Of a stretch of 64,000 nucleotides of DNA, positions 1 to 64,000 are shown piece by piece. Source of the DNA: Torpedo marmorata (taxonomy: Eukaryota); contig OZ360246.1 in the NCBI GenBank assembly GCA_977017645.1, positions 23,932,001 to 23,996,000 of the forward strand, read 5' to 3'. Positions within the stretch are counted from its first letter, which is position 1. Every line of letters starts with the position of its first letter. Both the position numbers and the translations under genes were made by a program. The notes under the pieces are model-generated. The model did not search any database and had not been told where the DNA came from. It saw only the letters and a program-made list of their open reading frames with translations.

Positions 1-574
1 ATTTTGATCTTGGGACATATTTTTTAGCATATTCTATTAGTTGTCCAGAAAACGGAGAAGCTTGCTGAGAGAGCATTAATAGAGTATTGGACAAAGCTGA
101 TAGAATAGCATCCCTTTTCTGAAGGACATTCATTTTTGTTTATGGCAGCCTGACAGCTTCCATGATTATTTCCATAAATTAACAAAGAGAAGAACTAAAA
201 TGGAGAGGGATGAGATGTGGGAATCAGCACTGACCTGTCCTCCTGACCGCAAACGCTGAAACCAGTAACCCAATCTCAGTGAGAGCTCTCAGCACCAACT
301 AACAACCAAAGCCAAGGCCAAGTTGAACCTTATGACGAAGGGCCCAGGTCCGAAACGTTGATTATCCTTTACTTCCAGTGGATGCTGAGTGTCCTTCTGT
401 ATGGCACTACAATCACAGCGTCTGCAGACTTTCCTGTTTAACTCCATGTGCTTCCAAAGCATTTTGACTACTGCTTTGCTGACTCAGTTGATGTAACTTC
501 CATTAAACTACTTGGTGCAGTCATGATCAAACTTGGCCTGGGGTTGTCTGTGACTGAGTTGTGGGGGAAGTGAC

Positions 575-1480
575 TCACTCTACCCTCATGACTGTGTGGC
601 TAGGCACACTTTAAAAGCTATATACAAATTTGCCGATGACAACACGGTTGTCGGCAGAATCACAGACAGCAATGAGGAAGCGTACAGGAGGGAGATAGAT
701 CAGCTAGTTGAGTGGTGTCACACAACAACCTTGCACTCAATGTTAGCAAAACCAAGGAGATGATTGTGGACTTCAGGAGGAAATCACCTGCAACAACTCC
801 ACTGACGGTGTCTGCAGGCCAGAGTGAAATCTGGAGAACACGAAACAGTCCTCATTGAGGGGTCAGCAGTGGAGAGGGTCAAGAACTTCAAATTCCTGGG
901 TGTCAACATCTCTGAGTATCCGTCCTGGAGCCTCCATGTTGATGCAATCGCGAAGAAGGCTCGCTAACGGTTATACTTTGTGAGGAGTTTGAGGAGATTC
1001 GGTATGTCACCAAAGACTCTCGGATACTTCTACAGGTGAACCGTGGAGAGCATTTTGGCTGGTTGCATCACTGTCTGGTATGAATATGCCAACGCTCAGG
1101 ACAAGAAAATCTCCAGAGGGTCGTTAACTCAACCTGCGACATCACGGGCACCAGTCTTCACTCCATCGAGGACATTTACAAGAGGCGGTATCTTAATCCT
1201 CAAGGACCGCCACCACCCAGGCCATGCCCTCTTCACTCTGATACGATTGGGAAAAAGGTACAGGAACCTGAAGACGAGCACTCAGTGGCACAAGGACAGC
1301 TTCTTCCCCTCTGCCATCAGATTCCTGAATGAACAATGAACCACAGACACTGCCTTACGATGTCATCTTTTTCTTGCATTATTTTTATTTATTTTGTAAG
1401 GTGGTTTATATAAATGTGATGCTGCCGCAAAACAACGAATTTCCTGACATGTTCATGACAATAAATTCTGATTCTGATTC
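575..1480 (+). mobile_element. Rex1/Babar-type LINE, 5'-truncated and degenerate
   Basis: KFADD.TVVG RT motif near 626; C-terminus HPGHALF...SFFPSAIRFLN; tail catgacaataaa(ttctga)n. Confidence 0.85.
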
Positions 1481-2357
1481 CTTTGACTTGGGAGTGCATT
1501 CCAACACAGGTGCCCTCAGAGAGACTCCACCATCTTCACTAGGATTAGTGACTGGGCTCATCTTTATCCCTCTGTCACCAACGCTCCAAAAATGTGATTA
1601 ACTGGTCTTTGCCGGTGGTGAGAGCTTGCTGTGCACTGATTGGTTGCAGCCTTTCCTGCATTACTTCATTGGCTGAAAACTGCCTTGAGGCTTCCAGACT
1701 TTTCCCTTCTTTCAGGGATATGACTCAATCCCTTTACAAAGGAGACACCCTCAGAGGATAGTTGCGCAATTCCAACTGGTTACAAACACTTTAATTTTCT
1801 GCTTGTTTTTGGTACTTTTTTCCATTCTGGCCCTTATTTTGATAGAACCTCCTTCAGCTGCAAGGACAAGCCAAGCTGATTTAAGACTTGCATTAATTCA
1901 ACAAAAGACATACTTGGTACCTGGCCAGTTCAGTTGAATAGTTAGAAGATTTATTGCAATATAGCCATTAAAATAATTGCTTTTGATGCATTAACAGATT
2001 TTATACAAAACTGTAGACCAGGAAAAAATAGATTGATTCTCAAAAGGACTTACCAGCTGTTTAAACATCTCTAGCCAACCTTTAAGGAGTGATGGAGACA
2101 GAAAAAATTGTAGATCCTGGAATCAGAAGCAACAGGCTAACTGCCGGAGATACTCAGCAGGTCAGGCGGCTTCTGTGGAGGGAAATAGTCGGTGTTTCAG
2201 GACGAAACCCTGCTTCAGGATTCGATGCAGGGCCTCAACCTGAAATGTCAGCTATCTCTTTCCCTCCACAGAAACCGCCGTGTTCTTCCAGCAATTTGCT
2301 TTATTTTGCTTTAAGGAGGGATATTTGAAAATACGTATTTTTTTTTAAACCAAGGTA

Positions 2358-2577
2358 CAGTAAAACCCCTGTTATCTGGAATTCAAGCAACCAGCAACCT
2401 CAAGCAACAGGTAAAAAAAAATTGCAGAAAATAAATAGGTAAAAAAAACCGGAAGTTTAAAATTGGCGCCCCCTAGCGGTCAGTTCACCAATCACGCAAC
2501 AGTCTCAAGTAACCAGAAAATTCACTTATCCGGTATCTACCAATCCCCATCGGTGCCGGATACCAGGGGTTTTACTG
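2358..2577. mobile_element. Tigger-like MITE
   Basis: TIR CAGTAAAACCCCTG.TATC.GG; TA on the left flank. Confidence 0.8.
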
Positions 2578-4079
2578 TCAAGGTGAGAACCATCAATTCT
2601 GCTTTTCGTTAACAAGCTCTGTTTCATGTGAATAATGTTTGAACAGCTGGCAGTGAAACACTTGCTCTCTTCTTTCCTGAACTTCCCTCTGCAACACTGA
2701 CTTCTGACCTGAATGCTTCCTTTAAAAAACTTCTGGTGCTCACTTGGGAAGTGTGGTAGTGTAGTGGTTATGTTAGTTGACCAACAGCCTGAACTGTGCA
2801 CCATTGATACAGAGACACATGTTCAGTTCCAAGTGGTGGCTGGGGAACTTCAATTATGCTGGAATTAGAGAGGTAGTGTCAACCAAAGGTAACGTTGGGT
2901 ACCTATATACATCTTATTGGTTCACTCCTGACCTTCAGGGAAGGGAACTTGCCAATCTGGTCGATATGCGACTCCAGACCCACCACAGTTGTGGCAATTG
3001 GGGATGGGCAATTAATGCAAGCACTGCCAGTATCATCCAGAGCCAGGAACTACAAGAACAAAGATTAGAGGTGGGAGTACACCATTCAATACTTCACCCT
3101 GCTCCACCATGCAGTAAGTCCATGGCTTATCTTCCACCTTAGCAACACTAACCCCAAATCCTTGATTCCATTCATATCTAAAAATGCATCCATCTTTGCC
3201 TTAATTATGCTCAGCCATTGAGCCTCCATGGCCCTTTTGGGCAGAAAATTGTCTGGTAAAGGAATATTCACACACTCTCTCTGTCTCTCCCCTTACTATG
3301 AGATGACCCCTGGCTGTAGACTCCCAGCCAGCAAAGTATCACCCCCACATGAATTTTAATGAGATCACCTCTCATTCTTCTAAATTCCACAGAGGTCAGG
3401 TGTTGTCTGTTCAATCTCTATTCATCGCTCAATTCTCCCATCCTGGGAATCATTTACTGCATCCCTCATCTACAAGTATATCTTGTGTAAGGAGTCAAGA
3501 CATATACACAATATTCCAGGTGCATTTATAAATTAAAAACACTAACTCCACCTCAGTTAGGTCTCCTCTCAGTCGATTCTGTTCCAAAGAAAATAACCCC
3601 AGCCTGTCTCGTCTCTCCTCACAACTGGGAGTAAATGTTTTAAAATTACACGTCTCATATTTCCTTGTATGCTAGATTTCAAATCCCAGCTCACCTTGCT
3701 GCAGGAAAGTTAAAAACCTCACGATTCGGAATTCTTGGCACGGGGAACTCAGCGTGAACTGGGTGAACCGAATTCCTCCCTTCTGTGTCATAATGACGTC
3801 ATCGTTCCCTCAGGATTGAAGCCAGTGCATGTGGAAGAGGCTATCCTCTGCGCTCAGCCACAGCAGGCTGGAGGCATAAAATGCATTGTCACTCAGACTG
3901 AAGGTGTGAGTGTACCCAGGGAATTGCAGTTGATGGTAAAAGAATGTAAATACGTCTGACAAATATCCTAAACTGCATCAAAGCAGTGTAATAAAAATAA
4001 TTGCTATTAGATGTATTTGGGCATTAAACTGGAAGTATTTCCAGGCTCATAAGATCACCCCATTGGCTGATTTGCACTG

Positions 4080-4831
4080 CAGTAAAACCCCCTGGTATCC
4101 GTCATCTATGGGGATTGGTAGATGCCGGATAAGTGTATTTTCCGGTTGCTTGAGACTTACCTAACTAATACACCTGCATTAAGAATAAACAGTTTAAAAG
4201 ACAAGACAAAAACATTGGTCTTGTATCTGTAAAGTACGCTGTTTGACCTGCTGAGTTTCTCCAGCATTGTGTTTTTACTTCAGTCATGGTGTCTACAAAC
4301 GTTTGTGTTTTACTCTTCTCAATAAGAGACTGTATTTACACTGAACAAACTTCACTTGCATGAATATATAAATCTTAAAGCATTTTACTTTATATTCAGT
4401 CACATTCTTTGAAAACATTTGCATGTTCCTCCCCCTCCACGGAGCTGCCCGAAAGACGAACAATAACATTATAGATACCGTAATTAAACCCCCCTCCCCC
4501 AAGTTTACAGATAAAGCCTCTGACTGGGCGACTCTTACTAAGCAGGGATAAGGAGACACAACGGCGAGCAGCATCAACCAGCTCTTCATCCTGGGCGACG
4601 CCATTCCTGTTTCACACGACTTTATTCAAACTACTAAGGCACTCCGCTGGCTGAATATTTGCTCCCATCTTAACCAAAGGTTTATGTGTTACTTCAGAAT
4701 ACATTTACTTTTACAATTTTAAACTTACGTATTTTAACTATTATTTTATTCTTATTTATTTTAATTTTTTTAATTTATTTTCCCAAATTTTTTTGCCAGT
4801 TGCTTGAATTCTGGATACCAGAGGATTAATG
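4080..4831. mobile_element. Longer Tigger-like MITE of the same family, opposite orientation, containing a Penelope terminal fragment at about 4215-4318
   Basis: Ends match 2358-2577; the interior matches 63692-63930. Confidence 0.75.
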
Positions 4832-4967
4832 TATTGAGTTTTGGTCATCATTTATATGCTTGAAGTGAATAGTGTTGGGCTCATCAGCAAAAGTTTGGGT
4901 TGTCTGTGACGGTAGCTTATTCCCTGAAACTGATAAAGATCTTTTCTTAAAAATCTTGTCTTCACAG

Positions 4968-5117
4968 CATCTTGAAGGCGTTTCGAGTGAGCGACACCTT
5001 CCATGCCCGTCACCATGCCCGATCACGGACATACAACTACCGACTGGTGACAGGGTGCAATCACCACTCTCATCTCCCGGTGTTTGAACGGAATCTCTGC
5101 TGGTCTGTGTCCAGGAG
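4968..5117 (+). CDS. PUSL1: PUSL1 (tRNA pseudouridine synthase-like 1, TruA family) internal exon, equivalent to human exon 4
   Basis: ttcacag| acceptor and |gtgcgt donor; 150 nt. Translates ILKAFRVSDTFHARHHARSRTYNYRLVTGCNHHSHLPVFERNLCWSVSR, carrying the TruA FHAR..A.SRTY.Y motif. This frame is not in the ORF track. Earlier exons lie upstream of the window. Confidence 0.95.
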
Positions 5118-6132
5118 GTGCGTAGACAGATCACCCGGTTGATGCAATTGCTTTTGGCTGTTCAGCAGCCTGATAATCTGTGTAACATGTGAAAGGTTGG
5201 AAAGATGCAAGGACTCGTCACCCATCTCCTTCTATGAGTCATAAACACCCGAATGTGGATGGGAAACAACCCAAAACTCCAGCTCAAACAAGAAGTCTGT
5301 TGTTAACAATGAACAGTAGGGTTTGATTATAACCTGCTTGTGCGCCCATTATAATTTTTAATAGATCACACAGGAAGTTTGGAACCCTTATCCATCAACG
5401 TGACTTCTGATCATTTGAATTCCCAGAGATCAAAAATACATTGTACCACATTATTTTGCTTCTCTGCTTCTCCTTCATCCACTGATTTTTTTAACCAAGG
5501 TTTAGAGGCACTTTTCCAAAATCCCCTTTTCCCACAATCTTTTTGGATTACTTTATTTTTCACTTTTTATCTCTCCTTATTCCATTCCTTGCTATTTTCC
5601 TATAACTATCTTGTTTTCTCTCCTTCCCATTTCAGATGAAGGGTCTTCCACCTGAAATATTAACCCTCTATCTCATTCCACCAATGTTGTTGATTTCAAC
5701 ACATTCTCTCTTTATTTCAGCATTGCAGCATCTGTCGTGTTTCGATTTTCAATACCTTTCTCATTGTCCATGTCCCTGACTATAATCTCTTCCCTTCTTC
5801 ATTCCAACCCTCATTTCTTCTTGCGTTTAATATATAGGTCGGCACCACATCGAGGGCCAAAGGGCTTGTACTGTGCTGTAATGTTCTATGTTTGCTTTCA
5901 TCAACTGGATTACAAGGCCAGAGGACAGTCCGTTCTGCCAGTGGAATTGTCATCGAGCCCAGCGGTGGAGCAGTGACTGGTCGAGGGAAGAATCTGGATG
6001 CACTTCGCACCTGGCCCTCAGCTTTGGTCAAGGCTGCAGCATCTGCAGTCTTTGAGGTTCTTTACACTTGGAATCGGCTGGGGTAGGAATGACAAACGTA
6101 TTCATTTGAATGGAGTCACCAAGCCTCTCGAG

Positions 6133-6277
6133 CAGTGGTTCTCAACCTTTATATTTTCCACTCACATACCACTTTAAGTAATCCCTTACTAACCACAGAG
6201 TACCTATGGAATCCTATGGTTAGTAAGGGATTACTTAAGGTGGTATGTGAGTTGAAAAAGAAGGTTGAGAACCACTG
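6133..6277. mobile_element. hAT/Charlie-type palindromic MITE
   Basis: TIR CAGTGGTTCTCAACCTT; imperfect 8-bp TSD ctctcgag/ctgtagag. Confidence 0.85.
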
Positions 6278-6717
6278 CTGTAGAGGAAGGCAATTGTTAA
6301 GTTATTTTAATGTTCTTAACCATCCCAGCGTTGAATGAACTCGTGCTTAACAGAACAATGAGAGGAGATCGTCTTAGAGGGTTTGAAAGGGTGAATGCTC
6401 AATGACTCTATCCCCTCACCAGACAGACCAGATACAGGAACCATAGCCTCAGCCGGAAACAAACTTCTTATCCACAGTGTAATCACCTGATTCCAGACTG
6501 CGAACTGAAGCGTCCTCACTCTGGAAGCTGTGAATTTTTGCAATGCTGTACCCAGCGAGCTGCAGAGACTCAGTATAGTCGAGGTTGACACTTTGGATAC
6601 TATGAGAATAAGGAGATATGTCATCGAGACCCTCAGCATGGAAACAGGCCCTTCTGTCCACTGACTGCATGCTGGCCACCAAACACACATTTAACACTAA
6701 TCCTGCACTACTATTTC

Positions 6718-7212
6718 TTCAAGATTCAAGATTCCTTTAATGTCACATAATAGTACAGAACATGTAGTATTACACGAAATTGCCTTCTGCTTGCCATAAG
6801 ACAGAGAAAGGGTCGCCATTAGTGTCGCCGGCGCCCCTTACAGTAAGAGAGAAAGAGAAGCAAAAGAGAGTCCCTTCAGAGTCACTGAGTGTCCGTGGAT
6901 TCACCTCCAGCGCTCCTGCAGCTGCACAGACTCCTGTTCGATCCATCGGCAACCCGAGCTCCAGATCCAAACCTCCGACACGATCAGGAAGCCTTCAGCG
7001 CCCGAGGCTCTTCGGGGGCCCTTCTTGCCCTCAGCACCCTCTCGAATCCGGGCTCCGATACCTGGTTCCCATATGCCAGTCTCCAGCAGCCCGCAGCCTG
7101 CGCGGATCCCCCGACCGCTATCGCCCGCAGCCTGTGTGGGTCCCTCAGCCGGTGAGCCCCTCGCTGGTCCGCCGCCGTGGTCACCATCCTGTAGGGTCAT
7201 CTCCTCTGCTTA
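6718..7212 (-). mobile_element. 5'-truncated copy of the GC-rich non-autonomous retroelement
   Basis: Reverse complement matches the 3' two-thirds of the family; (gaatctt)n tail at the left end. Confidence 0.75.
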
Positions 7213-7984
7213 TTCCTTCCACGTTCCCATCAACTCTCTCCAGAATCTACGATGTACCTCTGCGTCAGGGGTGATTTGCACTGGCCAATTAACCAATTGA
7301 CCCGCACATCATTGGGATATGAATCTACTATCCCGCACATCTTCTGGATATAGGAAGAAACTGGAGAAGCCAGAGAAAGGCCACACGGAGAAAACGCAAA
7401 ATACTGGCAGAAGTAGGATCGAACCTGCGTAACCGGAATTGTGAGGCATCGACTCTATTAGCTCCGTCACTGTCCCACTCTCTAGTTGGTAAACCTGTGA
7501 GGTTTGAGAGTAAGACCGATGGGCTCTGCCTGCTTTTTCTGGATTGGAGAGCAGGGTCGAGGGGCCTTCCTTCTCCTCTGTGACTACGAAGACCGTCACT
7601 CACGTTTTGCTGGTCAGCTCAGCGCAAGTGGGCCAGCGGACCAGTTTCTGAGCTCAGTGACTTGACGACATCCCTTCATTCTCGCAGTGCCCGAACAGCG
7701 CGGAGACCTGCTTCAGGGGGAGCTGTACCTCAGCGAGGAATCTCTGATTGTGAGAGCGAGGGAAGTCACTGCAGAAAGGGCTGCTGATGGGGAATGGAAT
7801 CAGGGCTTCGAAGTGGAAGAATGCCTCTTGGAGTTCAGTGGCCTTTTTGCAACAGGAAAATATGCCGAGAATTATTGTCCAAAAAGACTCAAAAGGCCTC
7901 CCTGCAGGTATTAACGTAGAACATTACAACACAGTACAGGACCTTCGGCCCACGATGTTGTGCCGACCCACATATACCTACCAC

Positions 7985-8240
7985 GGGGTGGTACAGTTAG
8001 CGTAGCGGTTAGCGCAATGTATTAACACGCCAGCGACCGTGTTCGAATCCGGTGCTGTCTGTAAGGAGTTAGTACATTCTCCCCATGTCTGCGTGGGTTT
8101 CCTCCAGGTGCTCCGGTATCCTCCCACACTTCAAAACGTACCATGCTCACAGATTAATTGGGATATTTGGGCGGCACGGGCTTATGGGCCGAAAAGGCCT
8201 GTTACCATGCTGTCTGTCAAAATTTTAAATTTTTAAAAAT
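7985..8240 (+). mobile_element. tRNA-derived V-SINE (young family)
   Basis: A/B-box-like head (tagcgtagcgg, gttcgaatcc) and V-domain gttctcccc.tgtctgcgtgggtttcctcc.ggtgctccggt; splits a minus-strand CR1 tail. Confidence 0.85.
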
Positions 8241-8754
8241 CTAAACCCTCCAAACCTCATAACCCTCTATTTTTCTTTCAACTCTGTGCCTGTCTAAGTC
8301 TCTTAAATGCCCCTATTGTTCCAGCCACTACCCCTGGCAAGGCATTCCAGGCACTCACAACTCTCTGTGTGAAAAACTTACCCCTGATGTCACCCCTAAA
8401 CTTTCCTCACTTCATTTTGTACAGACGTCCTCTGGTGTTTGCTATTCCTGCCCTAGGAAAAAGGTGCTGGCTGTCTACCTTATCTACACCTCTCATAATC
8501 TTGTGGACCTCCATTAAATCACCTTTCATCCTTCTTCTGTTTTGTGAATTGTCTTGTTGAATGTTAAGCTGAATGCTCCTTTATATTGGCCATGTTTTCA
8601 TTCGGTGGCTAAATCGTATAGGCAGTCCAGGAAACTGCTGAAACCAAACCAGGTTTGTGGCGAATCAGGGCTTGAATCTCCGAGAGAGGAGGATGTTTCA
8701 TAGACTGAGGCGTCCACAGGCATTTCAGTAGTTGGTTGTTCTGCCCCCAAACAG

Positions 8755-8928
8755 ACCTCTAAACATGGACACCATGCGGGAGGCAGCCCGGATGCTGCTG
8801 GGCACACACGACTTCAGCACATTCCGCTCCTTAAACTCCGAGACTCCCTTCAAGTCACCGCTGAAGACACTGCTCCAGGCCGACCTCACTCCAGGCCTTA
8901 GCATCACCACGCAGCAGGACCACCACAG
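8755..8928 (+). CDS. PUSL1: PUSL1 internal exon (human exon 5 equivalent)
   Basis: aaacag| to |gtgaga; 174 nt, phase 2/2. PLNMDTMREAARMLLGTHDFSTFRSLNSETPFKSPLKTL contains the TruA GTHDFS.F motif. Confidence 0.95.
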
Positions 8929-9061
8929 GTGAGAAGACTGCCCGCTTGCTCATCCGCACCCCCGCCTCCCTCAATCTGGCGGGGGAGGGGACGTGGAAGG
9001 TGTGACTGTCATGAGATGTCAAAGTGTGGATGAAAGTTTTAAACTGATCTCTGGTGGGAGG

Positions 9062-9470
9062 GCAGCTTCTTCCCCTCTGCCATCAGATTCCTGAATGATC
9101 AATGAACCAAAGACACTCCCTTACAGCACCAATAGCCTGAATACGACTGGGATTGTCTGATCTCGGAAGCTAAGCAGGCACAGGACTGGTCAGTACTTGG
9201 AGGGGAGACCGCCTAGGAACACCAGGTGCTGTAGGTTTCTCAAAGTAGCGACTCTCTGTCTGCCTTACGGTAGACAAAAATTAAAGAATTTCATGTATGT
9301 TACATTCTAAATGTAGTATTACGTGACAATAATGGAACCTTTAACTTTCACTTTTTGTGCACTATTTTTATTTATTTTCGTAAGGTGATTTATATGAATG
9401 CTTGCTTTGTGATGCTGCCGTAAAGCAATGAATTTCGTGACTTGTTCATGACAATAAATTCTGATTCTGA
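9062..9470 (+). mobile_element. Rex1-type 3' fragment interrupted by the 5S-SINE
   Basis: Sequence on either side of 9120-9345 joins to the same tail as the copies at 1300-1480 and 26263-26450. Confidence 0.8.
9120..9345 (+). mobile_element. 5S rRNA-derived SINE (SINE3-like) with LINE-type tail
   Basis: About 9120-9238 aligns to full-length 5S rRNA (GTCTGATCTCGGAAGCTAAGCAGG...AGTACTTGGAGGGGAGACCGCCT...GGTGCTGTAGG). It is followed by a tail with hairpin tgtctgcc-ttac-ggtagaca and gtgacaataa. Confidence 0.8.
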
Positions 9471-9933
9471 AGGGTGGTGGGGGGGATCTGGGGGCCAGTG
9501 AGAGTCGGTACAGGGCTTCATTCAAGTAAAAGACTTTCCATTCAGCTGGGCTGTGGGAAGAGCTGACCAGGGCAGCATCACTGTTGTGGGCATCAACAGT
9601 GTGTGGAGTAACATTGAGAAGTTTTTCATGATGGTCAATAATTTTCCACAAGAGAGGGGACAGTAAACTAGAAGGCAAGTTCCAATTTTGTTTTATGGAG
9701 TATTACAGCCTGTGCTACGTAACTGGCCCCCTGGGACTGTGCACAACATTCTTTGCTCTTTGTGGAACGTTTTGCAGTTACAGCCAAGGACATTCTCCTT
9801 GTTCTGCCCCATTATAACCTCAGCACCATTCTCACTTTCCAGCGTGGATGCAACAGTTTACCCTCCTGCCTCACAGCTCCTGGGATCTCGGGTTCGATCC
9901 CACCCTTGAGTCCTGTCCTGTATTCTTCAATGT

Positions 9934-10115
9934 TGGGTGGCACGGTTAGCGTAGAGTTTGTACATTCTTCCCGTGTCGGCGTGGGTTTCCTCCGGGTGCT
10001 CCAGTTTCCTCCCACCGTCCAAAAATTATGGGGGTTGTAGGTCAATTGGGTGTAATTGGGCAGCACGGGCTCGTGGGCCGAAAGGGCCTGTTACCGTGCT
10101 GCATGTCTAAATGTT
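9934..10115 (+). mobile_element. V-SINE, internally deleted
   Basis: V-domain and tail of the same family. Confidence 0.8.
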
Positions 10116-11889
10116 AAGCTTCTTAGCAAATGAAAATTAAGATTACATGCAAAATGTGAAGAAGCATTGAACTTCAATTGATACTTTTCTTCATGAATGA
10201 CAGGCCTGTTTAAGAATTGGGATAATTGCTGAGAGTTTTGTGGTCAATATGCATCTGGGATTTTCTATATCAGCCAACTAAGAAGGGGGTTGGGAGGGTC
10301 TCTTTCATTAGGTCACTGCCACGTCACCCACTTCCTCCCTGTTCCCCTTCACTAACTAGTCCAACCAACGTCTCAGTCGAACGTCCCCATTGGCAGCCAT
10401 GTCTTCAGCTCTCAAGGCCCGAGCCTCTTTTGCTCAGACTTGTTGGCCATCCATTCTACTGTCTTGGCCCATGGCTTGATGAGTAGTTATTGGCCGGGAT
10501 TACTGCCGACAGCCATTCTGGGTTATTTATCATCAATGCCACAAGGATGGACGTTGATTAAAAACAGAAGCAGTTTAAAATCCAAAGAAGTTGTTTGGGT
10601 GAGAACGTCTTGACGTTTCATTGGGACCATAAAAGATGTGATATAAATTTCTATTCAGGGAACTGGAACTTGTCCAAAATGTTGTGTGGCTTGCTATTCT
10701 TTAAACTAAACCATTCACATTACTGCAAGGGATGTAAGAGCTTTGAACTGTTTCCCAAACATGAACATTTGTGTTCATTTTCTCATGTTGGATTGCCTTG
10801 TCAATGCATCGGTGCCTGCTGGGTATTCCCTTCCATGTACTCCAGATCTACCCTTTTCCTCCTATTGTCTCACGGTGCTCCTTCCTCCAGGCCACCAACT
10901 CCATTTCCATTCCTAACTGGTTTTGAGAGGTCTTCTAGTCCTTCCTGCCCTGTTAGGCCCTTTTAAAATGTCAGCGCATCATATCACGGTGTAAAGTAGC
11001 ATGCATTTGTAAAGCAAGTCCATAAGATGATGATGGAATCGGCACATGGTCTGCCCCGACTACGTTTACAGGGTTTGGGCTTCATTGTTTTGAGAAAAGT
11101 CCCCTTGATGACTATCAACCTACTCCAGTGGGATTTGCTCATGTCCTATAAGGAGGACAATCTTTCCTATCCAGTCTGCTTCTGTGTGAGTGCAGATTCA
11201 CAGCAACTGGAAATGGTCCTTAATTCCCCTTTGAAATGGCCTGGCAGTCCACTCAGTTCAAAGGTTGTTAAATGTTTCCAGCAATGCCCACATCTAATGA
11301 AAGAATAAAGAAACTTCTTTTTGTCTTGCCTGCTCTCTTACGTGTAACAGCTGCTTTTATTTTGAACAAAGTCCGATCCGTTATCATGTCATAATCTCTT
11401 GCCAAGATTCATAATTTAAATTCACAATCCTTGGCCAGTTGTGTTCACAACAGAGAAAAAGCTTACATTAGGAGGGCCTTGGTAACGCTACTGCTGTACT
11501 GAAGGAAAACAAAGCAGCCAATTTGCACACAGCATGGTCCCACAAACAGTGACAAGATAATGACCAGGTAGAGATGGTGAGTGGGAAATGTGACATTGTC
11601 CACTGCGAGAAGGAAAAAGAAAAAGAAACATGCTATCTACGGGTGAGAAATTTCAGCGCTCTGGAATGCAGAGGGTCCTGGGTGTCTTTGTGCATGATTC
11701 ACAAATGGCTAATATGACAAGCAGGCAGAAGGCCCCCCCCTACCTTCTGGTATTGCCCTCCTCACCAGACAATGCCACTTGCAGGCCTTGTCTTTGCCCA
11801 CTGTGCTTTGGGCTTGGTCCTCTAACTCGTGTGCACCATTCCTGGACCTCCCTACTCCGAAAATAAACCCAGTTTCTCATGGCTGCTAT

Positions 11890-12120
11890 AATTAGCTGTA
11901 GCGTAGCGGTTAGCGCGATGCTATTACAGCGCCAGCGCCCTGGATTAGAATCCAGCGCTGTGTATAAGGAGTTTGTACGTTCTCCCCATGATCTGCGTGG
12001 GTTTCCCCCAGGCGCTCCGGTTTCCTCCCACCATCCAAAACGTTAATTTGGGTATAATTGGGCAGCACAGGTTTAAATAACAGGAATCGGCTTCTACCTG
12101 CTGTAAATAAAATTTTAAAT
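11890..12120 (+). mobile_element. V-SINE
   Basis: Same head, V-domain and tail. Confidence 0.8.
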
Positions 12121-13864
12121 TTAATCCATGTTCTTATTAATTATAATAAGAAAATTGTAATTAATTTGCAACAATAAATTAATAAACCTCTCCAGTTGAG
12201 CTCAGAATGAATGTAATTTTTTCTGATTTAATTTGTTTCTGTTGCCTTCATAAATCTTTTTATCCATTGCCTCAAACAAAGAGCTTACGAATGTTGTGAT
12301 TAAGTATCTTTCTGTGGCAGAACTGAAATAAATAATTCACTGGCTGGCATTTCCAGGTCACTGGGCTGAAATGTAACTAAATATATCAAGTTGTAAATTC
12401 ATTCAAAGAACATTTTGCGGTCTTTTCATTTCATAGCTGCGACCTTCCCCACAGCACGTGTCCAAAGTGTAACTGAAATCCCAACTACGAAACCCATTGC
12501 TAAAATAATTCATTCAGTACATTTAGCTGAGGGAACAACTCATCCAATTCACTGCAATTTGCTTCACATCCTGCTCACCAGTCACCCTGTGCTCCCTGAC
12601 CTCCACTGGTCTCTTGTTCCAAAGTATTTCATTCATAATGCCCCGCCGTGAGTTTACATCTTGTCATAATCTCACTCCTCCTTATCTCCTCCTCCAGCCA
12701 TACACTCCTCCACCACCTTGCTAAATGTCTCTGACCTCTTGTATCCACTGCTATATATTGCCTTTGGTACCCATTTTATCCAGCTCTCTTCTTCCACCCC
12801 TCTCCTCTATACCTTGAGGAAGGGCTCAGGCCCGAAGCGTCAGTAATATATCTTTACCTCCTCTGGACGTTGCGAGACCGGCTGAGTTCCTCCAGCATTT
12901 CTGTGTTTTTACCTCTCATATGATTGTCAGCTACCTAGAAATTAACTCCCATTGAAAGCTTTAAATGTAATATTGGAAAAGGTCTCTGTAATTCATTTCT
13001 CTTCAGTGAATGCATTGCTGTGGTTGTCAACGTGAACCTAATGGGCTTCTCTCCCTGCCTGTAATGGTAAACCTGGGCCCACTGCTTTTGTACAATCTCG
13101 TCAATAATCCTTTCAGAAAAGCAGCTGATGTAAGTGTTTGAGGGTCCCACCTTGCCCCTCATCCAGGAATGAGATGCTATACACTCTGCTCCGCTGGAAA
13201 GGTCAGTGAGATTGTTGGCCTCTGCTTGTTTTCTGCTCTGTGTTCATATAATTGGATTACATTTCCAACCAGGTTGGATTAAAGGATGCCAGTAAAGGAC
13301 ATTTTGATTTTCACAGCAGGACACGACGTCCAAAGAAATGAAGGCAGTGCATTCAGTAAATCTCAATCAGTGTACCAGTGCTGTTAAAATTATTTCCTTT
13401 TGAAATTACTGTGCTGGTACAATTGTCCTTGAATTCCATTAGACAAAGTATTAAATTATTACAAGTGCATTTTACAGGCTTCAGTTAATACAAATTAACC
13501 ATGCATTGATTTTCCTGAAGTGATTAATCGTACTCATGTACATAATTGCCTATTTTTCAAAAGCATATGAAATAAATTCCACCGTGACATTTTTATTTTT
13601 GCCGTCGCACTGATCTTTAGTGCGATTGTGAGCATTAAGATGGAACACAAAAGGACATTAAAGAGCACTGCCAGCAGCTGCTTCCATCAGTGAGCTCAGC
13701 GTTGCTAGGCAACTGGGGAAAGTGTGTCTGCAGTGGTAATGGTACCTGGCAGCCAGTGTTTTAGGGTAACCATGCCTGTTATATCTTTAGGCAGAAGTTA
13801 AGCAATCCATTATCTGTCCACTACTGTGTAGAAAACTTGAGACCAAAGCAGGAATAAACAGTCA

Positions 13865-14110
13865 CCATTAGGTTAACGCAGCACTATTCCAACGCCAGCG
13901 ACCCGGGTTTGAATCCGGTGCTGTCTGTACAGGAGTTAGTATGTTCTCCCCCTGTCCACCGTGGGTTTCCTCCGGGTGCTCCGGTTTCATCCTACACTCC
14001 AAAGAAATACAGGGTTGGTAGGTTAATTGGTCACATGGCTGTATTTTGGCAACGCGGGTTCGTGGGTCGGAAGGGCCTGTTACCGTGCTGTGTCTCTAAA
14101 TTAAAATAAA
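13865..14110 (+). mobile_element. V-SINE
   Basis: Same family. Confidence 0.8.
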
Positions 14111-16126
14111 TTACATTGTTAAAAAAGGTCTAAATGCATCAAGATTTAGGAGAGAAATGTGAAAGGTATGTTCCTCTTAAATGGACAGTGCTCCCCAACA
14201 CTAATTAGATTAAGTTGAAAGGAGACTGCTTTATCCTGTTACATGACAAGTTCATTTCAATCAGAAGCCTTGAAAGTGTAGGTTTGTGCTTGGGGCAGGA
14301 GATCTATGGAAGGCTCCAAGGGTTTTAATTATGGGACAAATGAAGGAGGCTGTTCAGCCTATCCAAGCTCATCCATCCGGAATGAAATGCATTGCTGTGG
14401 CCCACTGTTGTGGCTGCTCCAAGCCATGTGCTTCAGGATGTTTTTGTCGTTGGCTCGTGGCTCCTCTTGTCCTCCAGAGTGGCTTCACTTACCCCAGTAA
14501 TCTCGGGAGTGCAAACTGTTATAGACTCGGCACGGAAAGAGGCCCTTCAACGCAGCTTGTCCATGCTGAACGTTGTCCACCTAAGCTCGTTCCATTTGCC
14601 TGTGTCTGGCCCACATCCCTCTAACCCTTTCCCAACCATGTCCCTGTCCAAATGTCCTTCAAAAATCACAATTGCACCCACCTCCACCACTTCCTCTGGC
14701 AACTCATTCCACATACCCACCACCCTGTGCGAAAAAGGTTCCTCTCAGGTCCAATCTTTCTCCTCTCACTTTAAACCCTCTAGTGTTAGACTCCGAGGGA
14801 ATCCTGCCACCACTTATCAATGTTTCTCATGATTTTGAATACCTCTGTGAAGTTCCCCTCAGCCTCCTGCGCTCCAAGGTAAAAAGCCCCAGCCGATCCA
14901 GCCTCTCCCTGTAACCCAAACCCAAAATGTAGCCATTTAATGGCATCAGAGGAGCAGTTTTTAAGCTTTCATTCCATTTGAGGAGACAGGTGCCAGGAAA
15001 GTTCCAATAAGGAAAAAAACACAAATGTCTGCAGACGCTGTGATTAAAGTAAAAACACAATGCTGGAGAAACTCAGCAGGTTAAACAGCGTACTTTATAT
15101 AGCAAAGATAAAGATATATAACCAATGTTTCGGACATGAGCCCTTCATCAAGGTATGAAAGGAAAGTTACAATAGTTCAGATTTATTGTCAGAGTACATA
15201 CATGATATCACATACAACCCTGAGATCCTTTTTCCTGTGGGCGAGCCAGAATTTCTACTTATCGGTAGTGCAAAAAAAAAGACCACGCAACGTACACATG
15301 TAAACAAATAAAGAAATGTAAACAAACTGACTGTGCAATATAGAGAGGAAAAAAAAAAGTGCAAAAGTTTCAGATTGAAATTGTCTATCATAATCCCCAA
15401 TATTTTTTCAGGAAGCAAACCTTTTTTTTAAAAAAATTATTGTCCAGCATTATTGACATGATTGGGTTTTTACTAAATTTTCCTCCCCAGTGTTTGAACT
15501 CTGATCCCCATCCTTACCTACTTCTCTTGAAGTGAGATTGCAGTAGGATGCAGCTCCCATTAAAGGTTTGTAACATTGGAAGCAAGTCTGTGATTTTAAT
15601 TCTCCCTTGGTAATACGAATAGATTTCACTTGCAGGTTCCTGCACTCTTTATTTCTCACATGAAGGACATTTGAGGAACAAAACCTTGTTTATGTGGTTT
15701 GGAAGCCACAGCGTACAGCCCCAGGTTTCTGTCTGCCCTCAAAAGGGAAATAGAGATGATGGATTTTTCTCTCAGCTTGTTTTGCTCGGTTGCCAGGCAG
15801 AACTGTATCATTTCATGAGCTGAAATACTCCTACGACTACACACTCCACTGATTTATAAGTAGATTCCCCTTCAAATGTCCTCAAAACACATACAGTATT
15901 TCAGTTACAGCCCACTGAGTTATTTTTTTTCCAGTGGTTTGAGTTGTCCAGAATGGGTTCTCTTTGTCTTTCTCAGAGGTCCAGGTGGGTGGGGTTCGAA
16001 GAGAGATGAGCCCTTGTCATATTTCACGAAACGCTAAAGCCAAGCTTGTGAATGGCCCGATGCCAATGTTTCTGACTTTGGAAAACAGGCCCAAAACTGC
16101 TCACACACTGTGGCTCAGGCTGTGTG

Positions 16127-16770
16127 CACCTGCAACAACTCCACTGACAGTGTCTGCAGGCCAGAGTGAAATCTGGAGAACACGAACCAGTCCTCATCGA
16201 GGGGTCAGCAGTAGAGAGGGTCAAGAACTTCAAATTCCTGGGTGTCAACATCTCTGAGGATCTGTTCTGGAGCCTCCATGTTGATGCAATCACGAAGCAG
16301 GCTCGCCAGCAGCTATACTTTGTAAGGAGTTCGAGGAGATTCGAAGACTCTCGGAAACTTCTACAGGTGTACCGTGGAGAGCATTATGGCTGGTATGGAA
16401 GTGCCAACGCTGAAGAGAGGAAAAAGCTCCAGCAGGTTGTTAACTTGGCCTGTGACATCACGGGCACCAGACTTCACTCCATCGAGGACATCTGCAAGAG
16501 GCGGTGTCTTAAGAAAGCAGCCTCTATCCTCAAGGACCCCCACCACCCAAGTCATGCCCTTTTCACTCTGCTACCATTGGGAAAAAGGTACAGGAACCTG
16601 AAGATGAGCACTCAGCGTCACAAGGACAGTTTCTTCCCCTCTGCCATCAGATTCCTGAACCATTTTTATTTATTTTGTAATGTGGTTTATAGAAATGTTT
16701 GCACTGTGATGCTGCCGCAAAACAATGAATTTCGTGACACGTTCATGACAATAAATTCTGATTCTGATCA
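16127..16770 (+). mobile_element. Rex1/Babar-type LINE 3' fragment
   Basis: ORF 16166-16777 (FKFLGVNISEDL.WS.H...SFFPSAIRFLN); (ttctga)n tail; close to the 575-1480 copy. Confidence 0.85.
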
Positions 16771-17293
16771 GGTCTGAAAGGGCTCCAGCACACTGTTCCC
16801 CCACACCACCCCACCGCTGGACACTTTGGGGTACGATTCCAAGTCCTCAGCCTGGACACATGGGTCAAGCAGCGTGTGGGGAGAGAGAGGAAATGGTTTT
16901 TCATCGAAACTATGAAAAGCCTCCGCCAGGTGCGCACTCAACCTCTCCCTGTCTCCGCACCATCACAGACCGCACTTTTGGTTCTTTCTCCCCCTTCAAC
17001 CACCCCTCCGCTCCCAACATCACCACGATCATCACCTTTCGCTGCAACTTAAAACTGGTTTGATTTACAACTTCTCCCAGTTTTGGTAAAAGGTCATCAA
17101 TGTGAAAGGTTCATTCTGTTTTGCTCTCTCCGCTGCCTGACCTGCTGATTGTTTTCAGCATTTGGCTCTTTTTTTTTTTAAATCACCAATTACTGAATCT
17201 AGAAATGAACATTAAACATGCTTAACCTACATTTTCTCCAGATTTCCAAAGAATCTTGCTGAATGATTTTCTGTTTGTTTCAATTGACTTTAG

Positions 17294-17348
17294 CCATCTG
17301 GAGTTCTGGGAGCTAACATTCAGGAGCCAGTCTTTCCTCTATAAACAG
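17294..17348 (+). CDS. PUSL1: PUSL1 internal exon (human exon 6 equivalent)
   Basis: tttag| to |gtgagt; 55 nt. (S)HLEFWELTFRSQSFLYKQ; phases fit both neighbouring exons. Confidence 0.93.
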
Positions 17349-17439
17349 GTGAGTGCAGATCATTTGCACAAACGGTTTCCTTCCTATCTCCTGTCTGCAT
17401 GAATCAGTATCTATAGCTGTAGCTTTGGGGATATTGCAG

Positions 17440-17785
17440 CATAGAGGTTAGGTTACGAGGCTAACCGCCACAGTTCTGGACCATTGAACCAGGCACAATG
17501 AGTTCAAATCCCACTATGTAACCTGGGGAATTAAATTCACGTAATGAAATAAATCTGAGAAAAGAAAACGGGTCTCCGTAACGCTAAGAAACCACTAGAT
17601 TCTTGCAGAAAACCATCTGGTTCACAAATGCCATTCAGGGAAGGAAATCTGTCAGTTCGCCATGTGACTGCAGACTCAGCAATGTGGTTGGCTCTTAACG
17701 ACCTCCTCAGTTCTGGGCAGTTAGACATGGACAATAAATGCTAGTATTGCCAGTGACATCTACATTCTGATAACCAATAAATAAG
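17440..17785 (+). mobile_element. Older tRNA-SINE; related copies near 2750-3050, 11200-11310 and 36660-36960
   Basis: gagttcaaatccc B-box and shared tggttcac...cagggaagg.aa.ctg...caataaatgct segments. Confidence 0.55.
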
Positions 17786-20019
17786 CTGTCTTGTTACAAT
17801 AAGCAATATATCAATGATCATTCTTTTAATCCCTCACATATTTTGCAGTTTGTGACTGCAATGGTTTTAGGGCAACAGGCAGAGAAACAAGCACATGTCA
17901 GCAATGTTTGCTGAAGGCCTAGAAGGCTATGTTTAAAACCATGTCTCAGAAACAAAGTGGATTACATTCAATTAGCCACTCTGGAGTGCAGTCAGAGTGA
18001 ACTAACTCAATAGGTGTCTTACAGGCAGAGGGTAGTGCAAACATAATCTCTCGATATTTAATAAGGATGACATGTCGTTAGAATGCACGTCAGGACGTGG
18101 TCATTGAGTATAAAAGCCAAATTTCAAGAGCTGTCGGCATAGATAAGGGAACACTCACAGTCTTTTCCCCAGGGTGGAGGGCACAGGTTTAAGGTGAGAG
18201 GGGAAAGATTTAAAGGGGAGCTGAGGGGCACGATTTTCACACAGAGGGTAGTGGGCGTGAGGAATAAGCTGCCAGAGGATGTGGTAGAGGCGGGGACAAT
18301 TACAACATTCAGACAGGTACGTGGATGGGAAGGCGTTAGAGGGATACGGGCGAAGTACAGGCAACTTGGTGGACATGGACAAGTTGGGCCGAAGAGCCTG
18401 TTCCTTTGCTGCTTTGCTCTGACTGTAATATAATCATTAAATCTCCAATGTTTCCTTAATCGGAGCGACTCCTTTTTACCACCATCACCCTCCAACAGCT
18501 GACAGAACTTGTCCTCAATGCTTTTAAAATGTTGTTACTGTCCCTAATTCATGGGACCATTACTCTCTCTCCCAATTCCCTCTGTACAATATGATTTGAA
18601 TTCTCCAGTTTTCCCATGACGAACACATCCTTGTTTCCTATGGATTTTTACTTGCATTTGCAAATCCCACAACACTCCATTGGTTTATTCTACTTCTACT
18701 TGGGTTTATTTTCCTGAATCAACCACGTGCTTTCCCAAAGTCTGATGAAGTCTCTTCTACTTCTAGTTGCTTGTCTTTTCTGTCAGATGCCTCCATGCTT
18801 TCTGTGGTCTGCACCAACGAGGACCCTCTGCTGTACAAAATGTGCTGCAGTCCCACTGCCAGCTCTGATGAATGGCACCCAATTCATTTTCAGCCACTGC
18901 TCGACCATTTACTTTCTCCACGTCAACCACTAAGAAGCTTTTTATTGCAACCTCCAAAAGTTTTCAGCTCTGAAACAACTCTGTGTGGCATCTTGTCAAC
19001 CTGGACACGAGATTGAGAGTATTCATGATGTGCCCTGTTTCAAATTCTCTGCCATCTGTGCTGCTCTTCATTCCAGGAACTGTTCACACCATCTGCCCAG
19101 CCATGGAGAGGTTGCTGCAGTGCCAGCATCTCTGAAAGCGTGGACAGGTCCCTCACAAATGCCTGCCAAAAGATGCAGCCAATTTCTGCATGTTAGGATC
19201 AATGAGGTAAATAACCAGAGGTTAATGTTGATAGGACACAGCGAAAATTCTTTGAAAAGTACCAAGTGCTCTTTTAAGTCCATCCAAAAAACTAATTAAA
19301 ATTGGAATTGTATTGATACTAAATTGGAGCAATTATAGTAATCTAATCTTGGATTCTAACACAGCTATTTGGCCCACAATGTCTGTACAGGCACTCTGAG
19401 TTTCCAAACAGTCCACCCCTCCTACCTTTGGCACTCTCTGAGATTATTAAGATGCATTGTAAATGCAAATCATCCTTCCTACAATGCAGTGAATTTTTAT
19501 TTTGTTTTTCTTGCAGCAGTGATAGGAGGTGGCAACTTTGTACATTTATTCACAAAATAAAGTAGATCTCCAATGAACACTTCATAGAATTTCTCTATTT
19601 AACACACAGGACCCCTTTTGGTTCAATTATCCTTTTACAAAATTAACAATTCTTTCAGTTTGTAGAACTACTAAATATTTCTGAATGTAGCTATTATTTT
19701 TGTTGCCAATTATCGTTGGCCACAGAGCAAGAGATAACTTGAGGGTGAACCATTATCACTGTCCAAAGAATATTTTAAAACAATTAGAAGTCTGATCTCG
19801 ACTGAACCTGCAATGTCTTGCTGACACATAGTGATGTCTGTCCACGGTTGCTTGATATTATCACCGGCAATAAAATGTGGGGGCTGTAAAATTGCAGGAG
19901 AGTGCAGGCATTCTAAGCTTGGCATTGTTAGACATGGCCAGGTGATGTATTAAAACACTGGGAGGGGAACACCTGATGGGGCCAGCAGTGTGAGGCATTA
20001 GGTCACTGAATAGTTTGTT

Positions 20020-20600
20020 GTCTTAGCTGTACAAGACATTGGTGAGGCCAAATTTGGAGTATTGTGTGCAGCTTTGGTCACCTAACTACAGGAAAGATTA
20101 AAGGACTGCAGAGAAAATTTACAAGGATGTTGCCGAGACTTGAAGAGTTGAGTTATAGGGAAAGGCTGAATAGGCTAAGAACTTATTCCTGGAGTGTCGG
20201 AGAATGAGGGGAGATTTGATAGAGGTATTCAAAATTATGAGGGGTGCAGAGAGGGTAAATGCAAGCAGGCTTTTTCCACTGAGGTTGGGTGAGACAAGAA
20301 CAGGAGGACATAGGTTAAGGGTGAAAGGTGAAATGTTTAAGGCGAACATTTGGGGGAACTTCTTCACATAGAGGGTGGTGAGAGTGTGGGAACGAGCTGA
20401 CAGAAGTAGTGGAGGCTATAGGTTTGATTTTGATAGAGAAGATTGGATAGTTACCTGGATGGGAGGGGTATGGAGGGCTATGTTCTGGGTACAGGTCAAT
20501 GGGACGAGGCAAAATAAATAGTTTGGCACAGACTGGATTGGCCGAGGGGCCTGTTTCTGTGCTACAGTGTTGAATGGTTTCCCGTTTCTATGGTTCTATG
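20020..20600 (+). mobile_element. CR1 LINE 3' fragment
   Basis: YKTLVRP.LEYCVQLWSP.YRKD and RMRGDLIEVFKIMRG motifs; tail ending in ttctat-like repeats. Confidence 0.85.
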
Positions 20601-21084
20601 TCAGGAAGGAAAGTTGGTGTTTGGTGGTTAGATCTGCCCAGTGAGCTCAGAACAACGGTCCTGGCCTCCTTCCACCATCTCCTCCCTCTCGTCCTGGATA
20701 CTCTGCTGCATCACCCAGATGATAACGTGCATGGGTGTTTCTATGTGGGAACGCTCGGGGGTCAAGAGCAGATTACACACAGGACTCCTGGCCCCTTTTC
20801 CTGATCCTAACCAAGGGTGAAAGCCATTGCAGGAACTCTCCAAACAGAGCACTAGCCAAAGCCAGGGTCATTTGGCAGTGAGGCTCCCTGCAGCAGTTCA
20901 CTTACTAATCCATCCATTGAGAGGATTGTTGTTTTATTTTTAATTAATTTTTTGTTATTTTAACCTCTTCGATTCAGATTTCAGATTTATTGTCAGAGTA
21001 CATACATGACATTACATACAACCCTGAGATTCCTTTTTCCTGCGGGCGCGGCAGAATTAGTGTTAATGCTGTTCAGCAGTGTTT

Positions 21085-21325
21085 CCTAATCCGTGAAAGA
21101 TGTGTTCAGTGTGGTGCTGAGGGAGTGCCACAGTGTCAGAGATGTCCCATCTATTAGAGGACACTTTAACCTGTTGTCCTGTGCCCAGGTGGATGTTGAA
21201 GGTTCTCGGCGAAGAGCAGAATTATCTCTGAACTCCTGACCACTGTTTATCACATGCACAGCATCACTAAAATGTGTTCCCTGCTCATTATCATGCAGCT
21301 TTTCTTGGGAGCTTGCTCTGTACCC
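21085..21325 (+). mobile_element. Ancient Deu-domain-like SINE remnant
   Basis: gctgagggagtgc...gaagagcag...ttatc...gggagcttgct resembles the Deu-SINE core from recall; related pieces near 1610-1700 and 11480-11570. Confidence 0.45.
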
Positions 21326-21969
21326 ATCAGTTGTCAGCTTTGTGCTCTCAAGTCAAGTTTATTGTCATCTGATTGTACAAGTACAACCCGACGAAACAGC
21401 GTTCTCTGGTCCTCGGTGGAAAACACGCAGAGATACAACCAAAGCTTCAAACGTTGGCTGGTTATGAAAGCCGCTGTAAACCAAAATGCTTCTTATTTTT
21501 GTAAAAGATACATCACACCAAGTACCAGCTCACTTCATCATCAGATGGTACTGCCGGAGACTGATTGGCTCTCATATCATGTATATAGCCTGCCAAGGAA
21601 AGTGGAGAAGTGGTTTCAGAGACTCCCCCCCACACCCAAGAGCACAGCTCGGGCCTCAAGCAAAGTGGGGCTTCCCAGATTTACGAGTTGTTGCAAGGGA
21701 AAGAGGTGGCTTGGCTCGAAAGAGGAAGCGAAGCTCGTTAGAGGCCGGGGCAGATGCAGGAATTCTGCTCAAGGTCAGAAGGGGTGGGCTGAGAGGATCA
21801 GCTAGGGTGGAAGGGACGGTGCCGGTGTGAGAACAAGTTTCAGGGTTATAGGGCAAATGGGACTGATGGGATTTCTCTGTTGGGAGCTGGCATGGACTTG
21901 ATGGGCTGAATAGCCCAATCTCTGTCATGCACTCAATCCATTGCTGTCTCTTTTTTACCAAAATATCTA

Positions 21970-22562
21970 CCGTATATTTCGGCGTATAAGACGACCTTCA
22001 GATACGACGGGTCCCCAATTTCAGCCTGAATGTCATGGTTTTATCATATGTCGGGTGTATATGATAACAATACGTGTGTTGACTGAGCTGGTGTCACGTT
22101 GACTGAGCTGTTGGGTGTGGCCGGAAGGTGGGTGTTATCATGGAGCCTCCAGCAAAACGAAGAAAGTATGAAGCAAATCTTTCAAAAAGTGCGGTATCTC
22201 TAGTGCAATGGATGATTTATTGTGGGACACTGACGACGAAGCAGAAACCGACTCATCAGATTCAGACTGGGACCCGTATGATGACAGTGTAAACAGTGAG
22301 ACTTCGGATGTGCTTGCCGAGTTCTTTGCCTTAGGCGATGATATTGAAGGATTTTAGATGTGTGTTTTTTTTTTACAATAAAAATTTCTTTCTAATAAAA
22401 TTTGTTGTAGGGTGGGGTCTGAGTGGGTTATGGAACCAATCGAGTGGTATTTTGAGTAGAATTTTAAGGTCACGTTTTTGTATCTGGCCTATAAGACGAC
22501 CCCTGTTTTTGGTGTGTTTTTTTGGGTGCTTCAAGGGTCGTCTTATACGCCGAAATATACGG
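21970..22562 (+). mobile_element. Internally deleted pogo-superfamily DNA transposon (POGK/Passer-like)
   Basis: Perfect 27-bp TIRs CCGTATATTTCGGCGTATAAGACGACC, TA TSD; transposase N-terminal (MEPPAKRRKYEA) and C-terminal (SFKKCGISSAMD...EGF-stop) remnants. Confidence 0.88.
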
Positions 22563-25499
22563 TATTTTTTAAAGTAGGTGTAGTGTCCTCCCTGTGCAAT
22601 TGTTCCTTAAATTAAACTTCCCAGGATACAGTGTGTACACAGTTCACATCAGGCAGTGTTCAACTGTCACAATGGTGGTTATGGACAGTGGTTGCTCACT
22701 TCGGTAAATTGAAGGACCCTGTTTTCACTTCACCTGCTTTAGGTTTGACATCCACACCTATTACCACGCGTGTAAAAATTCTCCACTTCATATTTACTAC
22801 ATCTACATCGTATTTACCACAAAGCCAGGATGCTTCAGGGGTTAGGCTGGTGAAAATGGTAGTGACGGTTGTTAAGTGCACTGCCCTTCCTTCCAGATGC
22901 TGTGATGCTGGCTGAAGGTGACTGTGGAAAGTGCTTGGAGGACACAGTGGTGTTTGGCAAAGCGAATTTCACCCATCCGTCAGGGCCCAGGGGACTGGGG
23001 CTTGTGCGGCAGAAGGCCGACAGAGACCCCTGCTGGCTGAACCTGAGAAAGCTCGACTTACGCAACAATTGACGAATATCTTACATTTGATTTTGCTTTT
23101 GGTAAAAAGGGATTGAGCTCATGATAAAGAGCGAGCCATTCAGCCCATTAAGTTCGTGCCAGCTACTACCAGTCCCATTTTTTCTCTCTCCCTATTTTCC
23201 CTGCAACTTACACGCCCATCAACTCCCCTATTCTTTTGCTACTTCCCTGCACTAAAGGATATTTTACAGACCCCAGTTAACACACAAGTGCATCTTTGGG
23301 ATGTGAAAGGAAATTACAGCACACAGAGGTGACCCACGCAGTCGTAGAAGAGTATGCAAACTCCACACAGAGATCAGCATCAAACCTAAATGCTACTCCG
23401 CTGAGCCAGAAAGTCCCCCTGATGTCTGTAAGAGCTCTGGGCTGAATTTGAATGTTACATTACTGCAATTTCTCGAGTTACTCAGGATTATCCTCCTGAC
23501 GAATGCTTTGTCTAAAAAGCTGCGCAAAATGCAAGATGGGTGTTTTGGTGCACTGTAGTCCTCTGCACAGAGAGTGGCATGCTATTTATTATCATGAAAA
23601 ATTAGCTTTATTAATTGAAAATATTTATTCTAAAGAGTCTATGAAAAAGATTGTAAACTAAATATTTATAAATCAAGGAATTACTCCCCTCTCTGCCCCT
23701 CCCAAACAAATGGTGGACTATCACATTTGCAGATAGGTGGGTTTTTAGAGAGTATAAAGTTCCTAAAGGAGGCGGATTACTGACGTTGTAGAGAGAAATT
23801 GGGATAAACCTCAACTGTTTGTCTTTAACAGACTTTGAGCATCCGCAATTCCCCCATTGTTCTCTTAGCTGCACAGTAGTACTTTTGCCTCTGAGTTGGA
23901 AGATTAACCCCATGTGAGGTTAAAATCTAAGATGACACATCAGAGCAGGAAATGCAGCGCTGTCGGAGGTGGGTGGCTCAGTTGTGCAGAGGAGCTTGGA
24001 CCAGTGATGTCATATGTGCTCGATTCTGCTCCAAGGGGTTGGAGAGAGCATTCCTTTTCTCAACTGGTCTAAGATCTCAGACTCAAAGGCTTTGATAAGG
24101 TGTCCCACAGGATGTTTTCAAACAAAACAATTCGCTGGGGAGAAAGAAATTGTTAACATTTCGGGTCGAGACCCTGCATCGTTTAATGCCCCTCAACACA
24201 CGGAGTTCCTCCAGCAGATTGTTTTTTGCTCCAGATTCCAGCTTCTGCAGTCTCTTGTATCACTGTGGTGTTTGAGGTAGGGGATACTTTTCTGGCACAG
24301 ACTGGGGATGGGTTAATGGAGAAAAAAAAGGAATAGGAATATATACTGATCAGTTTTGCTTTGGGAGGTTGTGACTAGGGGAGTGCTACATCGATCAGTG
24401 ATGGGACCCCAGCTGTTGACAATCAGTATCAAGGCTTGAGATTAGGAGCCAAGTATCATATATCTAAACTTGCTGATATTGCAAAGCCATGTGGCAGTGT
24501 GGAAAACTAAGTGAACAGAGAAGGACTACTATGGAACAAATGGGAGATCATCCATTTTAGTAAAAACATTAGAAGTGCAGTTTAGAAGAATGAAAGGAAA
24601 TCTCATTGAATTCTTTTGGGGTTCACAGGATAGATGCAGAGATCGAGAATCTGGGATCAGGGGTTGATCATCCAGGACAGTGATGAGCTTCTGCCTAGAG
24701 GGTAGTCAGTCTTTGGAATGTTCTCCTCATGAGGCTCAATTATGGAGTAGCTTTAAGACAGAGTTGTGCGGTCAAATAGCCACTGTCACCTTTGCTCTTT
24801 CAGGGTATTTTCTGCATCACTCAGAAGGTTACTGAGTTGGTGAGGTGAGGGTAGATGGCTGTAGGGTTAGGCTGTATGAAGTGAGCGGTGTCTGCTAGTG
24901 GACCAGGTCAGAATGGGGGCAGCTTGATGGTTGAGCTAACCTGTATACCAGGGTATATTTACCCGAGCCATCGTTCTGATGAGATTTCGAACAGTACATG
25001 TGTTGAAAGGTCCCGAGGCTCTGTTTGTGGAACTGCAGAGCAATTTCTGCTGGTGTCTCTTGACCAGCATGTCCCCTCAGTTTCCCCGAGACCAGAGGGA
25101 TCAAAGCAGAAAGTATCGTTACTACTCCTTTAAGCTGCGGCAACCCCAGGAGATATCTCAGTGCTAAGATTGCTAATTGATATCTCCAGACAGCGATTAA
25201 AGCTTCTACCTAAATGAAGCACCTCCTCACTCGCTTTGTGTCTCAGAGATGGGTAATGGAAACAGTGAGTCAGAGTTGCCTGGTACCACACACTGCCTTG
25301 TGGTTTTACGGTTCATCATGCTGTCTCCACTGTAATCTGATGGTCTTTGCTCTTGAATCTTAACTATAAAAGCTGAAACTTTGCTGTTGTTCAGTCAGAA
25401 GATAAATATTTCAGAGATGGAATCTGTCATTACCAGTCCCCCACCATAACCTGTGCTCCCTCCCTCCATATACCTATCCAACAGCACATCATCTCAGCA

Positions 25500-25965
25500 G
25501 TAAAACACGAAGGTTTGCAGACACCGTGATTGAAGTAAAAACACAAAGATGGAGAAACTCAGCAGGTCAAACAGTGTACTTTAAATAGCAAAGATAAGGA
25601 TACATAACCAACGTTTCGGGCTTGAGCCCTTCATCAAGGTATTGAGGGATTTGTCAGGAGGATTGTAACTTTAACAAAAAAAAAAAGGATAGAGATTGCT
25701 GGGCCAGGAGCCAATGTAGGTTAACAAGGGAATAGTACAAATTAAGATAAGGGAAGCAAATATAGGTTAAACTTTATGGGGGAATGAAAATAGGATCAAG
25801 TCAGTCACTTGCATGAATATATAAACCCTCAGGTGCCTGCCTACATTTTGCTCATACCTTGATGAAGGGCTCAAGCCCGAAACGTTGGTTATGTATCCTT
25901 ATCTTTGCTATATAACGTACACTGTTTGACCTGCTGAGTTTCTCCAGCATTGAGTTTTTACTTTT
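25500..25965. mobile_element. Penelope-like element termini in inverted arrangement, each with a minimal hammerhead motif
   Basis: Inverted arms (about 25535-25642 and 25854-25962) around a spacer of about 210 bp. Each arm reads TTGATGA-AGGGCTCAAGCCC-GAAACGTT. Confidence 0.75.
25853..25893 (+). ncRNA. Putative minimal type I hammerhead ribozyme
   Basis: Stem I catacc/ggttatg, core UUGAUGA, stem II gggc-tcaa-gccc, GAAA, palindromic stem III AACGUU. Confidence 0.55.
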
Positions 25966-26262
25966 TAATTTTTATCACCATCTCAGTGTTACGTTTAACC
26001 TTGATGCGAGTTTCCGAACAAACTTTCTTGCAGTTACAAAGAAACAACAGCTTCAGTATCCGTACCGTCACCCAACTCAGCCCCTGCTGCTAAGACCTCC
26101 AGCCCTGCCTCCAGGTTGGGTCTGGGATGTTTTGCTGGTCGATCTGCTGCTTTCACTCTCAGTGAACCCGACCGGATGAAAGACTCTGCTGCCCATCCCT
26201 CACCCATTTCACCCAGCACCCTTGAGCCTGCTGACCTGCTCTGTTCCCGACCCTCCAGCACT

Positions 26263-26690
26263 TCAGAATCAGAATTTATTGTCATGAACAGTCACAAAAT
26301 TCGTTGTTTTGCGGCAGCATCACAGTGCAAACATTCATATAAACCACCTTACAAAATAAATAAAAATCATGCACAAAAAGTCAAAGGAAGGCAGTGTCTT
26401 TGGTTCATTGATTATTCAGGAATCTGATGGCAGCGGGAAGAAGCTGTCCTTGTGCCGCTGAGTGCTCGTCTTCAGGCTTCTGTTCCTTTTTCCCCCCGAT
26501 GGTAGCAGAGTGAAGAGGGCATGGCCTGGGTGGTGGGGGTTCTTGAGGATAGAGACTGCTTTCTTAAGTCACCGCCTCTTGTAGATGTCCTCGATGGAGT
26601 GAAGTCTGGTGCCCATGATGTCGCAGGATGAGTTAACAACCCTCTGGAGTTTTTTCTTGTCCTGAGCGTTGGCACCTCCGTACCAGTCAT
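26263..26690 (-). mobile_element. Rex1/Babar-type LINE 3' fragment
   Basis: Reverse complement of the same family, ending catgacaataaattctgattctga. Confidence 0.85.
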
Positions 26691-27795
26691 AAACTCTCAA
26701 ATCTCCACGGCCTTGCTCTTCCATATCTCTGTAACTGCCCCCCCCCGCCCTCCCCGTGTCATCCACGTACCCATTGCCCAGTTTCTTGTACCCTGAACTC
26801 TGGAATTTCAACCCTCAACCTCTCTGCTTCTCTCTCTTTTGGCAGCTTGCCTTTTGGGTTAAAAACTGCCTCCAATGTCTCCTGATGCAGCTCAGGGTTA
26901 CATTTTATTTGACTGTGGCACCCACAAATGACCCCTGGGACAATGAAGACAAGCTATTATTGTTGTATTTACTTTATCTGTATTTGTGCTTGATATTTTC
27001 TCCTTTTGGAGGGACATGGTGATACTGGGGTTGTCTCTGCCAAGCACGGCTGCAGAATTCAGCTGCTTAGTTTGAATGTTAAACCTGTGTCTCTGGGGGA
27101 GGAAGGGGTGCCTCCTGCTTCTGGGCCCAGCAGCATAAATCGCAGCACAACACTTTTAAGGGAAATTACATTGTCTGCCAAAGGAGAAGGGTAAATTTTG
27201 AAACCAGAGTAACATTGCTGCAGTCTTGCAGATTGTTGCTTGACAAATGCAACCACTTTCAATATGAAGCAAAATAATCTGCACCATAGACCCACGTTTT
27301 AACGCCAACTGCCGAGGCCATTCAAGCAGAGCTATGTGGAAGGATTACACTGGACAACAATTTTTTTCAAAAGGTTTGCTTCCTGAAAAAAATAGGGGAT
27401 TATGATAGACAGCTTCTTTCTCTCAGATTTGGATAACAGCTGGAGACAGAAACCCTGTGCATATTTGATCAGATTTGCTGCATCACGTAGGAAGTTGGAG
27501 AAACATTAAATTAACTTTTATTGAATTTAGCATGTTTAATCGCATAACAATGCTGACACATTGTGTTAGTTCAACTGACCTAAAAATGTTTTGCTGATTT
27601 TCGTTTGTACTCAGCATCTGATGCCTCTCGTGTCAGTGTCCAACAATAGTCGGCCAGCACTGATGGATTTCAGTGCCTTGAAACCGCTTTTCCATGGTTG
27701 CAATGTCCTATTGAAACCTTTCACCATGTTCGATACTAACTGCACCAAGATCAGCAGGGAAGAAGTCCAAGCGAGAATGCAGAAAATGAATTTTC

Positions 27796-29754
27796 TTTTT
27801 TTTTAAAAATTAAAATATTTTATTTTCATTTTTAACAAACAATAAAACAAAATACTTCAAAAACAGATATCACATTATATAGTAATACAATAAAAGTAAC
27901 ATATATAATAAAAAAAAACTATTACCCTAAACCTCCCCCCAAAGAAAAAAAAACTAAACAAAACAAGTGGTCGACAATGTTTATATAATTACTAATTTCA
28001 AATATATAAAAGAAAGAAAAACTCAAAGGCTTCCCGGCAACAGGGCTTATCACATGAAGGAACCCAAAACAAATTAATAGCAAATCTTCTTTAATTTATC
28101 CTGACCCAAAATAATCTAAATAAGGTTGCCAAATTTTATAAAAAATAACCTGTTTGTTTTTAATGTTATACGTAATACAGAACCTTTTTTTTTGCTATTT
28201 TCAGTTACGATCATATCTTAGGAATACTTTAGGACCTGATATGGTCCTACCCTCATTGACAGATGCGGAAAAAATATTTCAGGAAGGAAATACGTATAAT
28301 TTTGAGAATATATTTATTGTTACAAGAATTTATTGTTACAAGATCAAGAGCCTAAAGTGGGACATAATAAGTCCAGGATAGGATGGGAATCAGACTTAGG
28401 TATAGTAATTGATGAAGAATTATGGTCAGAATTGTGTCAGAATAGTATGTTAATTACTATAAATGTACGTTATAGATTGGTCTCCCATAATTTTCTTCAT
28501 CAATTATATTTGACTCCACAGAAATTACAAATTTAAACCAGAATTATCAGAGATGTGTTTTAGATGTGGAACAGAGGTTGGTTCTTTTTTACATTCAACA
28601 TGGATGTGCTGTGATCTACCCTTTACGATGAGAGAAGTTAATGAGGTTTTATCGACGTTGAAAAGTGGTAAATCCCCTGGTGATGATGGATTTCCAGTAG
28701 AATTTTATAAGGAATTTAAAGATTTATTAATACCTCCATATATGGAAGTATTGAATCAAATTACGGAAACCCATTTATTACCGAAAACTTTTTTGAATGC
28801 TATTATTACAGTTATACCAAAGAAAGATAGAGATGTATTAAAAACTGAGTCATATAGACCTATTTCTTTACTAAATGTAGATTATAAAATAATGGCAAAA
28901 ATTTTGGCTAATAGAATAGCTAAATATTTACCAAATTTGATACATTCAGATCAAGCTGGCTTTATTAAAAATAGATATTCAAAAGATAATATAGCTAGAT
29001 TATTAAGTTTAATTAATTTACATAAAAAGAAACAGGATTTACCATTGGTGGTAACGCTGGATGCAGAAAAGGCTTTTGATAGATTAGAATGGAATTTTTT
29101 ATTTAAGGTGTTAGAGAAATTTGGTTTTGGGAATATTTTTATAAATTGGATTAAAACTATATATAGAGAACCTACAGCTAAAGTAATTACAAATGGACAA
29201 ATATCGCCAAAATTTCCTTTAACGCGTTCTACGAGGCAGGGGTGTCCCCTATCACCAGCCCTATTTGTTTTGGCAATAGAACCTTTGGCTGAATTGATTA
29301 GGATAGATCCTAATATAGTAGGGATTAAAGTAGGTACGGAAGAACATAAGATTAGTTTGTTTGCAGATGATGTATTAATATATATGACGAAATCTATTAC
29401 ATCACTTCAACAACTAGCTATTATATTAACAGAATATGGTGAAATATCTGGGTATAAAATTAATTCAGATAAAAGTGAAATAATGGCCTTATCTCAAGGT
29501 GATTATACTAGATGTAGAGAGGTTACGGAATTTAAGTGGGCAAAAGAAGGAATTAAATATTCGGGAGTTAAAGTGGATACAAAATTAGAAAATTTATATA
29601 AATTAAATTATGTACCTTTATTTACGAAAATAAAGAAAGATTTGGAAAATTGGAAAGATTTGCCTATAACTTTAATGGGAAGAGTAAATTGTATTAAGAT
29701 GAATATTTTTCCAAGAATTCAATATCTTTTTCAATCAATTCCTTTTGGAATTCC

Positions 29755-29796
<42 letters not shown>

Positions 29797-31618
29797 TTTA
29801 AAGTTTATTATTAGGAAATTTTTATGGAAAGGGAAGTTGGCAAGAGTAAGTATGGATAAGTTAACATGGAATTATGAGATGGGAGGATTGCAACTTCCTA
29901 ATTTTCAATATTATTATAAAGCAGCTCAATTAAAATTTGTTAATGAATTTTTTGATTTAGCTAAAACTTCTGCCTGGGTCAATATAGAATTAAATAATAT
30001 AGGAGAAAATTATAAAGAGAATATTATTTATAAGTGGAATTCTAAATTATTATTAGTAAGAAAGAAAAATTCACCGATTATTAAACATTTGTTGGAAATA
30101 TGGACGCAGGTAGATAAAGAAATAGGTGGGAAAGGGTTAATTTCTTTAAATATGCCATTATATCAAAATCCACTTTTACCATTTACTATGAACAATCAGT
30201 TATTGAAAGTATGGTTTCAAAAAGGAATTAAGAATTTTAAAGATTGTTTTGAGGCTGGAAGATTTGTTACATTTCAAAGATTGAAGGAAAAATTTAATGT
30301 ATTAGATAATACATGGTTAGCTTATTATCAAGTTAAAGCTTTTTTGACTGAGAAATTAGGGGATGATTTGATTGCTCCAAGACAAAATGAGTTAGAATTA
30401 TTAATAATTAAAGCAAATGTTAATAAGTTTATTTCTCAAATGTATAAATTATTTCAGAGAAAAATGCCTAAAGTAGGATTACATAAATCAAGATTTAAAT
30501 GGGAATTAGATTTAAATGTTAATATAGCTGAACATCATTGGAAAGATTTATGTAAATTAAGTATGACTAAAGTTATTAATGTTAGGTATAGATTAGTACA
30601 ATATAATTTTTTCCATCAATTATATTTAACACCAAAAAAATTAAAGAAATTTAATCCGACATTATCGGATTTGTGTTTTAGATGTAAGAGTGAAGTAGGT
30701 TCTTTTGTTCATTCTACATGGTTATGTCCAAAAATTCAAGATTTTTGGTTGAAAGTTAAGAATTTTTTAGACAGAGTTTTTAATGTTATGTTTCCAATGG
30801 AACCTATGTTATTTTTATTTGGAGATATTAGAAAATTTAGTATTAGGATTAGATTGAATATGTATCAGGTAGAATTTTTACGGATTGCTTTAGCTGTTTC
30901 AAAAAAATGTATTGCTATTACTTGGAAATCAGATTTAGATTTAAGTTTAGACAGGTGGCATGCAGAACTCCGTTCGTGTATTCCTCTGGAAAAGATTACT
31001 TATAATTTACGTAATAAGTATCATTCTTTTTTAAAAATTTGGAGCCCATATATGAGAGTTATGGGTTTAAGGATTTGAAATCTCTAGATATCAGGTCTAT
31101 TGGCGAGTTTAACCTCCATGATAAAAATCAGTTTGTAGATGGTTCTCCCCTTACTATTAATCTATCTTTCTTTTTTACTATGTATTTTTTTTTTAAATTA
31201 TTATTCTTTTTTTTTAGAATAGTGGGGATGGGGGGGTTTGGGAAGGGAGGGAGGGTGTGGGGGAGGAAATATATATCACTTGTATTTTGAAAGTTACATA
31301 TTTTGATTTATGTATTTTGTGATTTAAAAATTTAAATAAAATATTTTAAAAAAACATGGATGTGCTGTAAGTTGAGACAATTTTGGCATAATCTCTGTGA
31401 CATCTTATCTAAAGTTATTTGAGTTACTCTAATATTAGATCCAGAGATCTGCCTTTTGGGAAATTTTACTATTAAGGACACCCTAACCAGATATCAAAAT
31501 ATATTTTTGGGAATAGCTTTTTGTGTGGCTTGAAAGTGTTTAATGACTACTTGGAAGTCAGATTCCCCATTGTCTATTGATAGATGGACCTCAGAAATAA
31601 ATAGTTATATTCCATTGG
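27796..31618 (-). mobile_element. Older L1-clade insertion with 5' inversion, bounded by a 15-bp TSD
   Basis: TSD agaaaatgaattttc at 27781-27795 and 31619-31633. Poly(A) and 3' end on minus (27796-28176, ITYNIKNK..FYKIWQPYLDY). The inverted ORF2 segment is on plus (28177-28612 and 31369-31618). Confidence 0.85.
28613..31352 (+). mobile_element. Young 5'-truncated L1-clade element (ORF2 RT and C-terminal Cys domain) nested in the older L1
   Basis: KSPGDDGF, YRPISLLNVDYKI, LDAEKAFD, RQGCPLSP, LFADD and CFRC...HSTWLC motifs; AATAAA plus A-tail; 16-bp TSD aacatggatgtgctgt at 28597-28612 and 31353-31368. Confidence 0.95.
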
Positions 31619-31734
31619 AGAAAATGAATTTTCAATGACATGTTGCACTTCATGGTTTTGTATGCTTGAAGTAGACTTAAAATACGACAGGAAATCACAA
31701 AAATAGGTTATATCTGAAAAACGGTAAGTGATAG

Positions 31735-32591
31735 TGTTATGGACCATGACTGACCATTTGGACTGCGGACGGTCAGCAGGAAGGATGAAGTCTTTTGGAG
31801 TACACACTGGGACCTGGTACTGAAAGAGTTAACTTGCTCAGGACTTGCTGTACTCAGAGAGAGACACCAGAGAGAGACAGGCTGTGGAAAGATACTTTGT
31901 TGCACTTTTGGAAAAGCAGGTGCAAACCTCTGCAAAAAGCATTCAGATTCAGTTGTTGTTTGGAGTTGCAAAGGCTGGAGAACACAGCAAAATCCAGGCT
32001 TCTGCATCCCAGGGGAAAAGGCTGGGAAAATAATAGCACATGGCCTCCTGTATCAGCAAAATCCTGAGTTAAAACAACTTTTGTGAAGAACAGGCGTGAG
32101 ATCAGCGAGACAGGCTGTGAGATACAAGTACACGCCTCAATCTAAAACTGATTTGGCATCACAATCCTCGTGTATCTACCAAAAGGGAAAGTCATCAGAG
32201 AAGAAAAGCAGGCCAAGCATTCTTAAGCTTAAACAGTCATTGTCTCTCTCTCTCCAACGTTCATTAAGAAGTCCTTCGTGCCAGCATACAGAGCTGAATT
32301 TGGACCATGAACATAGAGAGTGAATTTTTGTGGACTGTATTTTTGGGACTGACTTATTTTTATGACTGACCTGGGGGTTTTGGGGAAGGTTTTCTATTTT
32401 TACATGAGGGTTGGGCACAGACTGTAATGGTCTGGGCTTTACATACACACACACTCTTTAGATAAGAATAGTGTTTATAGACTTTTATAGTGGGGTTAAT
32501 TGTTGTGAAATTATATGTTCAATAAATATAAATTTCAATTTTACCCCTTTTGCATTGCGTCTTCTGTCGTTGCTGGTTTGAATTTGTAACA
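31735..32591 (+). mobile_element. Solo LTR (Gypsy-like or ERV)
   Basis: TGTTA...TAACA termini, 4-bp TSD atag on both sides, AATAAA at 32521; 857 bp. Confidence 0.75.
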
Positions 32592-33096
32592 ATAGGAAAA
32601 TTATAAGGCGATTTTCGTGATCAGCAGCCCAAAATCTATAAAATACATCCAAAAGTGTTCAGGAAGCAAAATCTTTGTTGTTCAGAGTTATCATGCAACA
32701 TTTTGTTTTAATTTGGCCGTTATAACTTGCAAAGGTAACTTCAAAATAACCAGGGCAGTGGCCAGAGTTCTTACACTACCCAAGGGGGTAAAGACAATTT
32801 TACTAGTATTCCCAGCAGTAAGTGCGCCATTTAAGCAGAGCAGTTAACTCATCTATGGAGTCCTCAATTTGCAATTTGGGTTCAGTTTTCTTTCCCAATG
32901 GCTGCTTCACAACAGAAGTAAATTTGAGAGCACACTTGCTGTCTGGAAGGACAGGGATAGCGCGATCCCTGGCACTAGGCACAGGAGAAACATCCTCCCA
33001 GTGATACTAAATAGAACTATTAATGCTCCACCAAGGCATGTCCTTCAGATGTGAAGAATTGTGACATAGGCTTTATTTAACATGTCTTTGCTCCAG

Positions 33097-33259
33097 GTGC
33101 GGAGAATGACAGGAGCTCTGGTGGCCGTCGGCCAGGGCAAGCTCATGCCCCGGCACATTGCAGAACTGCTGGAGGTCCGAGATTCCAGGGCCTTTCCAGG
33201 GAATTTTATAGCCCCACCAGACGGCCTGTTTTTGAAGAATGTGGAATATGATGAGAAGG
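33097..33259 (+). CDS. PUSL1: PUSL1 internal exon (human exon 7 equivalent)
   Basis: ctccag| to |gtaaga; 163 nt. VRRMTGALVAVGQG...APPDGLFLKNVEY completes the FLYKQVRRM and AP..GL.L..V.Y TruA motifs. Confidence 0.95.
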
Positions 33260-33265
33260 GTAAGA

Positions 33266-33503
33266 GGGTCACGCGGTTAGCGCCACGCTATTACAGCGCC
33301 AGCGACGCGTGTTTAAATCTGGCGCTGTCTGCAAGGAATTTGTACGTTCTCCCTGTGTCTGCGTGGGTTTCCTCCGGGCGCTCCCGTTTCCTCCCACCTT
33401 TCAAAACGTACAGGGGTTGTTGGTTAATTGGGGTGTTTGGGCGGCACAGGCTCATGGGCTCGAAGGGCCTGTTACCATGCTATATGTCTACATTTTTTTA
33501 AAA
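33266..33503 (+). mobile_element. V-SINE abutting a PUSL1 splice donor
   Basis: Begins about 6 nt after the donor at 33260. Confidence 0.85.
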
Positions 33504-33965
33504 AGTCGTCGAAAAGGTGAATGTAGACACAAGATGGTGGAGCAGAAAATAAAGTGCTGGAGGAACTCAGCGAGTCAGGCAGCATCAGTGAAGTGGACAG
33601 TCGCCGTTTCAGCTCAAGACTCTGCTTCAGGACGGAGGTGGAGCTTCAACCCAAAATGTTGACTGCCCACTTCCCTCCATGGATGCTGCCTGACTTGCCG
33701 AGTTCCTGCAGCAGTTTGTTTTCTTGCTATTGAAAAGCTGAATGCACTGTGATGTGAGAAGGCACATCGTCAATCCTTATATCGCTCACACAGATACAGA
33801 AATGTGCATGCACCACAAGTAAATTGGAGGATATACGCAGACATACATACACACATGTGCAGATGTAATACACATTTAATACACCATCAGAACAGATTAT
33901 GCATATTGCAAAGATGCAGGTACATACAAGATTTACACATACAATCATTCCTGTGTTTTAACATA

Positions 33966-34442
33966 CCGTATATGCCGGCGTATAAGACGGTCCTGAATGT
34001 TAAAAATGTCACCCCAAAACCAGGGGTCACCTTAAACAGCAAGTATAAAATCCGAACCTTAACTGCGAAGTCTCAGCACTCCTCCGCGCCAAGTTTAAAA
34101 TCCGAACCTTAACAACGAAGTCTCAGTGCTCCCCCGCGTGGTGCATCCGCCCAGTCCGACTGCCATCGGCTCTGTACAGGCTTTAAACGGCCTGTTAAAG
34201 GAGCCAACGGTAATTTATTTTAAAATCTTCTAATAAAATTTAAACCTTTACTAGGTGATTTTCTTTTAAAATATTGTGAATTAGTATATTAAATTTGCCT
34301 AGCAGCATCACTCCACTGGTCAGTGGTAAGTGCCAGACTTGGGGTAGTCTTATACAGCGAGTATAGCTCAAAACCTACATTTTAAGTGGAAATTCAGGGG
34401 GTCGTTTTATACACAAGTCGTCTTATATGCCGGCATATACGG
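33966..34442. mobile_element. pogo-type MITE
   Basis: 24-bp TIRs CCGTATATGCCGGC(G/A)TATAAGACG, TA TSD, internal tandem duplication of about 50 bp. Confidence 0.88.
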
Positions 34443-35260
34443 TAAATGCTGATGTTAAATATACACGTGATTCCTCAAAGATACACGCGCACTCAGTTAC
34501 ATCTGCTTGCACATATAAAATTGCACAATCAGAATTACACACACAAATCTGATTTGTGTTATGCATGTGCATTTCTAAAAATACAATCCCACACAATCAT
34601 TCACCTACAGACAGTATGTTCCAGCACATGTGATGACAACAACTGAACCTCAGCCATCTGAGCTCCAGCAATGGCAAGGGTCAGCAAGAAGAACAAGGAA
34701 ATGCTTTGATCTGGAAAGTGAAGTGATATATTAAGTGAATGTTACAGAAGAGGCATTGAAACATCGGATTCCACATTCAGTTAAGCATGGAGTGTGCTGT
34801 TTACACTGACCCATGTGTTCTGCTTTCTGAAGCAGAATTAATTGTGTAACAGGAATTACTTTGTTGACAAGTCCCTCTAATTTGTTTGCATTGCACACCA
34901 CATATTACGGTATATTGTTATTTTGAGAGAAAAATTAGCTCAATTTAGACTATGCTTTCTACATACTGGTTGCAAGGTTCACATTGGCTGGTTTGCTGCT
35001 AACCCTCTGTAATTGAAACCACTGTTCCAACAAGAAGCTCAGCGCTGTCCATGTGCGGAGCATGCTTGTCCCGCACGTTTAAAGAGAATGAAGTTGCCAG
35101 CGGTCCTTGCGCTGAATGCGTGCCAGATGTTACAACTGCAACTCGTTCAGAAATGTCAGGAAGCGTGTTTCTTTAGCAACTAAGCCATGAAGGCTCCCAG
35201 AAACTGAATTGAGAGTTGGCATGGCAACCTTTAAAAGCTGATTTTTGTTTTGCTTTACAG

Positions 35261-35292
35261 ATCTTCAAGTGCAAGAAAACATAATTCAGTGA
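35261..35292 (+). CDS. PUSL1: Probable terminal coding exon of PUSL1
   Basis: Strong acceptor (ctgatttttgttttgctttacag|). The phase-1 join gives DLQVQENIIQ-stop. This tail is poorly conserved, so the call rests on splice signal and phase only. Confidence 0.6.
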
Positions 35293-35507
35293 CTGTGGAC
35301 TCAGAACAAACTGGAGGCTCTGACCATTACCATGGCAAATAGCATCTATGATCAAGGACAGTCTAGCTCCACTGTTGACTTGCTCGTATTACATAAATGC
35401 TCCTGAAGGTGTTCCAAATTATGAGGAAATTATAATGTTAGATGGGAGCTAATGTTTTTTTAAATTAATTGCCAAAGGTAATCAGCTTCCATAAAAACCT
35501 TTCACCA

Positions 35508-36201
35508 AATTACACCAATATAACCCCGAGTTATCAGAGATGTGTTTTAGGTGTGGTATAGAGGTTGGTTCCTTCTTACACTCCACCTGGCTCTGCACGA
35601 AGGTGAGACCCTTCTGGTATGACCTTTGTGACATCCTAACTAAGATCACAGGAGTCACCTTCCCAGTAGACCCAGAGCTTTGTCTTCTGGGGAACTTTAC
35701 AAGTGTTGGTAGATCGCTAACTAATTTCCAAATTAAATTCACAGAAATTTCCTTATGTGTGGCCAGGAAATGTATAGCAGTAACACGGAAATCTGACTCC
35801 CACCTCCTCATTGATAGGTGGTCTTCAGAGATGAACAGCTGCATTCCTCTTGAAAAGGTCATGTATAGTCTTAGGAAGGGATATAACACCTTCCTAAAAA
35901 TCTGGCAGCCTTATTTAGATCATATTGGTACCTCACTGGCACCACCATAGGGATACGATCGCTACTGACTAGCCAGCAGACCTCAAGATTTTAACATTGT
36001 GGTATTATCACGTCTCTATGTATTTTATTGTATGCACTGACGAGGGGATTTTTCGGTTTCTTTTTCTTCATTTTTTTCCCTGTTTAATTGGACTTATACA
36101 GATGGGAAGGGGTGGAGGGATGGGTTCTCTTGATGTTTTGTATTTTGTATGGTTTTTGATTGTTAAAATATATTTAAAATGATAAATAAAATAGTACAAA
36201 A
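35508..36201 (+). mobile_element. 5'-truncated L1 (ORF2 C-terminus and 3'UTR)
   Basis: ORF 35540-35950 (CFRC...HSTWLC...IPLEK...KIWQPY); TSD aaaaacctttcacca at 35493-35507 and 36202-36216. Confidence 0.92.
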
Positions 36202-37651
36202 AAAAACCTTTCACCAGGCTTTGCGTGTGGAAGTGAGTGGGGAAGGAGGTGAGGAGCAGAACTTCTCAGCTTGTCAGGACCATTCCTGCTGAAGTCCGTG
36301 CCCCATACCCGATAGAACAGACACCAGCAAACCCATTCACGTCCTGACCTGCAGGATGCCCACTAAATCTTCCAGCACCAACTATGTGAACGTTCCTCGG
36401 TCCTCACTTCCTGCCAATCATCACATCATACCCAACAACGTCGCTGCCAAAAGCTCCCAGGGATTTATAGCTAGACCCTGCTTGGCATCTTCAAGCAGCC
36501 TGGGCGATTTTGTAATTGGAGATCGCATTTTACCAACACGATTGCAATGAGTTAGGAAGTGATCCAGTGGACCCCAGGGGTCTTCCCTATTGTGTGGCAC
36601 AGGGGTGATCCCAGGCAGAGCAAGTTGAATCAGGTATTAGCATTATTTGAGTTCGGTCTCTGACAGATGAATGAGATTAGTCTCAGAGCGTGGGGTAAGG
36701 GACATTAATCACCTCCAGGGAAATAAATTCCAATCCTATTGCAACACAGAGAATTTAAATTCAAATTATTAAATACACACAGAATTTTAAAATATCTACT
36801 GTCAATAATATTTAACAGAAGACTATTGGATTGTTGTAAGAATCCATCTGTTTATCAATGTCCTTCTGTGAAGGAAATCTGCCACCCTGGTCTAGCCTTT
36901 AAGCGACTCCAGACCACTGCGTGCAATTGACCATTAATTCTCTGAAAAGTCTATAACTTGAATAAAGCAAAACAGCAACTGATGTTGCAACTTTTTCTGA
37001 AAGGAGATTGCTGTAATGTGTTCACATCCACAGTTCAGTTCCTCACCGATCAAGGCACAGACATGGTTTCCTTATGTGGAATCGATACCGTGCAGCAAAG
37101 TTCCATAAAAATGAAACTGTAGTTGTTCCCTATATCTTTGGAAACTTTCATCTATTTCTGACAAAGTTAGAGGACACCCACGTTTAACAGTCGAGTGAAT
37201 TTTCTGTGGCATTGGTCAAGGTGAGTAAACCTGTTGTTTGAGAGAGAGCTGCTGGGTTGTGAGGTGTAGTCTCCAGGTAAACATTCACAATGTGATTGGA
37301 AATAAACTTTTCAGGAGCAGAGAATAGCCGACTCATGAGGAAATGCTTACTGAGTACTGGGTGGTTTGGGAACTGACATCTGGGCTGGATCAGGCTGGCA
37401 TTTCAACTGGCGTTTGTGACAGGGGATAATGTTGTTTGGCAAAGGTTATGAGAGTGAATGGTTATAATGCTGGTGGTTGGTGAGAAGAAGGGTAATAGAG
37501 CTGGCGTTGTGAGGAGAATGCACAGGGAGAGGATAGGAATAAAGATCTTTCTCAAGAGGGTAGCCAGTGCCTAGTGGGGCACTGCAGGCATCAGTGCTCA
37601 GGCTTCATCTATTCATGTGATACACAGGATGAGGAACAGAAGGTGTTACAT

Positions 37652-37910
37652 TGAAATTTAAATTTAGACATACAGCAAGGTAACAGGCCCTTTCGGCCCA
37701 CAAGCCCGTGCCGTCCAATTACATCCAATTGACCTACAAACCCCCGGTATGTTTTGAAGGGTAGGAGGAAACCGGAGAGCCCGGAGGAAACCCATGTAGA
37801 CACGGGGAGAATGTACAAACTCCTGACAGACAGTGCGGGATTCAAACCCCGGACCCAATCGCTGGTGCTGTAACAGCATTGTGTTAACCACTACGCTAAT
37901 CGTGCCGCCC
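37652..37910 (-). mobile_element. V-SINE
   Basis: Reverse complement of the family. Confidence 0.85.
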
Positions 37911-38357
37911 GATGATGTTAAACTGAGAAGTATGAATTGCAAAAAAATGTGACATATCCACTTTGACCAGAGTATAGAAAGGCAACATATTATTTATTTT
38001 AAAAAATGTTAGATTATAAAATGCTGATGAACAGGGCCACTTGGGTATTGTGGTACACCAGCCACTGAAGCAAACGTGCAGGTGCAGCCAGCGGTTGAGA
38101 GGGCAAGTGGTACGTGGGCCTAGGCAGCAAGAGGATTTGAGTCCAGGAGCAAGGTTGCCTTGCTACAATAGTGTAGGGGCCTAAGACTGCACATGGAGTA
38201 AGGTGAACAGTTTCATTCTCCATACCCCAGAGGGAGTGCAAAGGCTTATCAGACTGATTCCTGCTGTACGATGTACGAGAGATTAGATCAACTAAGCAAT
38301 GCACAAATTGCTGGAGGAACTTAGTGGGTCAGGATGCATCGATGGAAGGCATTAGAT

Positions 38358-38766
38358 TAGGGGTTGATATCGACCCCTGGGGGTCGATGGGACAATCCAA
38401 GGGGGTTGAAAGGGTGTCGATAAATGGCGGGGGGAGTCGATTGAACTTTTGTGGTCGAAAGCAGGGGCGTCTACGGAAAATAATGCCTATGGCAGTGGTA
38501 GCCAATCTCTCGCAAGAGCTGGCCTTGGTGGCTGCCATGTTGTATTGGCTTCGGTCTCTTAATAAGTAGAGAGCGAAGAACTGATGGAGCGGAGAAGGAG
38601 GTATATGTCCAACACCGCCGCCGCCGCCAGCCCACCCCCCCCCACCACCACCACCCCCCCGTCCGTCCGGCGCCGCCAAACACCCCAAGGATTCCATGCC
38701 TTAGGGTCGGTGAGGGATCAAGGATTCCATGGAGGGGTCGATGGTCTAAAAGTTTGGGGACCCCTG
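38358..38766. mobile_element. Non-autonomous hAT element inserted in a Penelope inverted pair
   Basis: Perfect 8-bp TSD cattagat; right end reads CAGGGGTCCCCAAACTTT on minus; left end TAGGGGT; repeated subterminal GGGTCGAT motifs. Confidence 0.85.
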
Positions 38767-41700
38767 CATTAGATCGTCAACGTTTCAGGCCCGAACCCTT
38801 CAGGATTCCCAAGGAAGGGTTTTGGGCCAAAACGTCGACTGTCTATTGCCTACCATAGATATCTGCCTGACCTGCTGAGTACTTCCAGCCATTTGTGTGT
38901 TGCTCATGTTCCAGCATCTGCAGTCTCTCTTGTTCACCATGAGTCAACTAAGTTTGGATTCACTATAGTTTAGAAGAATGAGAGGGGATCTAATTTAATC
39001 TTAGCTCATGACACAGGAGGCCATTCAGCCTGTTGGGTCCATGCTACCTCTCAGAGCAATCCCATCAGTTGCATTTCTCCACACATTTCCTTGCCACCTA
39101 TCAACGGACACACCCAATTCTCCCAACACTGACCGGAGCACCCCTGGGGAAATCTGAACAGTCACAGGGAGAGGGTATAAGCTGCACCCAAACAGTAGCA
39201 TAGGTCCGGATTGAACCGGGATTGCCATTGCCGCAAGTCGGCTGAACAACTGAAAGTTATGAGGATTCAGACTGGGCTAGACAGACTGGCTGGAGCATCT
39301 AGAAGGAAGGGCCAGTCTCAGGGTATGGGGTGAGAATTTGGAGCAGGATGAAAAGCGATTTCTTCACGTGGCGGTGAAGTTGTGGAATTCACTACCACAG
39401 AAGACAGTGGAGGCCAAGAGGTGAATGGATTCCTGGACGTAAAAGGCTTCAAAGAATATGGAGATAGAGCAGTGGTTCTCAACCTTTCTTCACCCACAGA
39501 CCACCAATGATGGGGCTGGTGAATTTGAGCCCCATTCCCAGACCACTGATGGGATTTTTGTTTTGTGTTGGTGGGAAATTTTTTGAGAACTTCTGTTTTT
39601 TGTTCTTCAAATGTACAACCTTGTTTAAGATGTTACTTGTTTATTACATCAGCGATATTTGACTTCAGCTCATCACTGCGAACTACCTGTAACAAACTCA
39701 TGAGACCATCATTATTCCGTGGACGATTGATTGAGAAATACGAAATGCAGACAAATGGTATGAGCTCCAGTTGACAACTTCGTCGGCATGTTCAGGTTGG
39801 GGTGAAGGGCCTGTTATTGTGCTGTAGAACTCTCTGACTCTAAACAGTGCTAGAGGATCAGACCTGAGCGTATTAAAGGGCAGTGGGGCCCTTATTTTCT
39901 CCACCACATCTGATAACTGTCTCTGTAGCCAATAACTATCTCCAGATCAGAGAAAAACATCAGGAAAGAGTAGGCGAGAGGTTGAAGCCACAGTTGTTCC
40001 TTCACCACACATTCTAATCCAACCCCATGAAATCCTCAGCTCATATCTTTTTGCCTCCTGTGATGTCAGCCTATATTGAAGAGTTAAAGGTACCACCCTG
40101 GCTACATGCTGACACTGTACCCAGAGCAACATCACTCGGGATACAAGTCAAACTCAGTGCAACAGCTTTTTCTGTGGGAAGTGAATATGGACATTGGGCA
40201 CCCTGGCACTTTACCTGGGTAACTGGTGTTTTTGAACGTGACCTTGGGTTTTGATGAATGTTTCTCTCCCTCCTATTCCTTTCCCCTTTCCCTGCTCCCC
40301 ACCCCCAGTAAAGTTACAAGTTGCTGTGTGAGCGAGGCTCTCTGGACTAGATATACTACACAACTCCCTGATTGTGGCCACAAGCCACTTCCCTTGGGTA
40401 ACAGAGAAGAGCACCAGCTTACCTACCAACAGGACAATGAGGGTTTTCTGACAGGAAACAGTGACCCATGCCCACCGCCCAACCTCACCAGCTTCCCTGA
40501 CCTGCATAACAGCAGGCAGAAGGTGGTGATGAGATCACTGAAGCTCCATTTACATTACACAGATGCTTCTAAAAGGAAGGAGTTGGACTGTCAAGTCCTG
40601 GAGTACCTCCATGACAGAAGGCATCTGCCAGCATCTGGGTCTCTGCCACAGAGCTGTGCATCTGCTGAAAAATCCCTCCACAGCTGAAGCAGTGTTTTGA
40701 TTCCACTTGCGTCTGTTATGAATCATACAAGCAAACTTCAATAGCTTTAGGAAGCTTTGATGGTCCGAAGCCATCCTTCTCAAAGATAATTTTAGCATTA
40801 TTTCTGGGTCCTATTCTCACAGAGATCCTAACAAAGGTGGCTCAGCGTAAACAGTGCTGCAGAAGAATCACGCCAGTGAGCGTGTTCACACCAGGCAACA
40901 AGGAGCTAGTTCAGCTGTATCCACCTTCCAGCTCTCAGTCCCTGGCCTTGTAGGGTACAGTTCTACAGCTCTTCATCCAAGCAGCTTTTTAATTTGGGGG
41001 GAGTTTTTTCCCTCCACCATCCTTTCTGGCAGGCTATCTTACTCCTTTCACCAACTCCCCTCTTATTCTACCAATTACCTCAAAAATATGACCATGGCTT
41101 ATTGACCTGCCTGCTGAGGGAAATGGTCCTTCACCCTCTCCAGAGCCTCTCGTACACCTCGGTTATATCTCCCCCTCAGTCTTCTTTGTTCTACTGGAAA
41201 TGATCCCTGCAGCTTCCAAAAAAGCAAGTTTCTTCCGCTCCCGCCCCCACGTCGGTACATTCTCCTCCTACTGCCCCTCGTATCGGGGATGGGAGAGCAG
41301 GCACTGTGTGGAATCTGAATGTGCAACAATGCGTGGTGAGAAATGGAAACTTAACCACAGTTCCTTGGCCCTCACCTCTGCTTATTGCGGTTAATGAAAG
41401 AGATGAGTAGAATGTGACAGAGAGGTAACAACTATTTTTCACGATAACTTCCTGCTGAACAACTCTTTTCAGCTCCTTAATAGAACCAAAAAAAAAAATT
41501 GAGCTGCAAAAGTTCAGTACAAATCGAATCTTAACCAGCTCCAAGGACCTAGGCTGGAAGAGACGAAGGTGTGTCCCTTCCTATTTCTGCAACATTATCT
41601 GTTTGTATTTTCTATTTCCACTCTCAATATCAGTCACCCCTTTCATTCAGGTTGTCAAAGATCAGGAGCTTGAATGTGATACTAAATGGTTTGAATAATA

Positions 41701-42032
41701 CAGTCAAAAAGAATAAAGTTCACCAGATCCTCACGTGTTCTACCCTGAGAGAATATTCACACTCAAGGTGGTAAGGCCACAATGAAACATTAAGGTGAAA
41801 CTTAATATCGTTCAGTTATTCCAAGACGTGCTGCAGAAGAGTCAAATCTAATTATTTACAACATTTGAGTTAGACTGTGCAGTGAACAATCTGCTTGTGT
41901 AACAGGAAATAAAGTATCTAAAACTTACAGTGGAACAAGATAAAAGGTCTAAAAAACCCCAAGTACAGTACTGCATCAAGGTGCTACACCGAGGTGCAAC
42001 GCTTGGGTTCGGTGCTTCCTATTTCTACACAT

Positions 42033-42043
42033 TAGCCAATCAC
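42033..42043 (+). promoter_or_regulatory. CCAAT (NF-Y) box, candidate promoter of the GPCR
   Basis: tagccaatcac in repeat-free sequence upstream of the predicted first exon. Confidence 0.35.
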
Positions 42044-42218
42044 AAGCATTTGTTTGGTGCCTTTTCTATTTTCAGAAGTCAAATGCTGCAACTCATTTGC
42101 CAGTACTGAACTGTACCAAAGAAAATTACCTCCTCGGTATAGTTAAGGCACTGCCACTGCGAGGAATTGTAGGGTTCAAATCTGACTCAACTGCAGAGAC
42201 ATTGTGGAGGAAAGAATT

Positions 42219-42232
42219 ATGAGCTATACTTG
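42219..42232 (+). CDS. Probable first coding exon (MSYTW) of the LPAR6/P2Y-like GPCR
   Basis: ATGAGCTATACTTG|gtgagt is a consensus donor, phase 2, and joins in frame to the acceptor at 43251 (TG+G = W). A CCAAT box lies about 180 bp upstream. Confidence 0.65.
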
Positions 42233-42559
42233 GTGAGTGTTAAATATATTCCTTTCCATTTATTATATGCAACATCTAGAGAGTTAAAATTACAATCTTC
42301 TCAGAAAAAAAGTGATTTGTGTAAAGATCTGAAACTGCAAAGCAACTGGTGCCCTTTCTATCAGTGTCTTGACCTCAGATAACAAACTTTTTGTAAAAGG
42401 AAGTTGTATATCAAAATATTTTATTTTACTTCACTGACTCAATTATATGACATCAGTGTTTGCCACCTTTCTATGCACTAACGTGATTTTTGGATAGAAG
42501 AGTAAATGAGATGGAGATTACATCTGTTTGGAAACAATCTATGGCTTTATACTTTAACT

Positions 42560-42853
42560 CAGTGGTTATCAAACTTTTTCTTTCCACTCACATACCACCT
42601 TAAGTATGCCATAGGTGCTCTGTGATTAGTAAGGGATTGCTTAAGGTGGTATGTGAGTGGGGAAAAAAGGTTGAGAACCACTGCTCTGGACCCAATTGTT
42701 ACTGAAATATTTTGCTTGAGAAAAATTGTCATTGGCCCATTTCCTTTGGAGTTATGAAACCGTGCACATATCGAGTCAATTAGGTACGATTAAAACAGTG
42801 GTTTTCAAACTTTTTCTTTCCACTCACATACCACCTTAAGTAATCCCTTACTA
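42560..42853. mobile_element. Composite hAT MITE (unit, spacer, partial unit) in the GPCR intron
   Basis: Full unit at 42560-42683, a spacer of about 110 bp, then a truncated unit from about 42796. Confidence 0.75.
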
Positions 42854-43250
42854 AAATTGTTTACATTGTCCCAATCCCAGCTTGTCCTATGAATAAAATG
42901 GCTGTTTGTTCCTGTCAGAGAGAGCACTTCAGAACTATTTCCTCTGACTATAAAGTCATTTGGGAATTTTGTAAATGCTCAACAATAACTGGAGGTCTTT
43001 CTTTCTTTCTAGAATAATCATTCAGCCAGCCGTTTGCCGACATTTACCCTTTTACCAAAACTGCACTGTGATTCCCCATCACAAACTTAACAACAACTCC
43101 ATTTGTCTCCAGTTATGACAGTGAATCTCTCCCTTTCATTGCATTCATTTTAATGAATCAAAAATGATTTTTTCTTGTTTAAGAAGCATCGTCAGTTCCT
43201 CATGGATAAGTTTCTCTGTTAATGTTTTATCTTTGCTCTTACACCTCCAG

Positions 43251-44286
43251 GTTACCTGAACATTACCTTAATAACAGCACGACAAAGTCCACACCGGTAC
43301 TGAGGGACAAAAACATGGACAGCTTGAGACCACCTTCCTCAGCCATGAACTGCAGTTACGAGGCTCACTTCCAGTACTACTTATTTCCAGCAGTCTATAC
43401 CATTGTGTTTGTTGTGGGTTTGATCGGAAACGTCTCAGCCCTGTGCATATTTATAAAGGAAACTAAGAAGGCCTCTCCATCTTTCATCTACATTGCAAAC
43501 CTGATTATCGTCGACCTCATTTATATTTGCACCTTGCCCTTTAGAATCCATTACCACTTAAAAAAGAATAACTGGTTCTTTGGGGACATAACTTGTCGGA
43601 TCACAGGGACCTTCTATTTTGCCAACGTTTACCTCAGCGTAATTTTCCTCAGCCTGATCTGCATGGACCGTTATATCGCAGTGGTCCACCCCAGAAAATA
43701 CATCAGAATGAGGGGCACAAACTGCTCACTGGTGACCTCAGCTCTCGTGTGGGCGATGGCCTTGGCCATCATGCTTCCATTAATCTTTGGTGGCTCGCTG
43801 AACAACCTCTGGACAAACAACACCACGGCTTGCTTCGAGAACTTTGACTTTGAGACTTGGAACAATAGAATGGCGGTGTATAACATAATGCCATTCCTCT
43901 TTGGCTTTTTCCTTCCATTTACAATTATTATTATACTTTACCCCTTGGCAGCCAAGAAAATATCCCAGCTTAAAAGCAGTGTCCACAAGAAAAAGGCTTT
44001 CACAATGATATGTATCATTATGGTGATCTCAATTCTTTGCTTTGTCCCATTTCATATTACCCACTTACTCCATTTCCTTGCTCGCATGAACTTTATTCAA
44101 AACTGTGCTTGCAAAAGCTTTCTCTACAAGACCCGGAGGGTTACCATGGCCTTGGTTAGCCTCAACTGCTGCTTGGACCCTCTGATATATTTCTTTGCAA
44201 CCAATAAATTCAAGACAAGTTATAGAACAGGTGGGGGATCACTTCAAAAGGTTTACAGCATTGCTTGGCATCGAACTGAGAGCTGA
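43251..44286 (+). CDS. Class A GPCR of the P2Y/LPAR6-like (delta) group, main coding exon; 349 aa with the upstream exon
   Basis: Seven hydrophobic segments; GN in TM1, LPF in TM2, WFFG..C in ECL1/TM3, DRY.AVVHP, CFENF in ECL2, CFVPFH in TM6, NCCLDPLIY in TM7; N-terminal NxS/T sequons. The track ATG at 43222 lies in the polypyrimidine tract before acacctccag|. AATAAA at 44547. Confidence 0.93.
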
Positions 44287-45182
44287 TATCAATGGCTGCT
44301 TGACTTGGGCTCTGAGGAGATTGTCCTTGCTGAGTTTTGAAACCTCAGCAGCCATTTCCTGTGTTCCTATTGCAGTGTGTGCGCGCTGTTTGCCCAGAAA
44401 CCACAGCACTGCACTTGGTAAAAAGACACCTAGTTCAATTTCTGACGACTTTCCTATCCTTGAATCACTGCAGTTGAATTTGTCAGAAGTCAGCACCACT
44501 TGGCTGCACTCAAATATCCCAGCTAATATGCATGAAGAAAACCGGTAATAAACTAATTACTTCCAGTATGAAATTTAATTTTATTTGTTAGCTCATCCTG
44601 GATTTTTTTTTTTTCACAATTTAAAATAATTTGTACGTTGCTCATATTCAGTAAGACTAAATACCATTTCAGATAAAACAGATACAGTAGAGGGATTGAG
44701 AAGTTAAATAATTATTTACTTTGATAGAGGTGTGCAAAACAAGGAAGATTGCCTTACTTAGGCTGAACCATTTAGGGTTTTGATAGGATGATCGGGATAG
44801 GATGTTCCGAAGATCAGGAACTTGTTTGCCCCAAAAGCTGGTGAAACTGGAAGACAATTGAAAACGTATTGTTGAGAATGGGAATGGGAAAATTGGTAGA
44901 CTATAGATGTAGGCACTGTCAGATGCAGACAAGCCAGGATCTGACTGAATGGCCTTGTCCATCTCCTGACACAAAATATTAATCAGTGATGTTTCAATTA
45001 AGAAAATACTGGCATGATGACAAACAACGTGGAACTAAAGAGAGGAAGGAAAGGAATCATTTGCAGCTCTTCCAAAACCAAAGCTAAATATTGTGGATGC
45101 CGGGAACATGAAATAAAAGCAAAGTGCTGGAAATACTCAGCAGAGAGAGCTGCAGTGGCATTTTTTTTTTCTTACATTAATC

Positions 45183-45372
45183 TTTTTAAAATTTAGACAT
45201 ACAGCACGGTAACAGGCCCTTCCAGCCCACAAGCCCATGCCGCTCAAATACGCCAATACCTCCACGCAGACACGGGGAGAACGTACAAACTCCTTACAGA
45301 CAGCACCGGATTCGAAAGTGGGTCGATGGCACTGTAATAGCGTTGCGCTAGCCACTATGCTAGCCATGCCAC
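45183..45372 (-). mobile_element. V-SINE, internally deleted, inside a Penelope terminal fragment
   Basis: Reverse complement of the family. Confidence 0.8.
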
Positions 45373-45825
45373 CTTGCCTGACCTGTTGAATATTTCCAGT
45401 GCTCTGTTTAAATGATGCCAATTTGATTATAATATCTATAGTCTCCATTTTCCTCAATGGTCAAAATATGAGTGGAGCAGTGGTTTAAAACAGGAATGAT
45501 GACCCCTGAATACATACACTGCCACCCCACCCTGACTTCCCCAACCCTCTGAACATTCAAAAAAAAACTGTAGCTGATGTAAATCTGAAAAACAAAAACA
45601 ATGGAAAAACTGGAAATGGTTAGAAGGTCAAGCAGCATCTATAGTGAAAGAAAAGTAGTCATCATTTCAGGTCAAAAACCCTTTGTTAGACATGAAAAGT
45701 GAAATGTTTCTCTTTCCCCCATATGCGACCTGACCTATTGAGTTTATCTAGCATTTCCTGACTTTATTTTTGGAAACACTCGAGTCCATACAAAAATGCA
45801 GACGTGGTGCATTAATCCTGGCATT

Positions 45826-46588
45826 ATGGCGGCGCTGCTGGAGCCACTGTAACGGCAGCGCTGCCGCGGACCCACGGGGAGCGAGGATAGTTAACTGCCG
45901 TCAGCTCCGCACAGGCTTTGAACGGCCCGTTAAAGGAGCCAAAGGTAGTTTTATTTAAAATCCCGCGACCGCGGGGTCTGCGCCCAAGATGGCGGCACCT
46001 ATGATCGGCAGCAGCCATGAGAGGTTGCAGACTCCAGGGGAGCAGAGGACTGGCGCAGGGCACCAGAAAACGGGGAGACCACCACCCCCCCCCTTTTGAG
46101 AAGGAGAAGCAGAGGAGGCGACCCATGGGACGGTGACCATGGTGGCGGACCAGTGAGGGGGCTCGGCAGCTGAAAGACCCATGCATGCAGCAGGCTGCTG
46201 GCGACTCGAGGCGGGGAACCCGCAGAGGCTGCGGACTGCTGGAGACTGCCTCAAAATTGGCTGAAGGGGTACCAGGTATCGGAACCGGGATGCGAGGGGG
46301 TGCCGAAGGGTTCCTGACCGTGTCGGAGGTTCGGATCTGGAGCTCGGGTTGCCAATGGTTTGGACTGGACTCTGTGTGGCTGCGGAAGCGCTGGAGGCAA
46401 ATCTACGGACACTCGGTGACTCGGGAGGGGGGGGGGGGAACGACACTCTCTTTTGCTTCTCTTTCTCTGACTGGAAGAGGCGCTTCAGGCAATTTCTGCC
46501 GATGGCAAATCTGTCTGCCTTACAGCAGGCAAAAGCAATTTCATGTAATATGACACTTTTTATTACATGACAATAAATTGAATCTTGA
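45826..46588 (+). mobile_element. GC-rich non-autonomous retroelement, near full length
   Basis: Homologous along its length to 47955-48760 and 6718-7212. Contains CAAGATGGCGGC. Ends catgacaataaa + (gaatctt)n. No recognisable ORF. Confidence 0.75.
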
Positions 46589-47954
46589 TTTGTTTTGTCA
46601 AACAGCCTGTTTTTGTGCTGAATATTAGCAGGTTCATGAGAGATGACCTGTAAATATCCCAGCACCCTTCTGCAAATAGTATCTTTCTACTAGTAAGATC
46701 TGCAAACAGGAACTATTCAATCCCGTTCAAACTGTAACACAATTGACGGATATTTCTCTCCCAACACTATCCCTACAAATATAACACATTCTGATGCTCC
46801 CTGTGCCTAATATTTCTACCTTGTCCTCACTTGCAAATATTAAGCTTCCTGGGGATATAATTTGAAAATATCAACAGCTCCTTGGAGTTCACCTGCAAAA
46901 ATTGACATACTTTTGAGGACCCTTTATCTTCATCTTTAAACAGTATGTCAGCTAACGGGGGAAGATTCTGCTATTGCAGAAAACCTTTCTTTTGACACTG
47001 CAGTTACGGAAATAATGGGTTATTGAATCAACAAAGCTGCTGATGATGAATGGAAATCTGCCTGCCTGGGATTATTGTGTGAAGTGGCTGTGGTGTGAGC
47101 ACTAAAATTTGAGCACCGATTTGCAGAATATTTGTTAGAATTTTGTGGTTAATTGTGAAGAATTTGTTACAAAGTTATCCTCTGCAGCTTAAATAAAAAT
47201 GATTTTAATCACCTTCCGGGACCCTGAAATCTTTTTATGGGCATTGGTGAATGCAACAATATCCAGATGTATACAATGATTTGTTCACTATTAAAATATA
47301 ACACCTTGTAGAAACAACCTGGCCACTATGCTTGGTAGATTACTTATATTATTGCACTGCAATACAGACCTTAGTTAGAAGTGCTAATTTAGTTTCATTT
47401 CCAGAGGAATTTCATTCCAACTCCAGCCCTCAAAATGTATCTTTTTAAGAAAAATATACCGGTAACTTTTAGAAAAAGATCACTTTTGATGCAGTATTTT
47501 CAGTGTGCTCCTTTTGGATATTTATTTGCCCCAAAATCTTGTTTTTTCTGTTTTATTCTCAAAACATTTCAGCGTCAAGGGTCATTGAAAAATAATCTGG
47601 AACTTGAAATAACTTTTATCGTCTTTATGGCTCGGGATGTACTTTTTCAGGTGATATGACTACATGTCCATGCCCTCCTGCTTTAGTGCCACTTGCTCAT
47701 GTTAGGCCCATACCCCTCCAAATGCGTAATTATCCAAGTGTTTCTTAAAGGAAGCTAATGTACCTGCTTCTACCATTTTGTCTGGCACCTTGTTCTATGT
47801 GCCCCCCACCCTCAATGAATAACTGTCCCTTCATGTCCCTTCTAAATCCTACCCCCCTCGCCCTCTTGTCTTAGATTCTCCTACACGAGGAAACAGATTG
47901 TCACTATTCATCTTGTGTATGCCCCTCATAATTTTATACACCTCAAGAAAAAAA

Positions 47955-48760
47955 ATGGCAGCTCTGCCGGAGCTGCTGTAACAACAGCGCTGCTGCTGAT
48001 GTGGACCCAGGAAAGCAGAGAGCAGAGATACAGCGCTGCTCTGAAGGGTTCAACCACCTCGTTCTAATGCTGGCAGCTCCGAAAAGGAGTTAAAACAGCC
48101 TGTTAGAGGAGCTGACTGTTTTTAAACTAAAATCCTGCAACCACGGGTCTGTGCCCAAGATGGCGGCACCTGTGCTCAGCAGCAGCCACGAGGTGTTGCA
48201 GACTCCAGAGAGCAGTGAACTGGCGCAGGGCACCAGAAACAGGAAGAACACCCCTCCCCTCCAGTTGAGAAGGAGAAGCGGAAAGGCGACCCTACAGGAC
48301 AGTGACCACAGTGGTGGACCAGCGAGGGGCTCCGCAGCTGAGGGACTCACACAGGCTGCGGGGGACTTGCAGTAAGAGGACCCACACGGGCTAAGGGGTG
48401 CAGGAGACTGGCTCATGGAAACCATGTATCGGAGCCAGGATTCAAGGGGCTACTGAGGGCAAGAAGAGCTCCCAAAGGGCCTCAGGCGCTGAAGGCTTCC
48501 TGATTGTTTGCATCTGGAGCTCGGGTTGCCGATGGATCAAACAGGAGTCTGTGCGGCCGCAAACGCTGTGGGAGCACTGTAGGCGAGTTCACGGACACTT
48601 AGTAACTCTGAAGGGATTCACTTTTGCTTCTCTTTCTCTCATTCCGTAAGGGGCGCCGGGCAATACTAATGGTGACTCTGTCTGCCTTATGGCAGGCAGA
48701 AAGCAATTTTGTGTAATATTACATGTTCTGTACTTTTACATGACAATAAATGAATCTTGA
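47955..48760 (+). mobile_element. GC-rich non-autonomous retroelement inserted in a CR1 fragment
   Basis: Same head and tail as 45826-46588. The flanks rejoin as minus-strand CR1 sequence (ttttatacacctc / ataagatcccct). Confidence 0.75.
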
Positions 48761-49599
48761 ATAAGATCCCCTCAAAATCTATGGTCCAAGGAAAACAGAC
48801 CTAGTTTTTCCAGTCTCTCACAACTTCCCTGATCCCAGCAACAACGTTGTATATCTCTTCTGTATCTTTCAAACTTTATAATATCCTTCCTATAACTGGG
48901 AAACCAGAACTGCACACAAATAATCTAAGTGTGTAAGCTAAGATCATAGTCAGTACTCTATAAAAGAGGCAACAGATGGACTCCAACAAAGAAGACATGC
49001 TAATCTGCTAAAGTATCTGATCTCCATCATCTGTTTCAAAAGTTGTCGATACAATGCTCTTTTAATAATGGAAAAATACCATGCTTCAATTGTGTCAGAG
49101 ATTCATCTTCTCCCTGTCTTTGAAGAGAAGTTGATGAAAAGATAGAGACTGAGACACAGACTTCTGGAGACTTTTGAAACCTGCCAGGTACCTAAACTAA
49201 AAAAGTTTCTATCTGGCCCAGAAAGTGAGAAAATGAGTGAGGAACAGATAGAAAAATCAGGATAGTGTTTCTATTTGTCACATCAGCCCAATCCAGTACA
49301 CACTGGGCAAAACAGCACAAGAGAGTGGGGAATTTTAAACATTCGTGTTTTCCACAGCCCCTTCTGTGCTGTAAAATCAGCACAAAATATTAGCAGGTTC
49401 TTGGGAGATAACCCTAAATATCCCAGCAAGGTTCAGCAAATAATACCTCCTTTCTGAAGTTGTCACATCATGTTTTTTAAATCCAGAAATAAAATTTAAC
49501 AAGAACATAAGAAATAGGAGCAGGGAGTGAATCTGGAATGCACTGCTTAAAGGTTGGCAGAAACAGGTTCAATAATAAATTTCAAAAAGGTAATCAAAA

Positions 49600-51302
49600 T
49601 GCCCAGCGAATTCAGAGTCACTTTCAGGACAGCAAGGACACGCGACGCATGTGGAAGGGCATTCAAGATATCACTAACCACAAGACTACACCATCTGACT
49701 GTGCTGGTGATGCCTCCCTCCCAGATGTACTGAACAACTTCTACGCGCAATTTGAGGCGAAAAATGATGTAGTGGCAAAAAAGACAACCCCTCCTCCAAA
49801 TGATCAGGTGCTGTGTTTCACAGTGGCTGATGTGAGGAGAATGTTAAGCAAGGTTAACCCACGGAAAGCTGCTGGGCCAGATAACATTCCCGGCAGAGTG
49901 ATCAGGGAATGTGCGGCCCAGCTGGCTGATGTTCTCACCGACATCTTTAACATCTCCCTGAGTAGTGCCGTGGTTCCAACGTGCTTCAAAGCCGCTACCA
50001 TCATCCCCGTGCCGAAGAAGTCGACGGTGTCTTGCCTCAATGACTACCACCCTGTCGCACTCACATCTACCGTCATGAGTGCTTCGAGAGGCTCCCTCAC
50101 TGGACCCCCTGCAGTTTGCATATAGATCAAACTGCTCCACAGATGATGCCATCATTACCACCCTCCACCTAGCCCTCACCCACCTGGAAAATAAGGACGT
50201 GTATGTTCGAATGCTGTTTATTGACTTCAGCTCGGCATTCAACACGATCTTACCTCAGTACCTGATAGGGAAGTTGAGGGGGCTGGGCCTAAACTACACT
50301 CTCTGTAATTGGATCCTAGACTTCCTGACGGGAAGACCTCAGGCAGTCCGGATTGGAAACAGCACTTCTAAGGTCATTACATTGAGCACGGGGGCTCCCC
50401 AAGGCTGTGTGCTTAGTCCATTGCTGTTCACCCTGCCGACTCGTGACTGTGCAGCAAAACACAGCTCGAATCACATCATAAAGTTCGCTGATGATACAAC
50501 CGTGGTGGGCCTTATCAGTAAGAACGATGAGTCAGCATACAGAGATGAGGTGCAGTCGCTAATGGAATGGTGCGGAACCAACAACCTGCATCTGAATGTA
50601 AACAAAACAAAAGAGTTGATTGTTGACTTCAGAAGGGCCCGGGGGGGATCAATCTCCATTGACCATGGACGGCTCTACCGTTGAGGTCGTAAAGAGTACC
50701 AAGTTTCTTGGAGTGCACTTGGCGGAGAGTCTCAGCTGGTCCCTCAACACCAGTTCCATAGTCAAGAAAGCCCAGCAGCGTCTTTACTTCCTGCGAAGGC
50801 TGAGGAAAGTTCATCTCCCACCCCCTATCCTTACTACATTCTACAGGGGATGTATTGAGAGTATTCTGAGCAATTGCATCACCGCTTGGTTTGGTAACTG
50901 TACCAACTCGGACTGAAAGACCCTGCAGAGGATAGTGAGGTCAGCGGAGAAAATTATTGGAGTCTCTCTCCCCACCATGACAGACATCTACAACACACGA
51001 TGCATGAGGAAGGCTAAAAACATTGTGAAGGACTTCTCACACCCCTTTGGTAAACTGTTTTCCCCTTTGCCATCTGGAAGGAAGTACCGAAGCACTCAGG
51101 CTCGTACGTCCAGACTGTGCAACAGTTTTTTTCCCCCAAGCCATCAGGCTCCTCAATTCTTACATATATGTGTGTATTAGCATGTTATAGTTTTTCTATT
51201 GTATTATGATATTATGTACATCTGCCCATGGTCCTGGAGAAACGCTATCTCGTCTTACTGTGTATATGGTAATGAACGACAAATAAAGGTGACTTGACTT
51301 GA
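49600..51302 (+). mobile_element. Rex1/Babar-type LINE (second family), frameshifted RT
   Basis: [41 protein letters not shown] and [10 protein letters not shown] spread over several frames; tail aataaagg(tgact)n. Confidence 0.9.
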
Positions 51303-51569
51303 GATAAATATGTGAAAAAATCCAATGCTCTTGGGACTGCGTATCTTTCAGAAGAGTCAACATAGAAAGATTGGGTCAAGAGGGCTGCTCCTGTGTTCTA
51401 ATTTAATGTCTTTGCTGAGAAAAGTACTGTAATTTTTATCAACCTCAGAAGAAAACAACACCAGTTATATACTTAGTGAACTAGCCAAATCACAGCATCA
51501 TTAAACGTGCGGAGGCATTTGGAAAGTCACAAATGAAATGGGAGCTCAGTAAACTGACAACAAAAATTA

Positions 51570-52912
51570 CTACCTGTCACTTCTTGGATCCTCACTTCCC
51601 TTCTCTTTAAATAAACCAATTGATAATCCTATTGTCAGGCATGCTGTTAGAGTTTGCGTGTAGTTTAGAAAACATTTTGGACTTTATGGTTTTTCTCTTT
51701 CAAGCCCTATTTTTTTAATCATCTTTTTCAACCTTCTTTACAAGATCCTGTTTTTCATGATTGGTTTAGATTAGGTATTGAACGTTTCAAAGATCTTTTC
51801 ATTGATAATAGTTTTGCGTCATTTGAACAGCTTTCTAAAAAGTTCAACTTACCAAATACTCATTTTTTTCAGATATTTGCAAATTAGACATTTTCTTAAA
51901 TATCAGATACCAGATTTTTCTCAGGTACCTGATGCGAACATTGTTGACGTGATATTTAGGCTACAACATCCTCGCACAGGTTTAATATCATTATTTATGA
52001 TAAGCTGGTGGGTTTGAGACATGCCCCTCTAGTTAAAATCAAAAATGCCTGGGAACAGGATTTAAACCTTACATTGACGGACGAAGTTTGGGATCTAATT
52101 TTTAAACTGGTTAATACTACATCCTTATGTGCCCGTCATTGCCTTTTACAATTTAAAGTTGTACATAGGGCTCATATGTCTAAAGTTAAATTATCTCAAA
52201 TCTATTCAGATGTAAATCCTTACTGTGATAAATGTAAGAGAGAAGAGGCTTCTTTAATTCATATGTTTTGGACATGTCCTCGCCTCGAAAAATACTGGAG
52301 GGAGGTATTTTAAACTCTATCTTTAATTCTAAACGTAAATTTAGAGCCTAATCCTCTGGTTGCTCTTTTTGGTATTACTGGAAAAAACAATATTCTTTTA
52401 ACTCCAATTAAATGTCGTACTTTGTCTTTTGCATATTTCCTGGCTAGACGTGCATTATTGTTTAGATGGAAGGATGCTGCCCCGCCCACTCATGCTCAAT
52501 GGCTGAGGGACATTATGTCCTGTTTAAATTTAGAAAAGATATATTTTAATTGTTAATTGAATAAAGTAAGGTTTCAAATGCTGTGAGGACCATGCTTGAA
52601 TTACTTTCATAACCTATAGACATAATATTATTTTCAAATTTTAATATTTGCCATTTTATTTCATGATCGAAGTTCATATTTTCCTTAGTCATACACCTTG
52701 GGTTAGGGGATAGGTTGTAGAATCATGCTGTACGTGGAAAATATACTTTTTTTGTCTACTTGATGTAATTTTGAATTATGGTTGTGTTATATGTGCTTTA
52801 TAGTTTTGTGAGTTATCTAATTTGTCATTTATCATTAACATTATGCATTCCATAATTGTTTTGTATGTACATGCTTATATGTGAAAAATCAATAAAAATA
52901 TTTTAAAAGAAA
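51570..52912 (+). mobile_element. Degenerate L1 ORF2 3' fragment (different subfamily)
   Basis: LLQFKVVHRAH...CDKC...LIHMFWTCP; AATAAA and an A-rich end. Confidence 0.85.
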
Positions 52913-54259
52913 ATTCTCTTTGAAAAGGTTGATTGCACAAGCACAAAGTCTTTCTGCGAGAGAACATGCAATATCATGTCTTTTTAATTATTCTGCATAA
53001 AGAACTAAAATTTCTTGCAATTGTTATCAACATGGTGCCTATTGGCTGCATTAATGGACTACAGTCCTGAAGACCTAGTTGTTTCTAAACATTTACATGC
53101 AATTGAAACTGCATTGTGACTGCAAGCACCAATTTATATGAAGCCTGATTTGCCAAATAGATGGTAAGAAATGCTGTTTACAAGTTCTTTCAACAAGCAT
53201 GTGGTACACAATAACATTCAATTAAATAAAAAAAGCAATCAATAAGAAAAATGTGGGACTTACTGTGAGCTGTGTGAAGTTGCAACATTCCTTTTGGATC
53301 CTCTGCGCAGCTCTTGCCATTAACAGATAAAGACACCAGGACCAGTATGAGGCATCAGAACGCCACTTCCACAATTTTGGTTCACTTGGTTTTTCAGACA
53401 CAACTATCTCAGCACTAGAGGTCTGTTTCATTATTACCCAAGTGGGTAGGTTGTGGGATATGATCCTGGGAACCCACGAGGTAGGTCTTCAGAAAATGCT
53501 TAGTGACTGCTCTTCCTCAGCCATCCAAACCCTCCCAAATTGTGACTCCAAGAAGTTTAACATATCGATGTGATCCTGTTGTGCGTGATTTTTTTGACAA
53601 ACACAACAATATCAAAACAATTTTTCTGTGCCATTTTACTTCATTATTTCCACAGAACTTCGCAAGTCCAATCCGCCCTCATCCCTACCAGCCCTTCTGG
53701 TAACCCTGCCTGATCAAGATCACAATTATTCCCATCCCTCAATCTATCTTCTTTCCAAATGGACAGAACAAGGGAGACCTTTCACTGCAACACTGTTTAT
53801 AAGCATACAACAACTTGGATCCCTTGTGCCACAGACTTTTATAGCATGGGAAATAAAATTTGCTGGCCTGTCCTATCATATCAGCTTGCCAAGTACTCAA
53901 TAATTTGTACACTGCATCTTCCTGGTGTTTACATTTCTAAGTTCAACAATGAGAAAGTATCAGAGACATTTCATAAGTCTTACTTCTTGTTTAGGTGCCA
54001 ACTAAAGGGCCAAGAGTCCATGAGGCAAACTATCAGAAATGTTGCACCTGAATCTATAAGTTGATGATTGATCACCTGGATGCAATCAGCTTCCAATGGG
54101 AAACACAAGAGAGTTGAGTACAGGGCACAAGAGACCTTGATGTCACATTTCTTCCCACTTCATTAAGCTTCACCTGCATTCAAGATTCAGACAGCTTTAA
54201 GCCCATATCCACACAGAGAGATCATAAAGAAACTGTAAATCAAAGCAATATTTAAAAAA

Positions 54260-54265
54260 TTTATT
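54260..54265 (-). terminator. Candidate INTS11 polyadenylation signal
   Basis: AATAAA on the minus strand about 490 nt after the stop codon. Confidence 0.5.
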
Positions 54266-54750
54266 TTACAAACATATTTTAGTAAAACAACAAACTGAAA
54301 GGAGTCCAAATACAAGATACAGCCCTCAATTCCCAACAGAACACACTGCAGATGAGCCCCGTATTATGTCATTGTGTTTCTAGAAAACCATTCGCATCCT
54401 GATTTTCTACAATGTGAAGGCATATCCTCTGCATATATCAAGGAAAAAAACTGTTTCTTTTTCTCCCACATAAATTCCATGAGAGTGAGTTTTAATTCCA
54501 CATCACAGATTTTTTTTGGTAATGATTTGTGAATTCCACAAGGAAGAATTTTTGTTACCTGAACAGCTGTAATGCAGGGGACGCCTATAAACCACGTTAT
54601 GCATTGGTCAACATCTCCAATTATCGCGTCAGATTAAACACATCTTATTTGATCCTACTGTGCATGATTTTTTTTGACAAAGTAGGCACAACAATATCAA
54701 AACAATAATTTTTCAGTGCCATTTTACTGTTATTTCCACAGTACTGTAGG

Positions 54751-54819
54751 TCAGAGAGCAATAGACTGAGGCAGCCCTTTCTTCAATAGAGTTATCAAGT
54801 AACTGCCCAACTCTTCATC
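54751..54819 (-). CDS. INTS11: INTS11 terminal coding exon
   Basis: tttcag|DEELGSYLITLLKKGLPQSIAL-stop, matching the INTS11 C-terminus. Confidence 0.93.
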   Translation of the reverse strand, partial: DEELGSYLITLLKKGLPQSIAL

Positions 54820-56586
54820 CTGAAATAGAGATTAATAATTACAATTATCAAGTGTGGCAGTTGTTTCCAGTGGGAGAAAAGTCTTCTCATACATGAAATG
54901 AGGTATGTGATTAATCAGGACCTGCGTGATCCTGGACTGGCTGCAAACACCCAATGGGTTTAGAGCGTAATTTTTGACACAGAGGCAGGCCGGATGGAGC
55001 AGCCATTCTTTTCTTGCCCCTTAGTTTTTGAATACTATGTAACAACTCAGTTTAAAAAAAAAAATCCCTGTTGGGCAACAGAATATTTTCAAAGCCCTGA
55101 ATAGCCTCCCTTAAGCTGTACTATTCTATGTTATCAATGTTACTCATACTGCAGTGTTATTATTGTTGAAACGCTATAATATAAAAACTGAGTGGGAGTT
55201 TACATCCAACTCAGTGAAATGATCAAAAGGAAAACTGAGAAAGCTGCATACCTAAATTAAGTAAGGATTAAGCAATGTAATTGAAAAACATCTTTACCCT
55301 GAGCTTTTGAAATTTCTGAACTCCTTCAGAAAAATTACATTGTTGGGGAAGAGGTAATCAAGATAACCCTAAAAGATCTCCTTAAAAAAACTGAATGCAT
55401 AGAAAATTGGGGCAAGTTAAATTACCTTGTGAAGAGAACATGAATGATTTTCAAAGGTCACAAAACCTCATCAACAACACAATGGTGGCATTATTTTCAG
55501 AGAATATTTTGCAAATACAAATAGCTCGTTAAATAAGTATTCAATAATCACCAATTCTGAGGATGTCCCAATTCATTTCAGCTGTGTTCCCAATTTTACC
55601 ACAGCTGTCACACTTTAATCAGTAAATGGAATTCTCACTTAAAATTAATTGCACTGATTTGGAAATACAGGTACTTTCAATCAACTAATTTACCTGGAGA
55701 GGCTGGTTGATCTGTTACAGAGCATGAACTATATTCAATCAGCAGTAATCTATATATTTATTATAAAGAACTGAATGACAATCTCACTACATCTTGCCAC
55801 ATAAAAAGTTCTGAGAAAAATGTTTTCAATGTAAATTTGACTGGACTAGCTTAGAAGATATAATAAGAAACAAAATAGAGGTGGATCATCTGACCTCTAT
55901 GAACCTGTTCTGCCATTAAATGAGATCATGGCAGATCCAGTCTTAGGACATGTCAAACACCACTTTTCTGCTCCCCTCCCTTGAAGTTTAAATGTCTGAC
56001 AATCTTTGCCTTGAATATATTTAATGACTCAACCTCTGTCACATGCCTTTTTAATACCATTTTCATGCTTTCAGTTTCCAGTGGATGTTCGTGTTTTTAG
56101 CACCCAAGTTTGCAATCACCTAATCATGTGGACAGATTTACATTACATTGACTTCTATAATTTTGGTTGTGGTAATGTCTTGCATAATAGGCTCCACCCT
56201 GCTAACATGCCAGTAAATGGCCACTGCACATAGTGCTGCTGCCTCATTGGTCCAGGAAGCAGGGTTTGATCCCTGACTTTGGATGTTGCCTATGTGGAGT
56301 TTGCACAGTCTCCCTGTGGCCATGTGAATTTCCTTCACATGCTCCTATTTCTTCCAACATCCCAAAGACGTCCATCTCCTTTATCTTGGAGGAAGATCAC
56401 TCTTGCAAACTTCAACATGTCCAATCATTTGTATAAAGCAGGGCACTTATAGCTGACAGATATTCTCAGAGCCGTTAGCTTCTTGCACAGGAAGCTGTGG
56501 AATATTCTACACAGAAAATTGAACAGAGTATTTCAAGACTTTCCATTTTACCTTAAATTCATTGGTTTTCCAAAATGTTTCCTCAC

Positions 56587-56716
56587 CTGGTAAGTCCACG
56601 AAACCAACACATCTTTCGTGCTCTGGTCATCGGACATTGCACTGATTTTAATGAGAATGGATTCCACCATTACAGAGCCATCAGGGAGGTGCTGAATAGG
56701 ATAATCTTTCAATATG
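56587..56716 (-). CDS. INTS11: INTS11 exon
   Basis: (N)[43 protein letters not shown]; caaag| and |gtgagg; 130 nt. Confidence 0.93.
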
Positions 56717-56817
56717 CTTTGAATGATAAATAATAACTCATTAAAGGTTGACCAATTGAATTATATTATATTATCATACCTTGTATATTTTAATATTCAT
56801 AAGTAGACACTATTTTA

Positions 56818-56850
56818 ATCGCTTCTCAGCCTTTTGGCTAAGATCAAGTG
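56818..56850 (+). pseudogene. 3'-truncated U2 snRNA retrocopy (nt 1-33)
   Basis: ATCGCTTCTCaGCCTTTTGGCTAAGATCAAGTG equals the U2 5' end with one mismatch. Flanked by direct repeats aagtagacac(t/g)atttta at 56801-56817 and 56851-56867. Confidence 0.9.
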
Positions 56851-57859
56851 AAGTAGACACGATTTTAATGAATTCTCGTCCATTAATACACTTGCTTGTG
56901 AATATACGACACATTTTCCCCTTCATTGAAGATCACAACCAATGCCAAATTTTGGCCAGCTGTCTGGATTTTATGAGCACACTGTTACTTTGCTTTAATT
57001 ATAAACTGTGCAGCATGAGTCTGTGTACCTTCAGTGGCACCAGCATTTATCACAACCAGACTAATGTTTTGCCTCTTAAACCAATTTCTTCTGGTCAAGA
57101 ATGTACAGCAGAAGTCAGAGTCAAATATATAATGCTGAGGACTCCAGTTCTCCATCTTCCCCATAACTCTAATCCCTGTCAGATTATGTGCAAATCATCA
57201 GACAGATAAAGAGATTTTCCTGAATTTTGTTGCACAGAACAAATCAGCATTTAAGCAATGTAGTAGTATAAATATGGTTTGCAGCTGTCTAGCTGTGAAG
57301 TACTGAGTAACAATATTGAAATTATTGCTTTAAGTAGCTGAACTGATGATGGAATATGATATTTTAATACCCTTAACAATAATTTGTTTGTTAAGGGCCA
57401 ATGAAGATTTCCTCTGGTGAAACCAAGAAATAACCCTAACCTTAAATTTAAATATTAGGGTTTTAAAAGTACTGTAAGCATTAAAATAGGAAAACGATTA
57501 ATATTCTTAAGGTATTAGAAGCAGTTTCTCCTCTTCCAGGATCAAAAAAACAACCACATTTTTTTAGCTTGCCTTGCCAATCCTTTACATTGGAAAGTAG
57601 CCAGTACTAGATGCTCAGAAGAGGCAGTCTGTCATAAATCCAATCACGTAGTTGTGTAGATGGTGTAAGAATAGAAATACAAATTGAATGATATCCTTTT
57701 AAATAAAAATCTGATAGGGCAAGTTTTGACCGAGGCTAGGATAGTTCGTATATATGGGATTGAGAGATGTTACTCAGGTTGGAGTAACACAAGAAACTGA
57801 TGTGTGGACAAGTACTGCATGTTCATTATTTTTTTATTATTATAGGAAGCAAATTGTAC

Positions 57860-58368
57860 TTAGAACATTACAGCACGGTACATGCCCTTCGGTTCGTGAT
57901 GTTGTGCCTACCTTACAAACCTACTCAACAAACTGAACTTTCCCACCTCACACCTGTAATCCTCTATTTTTCTTGCACCCATGTGCCTGTCTTAGAGTCT
58001 TTTCAATGTCCCTTTTGTACCAGCCTCCACCACTGCCCCTGGCAATTCATTCCAGGCACCCACTACTCTCTGTGTGAAAAAACCCCAAGTCTCCTCCCCT
58101 CACCTTGTACAAATGTCCTCTGGTGTTTGCCACTCTCGCCCCGGGAAAAAGGTGCTGATTGTCCACCCTATCTATGCCTCTCATAATCGTGTAGACCTCT
58201 ATTAAGTCACCTCTCATCCTTCTTCGCTCCAAAGAGAAAAGCCCCAGCTCTGTTAATCTTGCCTCATAAAACACGTTCTCCAATCCAGGCAACATCCTGG
58301 TAAATCTCCTCTGCACCCTCTCCATAGTTTCCACATCCTTCCTGTAATGTGGCAACCAGAACTGACCA
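57860..58368 (-). mobile_element. CR1 LINE 3' fragment; further fragments near 3060-3530, 8240-8540, 14520-14915, 18130-18425, 24350-24770, 41050-41230 and 47690-48930
   Basis: QFWLPHYRKDVETMERVQRRFTRMLPGL...LFSLERRRMRGDLIEVY. Confidence 0.85.
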
Positions 58369-58817
58369 GAAGTAAACATTTGCTCACTGACAGTAATTAT
58401 AACTGATGTACACAATCTTCAGTTTTTGTTTGATCTATAAAGCAGTTAACAAATGCAGAAGCACATGAAAAAGACATAAGATTCAATTAGTGTTTCTGTT
58501 ACGATCCCTAGGGTTAAATTTAATGATAATGGATATCAGGGATTCAAAGTGAATTCCATCATAGAATGAAAAACTATACCTGTTATACGTTTCACAATGC
58601 AATTGTCAACCGAACAGAAGAGTAATTGACTCCGTATAACATTCTCTTACTTTTGTCAGGTGAATGAATTTAGGAGCATATTATCAGGGGTTTTCTTTCT
58701 TTATCAGCTACTGCTCTAACATTTTCTCCCGTGTGCGCATGTATTTTGCTGTAGTTGCAATAAGCATGAACAAAATAGTTACTTCCACTGTTGACCCAAT
58801 TGTTGCAATGTACTCAC

Positions 58818-58960
58818 TTTTTCAGATGGTTGTATATTCTGTTTAAGGTGTCCTGTTCTGAGTGATGATCTTGCATCTGAACTTTGCAGGTGTAGCGAAG
58901 ATGATGCTCGCTGAGACCCAACTCTTTTACAGCCTGTTCAGGCGAAACGAGACGAAGGCT
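58818..58960 (-). CDS. INTS11: INTS11 exon
   Basis: SLRLVSPEQAVKELGLSEHHLRYTCKVQMQDHHSEQDTLNRIYNHLK; ttctag| and |gtgagt; 143 nt; follows a 93-nt intron. Confidence 0.93.
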
Positions 58961-59053
58961 CTAGAAAAAAAGTAAACAGGAGAAAATTAAATTTTTTCCC
59001 CATTCAATGGATTCTTACATTTATAGTTAAAGTAAAAGAAATACATTACTCAC

Positions 59054-59115
59054 ATTATCCTTCATAATCAGCGTACCATGCATTAGTTTCTGTTTCTTTG
59101 GATCAGGTAGTGGAC
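59054..59115 (-). CDS. INTS11: INTS11 exon
   Basis: (G)PLPDPKKQKLMHGTLIMKDN; ttttag| and |gtgagt; 62 nt. Confidence 0.93.
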
Positions 59116-60129
59116 CTAAAAGTATAGGGAGTAAAATCATATAGCTATCATCACAAACAAACTTTACAAACTAAAATGCTTAGTTACCGGTAGCTATTAA
59201 AATAAAGTATCTGTGCCATCAGCTAGTAGACATGCTGTCCCAGCTATCTGGTGCAAGCTCCAACCCTCTGCTGGTACTCCTGTGCCAATGAATCCTCCTA
59301 CGGTTTGGTGTGGAGAAGCTCCTTGATTTTCTGCCCAGCTTTCCCTAGCGCACAAATGGAAAGTCAGCAGCTTCCATCACATCCAAGAGGAGTTGATCAA
59401 AGAGATTGTTGATCTGAGCAGATGTCAACACATGGTGCAGCCTCTGGCAGTCCCCAGTGAAGGCCTGCACTCAGCATACTAGCCAGGGTGCAGCCAGACC
59501 CACATCTTAGCAATGAGCAGCCACACTGGCTACTCCCACCTTTCCAACCCCAGCCTCTTCACGTCGAATCGTGGGGCAAATCACTCCTGGATCCAACAGC
59601 TCTGTCAATAATACCACTCTCTATAGTGATTCTATATGGCACTAATTCCATTACCACTCTCGATCTTGGGAAAACATCCTAACCTCTAAACAAAGTCTAG
59701 TTTTCTGATCATTACTTCAATGCATAGGAAGTAACTGCCACATGTAACATTCTAATAATAACTACATTTCGAAGTACTTCACTGGATATAAAGTACCTTG
59801 GGATGGCCTAAGTCAATGAAGGCTATTTCTTCCTTTTAATTACTTTTCTCTCACCCTTCTGAAGCAAGAATACTTGCTGTTGAATGGTTCCACGGCTGCT
59901 CACTAATGGAGAACAGTGTCAAAAAGCTGCATCACTGGCAACAGTTTCCTCAATCTGGCTTGCTGCACTGCTGCTTCTCAACTCTGACAAACTTGCATGG
60001 GAGTGCAGCAAGTCTTATGGGCTAATAGTGTGTTCAATCTACGGCGACAAATTCCAAAACATCAGAACATACGAGAGGATGGTCCTTAAACTCAAGGACT
60101 ACAAGACCTATCACATTGACCTCATAGTC

Positions 60130-60615
60130 ATGGTCTCATGCACTACCAGACTGAGACCACCCACAAATTGAAGGAACAACATCTCATCTTGTCTGGGCAC
60201 CCTCCAACGGGATGGCATTAACATCGACTTCTCTGACTTTCGTTAAACCTCCCCCCCCCCCCCCCAAGCTTTGTCCTCCTGTCGCCTTTCCCCCAGCTCT
60301 GTCTCTCTCTCTTCCCTTTTCCCTCTGTCTCCTTTCAGAGCCAAAATAAATTCTCACCTTTCCTCTTAGCATATCCAATTAATACCTTTTGGCTGTTTGG
60401 TCTGGACTCCTCCCCCTCCCATTCTTCCCACCTTAATTTCTAGTCTTTAATTAAGATGCTTGCCTGATTTTTGCTTATACCTTGAAAAGGGGTCAGGCCC
60501 AAAACGTTGGTAATATATCTTTATTTCCTATGGACGCTGCGAGACGGCTGAGTTCCTCCAGCATTTCTGTGTGTTTTTACTACAATCTCAGCGTCTGCAG
60601 ATGTTCGTGTTTCAC
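60130..60615 (+). mobile_element. Penelope-like element 3' end (GIY-YIG C-terminal remnant plus terminal repeat)
   Basis: Frameshifted KL-EEQHLI...LGTLQ.DGINIDFS remnant followed by the same terminal repeat with a degenerate hammerhead motif at about 60478-60512. Confidence 0.65.
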
Positions 60616-60619
60616 TATC

Positions 60620-61400
60620 ACATTGACCGACCAGCCCCCACTGAACTACAATGCTCTCCAGCAATAAAGATTTGCAACAAGACTCTGGAAAATGTGAATC
60701 ACTTTCTCTATCTCGAGATCCACTTCTTGGCAAAGGCAGAGATTGATGACAAAACTCACCACCGCCTTCAATGTGCCCAGCTCAGCTGTTATTCGATTGA
60801 GCAAATTAGCATTAGGACCTCAGGCTTGGACAAAGCTTGGTTCATTTACTTACAGCAATGTACTCTTCTCTTTTATATGTTTCTGAGACCTGAACCACCT
60901 ACAGGCATCTCAAGGTAGTGGAAAAATAACACCAGCACTGTAAAATCCGCCAAATGTACCAGAAGGAGAAACCAACCAACATCAGCATCTTTTCCTAGGT
61001 CAACATTCCCAGTACCGAGGCCCCTCTTACTCTCAGTCAGCTACATTGGACTGGCACTGTCACTCACATGCCAGACACCAGTCCCCTGAAGTAGACACTC
61101 TGTTCCAAGTGCTGCAGTATTAAGAGGTTACTAGGTAGATAGAGTATGCCTGGCAACCAGCGTACTCTCTTGTACCAGGCGTACCTGGTAACCTGGTACT
61201 AGGATGTGGTCAAAACTTCCCTGAAGAAGTGCAACATTTCCACCAACCCTTGGGAACGTCTGAACTTTGAATATTAAAAATAGAGAAGAAATATTTGTAT
61301 GGTACTTGAGAACCTTCAGATCATGCATTGGGAGCACACAGAGGCACAACAATCCTCCCATCTGTCTTGTCACCCACCTCCATCCCCATTTCTGCAAAAG
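60620..61400 (+). mobile_element. Old RTE-clade LINE remnant
   Basis: IKICNKTLENVNHFLYL...KAEIDD..HHRLQCA resembles the RTE post-RT region; many lesions. Confidence 0.6.
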
Positions 61401-61429
61401 TCTGAGGTACCCACAATGGACTCTAATTG

Positions 61430-61690
61430 GGGTGGACGGTTAGCGTAGAAGTTAGCGCAACGCTGTTACAGCGCCAGCGATTGGGACTGGGGTTTGAATT
61501 TCGCGCTTTCTGTAAGGGGTTTGTACATTCTCCCCGTGTCTGTGTGGGTTTCCTCCGGGTGCTCCGGATTCTTCCCACCATTCAAAATGTACCAGGGGTT
61601 CTAGGTCAATTGGGTGTAATTGGGCAGCATGGGCTCGTGAGCCGAAAGGGCCTGTTACCATGCTGTATGTATGTCTAAATTTAAATTTAA
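61430..61690 (+). mobile_element. V-SINE
   Basis: Same family, with (taaatt)n tail. Confidence 0.85.
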
Positions 61691-62078
61691 ACCTCCAAAC
61701 ACACAAACCTGGAGTGGAAGAAAATTATTCTCAATCACAAAAAAGAGGAGGATATAGTATTCAAAAGGAAGTCTTTCATAAATGTGTGCCAATAATAAGC
61801 TTTGACAGGTTATTTGACCACATGGTGCATCAGAGTTACACCTCAGGTTACACATATATTTTCTGATGATCAATCCAACATTATGATGAACAAAATGCCT
61901 CTACTTCCTTCTCCTGACAAAGTTCTGGTAATTCACCATAGGCCAATGATCAAACCAGGGCATCTTGGCCAGGCAATCCGCTCCGCAATTCAGACATGGA
62001 TCAAACGTACACTTACTTATAAACGGAACTATAGGTTACTGTATTTTTTAGATTCTAAAGAAAGAGTAATTTTATTAC

Positions 62079-62186
62079 CAAGAGCTGAATCCCTTTTGAG
62101 CAAACAGAGAGAAATATCCACAGGAATATTGGGATTGGTAACAATCGTAGCCGTCTCTCCATTAGCTGGCATGTAGCAATTAATAC
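62079..62186 (-). CDS. INTS11: INTS11 exon
   Basis: (S)[35 protein letters not shown]; ctag| and |gtaata; 108 nt; phases consistent. Confidence 0.95.
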
Positions 62187-62312
62187 CTAGACACAAAATA
62201 GACATCGGTAGCATATTAGAAATCTGCCCATAACCAAACAAAAATGTCATTTAAAATACTAAATGCAAAAATCGAATTATTTTAGCATAAGAGCAGGACA
62301 GTTCACCTAGAG

Positions 62313-62446
62313 CAGTGGTTCTCAACCTTTTTTTTTCCACTCACATACCACCTGAAGTAATCCCTTACTGACCACAGAGCACCTATGGCATCCTATGGGA
62401 TTATTTCAGGTGGTATGCGACTGGAAAAAAAGGTTGAGAACCACTG
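62313..62446. mobile_element. hAT/Charlie-type palindromic MITE
   Basis: Same TIR; perfect 8-bp TSD acctagag. Confidence 0.9.
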
Positions 62447-62867
62447 ACCTAGAGCAAAGCCACAACCAGCTGGAGGAACTCAGTGGGTGAGAAGCATCTG
62501 TGGAGGCAGATGCTTTGGAAGCCCAAGCAGTACAGAAGGCAGAGGACAGGCAGGTTGGTGTGGTAATGGGAAGGGGAATTGAAATGGCTTGCAACCATAA
62601 GGTCAATTCCAACCCACCAGTCTGATGAAGAGTTCTGGACCTCAATCGTTACCTGTTTTTCTTTCCACAGATCATGCCTGCCATGCTGAGGTTTTGCAGA
62701 ATTTTCTATTTTTAGTTGTGAGAAGGATGATGGGCAGTCTTATTTACCTATTTAGACCCATGTTGAACTGTAACTATCAGGGAAAATTTTTATGAAAAAT
62801 TGATGGGAAAGTCACTCCATGTAATAAATTGTAAATGTAGCCAGATGCAAAGAATGTTTTGGCCTGT

Positions 62868-62990
62868 CCTTTTGCTCATACCTTGATGAAGGGATCAAGC
62901 CAGAAACGTTGGTTATGTATCTTTATCTTTGTTATATAAAGTACACTGTTTCACCTGCTGAGTTTCTCCAGCTTTGTGTTTCTACTTTAT
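62868..62990 (+). mobile_element. Penelope-like terminal repeat; related copies near 330-445, 2090-2305, 5635-5740, 12810-12915, 15015-15157, 24150-24265, 33530-33727, 38295-38935, 45590-45770 and 62455-62715
   Basis: Shared motif tgatgaaggg...ccgaaacgt...tgacctgctgagtt.ctccagca. Confidence 0.7.
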
Positions 62991-63049
62991 ATTTTTATAT
63001 CATCTTTACAATTTGATTCACAGGAAAACAATTTAAATTTTTTTATTTA

Positions 63050-63285
63050 AAAAAAAATTTAGACATTTCGGCCACGAGTTCGTGCTGCCCAATTTACACC
63101 CAATTGACCTGCAACCCCCGGTACGTTTCGAAAGGTGGGAGGAAACTGGAGCCCCCTGGGAAAACCCACGCAGGCACGGGGAGAACGTACAAACTCCTTA
63201 TAGAAAGCACGGGATTCGAACCCCTGTCCCGATTGCTGGCGTTGTAAAGACGTTGCGCTAACCGCTACGCCAACCATGCTGCCGT
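63050..63285 (-). mobile_element. V-SINE
   Basis: Reverse complement of the family. Confidence 0.85.
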
Positions 63286-63356
63286 GATTAGGGTTCACAA
63301 GGCCTTATTACATCTTCATTGCAGATGTAATATGCTTGAGTTTGCATGAGACTTAC

Positions 63357-63519
63357 TAAATTCCTGCTCAATCTTCTGTTTGAGGAATCCCATTTTCTTA
63401 GCTTCTCCGTGGACCAACAGCACGTTTTGTGGCTCTGCTTGACGGATGAGTTGCATGATGCCTTTTGCATCAGCATGTGCACTGAATGACATGTATTCCA
63501 CCTGCATCTTCACTTCTAG
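63357..63519 (-). CDS. INTS11: INTS11 (CPSF3L, Integrator endonuclease) exon, beta-CASP/RNA-metabolising MBL C-terminal motifs
   Basis: [54 protein letters not shown]; FSAHAD and VHGE motifs; cccag| and |gtaagt; 163 nt. Confidence 0.97.
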
Positions 63520-63691
63520 CTGGGAAGTATGATTGAAGAATAAGCAATGTTAAAAATCTTATTTTCAATTGAACTGAAATTATTTTTTTAGCAGATCTCA
63601 AATTCTCAATTCCTAATTTAAACTTAATGTAAAATAAATAATGAAAGCAATGCATTATTTTAAAGATGGACTAAATGTAACTTGCAACATA

Positions 63692-63930
63692 CAGTAAAAC
63701 CCCTAGTATTCAGAATTTAAGCAACCGGCAGCCTCAAGCAACTGGCAAAAAAAAATTTGAGGAAAATAAATAAAAAAATATAAAATAAATAAGAATAAAA
63801 TAATAGGTAAAATATACGCAAGATTAAAATTGTAAAAGTAAATGGTCTCTGAAGTAACACATAAACCGTTGGTGAAGATGGGAGCAAATATTCAGCCAAT
63901 GGAGTGCCTTGGTCGTGCTTTGCTCATAGC
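63692..63930. mobile_element. Tigger-like MITE, left part
   Basis: TA + CAGTAAAACCCCT; reverse-complement match to about 4620-4831. Confidence 0.75.
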
Positions 63931-64000
63931 ACCTAAGAAATTAAAGAAATTCAATCCGACATTATCAGGTTTATGTTTTAGATGTAATAGAGAGGAAGAT
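63930..64000 (+). mobile_element. Start of another L1 fragment that truncates a MITE
   Basis: PKKLKKFNPTLSGLCFRC, nearly identical to 30632-30685. Confidence 0.75.

What the first reader, a model, noticed from the sequence alone, without database searches (positions are those of the whole stretch)
9120..9345. 5S rRNA-headed SINE with a Rex1-type tail, nested in a Rex1 fragment
Seen: a full-length diverged 5S copy retains A-box and C-box sequence, and its oligo-T terminator is broken (gtaggtttct). It runs into a tail of about 105 nt sharing the ctgtctgcc-tta-gg.ag.ca hairpin and tgacaataa end with the GC-rich family at 46500-46588 and 48670-48760. Known: SINE3 elements are rare, and the zebrafish example has a CR1/L2-related tail. 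Inference: this is an independent 5S-SINE mobilised by a Rex1/Babar LINE, possibly undescribed.
Basis: partly seen in the sequence, partly recalled or inferred. Interest (0 to 1): 0.7.

Follow-up and report, generated by a model that had tools for sequence, protein, structure and literature searches.

The report
Ray 5S SINE with Rex1-type tail
This is one copy of a young, very abundant short jumping repeat, likely in an electric ray, whose front half comes from the 5S ribosomal RNA gene and whose tail is likely copied by Rex1 retrotransposons, a known kind of element in a pairing I did not find described.

Summary
Real, and a family rather than a one-off. The element is 9122-9345: a 5S head (Rfam 52.8 bits; 98/121 identical to this genome's 5S genes; A/IE/C boxes kept; terminator cut to three T) joined directly to a tail of about 120 nt. 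The exact junction occurs 16,076 times (control 0); copies are about 2.3% diverged and lack target-site duplications. A tRNA-Thr-headed sister shares the tail (119/123). This copy splits a Rex1 3' fragment in an intron. Corrections: the GC-rich family that matches the tail (z about 21) encodes no reverse transcriptase, so it is not the partner; the host Rex1 family's tail does not match (z about 0-1); one other Rex1 family matches weakly (z 4-5); no LINE with the same tail was found. The Rex1 link rests on a shared terminal hairpin plus GACAATAA and on reciprocal nesting, so it is inferred. This copy has a 15-nt deletion shared only with a twin 50.6 kb away. Not found in nine literature searches; Repbase and Dfam unchecked. 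The scan noted this family before on other DNA (three notes). New variant of a known kind; modest interest.

The parts
9122..9345 (+). One copy of the 5S-headed SINE (family about 237 nt plus repeat; this copy lacks 15 nt)
9122..9237 (+). 5S rRNA-derived head (5S nt 4-119)
   Evidence: Rfam RF00001 9119-9237, 52.8 bits; 98/121 identity of the family majority to the genomic 5S gene
9168..9182 (+). Box A of the type-1 Pol III promoter (13/15 as in the 5S gene)
   Evidence: alignment; box position recalled
9185..9190 (+). Intermediate element (5/6 as in the gene)
   Evidence: position recalled
9198..9215 (+). Box C (16/18 as in the gene)
   Evidence: position recalled
9236..9241 (+). Broken terminator (three T instead of five) and the site of the private 15-nt deletion (between 9240 and 9241)
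9257..9276 (+). Tail hairpin 1 (8-bp stem, 4-nt loop), shared with the GC-rich family
9291..9332 (+). Tail hairpin 2, closing at GA and followed by CAATAA; a similar predicted layout ends Rex1 families A-D
9338..9345 (+). 3' microsatellite (CCTTTA-type unit; 0-4 units per copy, mostly 1-3)
9059..9121 (+). Host Rex1 fragment, left half (end of ORF, FFPSAIRFLND, and start of the 3' UTR)
   Evidence: family ORF carries RVT_1 and a sub-threshold PF09004 match
9346..9470 (+). Host Rex1 fragment, right half of the 3' UTR ending in ATTCTG repeats
47948..48760 (+). GC-rich non-autonomous element (about 800 bp) whose last 120 nt are homologous to the SINE tail
45826..46588 (+). Second copy of the GC-rich element
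6724..7219 (-). Third, partial copy of the GC-rich element
8753..8929 (+). Exon of a tRNA pseudouridine synthase gene (PUSL1-like, name inferred); the SINE lies in the following intron
   Evidence: PseudoU_synth_1, E 4e-05, above cut-off; GT donor after 8929

Best explanation
The stretch is one copy of a young, high-copy 5S-headed SINE (SINE3 class) that is likely transcribed by RNA polymerase III from its 5S promoter and likely copied into new sites by the reverse transcriptase of a Rex1/Babar LINE. Shown: the 5S head with promoter boxes, the lost terminator, at least 16,076 identical junctions, dispersed unrelated flanks, frequent 5' truncation, a variable 3' microsatellite, no target-site duplication, a tRNA-Thr-headed sister with the same tail, and homology of the tail to the end of a non-autonomous GC-rich element. 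Inferred: Pol III reads through the broken terminator into the tail. The tail folds into two hairpins, the second closing just before CAATAA as predicted for the Rex1 3' ends. A Rex1 EN-RT protein binds this end and primes reverse transcription at a nick where the CCTTTA repeat can pair (here a CCTTAC site in the host). The family likely arose by template switching that put a 5S head on an existing tail; which head came first is unresolved. The helper is probably one of the Rex1 families active at the same time (A or C by nesting, B by sequence), not a LINE with an identical tail.
For: Family: 16,076 exact 26-nt junctions, control 0; 26,816 exact 3' 18-mers; 8,894 exact 5' 20-mers. Of the first 100 tail hits, 78 were 5S-headed (42 read; 36 not fetched, matched by hand to junction hits), 8 tRNA-headed, 14 too truncated to tell, 0 attached to a LINE. 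Mean non-CpG divergence 2.3% (n=42). No TSD of 10 nt or more in 92 copies; a slight excess of 6-8 nt matches (13/92 at 6 or more, null 7%). Tail against GC-rich element z about 21; against Rex1 family B z 5.4 (one copy, 0/1000) and 4.2 (majority, one shuffle tied it). GACAATAA plus a microsatellite ends the SINE, the GC element and Rex A, B and D (C has GACAAATAAA). The closing stem has probability 0.98-0.99 in SINE and sister (2/100 and 5/100 shuffles reach it). Reciprocal nesting: SINE inside RexA 5 and RexA inside SINE 4; SINE inside RexC 4 and RexC inside SINE 1, so they were active at overlapping times. A near-complete RexA copy has endonuclease and RT frames. Related subfamilies in coded organisms B and F, and near-identical copies in D.
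Against: No ORF-bearing LINE with the SINE's tail was seen in 0/100 tail hits, 0/20 loci with an ORF end within 300 nt (all nested or adjacent insertions), or among the 100 listed of 424 hairpin-plus-ORF-end matches (judged from the first 80 letters). The tail is not similar to RexA (z 0.1-1.1), RexC or RexD. The terminal hairpin beats shuffles at 5% or better in only 1 of 8 natural Rex copies and 2 of 3 GC copies. The link between the GC element's 5' part and the RexA 5' region is not significant (score 55, null maximum 59). RexB, the best sequence match, was not seen inserted into a SINE: its 3 entries are cross-matches of RexA insertions. The nesting sample was enriched by my own patterns. 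L2 and CR1 tails of this genome were not compared. Transcription was not shown.
Confidence: 0.8

Rival explanations
1. It is a 5S SINE, but its partner is a LINE I did not sample: a rare or extinct Rex1 family with the same tail, or a non-Rex LINE (L2, CR1) with a similar end.
For: None of the four ORF-linked Rex1 tails sampled matches closely; only B reaches z 4-5. Kojima 2020 says vertebrate SINE3 are moved by CR1-clade LINEs. My ORF-end patterns cover only some Rex1 families and UTRs under about 350 nt.
Against: GACAATAA plus microsatellite ends were attached to Rex1-type ORFs in the clusters examined. The tail shares hairpin 1, the spacer and TGTATGT with RexB. A cognate LINE active 2% ago should have left young 3' fragments, and none appeared in 100 tail hits.
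Confidence: 0.15
2. One-off template-switch chimera, or a processed 5S pseudogene next to a repeat.
For: The window's exact junction exists only twice in the genome.
Against: That junction is a 15-nt deletion of a junction present 16,076 times. About 20 head substitutions relative to the 5S gene are shared by the family.
Confidence: 0.01
3. For this copy only: its present sequence came from DNA-level copying (gene conversion or repair synthesis) to or from the twin 50.6 kb upstream, not from a separate retrotransposition of a deleted source.
For: The deletion junction occurs exactly twice in 6.2 Gb, both on C60. The two copies are 99.1% identical over 225 nt with unrelated insertion points (sense and antisense in different RexA fragments) and no flank duplication across 62 kb. 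Both carry a five-site haplotype seen in 1 of 29 sampled copies.
Against: An assembly or polishing artefact is not excluded, because no run covering the unique flank was available. A deleted source with two nearby daughters is improbable but possible.
Confidence: 0.55
4. The family is already catalogued (Repbase, Dfam or an automatic repeat library of a ray genome), so only my knowledge of it is new.
For: Tens of thousands of young copies in several species would be caught by any de novo repeat search.
Against: No mention in nine full-text searches. The 2013 SINE/LINE table and the 2024 table of rDNA-derived elements list no 5S SINE for sharks or rays in the rows seen.
Confidence: 0.35

Closest known systems
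Zebrafish SINE3 / AmnSINE1 (5S-headed DeuSINEs)
   Same: 5S head with internal promoter; LINE-type tail. Absence of TSDs and microsatellite ends in SINE3 is recalled from Kapitonov & Jurka 2003, which was not held.
   Different: Those carry a Deu domain and pair with CR1-4_DR-type LINEs (PMC3747384 table; PMC5499810 passage). Here the tail starts directly at the 5S end and resembles Rex1-type ends.
OS-SINE1 with SlmI and HpaI (salmonids)
   Same: A 5S-headed SINE sharing its tail with tRNA-headed SINEs.
   Different: OS-SINE1 is a DeuSINE with an RSg-1 tail. The clade of RSg-1 was not stated in the passages I read; if it is Rex1-like, the pairing has a precedent.
HaSE1/HaSE3 (moth) and CoeSINE4/CoeSINE5 (coelacanth)
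   Same: A tRNA-headed and a 5S-headed SINE with nearly the same 3' part; template switching was proposed for HaSE3.
   Different: Both pairs have RTE-derived tails; HaSE copies often have TSDs.
SINE2-5_NV with Rex1-24_NV (sea anemone)
   Same: A SINE paired with a Rex1 LINE; the only Rex1 pair in the 2013 table rows seen.
   Different: tRNA head, cnidarian, and a cognate LINE was identified.
Bipartite non-autonomous LINE derivatives as SINE tail donors (Kojima 2018, 2020)
   Same: The GC-rich element of about 800 bp may be such a derivative and the donor of the tail.
   Different: Described for RTE and Vingi; the LINE origin of the GC element's 5' part was not significant here.

Membership tests
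SINE (SINEBase definition, PMC3531059) | Short (<1 kb), interspersed, non-tandem | tested here: met
   237-nt majority; unrelated flanks on many contigs
SINE (SINEBase definition, PMC3531059) | At least 100 copies | tested here: met
   16,076 exact junctions
SINE (SINEBase definition, PMC3531059) | At least 60% identity to tRNA, 5S or 7SL over at least 60 nt | tested here: met
   98/121 to the genomic 5S gene
SINE (SINEBase definition, PMC3531059) | Distinct from RNA pseudogenes: extra body and family-shared substitutions | tested here: met
   120-nt tail and about 20 shared head changes
SINE3 (5S-headed SINE) | 5S-derived head with boxes A, IE and C | tested here: met
   box positions recalled
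SINE3 (5S-headed SINE) | Transcription by Pol III from that promoter | not testable with these tools
   No raw RNA reads were available
DeuSINE (zebrafish SINE3, AmnSINE1, OS-SINE1) | Central Deu domain between head and tail | tested here: not met
   Everything after the 5S end aligns to the GC element's 3' end (tail positions 3-121 of 123), leaving no room; no Deu sequence was available for direct comparison
Rex1-partnered SINE | 3' end shared with an ORF-bearing Rex1 LINE of the same genome | tested here: inconclusive
   RexB z 4.2-5.4; RexA, C, D not significant; shared terminal motif and predicted hairpin; no cognate LINE found
Rex1-partnered SINE | Activity overlapping in time with a Rex1 family | tested here: met
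   Reciprocal nesting with RexA (5 and 4) and RexC (4 and 1) in a pattern-enriched sample
Rex1-partnered SINE | Mobilisation in trans by Rex1 protein | not testable with these tools
   Needs a cell-culture assay
CR1- or L2-partnered SINE | 3' end shared with a CR1 or L2 LINE | not tested
   CR1 and L2 tails of this genome were not collected
Rex1/Babar LINE (host fragment and families A-D) | AP endonuclease upstream of RT, conserved 3' UTR and terminal oligonucleotide repeat (PMC6274825) | tested here: met
   RVT_1, Exo_endo_phos_2 (E 2.4e-05, below cut-off) and PF09004 (below cut-off); repeats. The Rex1 label rests on recalled motifs; no RT tree was built

The most novel reading that the evidence does not exclude
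The first 5S-headed SINE moved by Rex1/Babar and the first in cartilaginous fishes. It has no cognate LINE: it, its tRNA-headed sister and an 800-bp non-autonomous element are all copied by Rex1 families whose tails differ in sequence but share one hairpin-plus-GACAATAA module. Rex1 would then recognise RNA by a clade-wide structure, and this genome offers a ready set of natural substrates to test that.
Probability: 0.35. Interest if true: 0.55.

Novelty: new variant of a known kind. Interest (0 to 1): 0.33.

Why it matters
5S-headed SINEs are rare (2.3% of the first SINEBase release, PMC10946416), and the vertebrate ones in the passages read pair with CR1-type, RTE or RSg-1 LINEs. A 5S head on a Rex1-type tail adds a further likely independent origin and a partner clade whose RNA recognition I found no study of. 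The 5S family outnumbers its tRNA-headed sister about ten to one (78 against 8 of 100 tail hits), the reverse of the moth HaSE pair, so the two form a natural comparison of type-1 and type-2 Pol III promoters on one tail. Practically, more than 20,000 young insertions without TSDs are likely phylogenetic markers for rays and a source of false 5S rDNA signals. It remains modular reshuffling of known parts, not a new mechanism.

Tried and rejected
Partner search. (a) 64 of the first 100 tail hits were read and 36 matched by hand to junction hits: no LINE. (b) Tail plus ORF-end pattern: 159 hits, 20 loci read, all nested or adjacent insertions. (c) Hairpin plus ORF-end pattern: 424 hits, 100 listed, 30 fetched, no LINE with the tail evident. 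(d) Clustering of 509 GACAATAA-type ends from 670 kb of loci gave four ORF-linked Rex families and the GC element.
Apparent 'Rex1 end + SINE end' chimeras suggested template switching by RexA. Rejected for L153 and L164, where the SINE's 5' part lies upstream, so Rex inserted into the SINE; L151, L161 and L162 showed no upstream part within the locus.
GC element as an autonomous LINE or a LINE's long UTR: rejected. It has a discrete 5' end in most of 15 top copies and no RT frame; top hits are selected for full length. Its 5' similarity to RexA is not significant.
Segmental duplication as the cause of the twin: rejected, no flank duplication in 62 kb. Checking the twin in run X1 failed because the unique flank had no cover.
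Expression: no RNA holder listed; run X4 is only guessed to be RNA; no conclusion drawn.
Nearest-neighbour ages of Rex families are confounded by cross-matches between families and were not used.
Apparent compensatory change in 5S helix I: not claimed, because the donor 5S variant is unknown and rays have two 5S classes (PMC3123226 passages).
Papers not held: Nishihara 2006 and Kapitonov & Jurka 2003. The SINEBase supplement was unreadable; its family table could list a matching element. PMC2746220 was seen only as a search listing.

Full report
Setting. The window is G000:C60:23932001-23996000 of a 6.22-Gb assembly. A GPCR in the window is 91% identical to a Narcine bancroftii protein, 77-80% to other rays and at most 73% to the other listed proteins, so the animal is likely an electric ray (inferred). 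The element lies about 190 nt into the intron after an exon of a tRNA pseudouridine synthase gene.

Observation. Rfam finds a full-model 5S match at 9119-9237 (52.8 bits). True 5S genes form a tandem array on C25. The family majority is 98/121 identical to them, with positions 38-60 and 68-83 unchanged, so the promoter region is kept while the 5' third has drifted. The five-T terminator has become three T, and no run of four T occurs in the element. The flanks are the two halves of a Rex1 3' fragment; intact relatives in the window show the target as GCCTTAC followed by TTT, with only a few bases shared at each junction. The element proper runs from 9122 to 9345.

It is a family. The intact head-tail junction occurs 16,076 times exactly (control 0), the 3' 18-mer 26,816 times and the 5' 20-mer 8,894 times. 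Of the first 100 tail hits on C1, I read 64: the first 30, plus the 34 later ones without an exact junction nearby. These gave 29 full-length 5S, 13 5'-truncated 5S, 8 tRNA-headed and 14 tail-only copies. The other 36 were matched by hand to junction hits and not fetched. By hand, 50 of 62 junction hits had an exact tail hit, which gives roughly 25,000 5S-headed copies (estimate). Mean non-CpG divergence from the majority is 2.3% (n=42). Copies end in 0-4 CCTTTA-type units, mostly 1-3. None of 92 has a duplication of 10 nt or more; 13 of 92 have matches of 6 or more against 7% expected, which fits microhomology. Coded runs of organisms B and F hold abundant related subfamilies, some with head letters closer to the 5S gene; organism D holds near-identical copies. 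These are contigs, so they show presence only.

A sister family. The same tail carries a tRNA head in 8 of 100 hits. ARAGORN calls one copy Thr(tgt), a mutated one Ser, and finds nothing in a third. There are 957 exact junction matches, the tails are 119/123 identical, and divergence is the same, 2.4%. A few copies mix diagnostic sites (L078, L088). At one tail site the relatives B and F carry the letter of the tRNA sister in about 95% of depth. The order of the heads is not resolved.

Where the tail comes from. The whole post-5S region aligns to the last 120 nt of the GC-rich family (z about 21). That family is a discrete element of about 800 bp beginning AAAATGGCGG, with no RT frame, about 80% identical between copies and with 17,885 first-look candidates. 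It is a non-autonomous relative and possible donor, not the helper. Four ORF-linked Rex1-type 3' ends were recovered (A, the host; B; C; D). Only B resembles the tail (z 5.4 and 4.2); A, C and D do not (z -0.8 to 1.1). All end in GACAATAA, or GACAAATAAA in C, plus a microsatellite. A hairpin closing at that GA is strongly predicted for SINE and sister (0.98-0.99), but it beats shuffles at 5% in only 2 of 3 GC copies and 1 of 8 Rex copies. Three searches for a LINE with the SINE's own tail found none. Nesting is reciprocal with RexA (5 SINE-in-Rex, 4 Rex-in-SINE) and RexC (4 and 1). The SINE also sits in RexB (5) and RexD (1), with no true reverse case (sample enriched by my patterns; three 'RexB in SINE' rows dropped as cross-matches of RexA insertions). 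A near-complete RexA copy has endonuclease and RT frames, broken by frameshifts.

Mechanism. Shown: anatomy, copy number, youth, truncation pattern, lack of TSDs, shared tail, overlap in time with Rex1. Inferred: Pol III transcription through the broken terminator, recognition of the hairpin-GACAATAA end by a Rex1 protein, priming helped by the 3' repeat, and origin by head exchange through template switching (as proposed for HaSE3). I put about 0.97 on 'SINE3 family' and 0.8 on the whole, including Rex1-clade mobilisation.

This copy. It has no private substitution (sample mean 4.55; 0 of 29 sampled copies have none) but lacks 15 nt after the 5S end. That junction occurs exactly twice in the genome. 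The twin lies 50.6 kb upstream, is 99.1% identical, shares a haplotype seen in 1 of 29 copies, and is inserted antisense at another position in another RexA fragment, with no flank duplication. Recent gene conversion between neighbours is my preferred reading. An assembly artefact could not be excluded.

Comparison with what is known. All papers were seen as passages only; for PMC3747384 also part 2 of 8 of the text. It meets the SINEBase criteria (PMC3531059) and the SINE3 definition (PMC5786205, PMC7245038). It is not a DeuSINE. Pairs of 5S and tRNA heads on one tail are known: HaSE1/3, CoeSINE4/5, SlmI/OS-SINE1. A Rex1-paired tRNA SINE is known. Kojima 2020 assigns vertebrate SINE3 to CR1-clade helpers. 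The rows seen of the 2013 and 2024 tables list no 5S SINE for sharks or rays. PMC10886601 has no shark, skate or Rex mention, and PMC5499810 mentions SINE3 only for zebrafish. Nine searches found no description. The library lacks most subscription journals, and Repbase, Dfam and the SINEBase table were not seen. The clade of RSg-1 is unresolved here and bears on how new the pairing is.

Earlier scan notes describe what appears to be the same family twice in this genome and once in another. I read them after reaching my reading; they are not independent support.

Verdict. Observation confirmed; interpretation partly supported. A real, young, abundant 5S SINE of rays with a Rex1-type end and a tRNA-headed sister; helper LINE not identified; new variant of a known kind; interest 0.33.

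Noticed in passing
G000:C60:23890523-23890746 (L002:1501-1724) and window 9122-9345: The only two copies with the 15-nt deletion lie 50.6 kb apart in independent sites and are 99.1% identical: candidate recent gene conversion, or an assembly artefact.
   Followed up: partly
L033, L059, L071-L090: tRNA-Thr-headed sister SINE (197 nt, at least 957 copies, two junction variants) with the same tail.
   Followed up: yes
window 45826-46588, 47948-48760, 6724-7219; L091-L105: Non-autonomous GC-rich element of about 800 bp, no RT, promoter and origin of the 5' part unknown, more than 17,000 candidates.
   Followed up: partly
L153, L164, L166, L177, L049: Rex1 copies inserted into SINE copies, twice at the same ATTCT site that resembles the RexA terminal repeat; about ten more such junctions are listed. 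Suggests repeat-guided target choice.
   Followed up: partly
window 56818-56860: 5' fragment of U2 snRNA (Rfam 42.3 bits, below cut-off), probably a truncated retrocopy.
   Followed up: no
window 6160-6252: Near-perfect 93-nt palindrome, likely a MITE end-pair; one arm also appears next to L084, so it is repeated.
   Followed up: no
window 43318-44286: Single-frame GPCR, annotated LPAR6-like in relatives (91% to Narcine bancroftii).
   Followed up: partly
window 28514-31078: Long L1/Tx1-like RT frames (RVT_1, E 7e-42) split at a T-rich stretch; clade label recalled.
   Followed up: no
window 9930-10110: V-SINE/HE1-like element (label recalled, not tested).
   Followed up: no
L063-L070 (C25:86.20-86.56 Mb): 5S rDNA array with spacers of about 3.1-3.8 kb that appear to contain an L1-like fragment.
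   Followed up: no
L148 / L195: Near full-length Rex1-A copy with a RexC fragment nested in it and a small inverted SINE-tail piece beside its 3' end.
   Followed up: partly

Follow-up and report, generated by a model that had tools for sequence, protein, structure and literature searches.

Minimal hammerhead motifs in a PUSL1 intron of Torpedo marmorata as probable inert passengers of a head-to-head Neptune-type Penelope-like insertion

Two short motifs on opposite strands of a PUSL1 intron in Torpedo marmorata raise the question of whether a self-cleaving RNA sits in a host pre-mRNA, what kind of element brought it there, and whether it acts in that position. The window, as the whole stretch of DNA analysed is called here, comprises 64,000 nt (GCA_977017645.1, contig OZ360246.1, forward-strand positions 23,932,001 to 23,996,000), and coordinates are counted from its first letter. 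The first-pass annotation had interpreted the motifs as minimal type I hammerheads at Penelope-derived termini, attributed them to a high-copy non-autonomous family, and predicted cleavage of PUSL1 pre-mRNA after 25886.

Both motifs read as the annotation had given them, and they lie within a 110-nt inverted pair that is 95% complementary, with a separation of 211 nt. The plus-strand motif (25853-25893) is sense in the PUSL1 intron, with model cleavage after 25886, and the minus-strand motif (25603-25642) is antisense to PUSL1, with model cleavage between 25610 and 25609. Signed positions are hereafter numbered relative to core position 3 (25859 on the plus strand, 25637 on the minus strand), with the model cleavage site between +27 and +28. 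The core bases U4, G5, A6, G8 and A9, G12, A13 and A14, the A15.1-U16.1 pair and H17 are present in both arms and in three subfamily types, and the assignment to minimal type I hammerheads fits the min-HHR consensus (Cervera and De la Pena, 2014; PMC4209133). Position 3 is indeed U opposite G8 in both arms, as the reported C3U change implies. Regarding the stems, the 4-bp stem II stood as described, whereas stem I pairs only with one bulged U, and the palindromic AACGTT stem III had to be corrected to a 4-nt ACGU (15.1-16.1), the 6-nt palindrome taking in core A14 and the cleavage-site base U17, which is C17 in the young subfamily. An alternative register (C3 followed by an inserted U) was rejected, given that the young subfamily has U at that place and that 2.1-1.1 covaries in the chosen register.

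A descriptor search, which the annotation had proposed as a check, placed the motifs far above chance: with up to 3 mismatches allowed, the 28-nt hammerhead descriptor matched 9 places in the window, and 100 shuffles gave 0.00. An Rfam scan of the window at the gathering score returned no hammerhead; its sole match, a 5S rRNA-like copy in a PUSL1 intron (9119-9237, plus strand; 52.8 bits, above the gathering score), is probably a pseudogene or a SINE head. The five further variants listed near 333, 12812, 15120, 60478 and 62877 are all present, but none has an intact core. Four belong to decayed pLTR stubs: 332..439 (plus strand, another subfamily, A at position 3), 12808..12915 (plus strand, G at 15.1), 15016..15158 (minus strand, with a tail, stem III palindrome lost) and 62870..62988 (plus strand, stem II broken at two pairs). 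The fifth lies in a 5'-truncated Penelope-like element (PLE) at 60129..60619 (plus strand), composed of a GIY-YIG C-terminal remnant (tblastn E 9e-8), a 3' linker, a broken hammerhead and a tail; this variant has a 1-nt deletion, lacks G12 and escaped the 28-nt descriptor search.

The origin of the arms was traced in the 6.2 Gb genome, where many of the 30 best copies follow a decayed frame whose last part encodes a GIY-YIG endonuclease (Pfam E 1.7e-4, just under the cut-off). When the endonuclease piece was used as a query, all 150 scored matches, out of 268,071 first-look candidates, were 100% identical, and an intact ORF of 1158-1160 aa was found in 8 of 9 regions chosen for long frames. 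Full-length elements form 3849-bp tandem units with hammerheads 3849 bp apart, each hammerhead lying ~190 nt past the stop codon and ~176 nt ahead of the start codon of a 1158-aa frame with reverse transcriptase (RT) and GIY-YIG domains (Pfam RVT_1 at E 3e-6, GIY-YIG at E 6e-4, neither quite reaching its cut-off). The endonuclease is preceded in the ORF by a C-X4-C-X2-C linker motif, and a CX2-5CxxC linker between RT and endonuclease marks the Neptune and Nematis clades (Craig, 2021; PMC8557442). The layout includes further features of EN+ PLEs, namely full or partial tandems forming pLTRs, inverted 5'-truncated copies and a 34-nt tail. The element thus appears to be an EN+ Penelope-like element of Neptune type, its clade being assigned by a linker motif common to Neptune and Nematis. 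A PDB sequence search with the ORF gave no match. Ahead of the RT domain, at residues ~170-300 of the ORF, lie a proline-rich stretch and a repeated motif of ~22 residues, and long overlapping open frames of 486 and 280 aa occur in another frame.

The two window arms match the pLTR of this full-length RT and GIY-YIG element, being 83-85% identical to that of the young element, which bears out the Penelope-derived termini. They belong to an older sister subfamily with 7,072 exact two-anchor matches (control 0). The high copy number was likewise confirmed by exact genome counts of 117,356 for the U3·G8 motif, compared with 3,013 for C3-G8, 2,518 for U3-A8 and 1,399 for a G5A control.

A Watson-Crick 3-8 pair (C3-G8 or U3-A8) is therefore absent from the dominant form, and the youngest intact elements likewise carry U3·G8. 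In hammerheads, U3·G8 carries a rate penalty, and such variants may already be described in work by Lunse from 2017. The 3-8 pair has been shown to matter for the ribozyme (Frangieh, 2024; PMC11167929). A compensating U3-A8 lineage was considered and rejected, since its count is comparable in order of magnitude to that of the G5A control, and roughly one in four of 100 listed matches stands in a CpG context.

The three subfamilies differ only at positions 7 and 17, by G·U at 10.1-11.1 and by C-G, U·G or U-A at 2.1-1.1, all of them tolerated positions. G12 and the CG palindrome are kept in all three, inserted copies having lost the CpG in 40 of 112 cells, and the ACGU palindrome (15.1-16.1) occurs in both arms and in all master-like haplotypes. 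Among 8 hand-picked sequences, four of which were chosen by a core-demanding pattern, stem II was 100% and stem I 65% paired; 4 pairs were changed on both sides in this set, a value reached in 29 of 500 shuffles, so that covariation in the stems is suggestive only. When 30 inserted copies were picked by their flanks alone, the core was intact in 7, with G12 changed in 7/28, G5 in 4/28 and G8 in 4/28. Non-CpG core bases were mutated in 15/252 cases, compared with 33/308 at other positions (p 0.049) and 145/1512 downstream (p 0.075), both comparisons being confounded by base composition. Inserted copies thus decay largely neutrally, and the core mutation counts do not show pure neutrality. Since the subfamilies vary at tolerated positions while inserted copies lose the core, constraint on the hammerhead fold is likely in the master elements and would be mostly absent after insertion.

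Copies across the genome finish at two fixed sites, about +105 and +140. The 3' ends fall at +105 to +119 in 7 and at +137 to +146 in 22 of 29 sister-subfamily copies, and at +101 to +110 in 19 and +140 to +146 in 20 of 50 young copies, 8 of which continue in tandem. The 5' ends are spread continuously between +29 and -1454, reaching into the ORF. Upstream reach was at least 292 nt, into the endonuclease-coding region, in 15 of 30 anchor-selected sister-subfamily copies, and at least 450 nt in 7 of 29 downstream-selected copies; pLTR-only stubs starting at -34 or later accounted for 17/29, and 12/29 stubs have 5' ends piled up ahead of the core, from -10 to +7. Starts at +26 to +29 were seen in 3/29 stubs, two of them at inverted junctions with stem I microhomology.

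A pile-up of copy ends at the cleavage site itself was examined and rejected. The 5' end test drew on 90 matches, of which 63 were left out because they part early from the reference ORF, being short fragments or members of sister subfamilies; one of these starts at +29 and one at +93. The other 27, the youngest copies extending past the ORF start, comprise 24 that read through the hammerhead and begin upstream of it, and one each beginning at +27, +56 and +124. An intact full-length copy (G000:C1:242176100-242179900), 1 of 27 comparable ones, starts at +27, no more than a base from the modelled cleavage site. Such read-through is compatible with cleavage, because re-ligated circles would also read through.

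These ends can be recognised in the insertion under study. Its long pLTR arm (25499..25642, minus strand) runs from -5 to +138, includes the 34-nt PLE tail (25499-25532, minus strand) and is 82.6% identical over 144 nt to the pLTR of the full-length element. A non-PLE spacer of 161 nt follows (25643..25803), 93% identical to one other place in the genome, and then a 23-nt filler (25805..25827, plus strand) from another dispersed repeat, the 21-nt core of which occurs 4,308 times. The short pLTR arm (25829..25963, plus strand) spans -30 to about +104, has no tail and is 84.7% identical over 124 nt to the same pLTR. An 11-nt TSD-like repeat flanks the whole (25487..25497 and 25976..25986, plus strand), its weak point being one mismatch between the copies and the 12-nt offset of the right copy from the short arm. 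A 21-nt match between 25805 and 4352 was considered as local templating and rejected, this sequence belonging to the 4,308-copy repeat. A ribozyme-less pLTR stub (+50 to +145) was also noted at 4226-4320 (plus strand), inside a copy of the repeat that supplied the filler.

A genome search with the spacer gave 2 matches from 2 candidates, the window and a sibling stub, with no third copy. The sibling (G000:C60:23520007-23520271) lies on the same contig, 437 kb away, has the same spacer-pLTR junction as the minus arm, and is short, ending at the first RT start site. Its surroundings contain LINE RT remnants, and no TSD was apparent by eye. A minority variant at +39 (19/83 sites) is common to both window arms and missing from the sibling.

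On account of the long and short arms, the outer 11-nt repeat and the shared +39 variant, we infer that the window arms represent one insertion event. A long arm was joined to a short one in 11/12 and 3/6 of the inverted pairs of two samples, the latter anchor-selected. A search for an empty site in four sequencing runs of related organisms found no contig across the locus. The two arms might instead be independent stubs that landed 186 nt apart around native host DNA, the sibling being a later copy of the minus arm with its upstream flank. A spacer without a third copy would fit this, as would a sibling that ends at the first RT start site, where a copy made from an antisense transcript would end. 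The TSD-like repeat is nevertheless found only on the outer flanks, the arms follow the long/short pattern and share the +39 variant that the sibling lacks, and a 23-nt scrap of another repeat occupies the inner junction, so two separate stubs are an unlikely source, and a single head-to-head insertion is retained.

The supposed non-autonomous family did not hold up, as intact autonomous elements carry the same motif and many copies run into the ORF. Because 15 of 30 copies reach the endonuclease region, 60129-60619 retains endonuclease remnants and intact parents exist, the family is not non-autonomous, and the upstream reach of the sister-subfamily copies identifies them as 3' ends of 5'-truncated autonomous elements. 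A separate ribozyme-tipped element (retrozyme- or MITE-like) that spreads as a unit would readily explain why many stubs consist of the pLTR only (17/29 starting at -34 or later) and why the spacer-plus-arm chimera is found twice with the same junction. Animal retrozymes have been described as PLE derivatives (bioRxiv 10.64898/2026.07.22.740005), and one tandem array of young pLTRs exists elsewhere. Such a unit should, however, have fixed 5' ends instead of ends spread without a break between +29 and -1454, well inside the ORF, and the two-arm cassette with the 161-nt spacer occurs once in the genome, head to head and not as a head-to-tail tandem. With intact autonomous parents also present, a separately spreading unit is improbable, and truncated autonomous elements remain the favoured source. 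The array (G000:C5:20310000-20315500) is built of 363-bp units comprising the young pLTR, the hammerhead and the ORF start; its two strands bear 4 and 7 hammerheads in a head-to-head arrangement, and as a retrozyme-like tandem it could allow dimers to form in cis.

As to the host gene, tblastn placed plus-strand PUSL1 exons upstream of the window and at ~4966-5124, 8753-8929, 17292-17351 and 33094-33258, the last coding exon starting from 35261. The best protein matches of the exon at 33094-33258, which is PUSL1, come from rays, at 95%. The insertion, and with it the sense motif 25853-25893, sits as claimed within a plus-strand PUSL1 intron (17352..33093; flanking exons at about 17292-17351 and 33094-33258). 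Of the other sense copies in the window, those at 333 and 12812 are inside the gene but have broken cores, and those at 60478 and 62877 lie past the last coding exon; PUSL1 within the window holds no second intact sense hammerhead. The same intron contains long LINE RT-like frames of 425 and 428 aa (28514-31078, plus strand). Elsewhere in the window, an intronless rhodopsin-family GPCR frame (7tm_1, E 4e-51) was observed downstream of PUSL1 (43210-44286, plus strand), as were long-range inverted repeats of 78-139 nt, 81-87% complementary, linking 6724-7198 with 46298-46429 and 48288-48762.

Whether the sense copy could cleave was assessed with folding models, which leave out proteins and splicing kinetics. 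The antisense arm precedes the sense arm in the PUSL1 transcript, and the two-arm fold has a z of -19.6. Within it, the sense motif is predicted to pair to the antisense arm with a mean of 0.96, its stem II probability falling from 0.98 alone to 0.00 in context. In energies (nearest-neighbour only), the active dimer reached -18.3 kcal/mol, whereas two monomers scored -20.4 and a stem II-swapped dimer -27.8, and the active dimer is thus not favoured. Owing to the predicted antisense masking and the lack of a second intact sense copy, the cleavage after 25886 that the first-pass annotation proposed is unlikely, with the sense copy predicted to be 96% paired to the antisense arm and the other sense cores broken. 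That the sense hammerhead cuts PUSL1 pre-mRNA there as a dimer and affects the host gene would be in line with its intronic sense position, with a plus arm that keeps all core bases but C3, and with the stems I and II that this arm is predicted to form alone. The upstream masking arm, the missing dimer partner and the unfavourable dimer energies all speak against it, and known minimal PLE hammerheads are weak even as dimers (PMC4209133) or protein-dependent (PMC11167929). An effect on PUSL1 through such cutting is accordingly rated highly improbable.

Taken together, the motifs are very probably minimal hammerheads in the pLTR of a Neptune-type PLE, delivered to the PUSL1 intron in one head-to-head, 5'-truncated insertion and predicted to be inert passengers there. 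In the mechanism we propose, the element protein would nick both target strands, and reverse transcription primed at two internal start sites would yield one long arm with the tail and one short arm, both cDNAs stopping near the front of the ribozyme. The 161 nt of unique sequence and the 23-nt repeat scrap would have been captured at the joining of the arms. Once transcribed into PUSL1 pre-mRNA, the two arms would pair over ~110 bp and so conceal the sense ribozyme. With its U3·G8, the master-element hammerhead is probably a slow cutter that depends on protein help, and the RNA that gave rise to most copies had likely not been cut, or had been re-ligated.

For the host gene the insertion is probably immaterial, being one of very many retrotransposon stubs with a ribozyme predicted to be masked. 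Its value lies in the parent family, whose intact young wobble-core elements offer a testable case for the role of the minimal hammerhead in the Penelope cycle. A tentative and rather doubtful extension is that an amplifying vertebrate PLE lineage has fixed U3·G8 in over 117,000 copies and kept the rest of the fold, neither a reversion nor a U3-A8 rescue having been amplified; at the point where many cDNAs stop, the motif might then serve as a structural signal bound by protein, or as a cutter that is deliberately slow and gated by protein. If this were true, the intact and near-identical young ORF would provide a ready natural test of whether PLEs must cut their own RNA, and the shared spacer would further imply that templates close by on the same chromosome are captured during PLE reverse transcription.

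Among known systems, the closest motifs are the min-HHRs of metazoan PLEs (Cervera and De la Pena, 2014; PMC4209133). The window family shares with that consensus the U-rich lead-in, the short stem I, the extra base after A9, G10.1-C11.1 and a palindromic 15.2-16.2 without a stem III loop, together with mainly single dispersed copies and some close opposite-strand pairs. It differs in the dominance of U3·G8 (117,356 vs 3,013 C3-G8), in a copy count far above the 4,000-9,000 given there and in a stem II of just 4 bp. The wobble core is not new in itself, the U3·G8 form (UUGAAGAA) being printed once, for a PLE-linked motif of the acorn worm Saccoglossus, in the Fig. S3 of that study (PMC4209133). 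The portion of its alignment compared here contains no cartilaginous fish, and a literature search of limited reach found nothing on Penelope hammerhead ribozymes in elasmobranch genomes. Animal non-LTR retrozymes, likewise derived from PLE pLTRs and carrying type I hammerheads, resemble the window family in both respects (bioRxiv 10.64898/2026.07.22.740005), but they are head-to-tail tandem units, whereas the window locus is a head-to-head pair without a direct tandem.

The structure of the insertion finds close counterparts in EN+ PLEs, for which there are reports of inverted-pLTR insertions with a one-sided tail of 30-40 bp and of solo pLTRs that have a TSD and enclose captured, unrelated sequence (Arkhipova, 2013, PMC3846280; Craig, 2021, PMC8557442). 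Head-to-head pLTRs, a tail on one arm, a short TSD and a captured non-coding spacer are common to these cases and the window locus; as a difference, the piece captured here has a sibling, joined at the same junction and lying on the same contig at a distance of 437 kb. The Anolis Poseidon element PAc is the nearest mechanistic reference (Frangieh, 2024; PMC11167929). It belongs to the Poseidon clade, with a C3-G8 core and an ORF start inside the ribozyme, whereas the ORF here starts about 176 nt downstream and the linker carries a Neptune/Nematis-type cysteine motif. In PAc, hammerhead cleavage was dispensable for in vitro insertion and was seen only with protein, the reported data including no RNA ends at the cleavage site, and two internal RT start sites define the tail (PMC11167929). 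The 3' ends of the window family at about +105 and +140 match this arrangement of two internal RT start sites and a tail.
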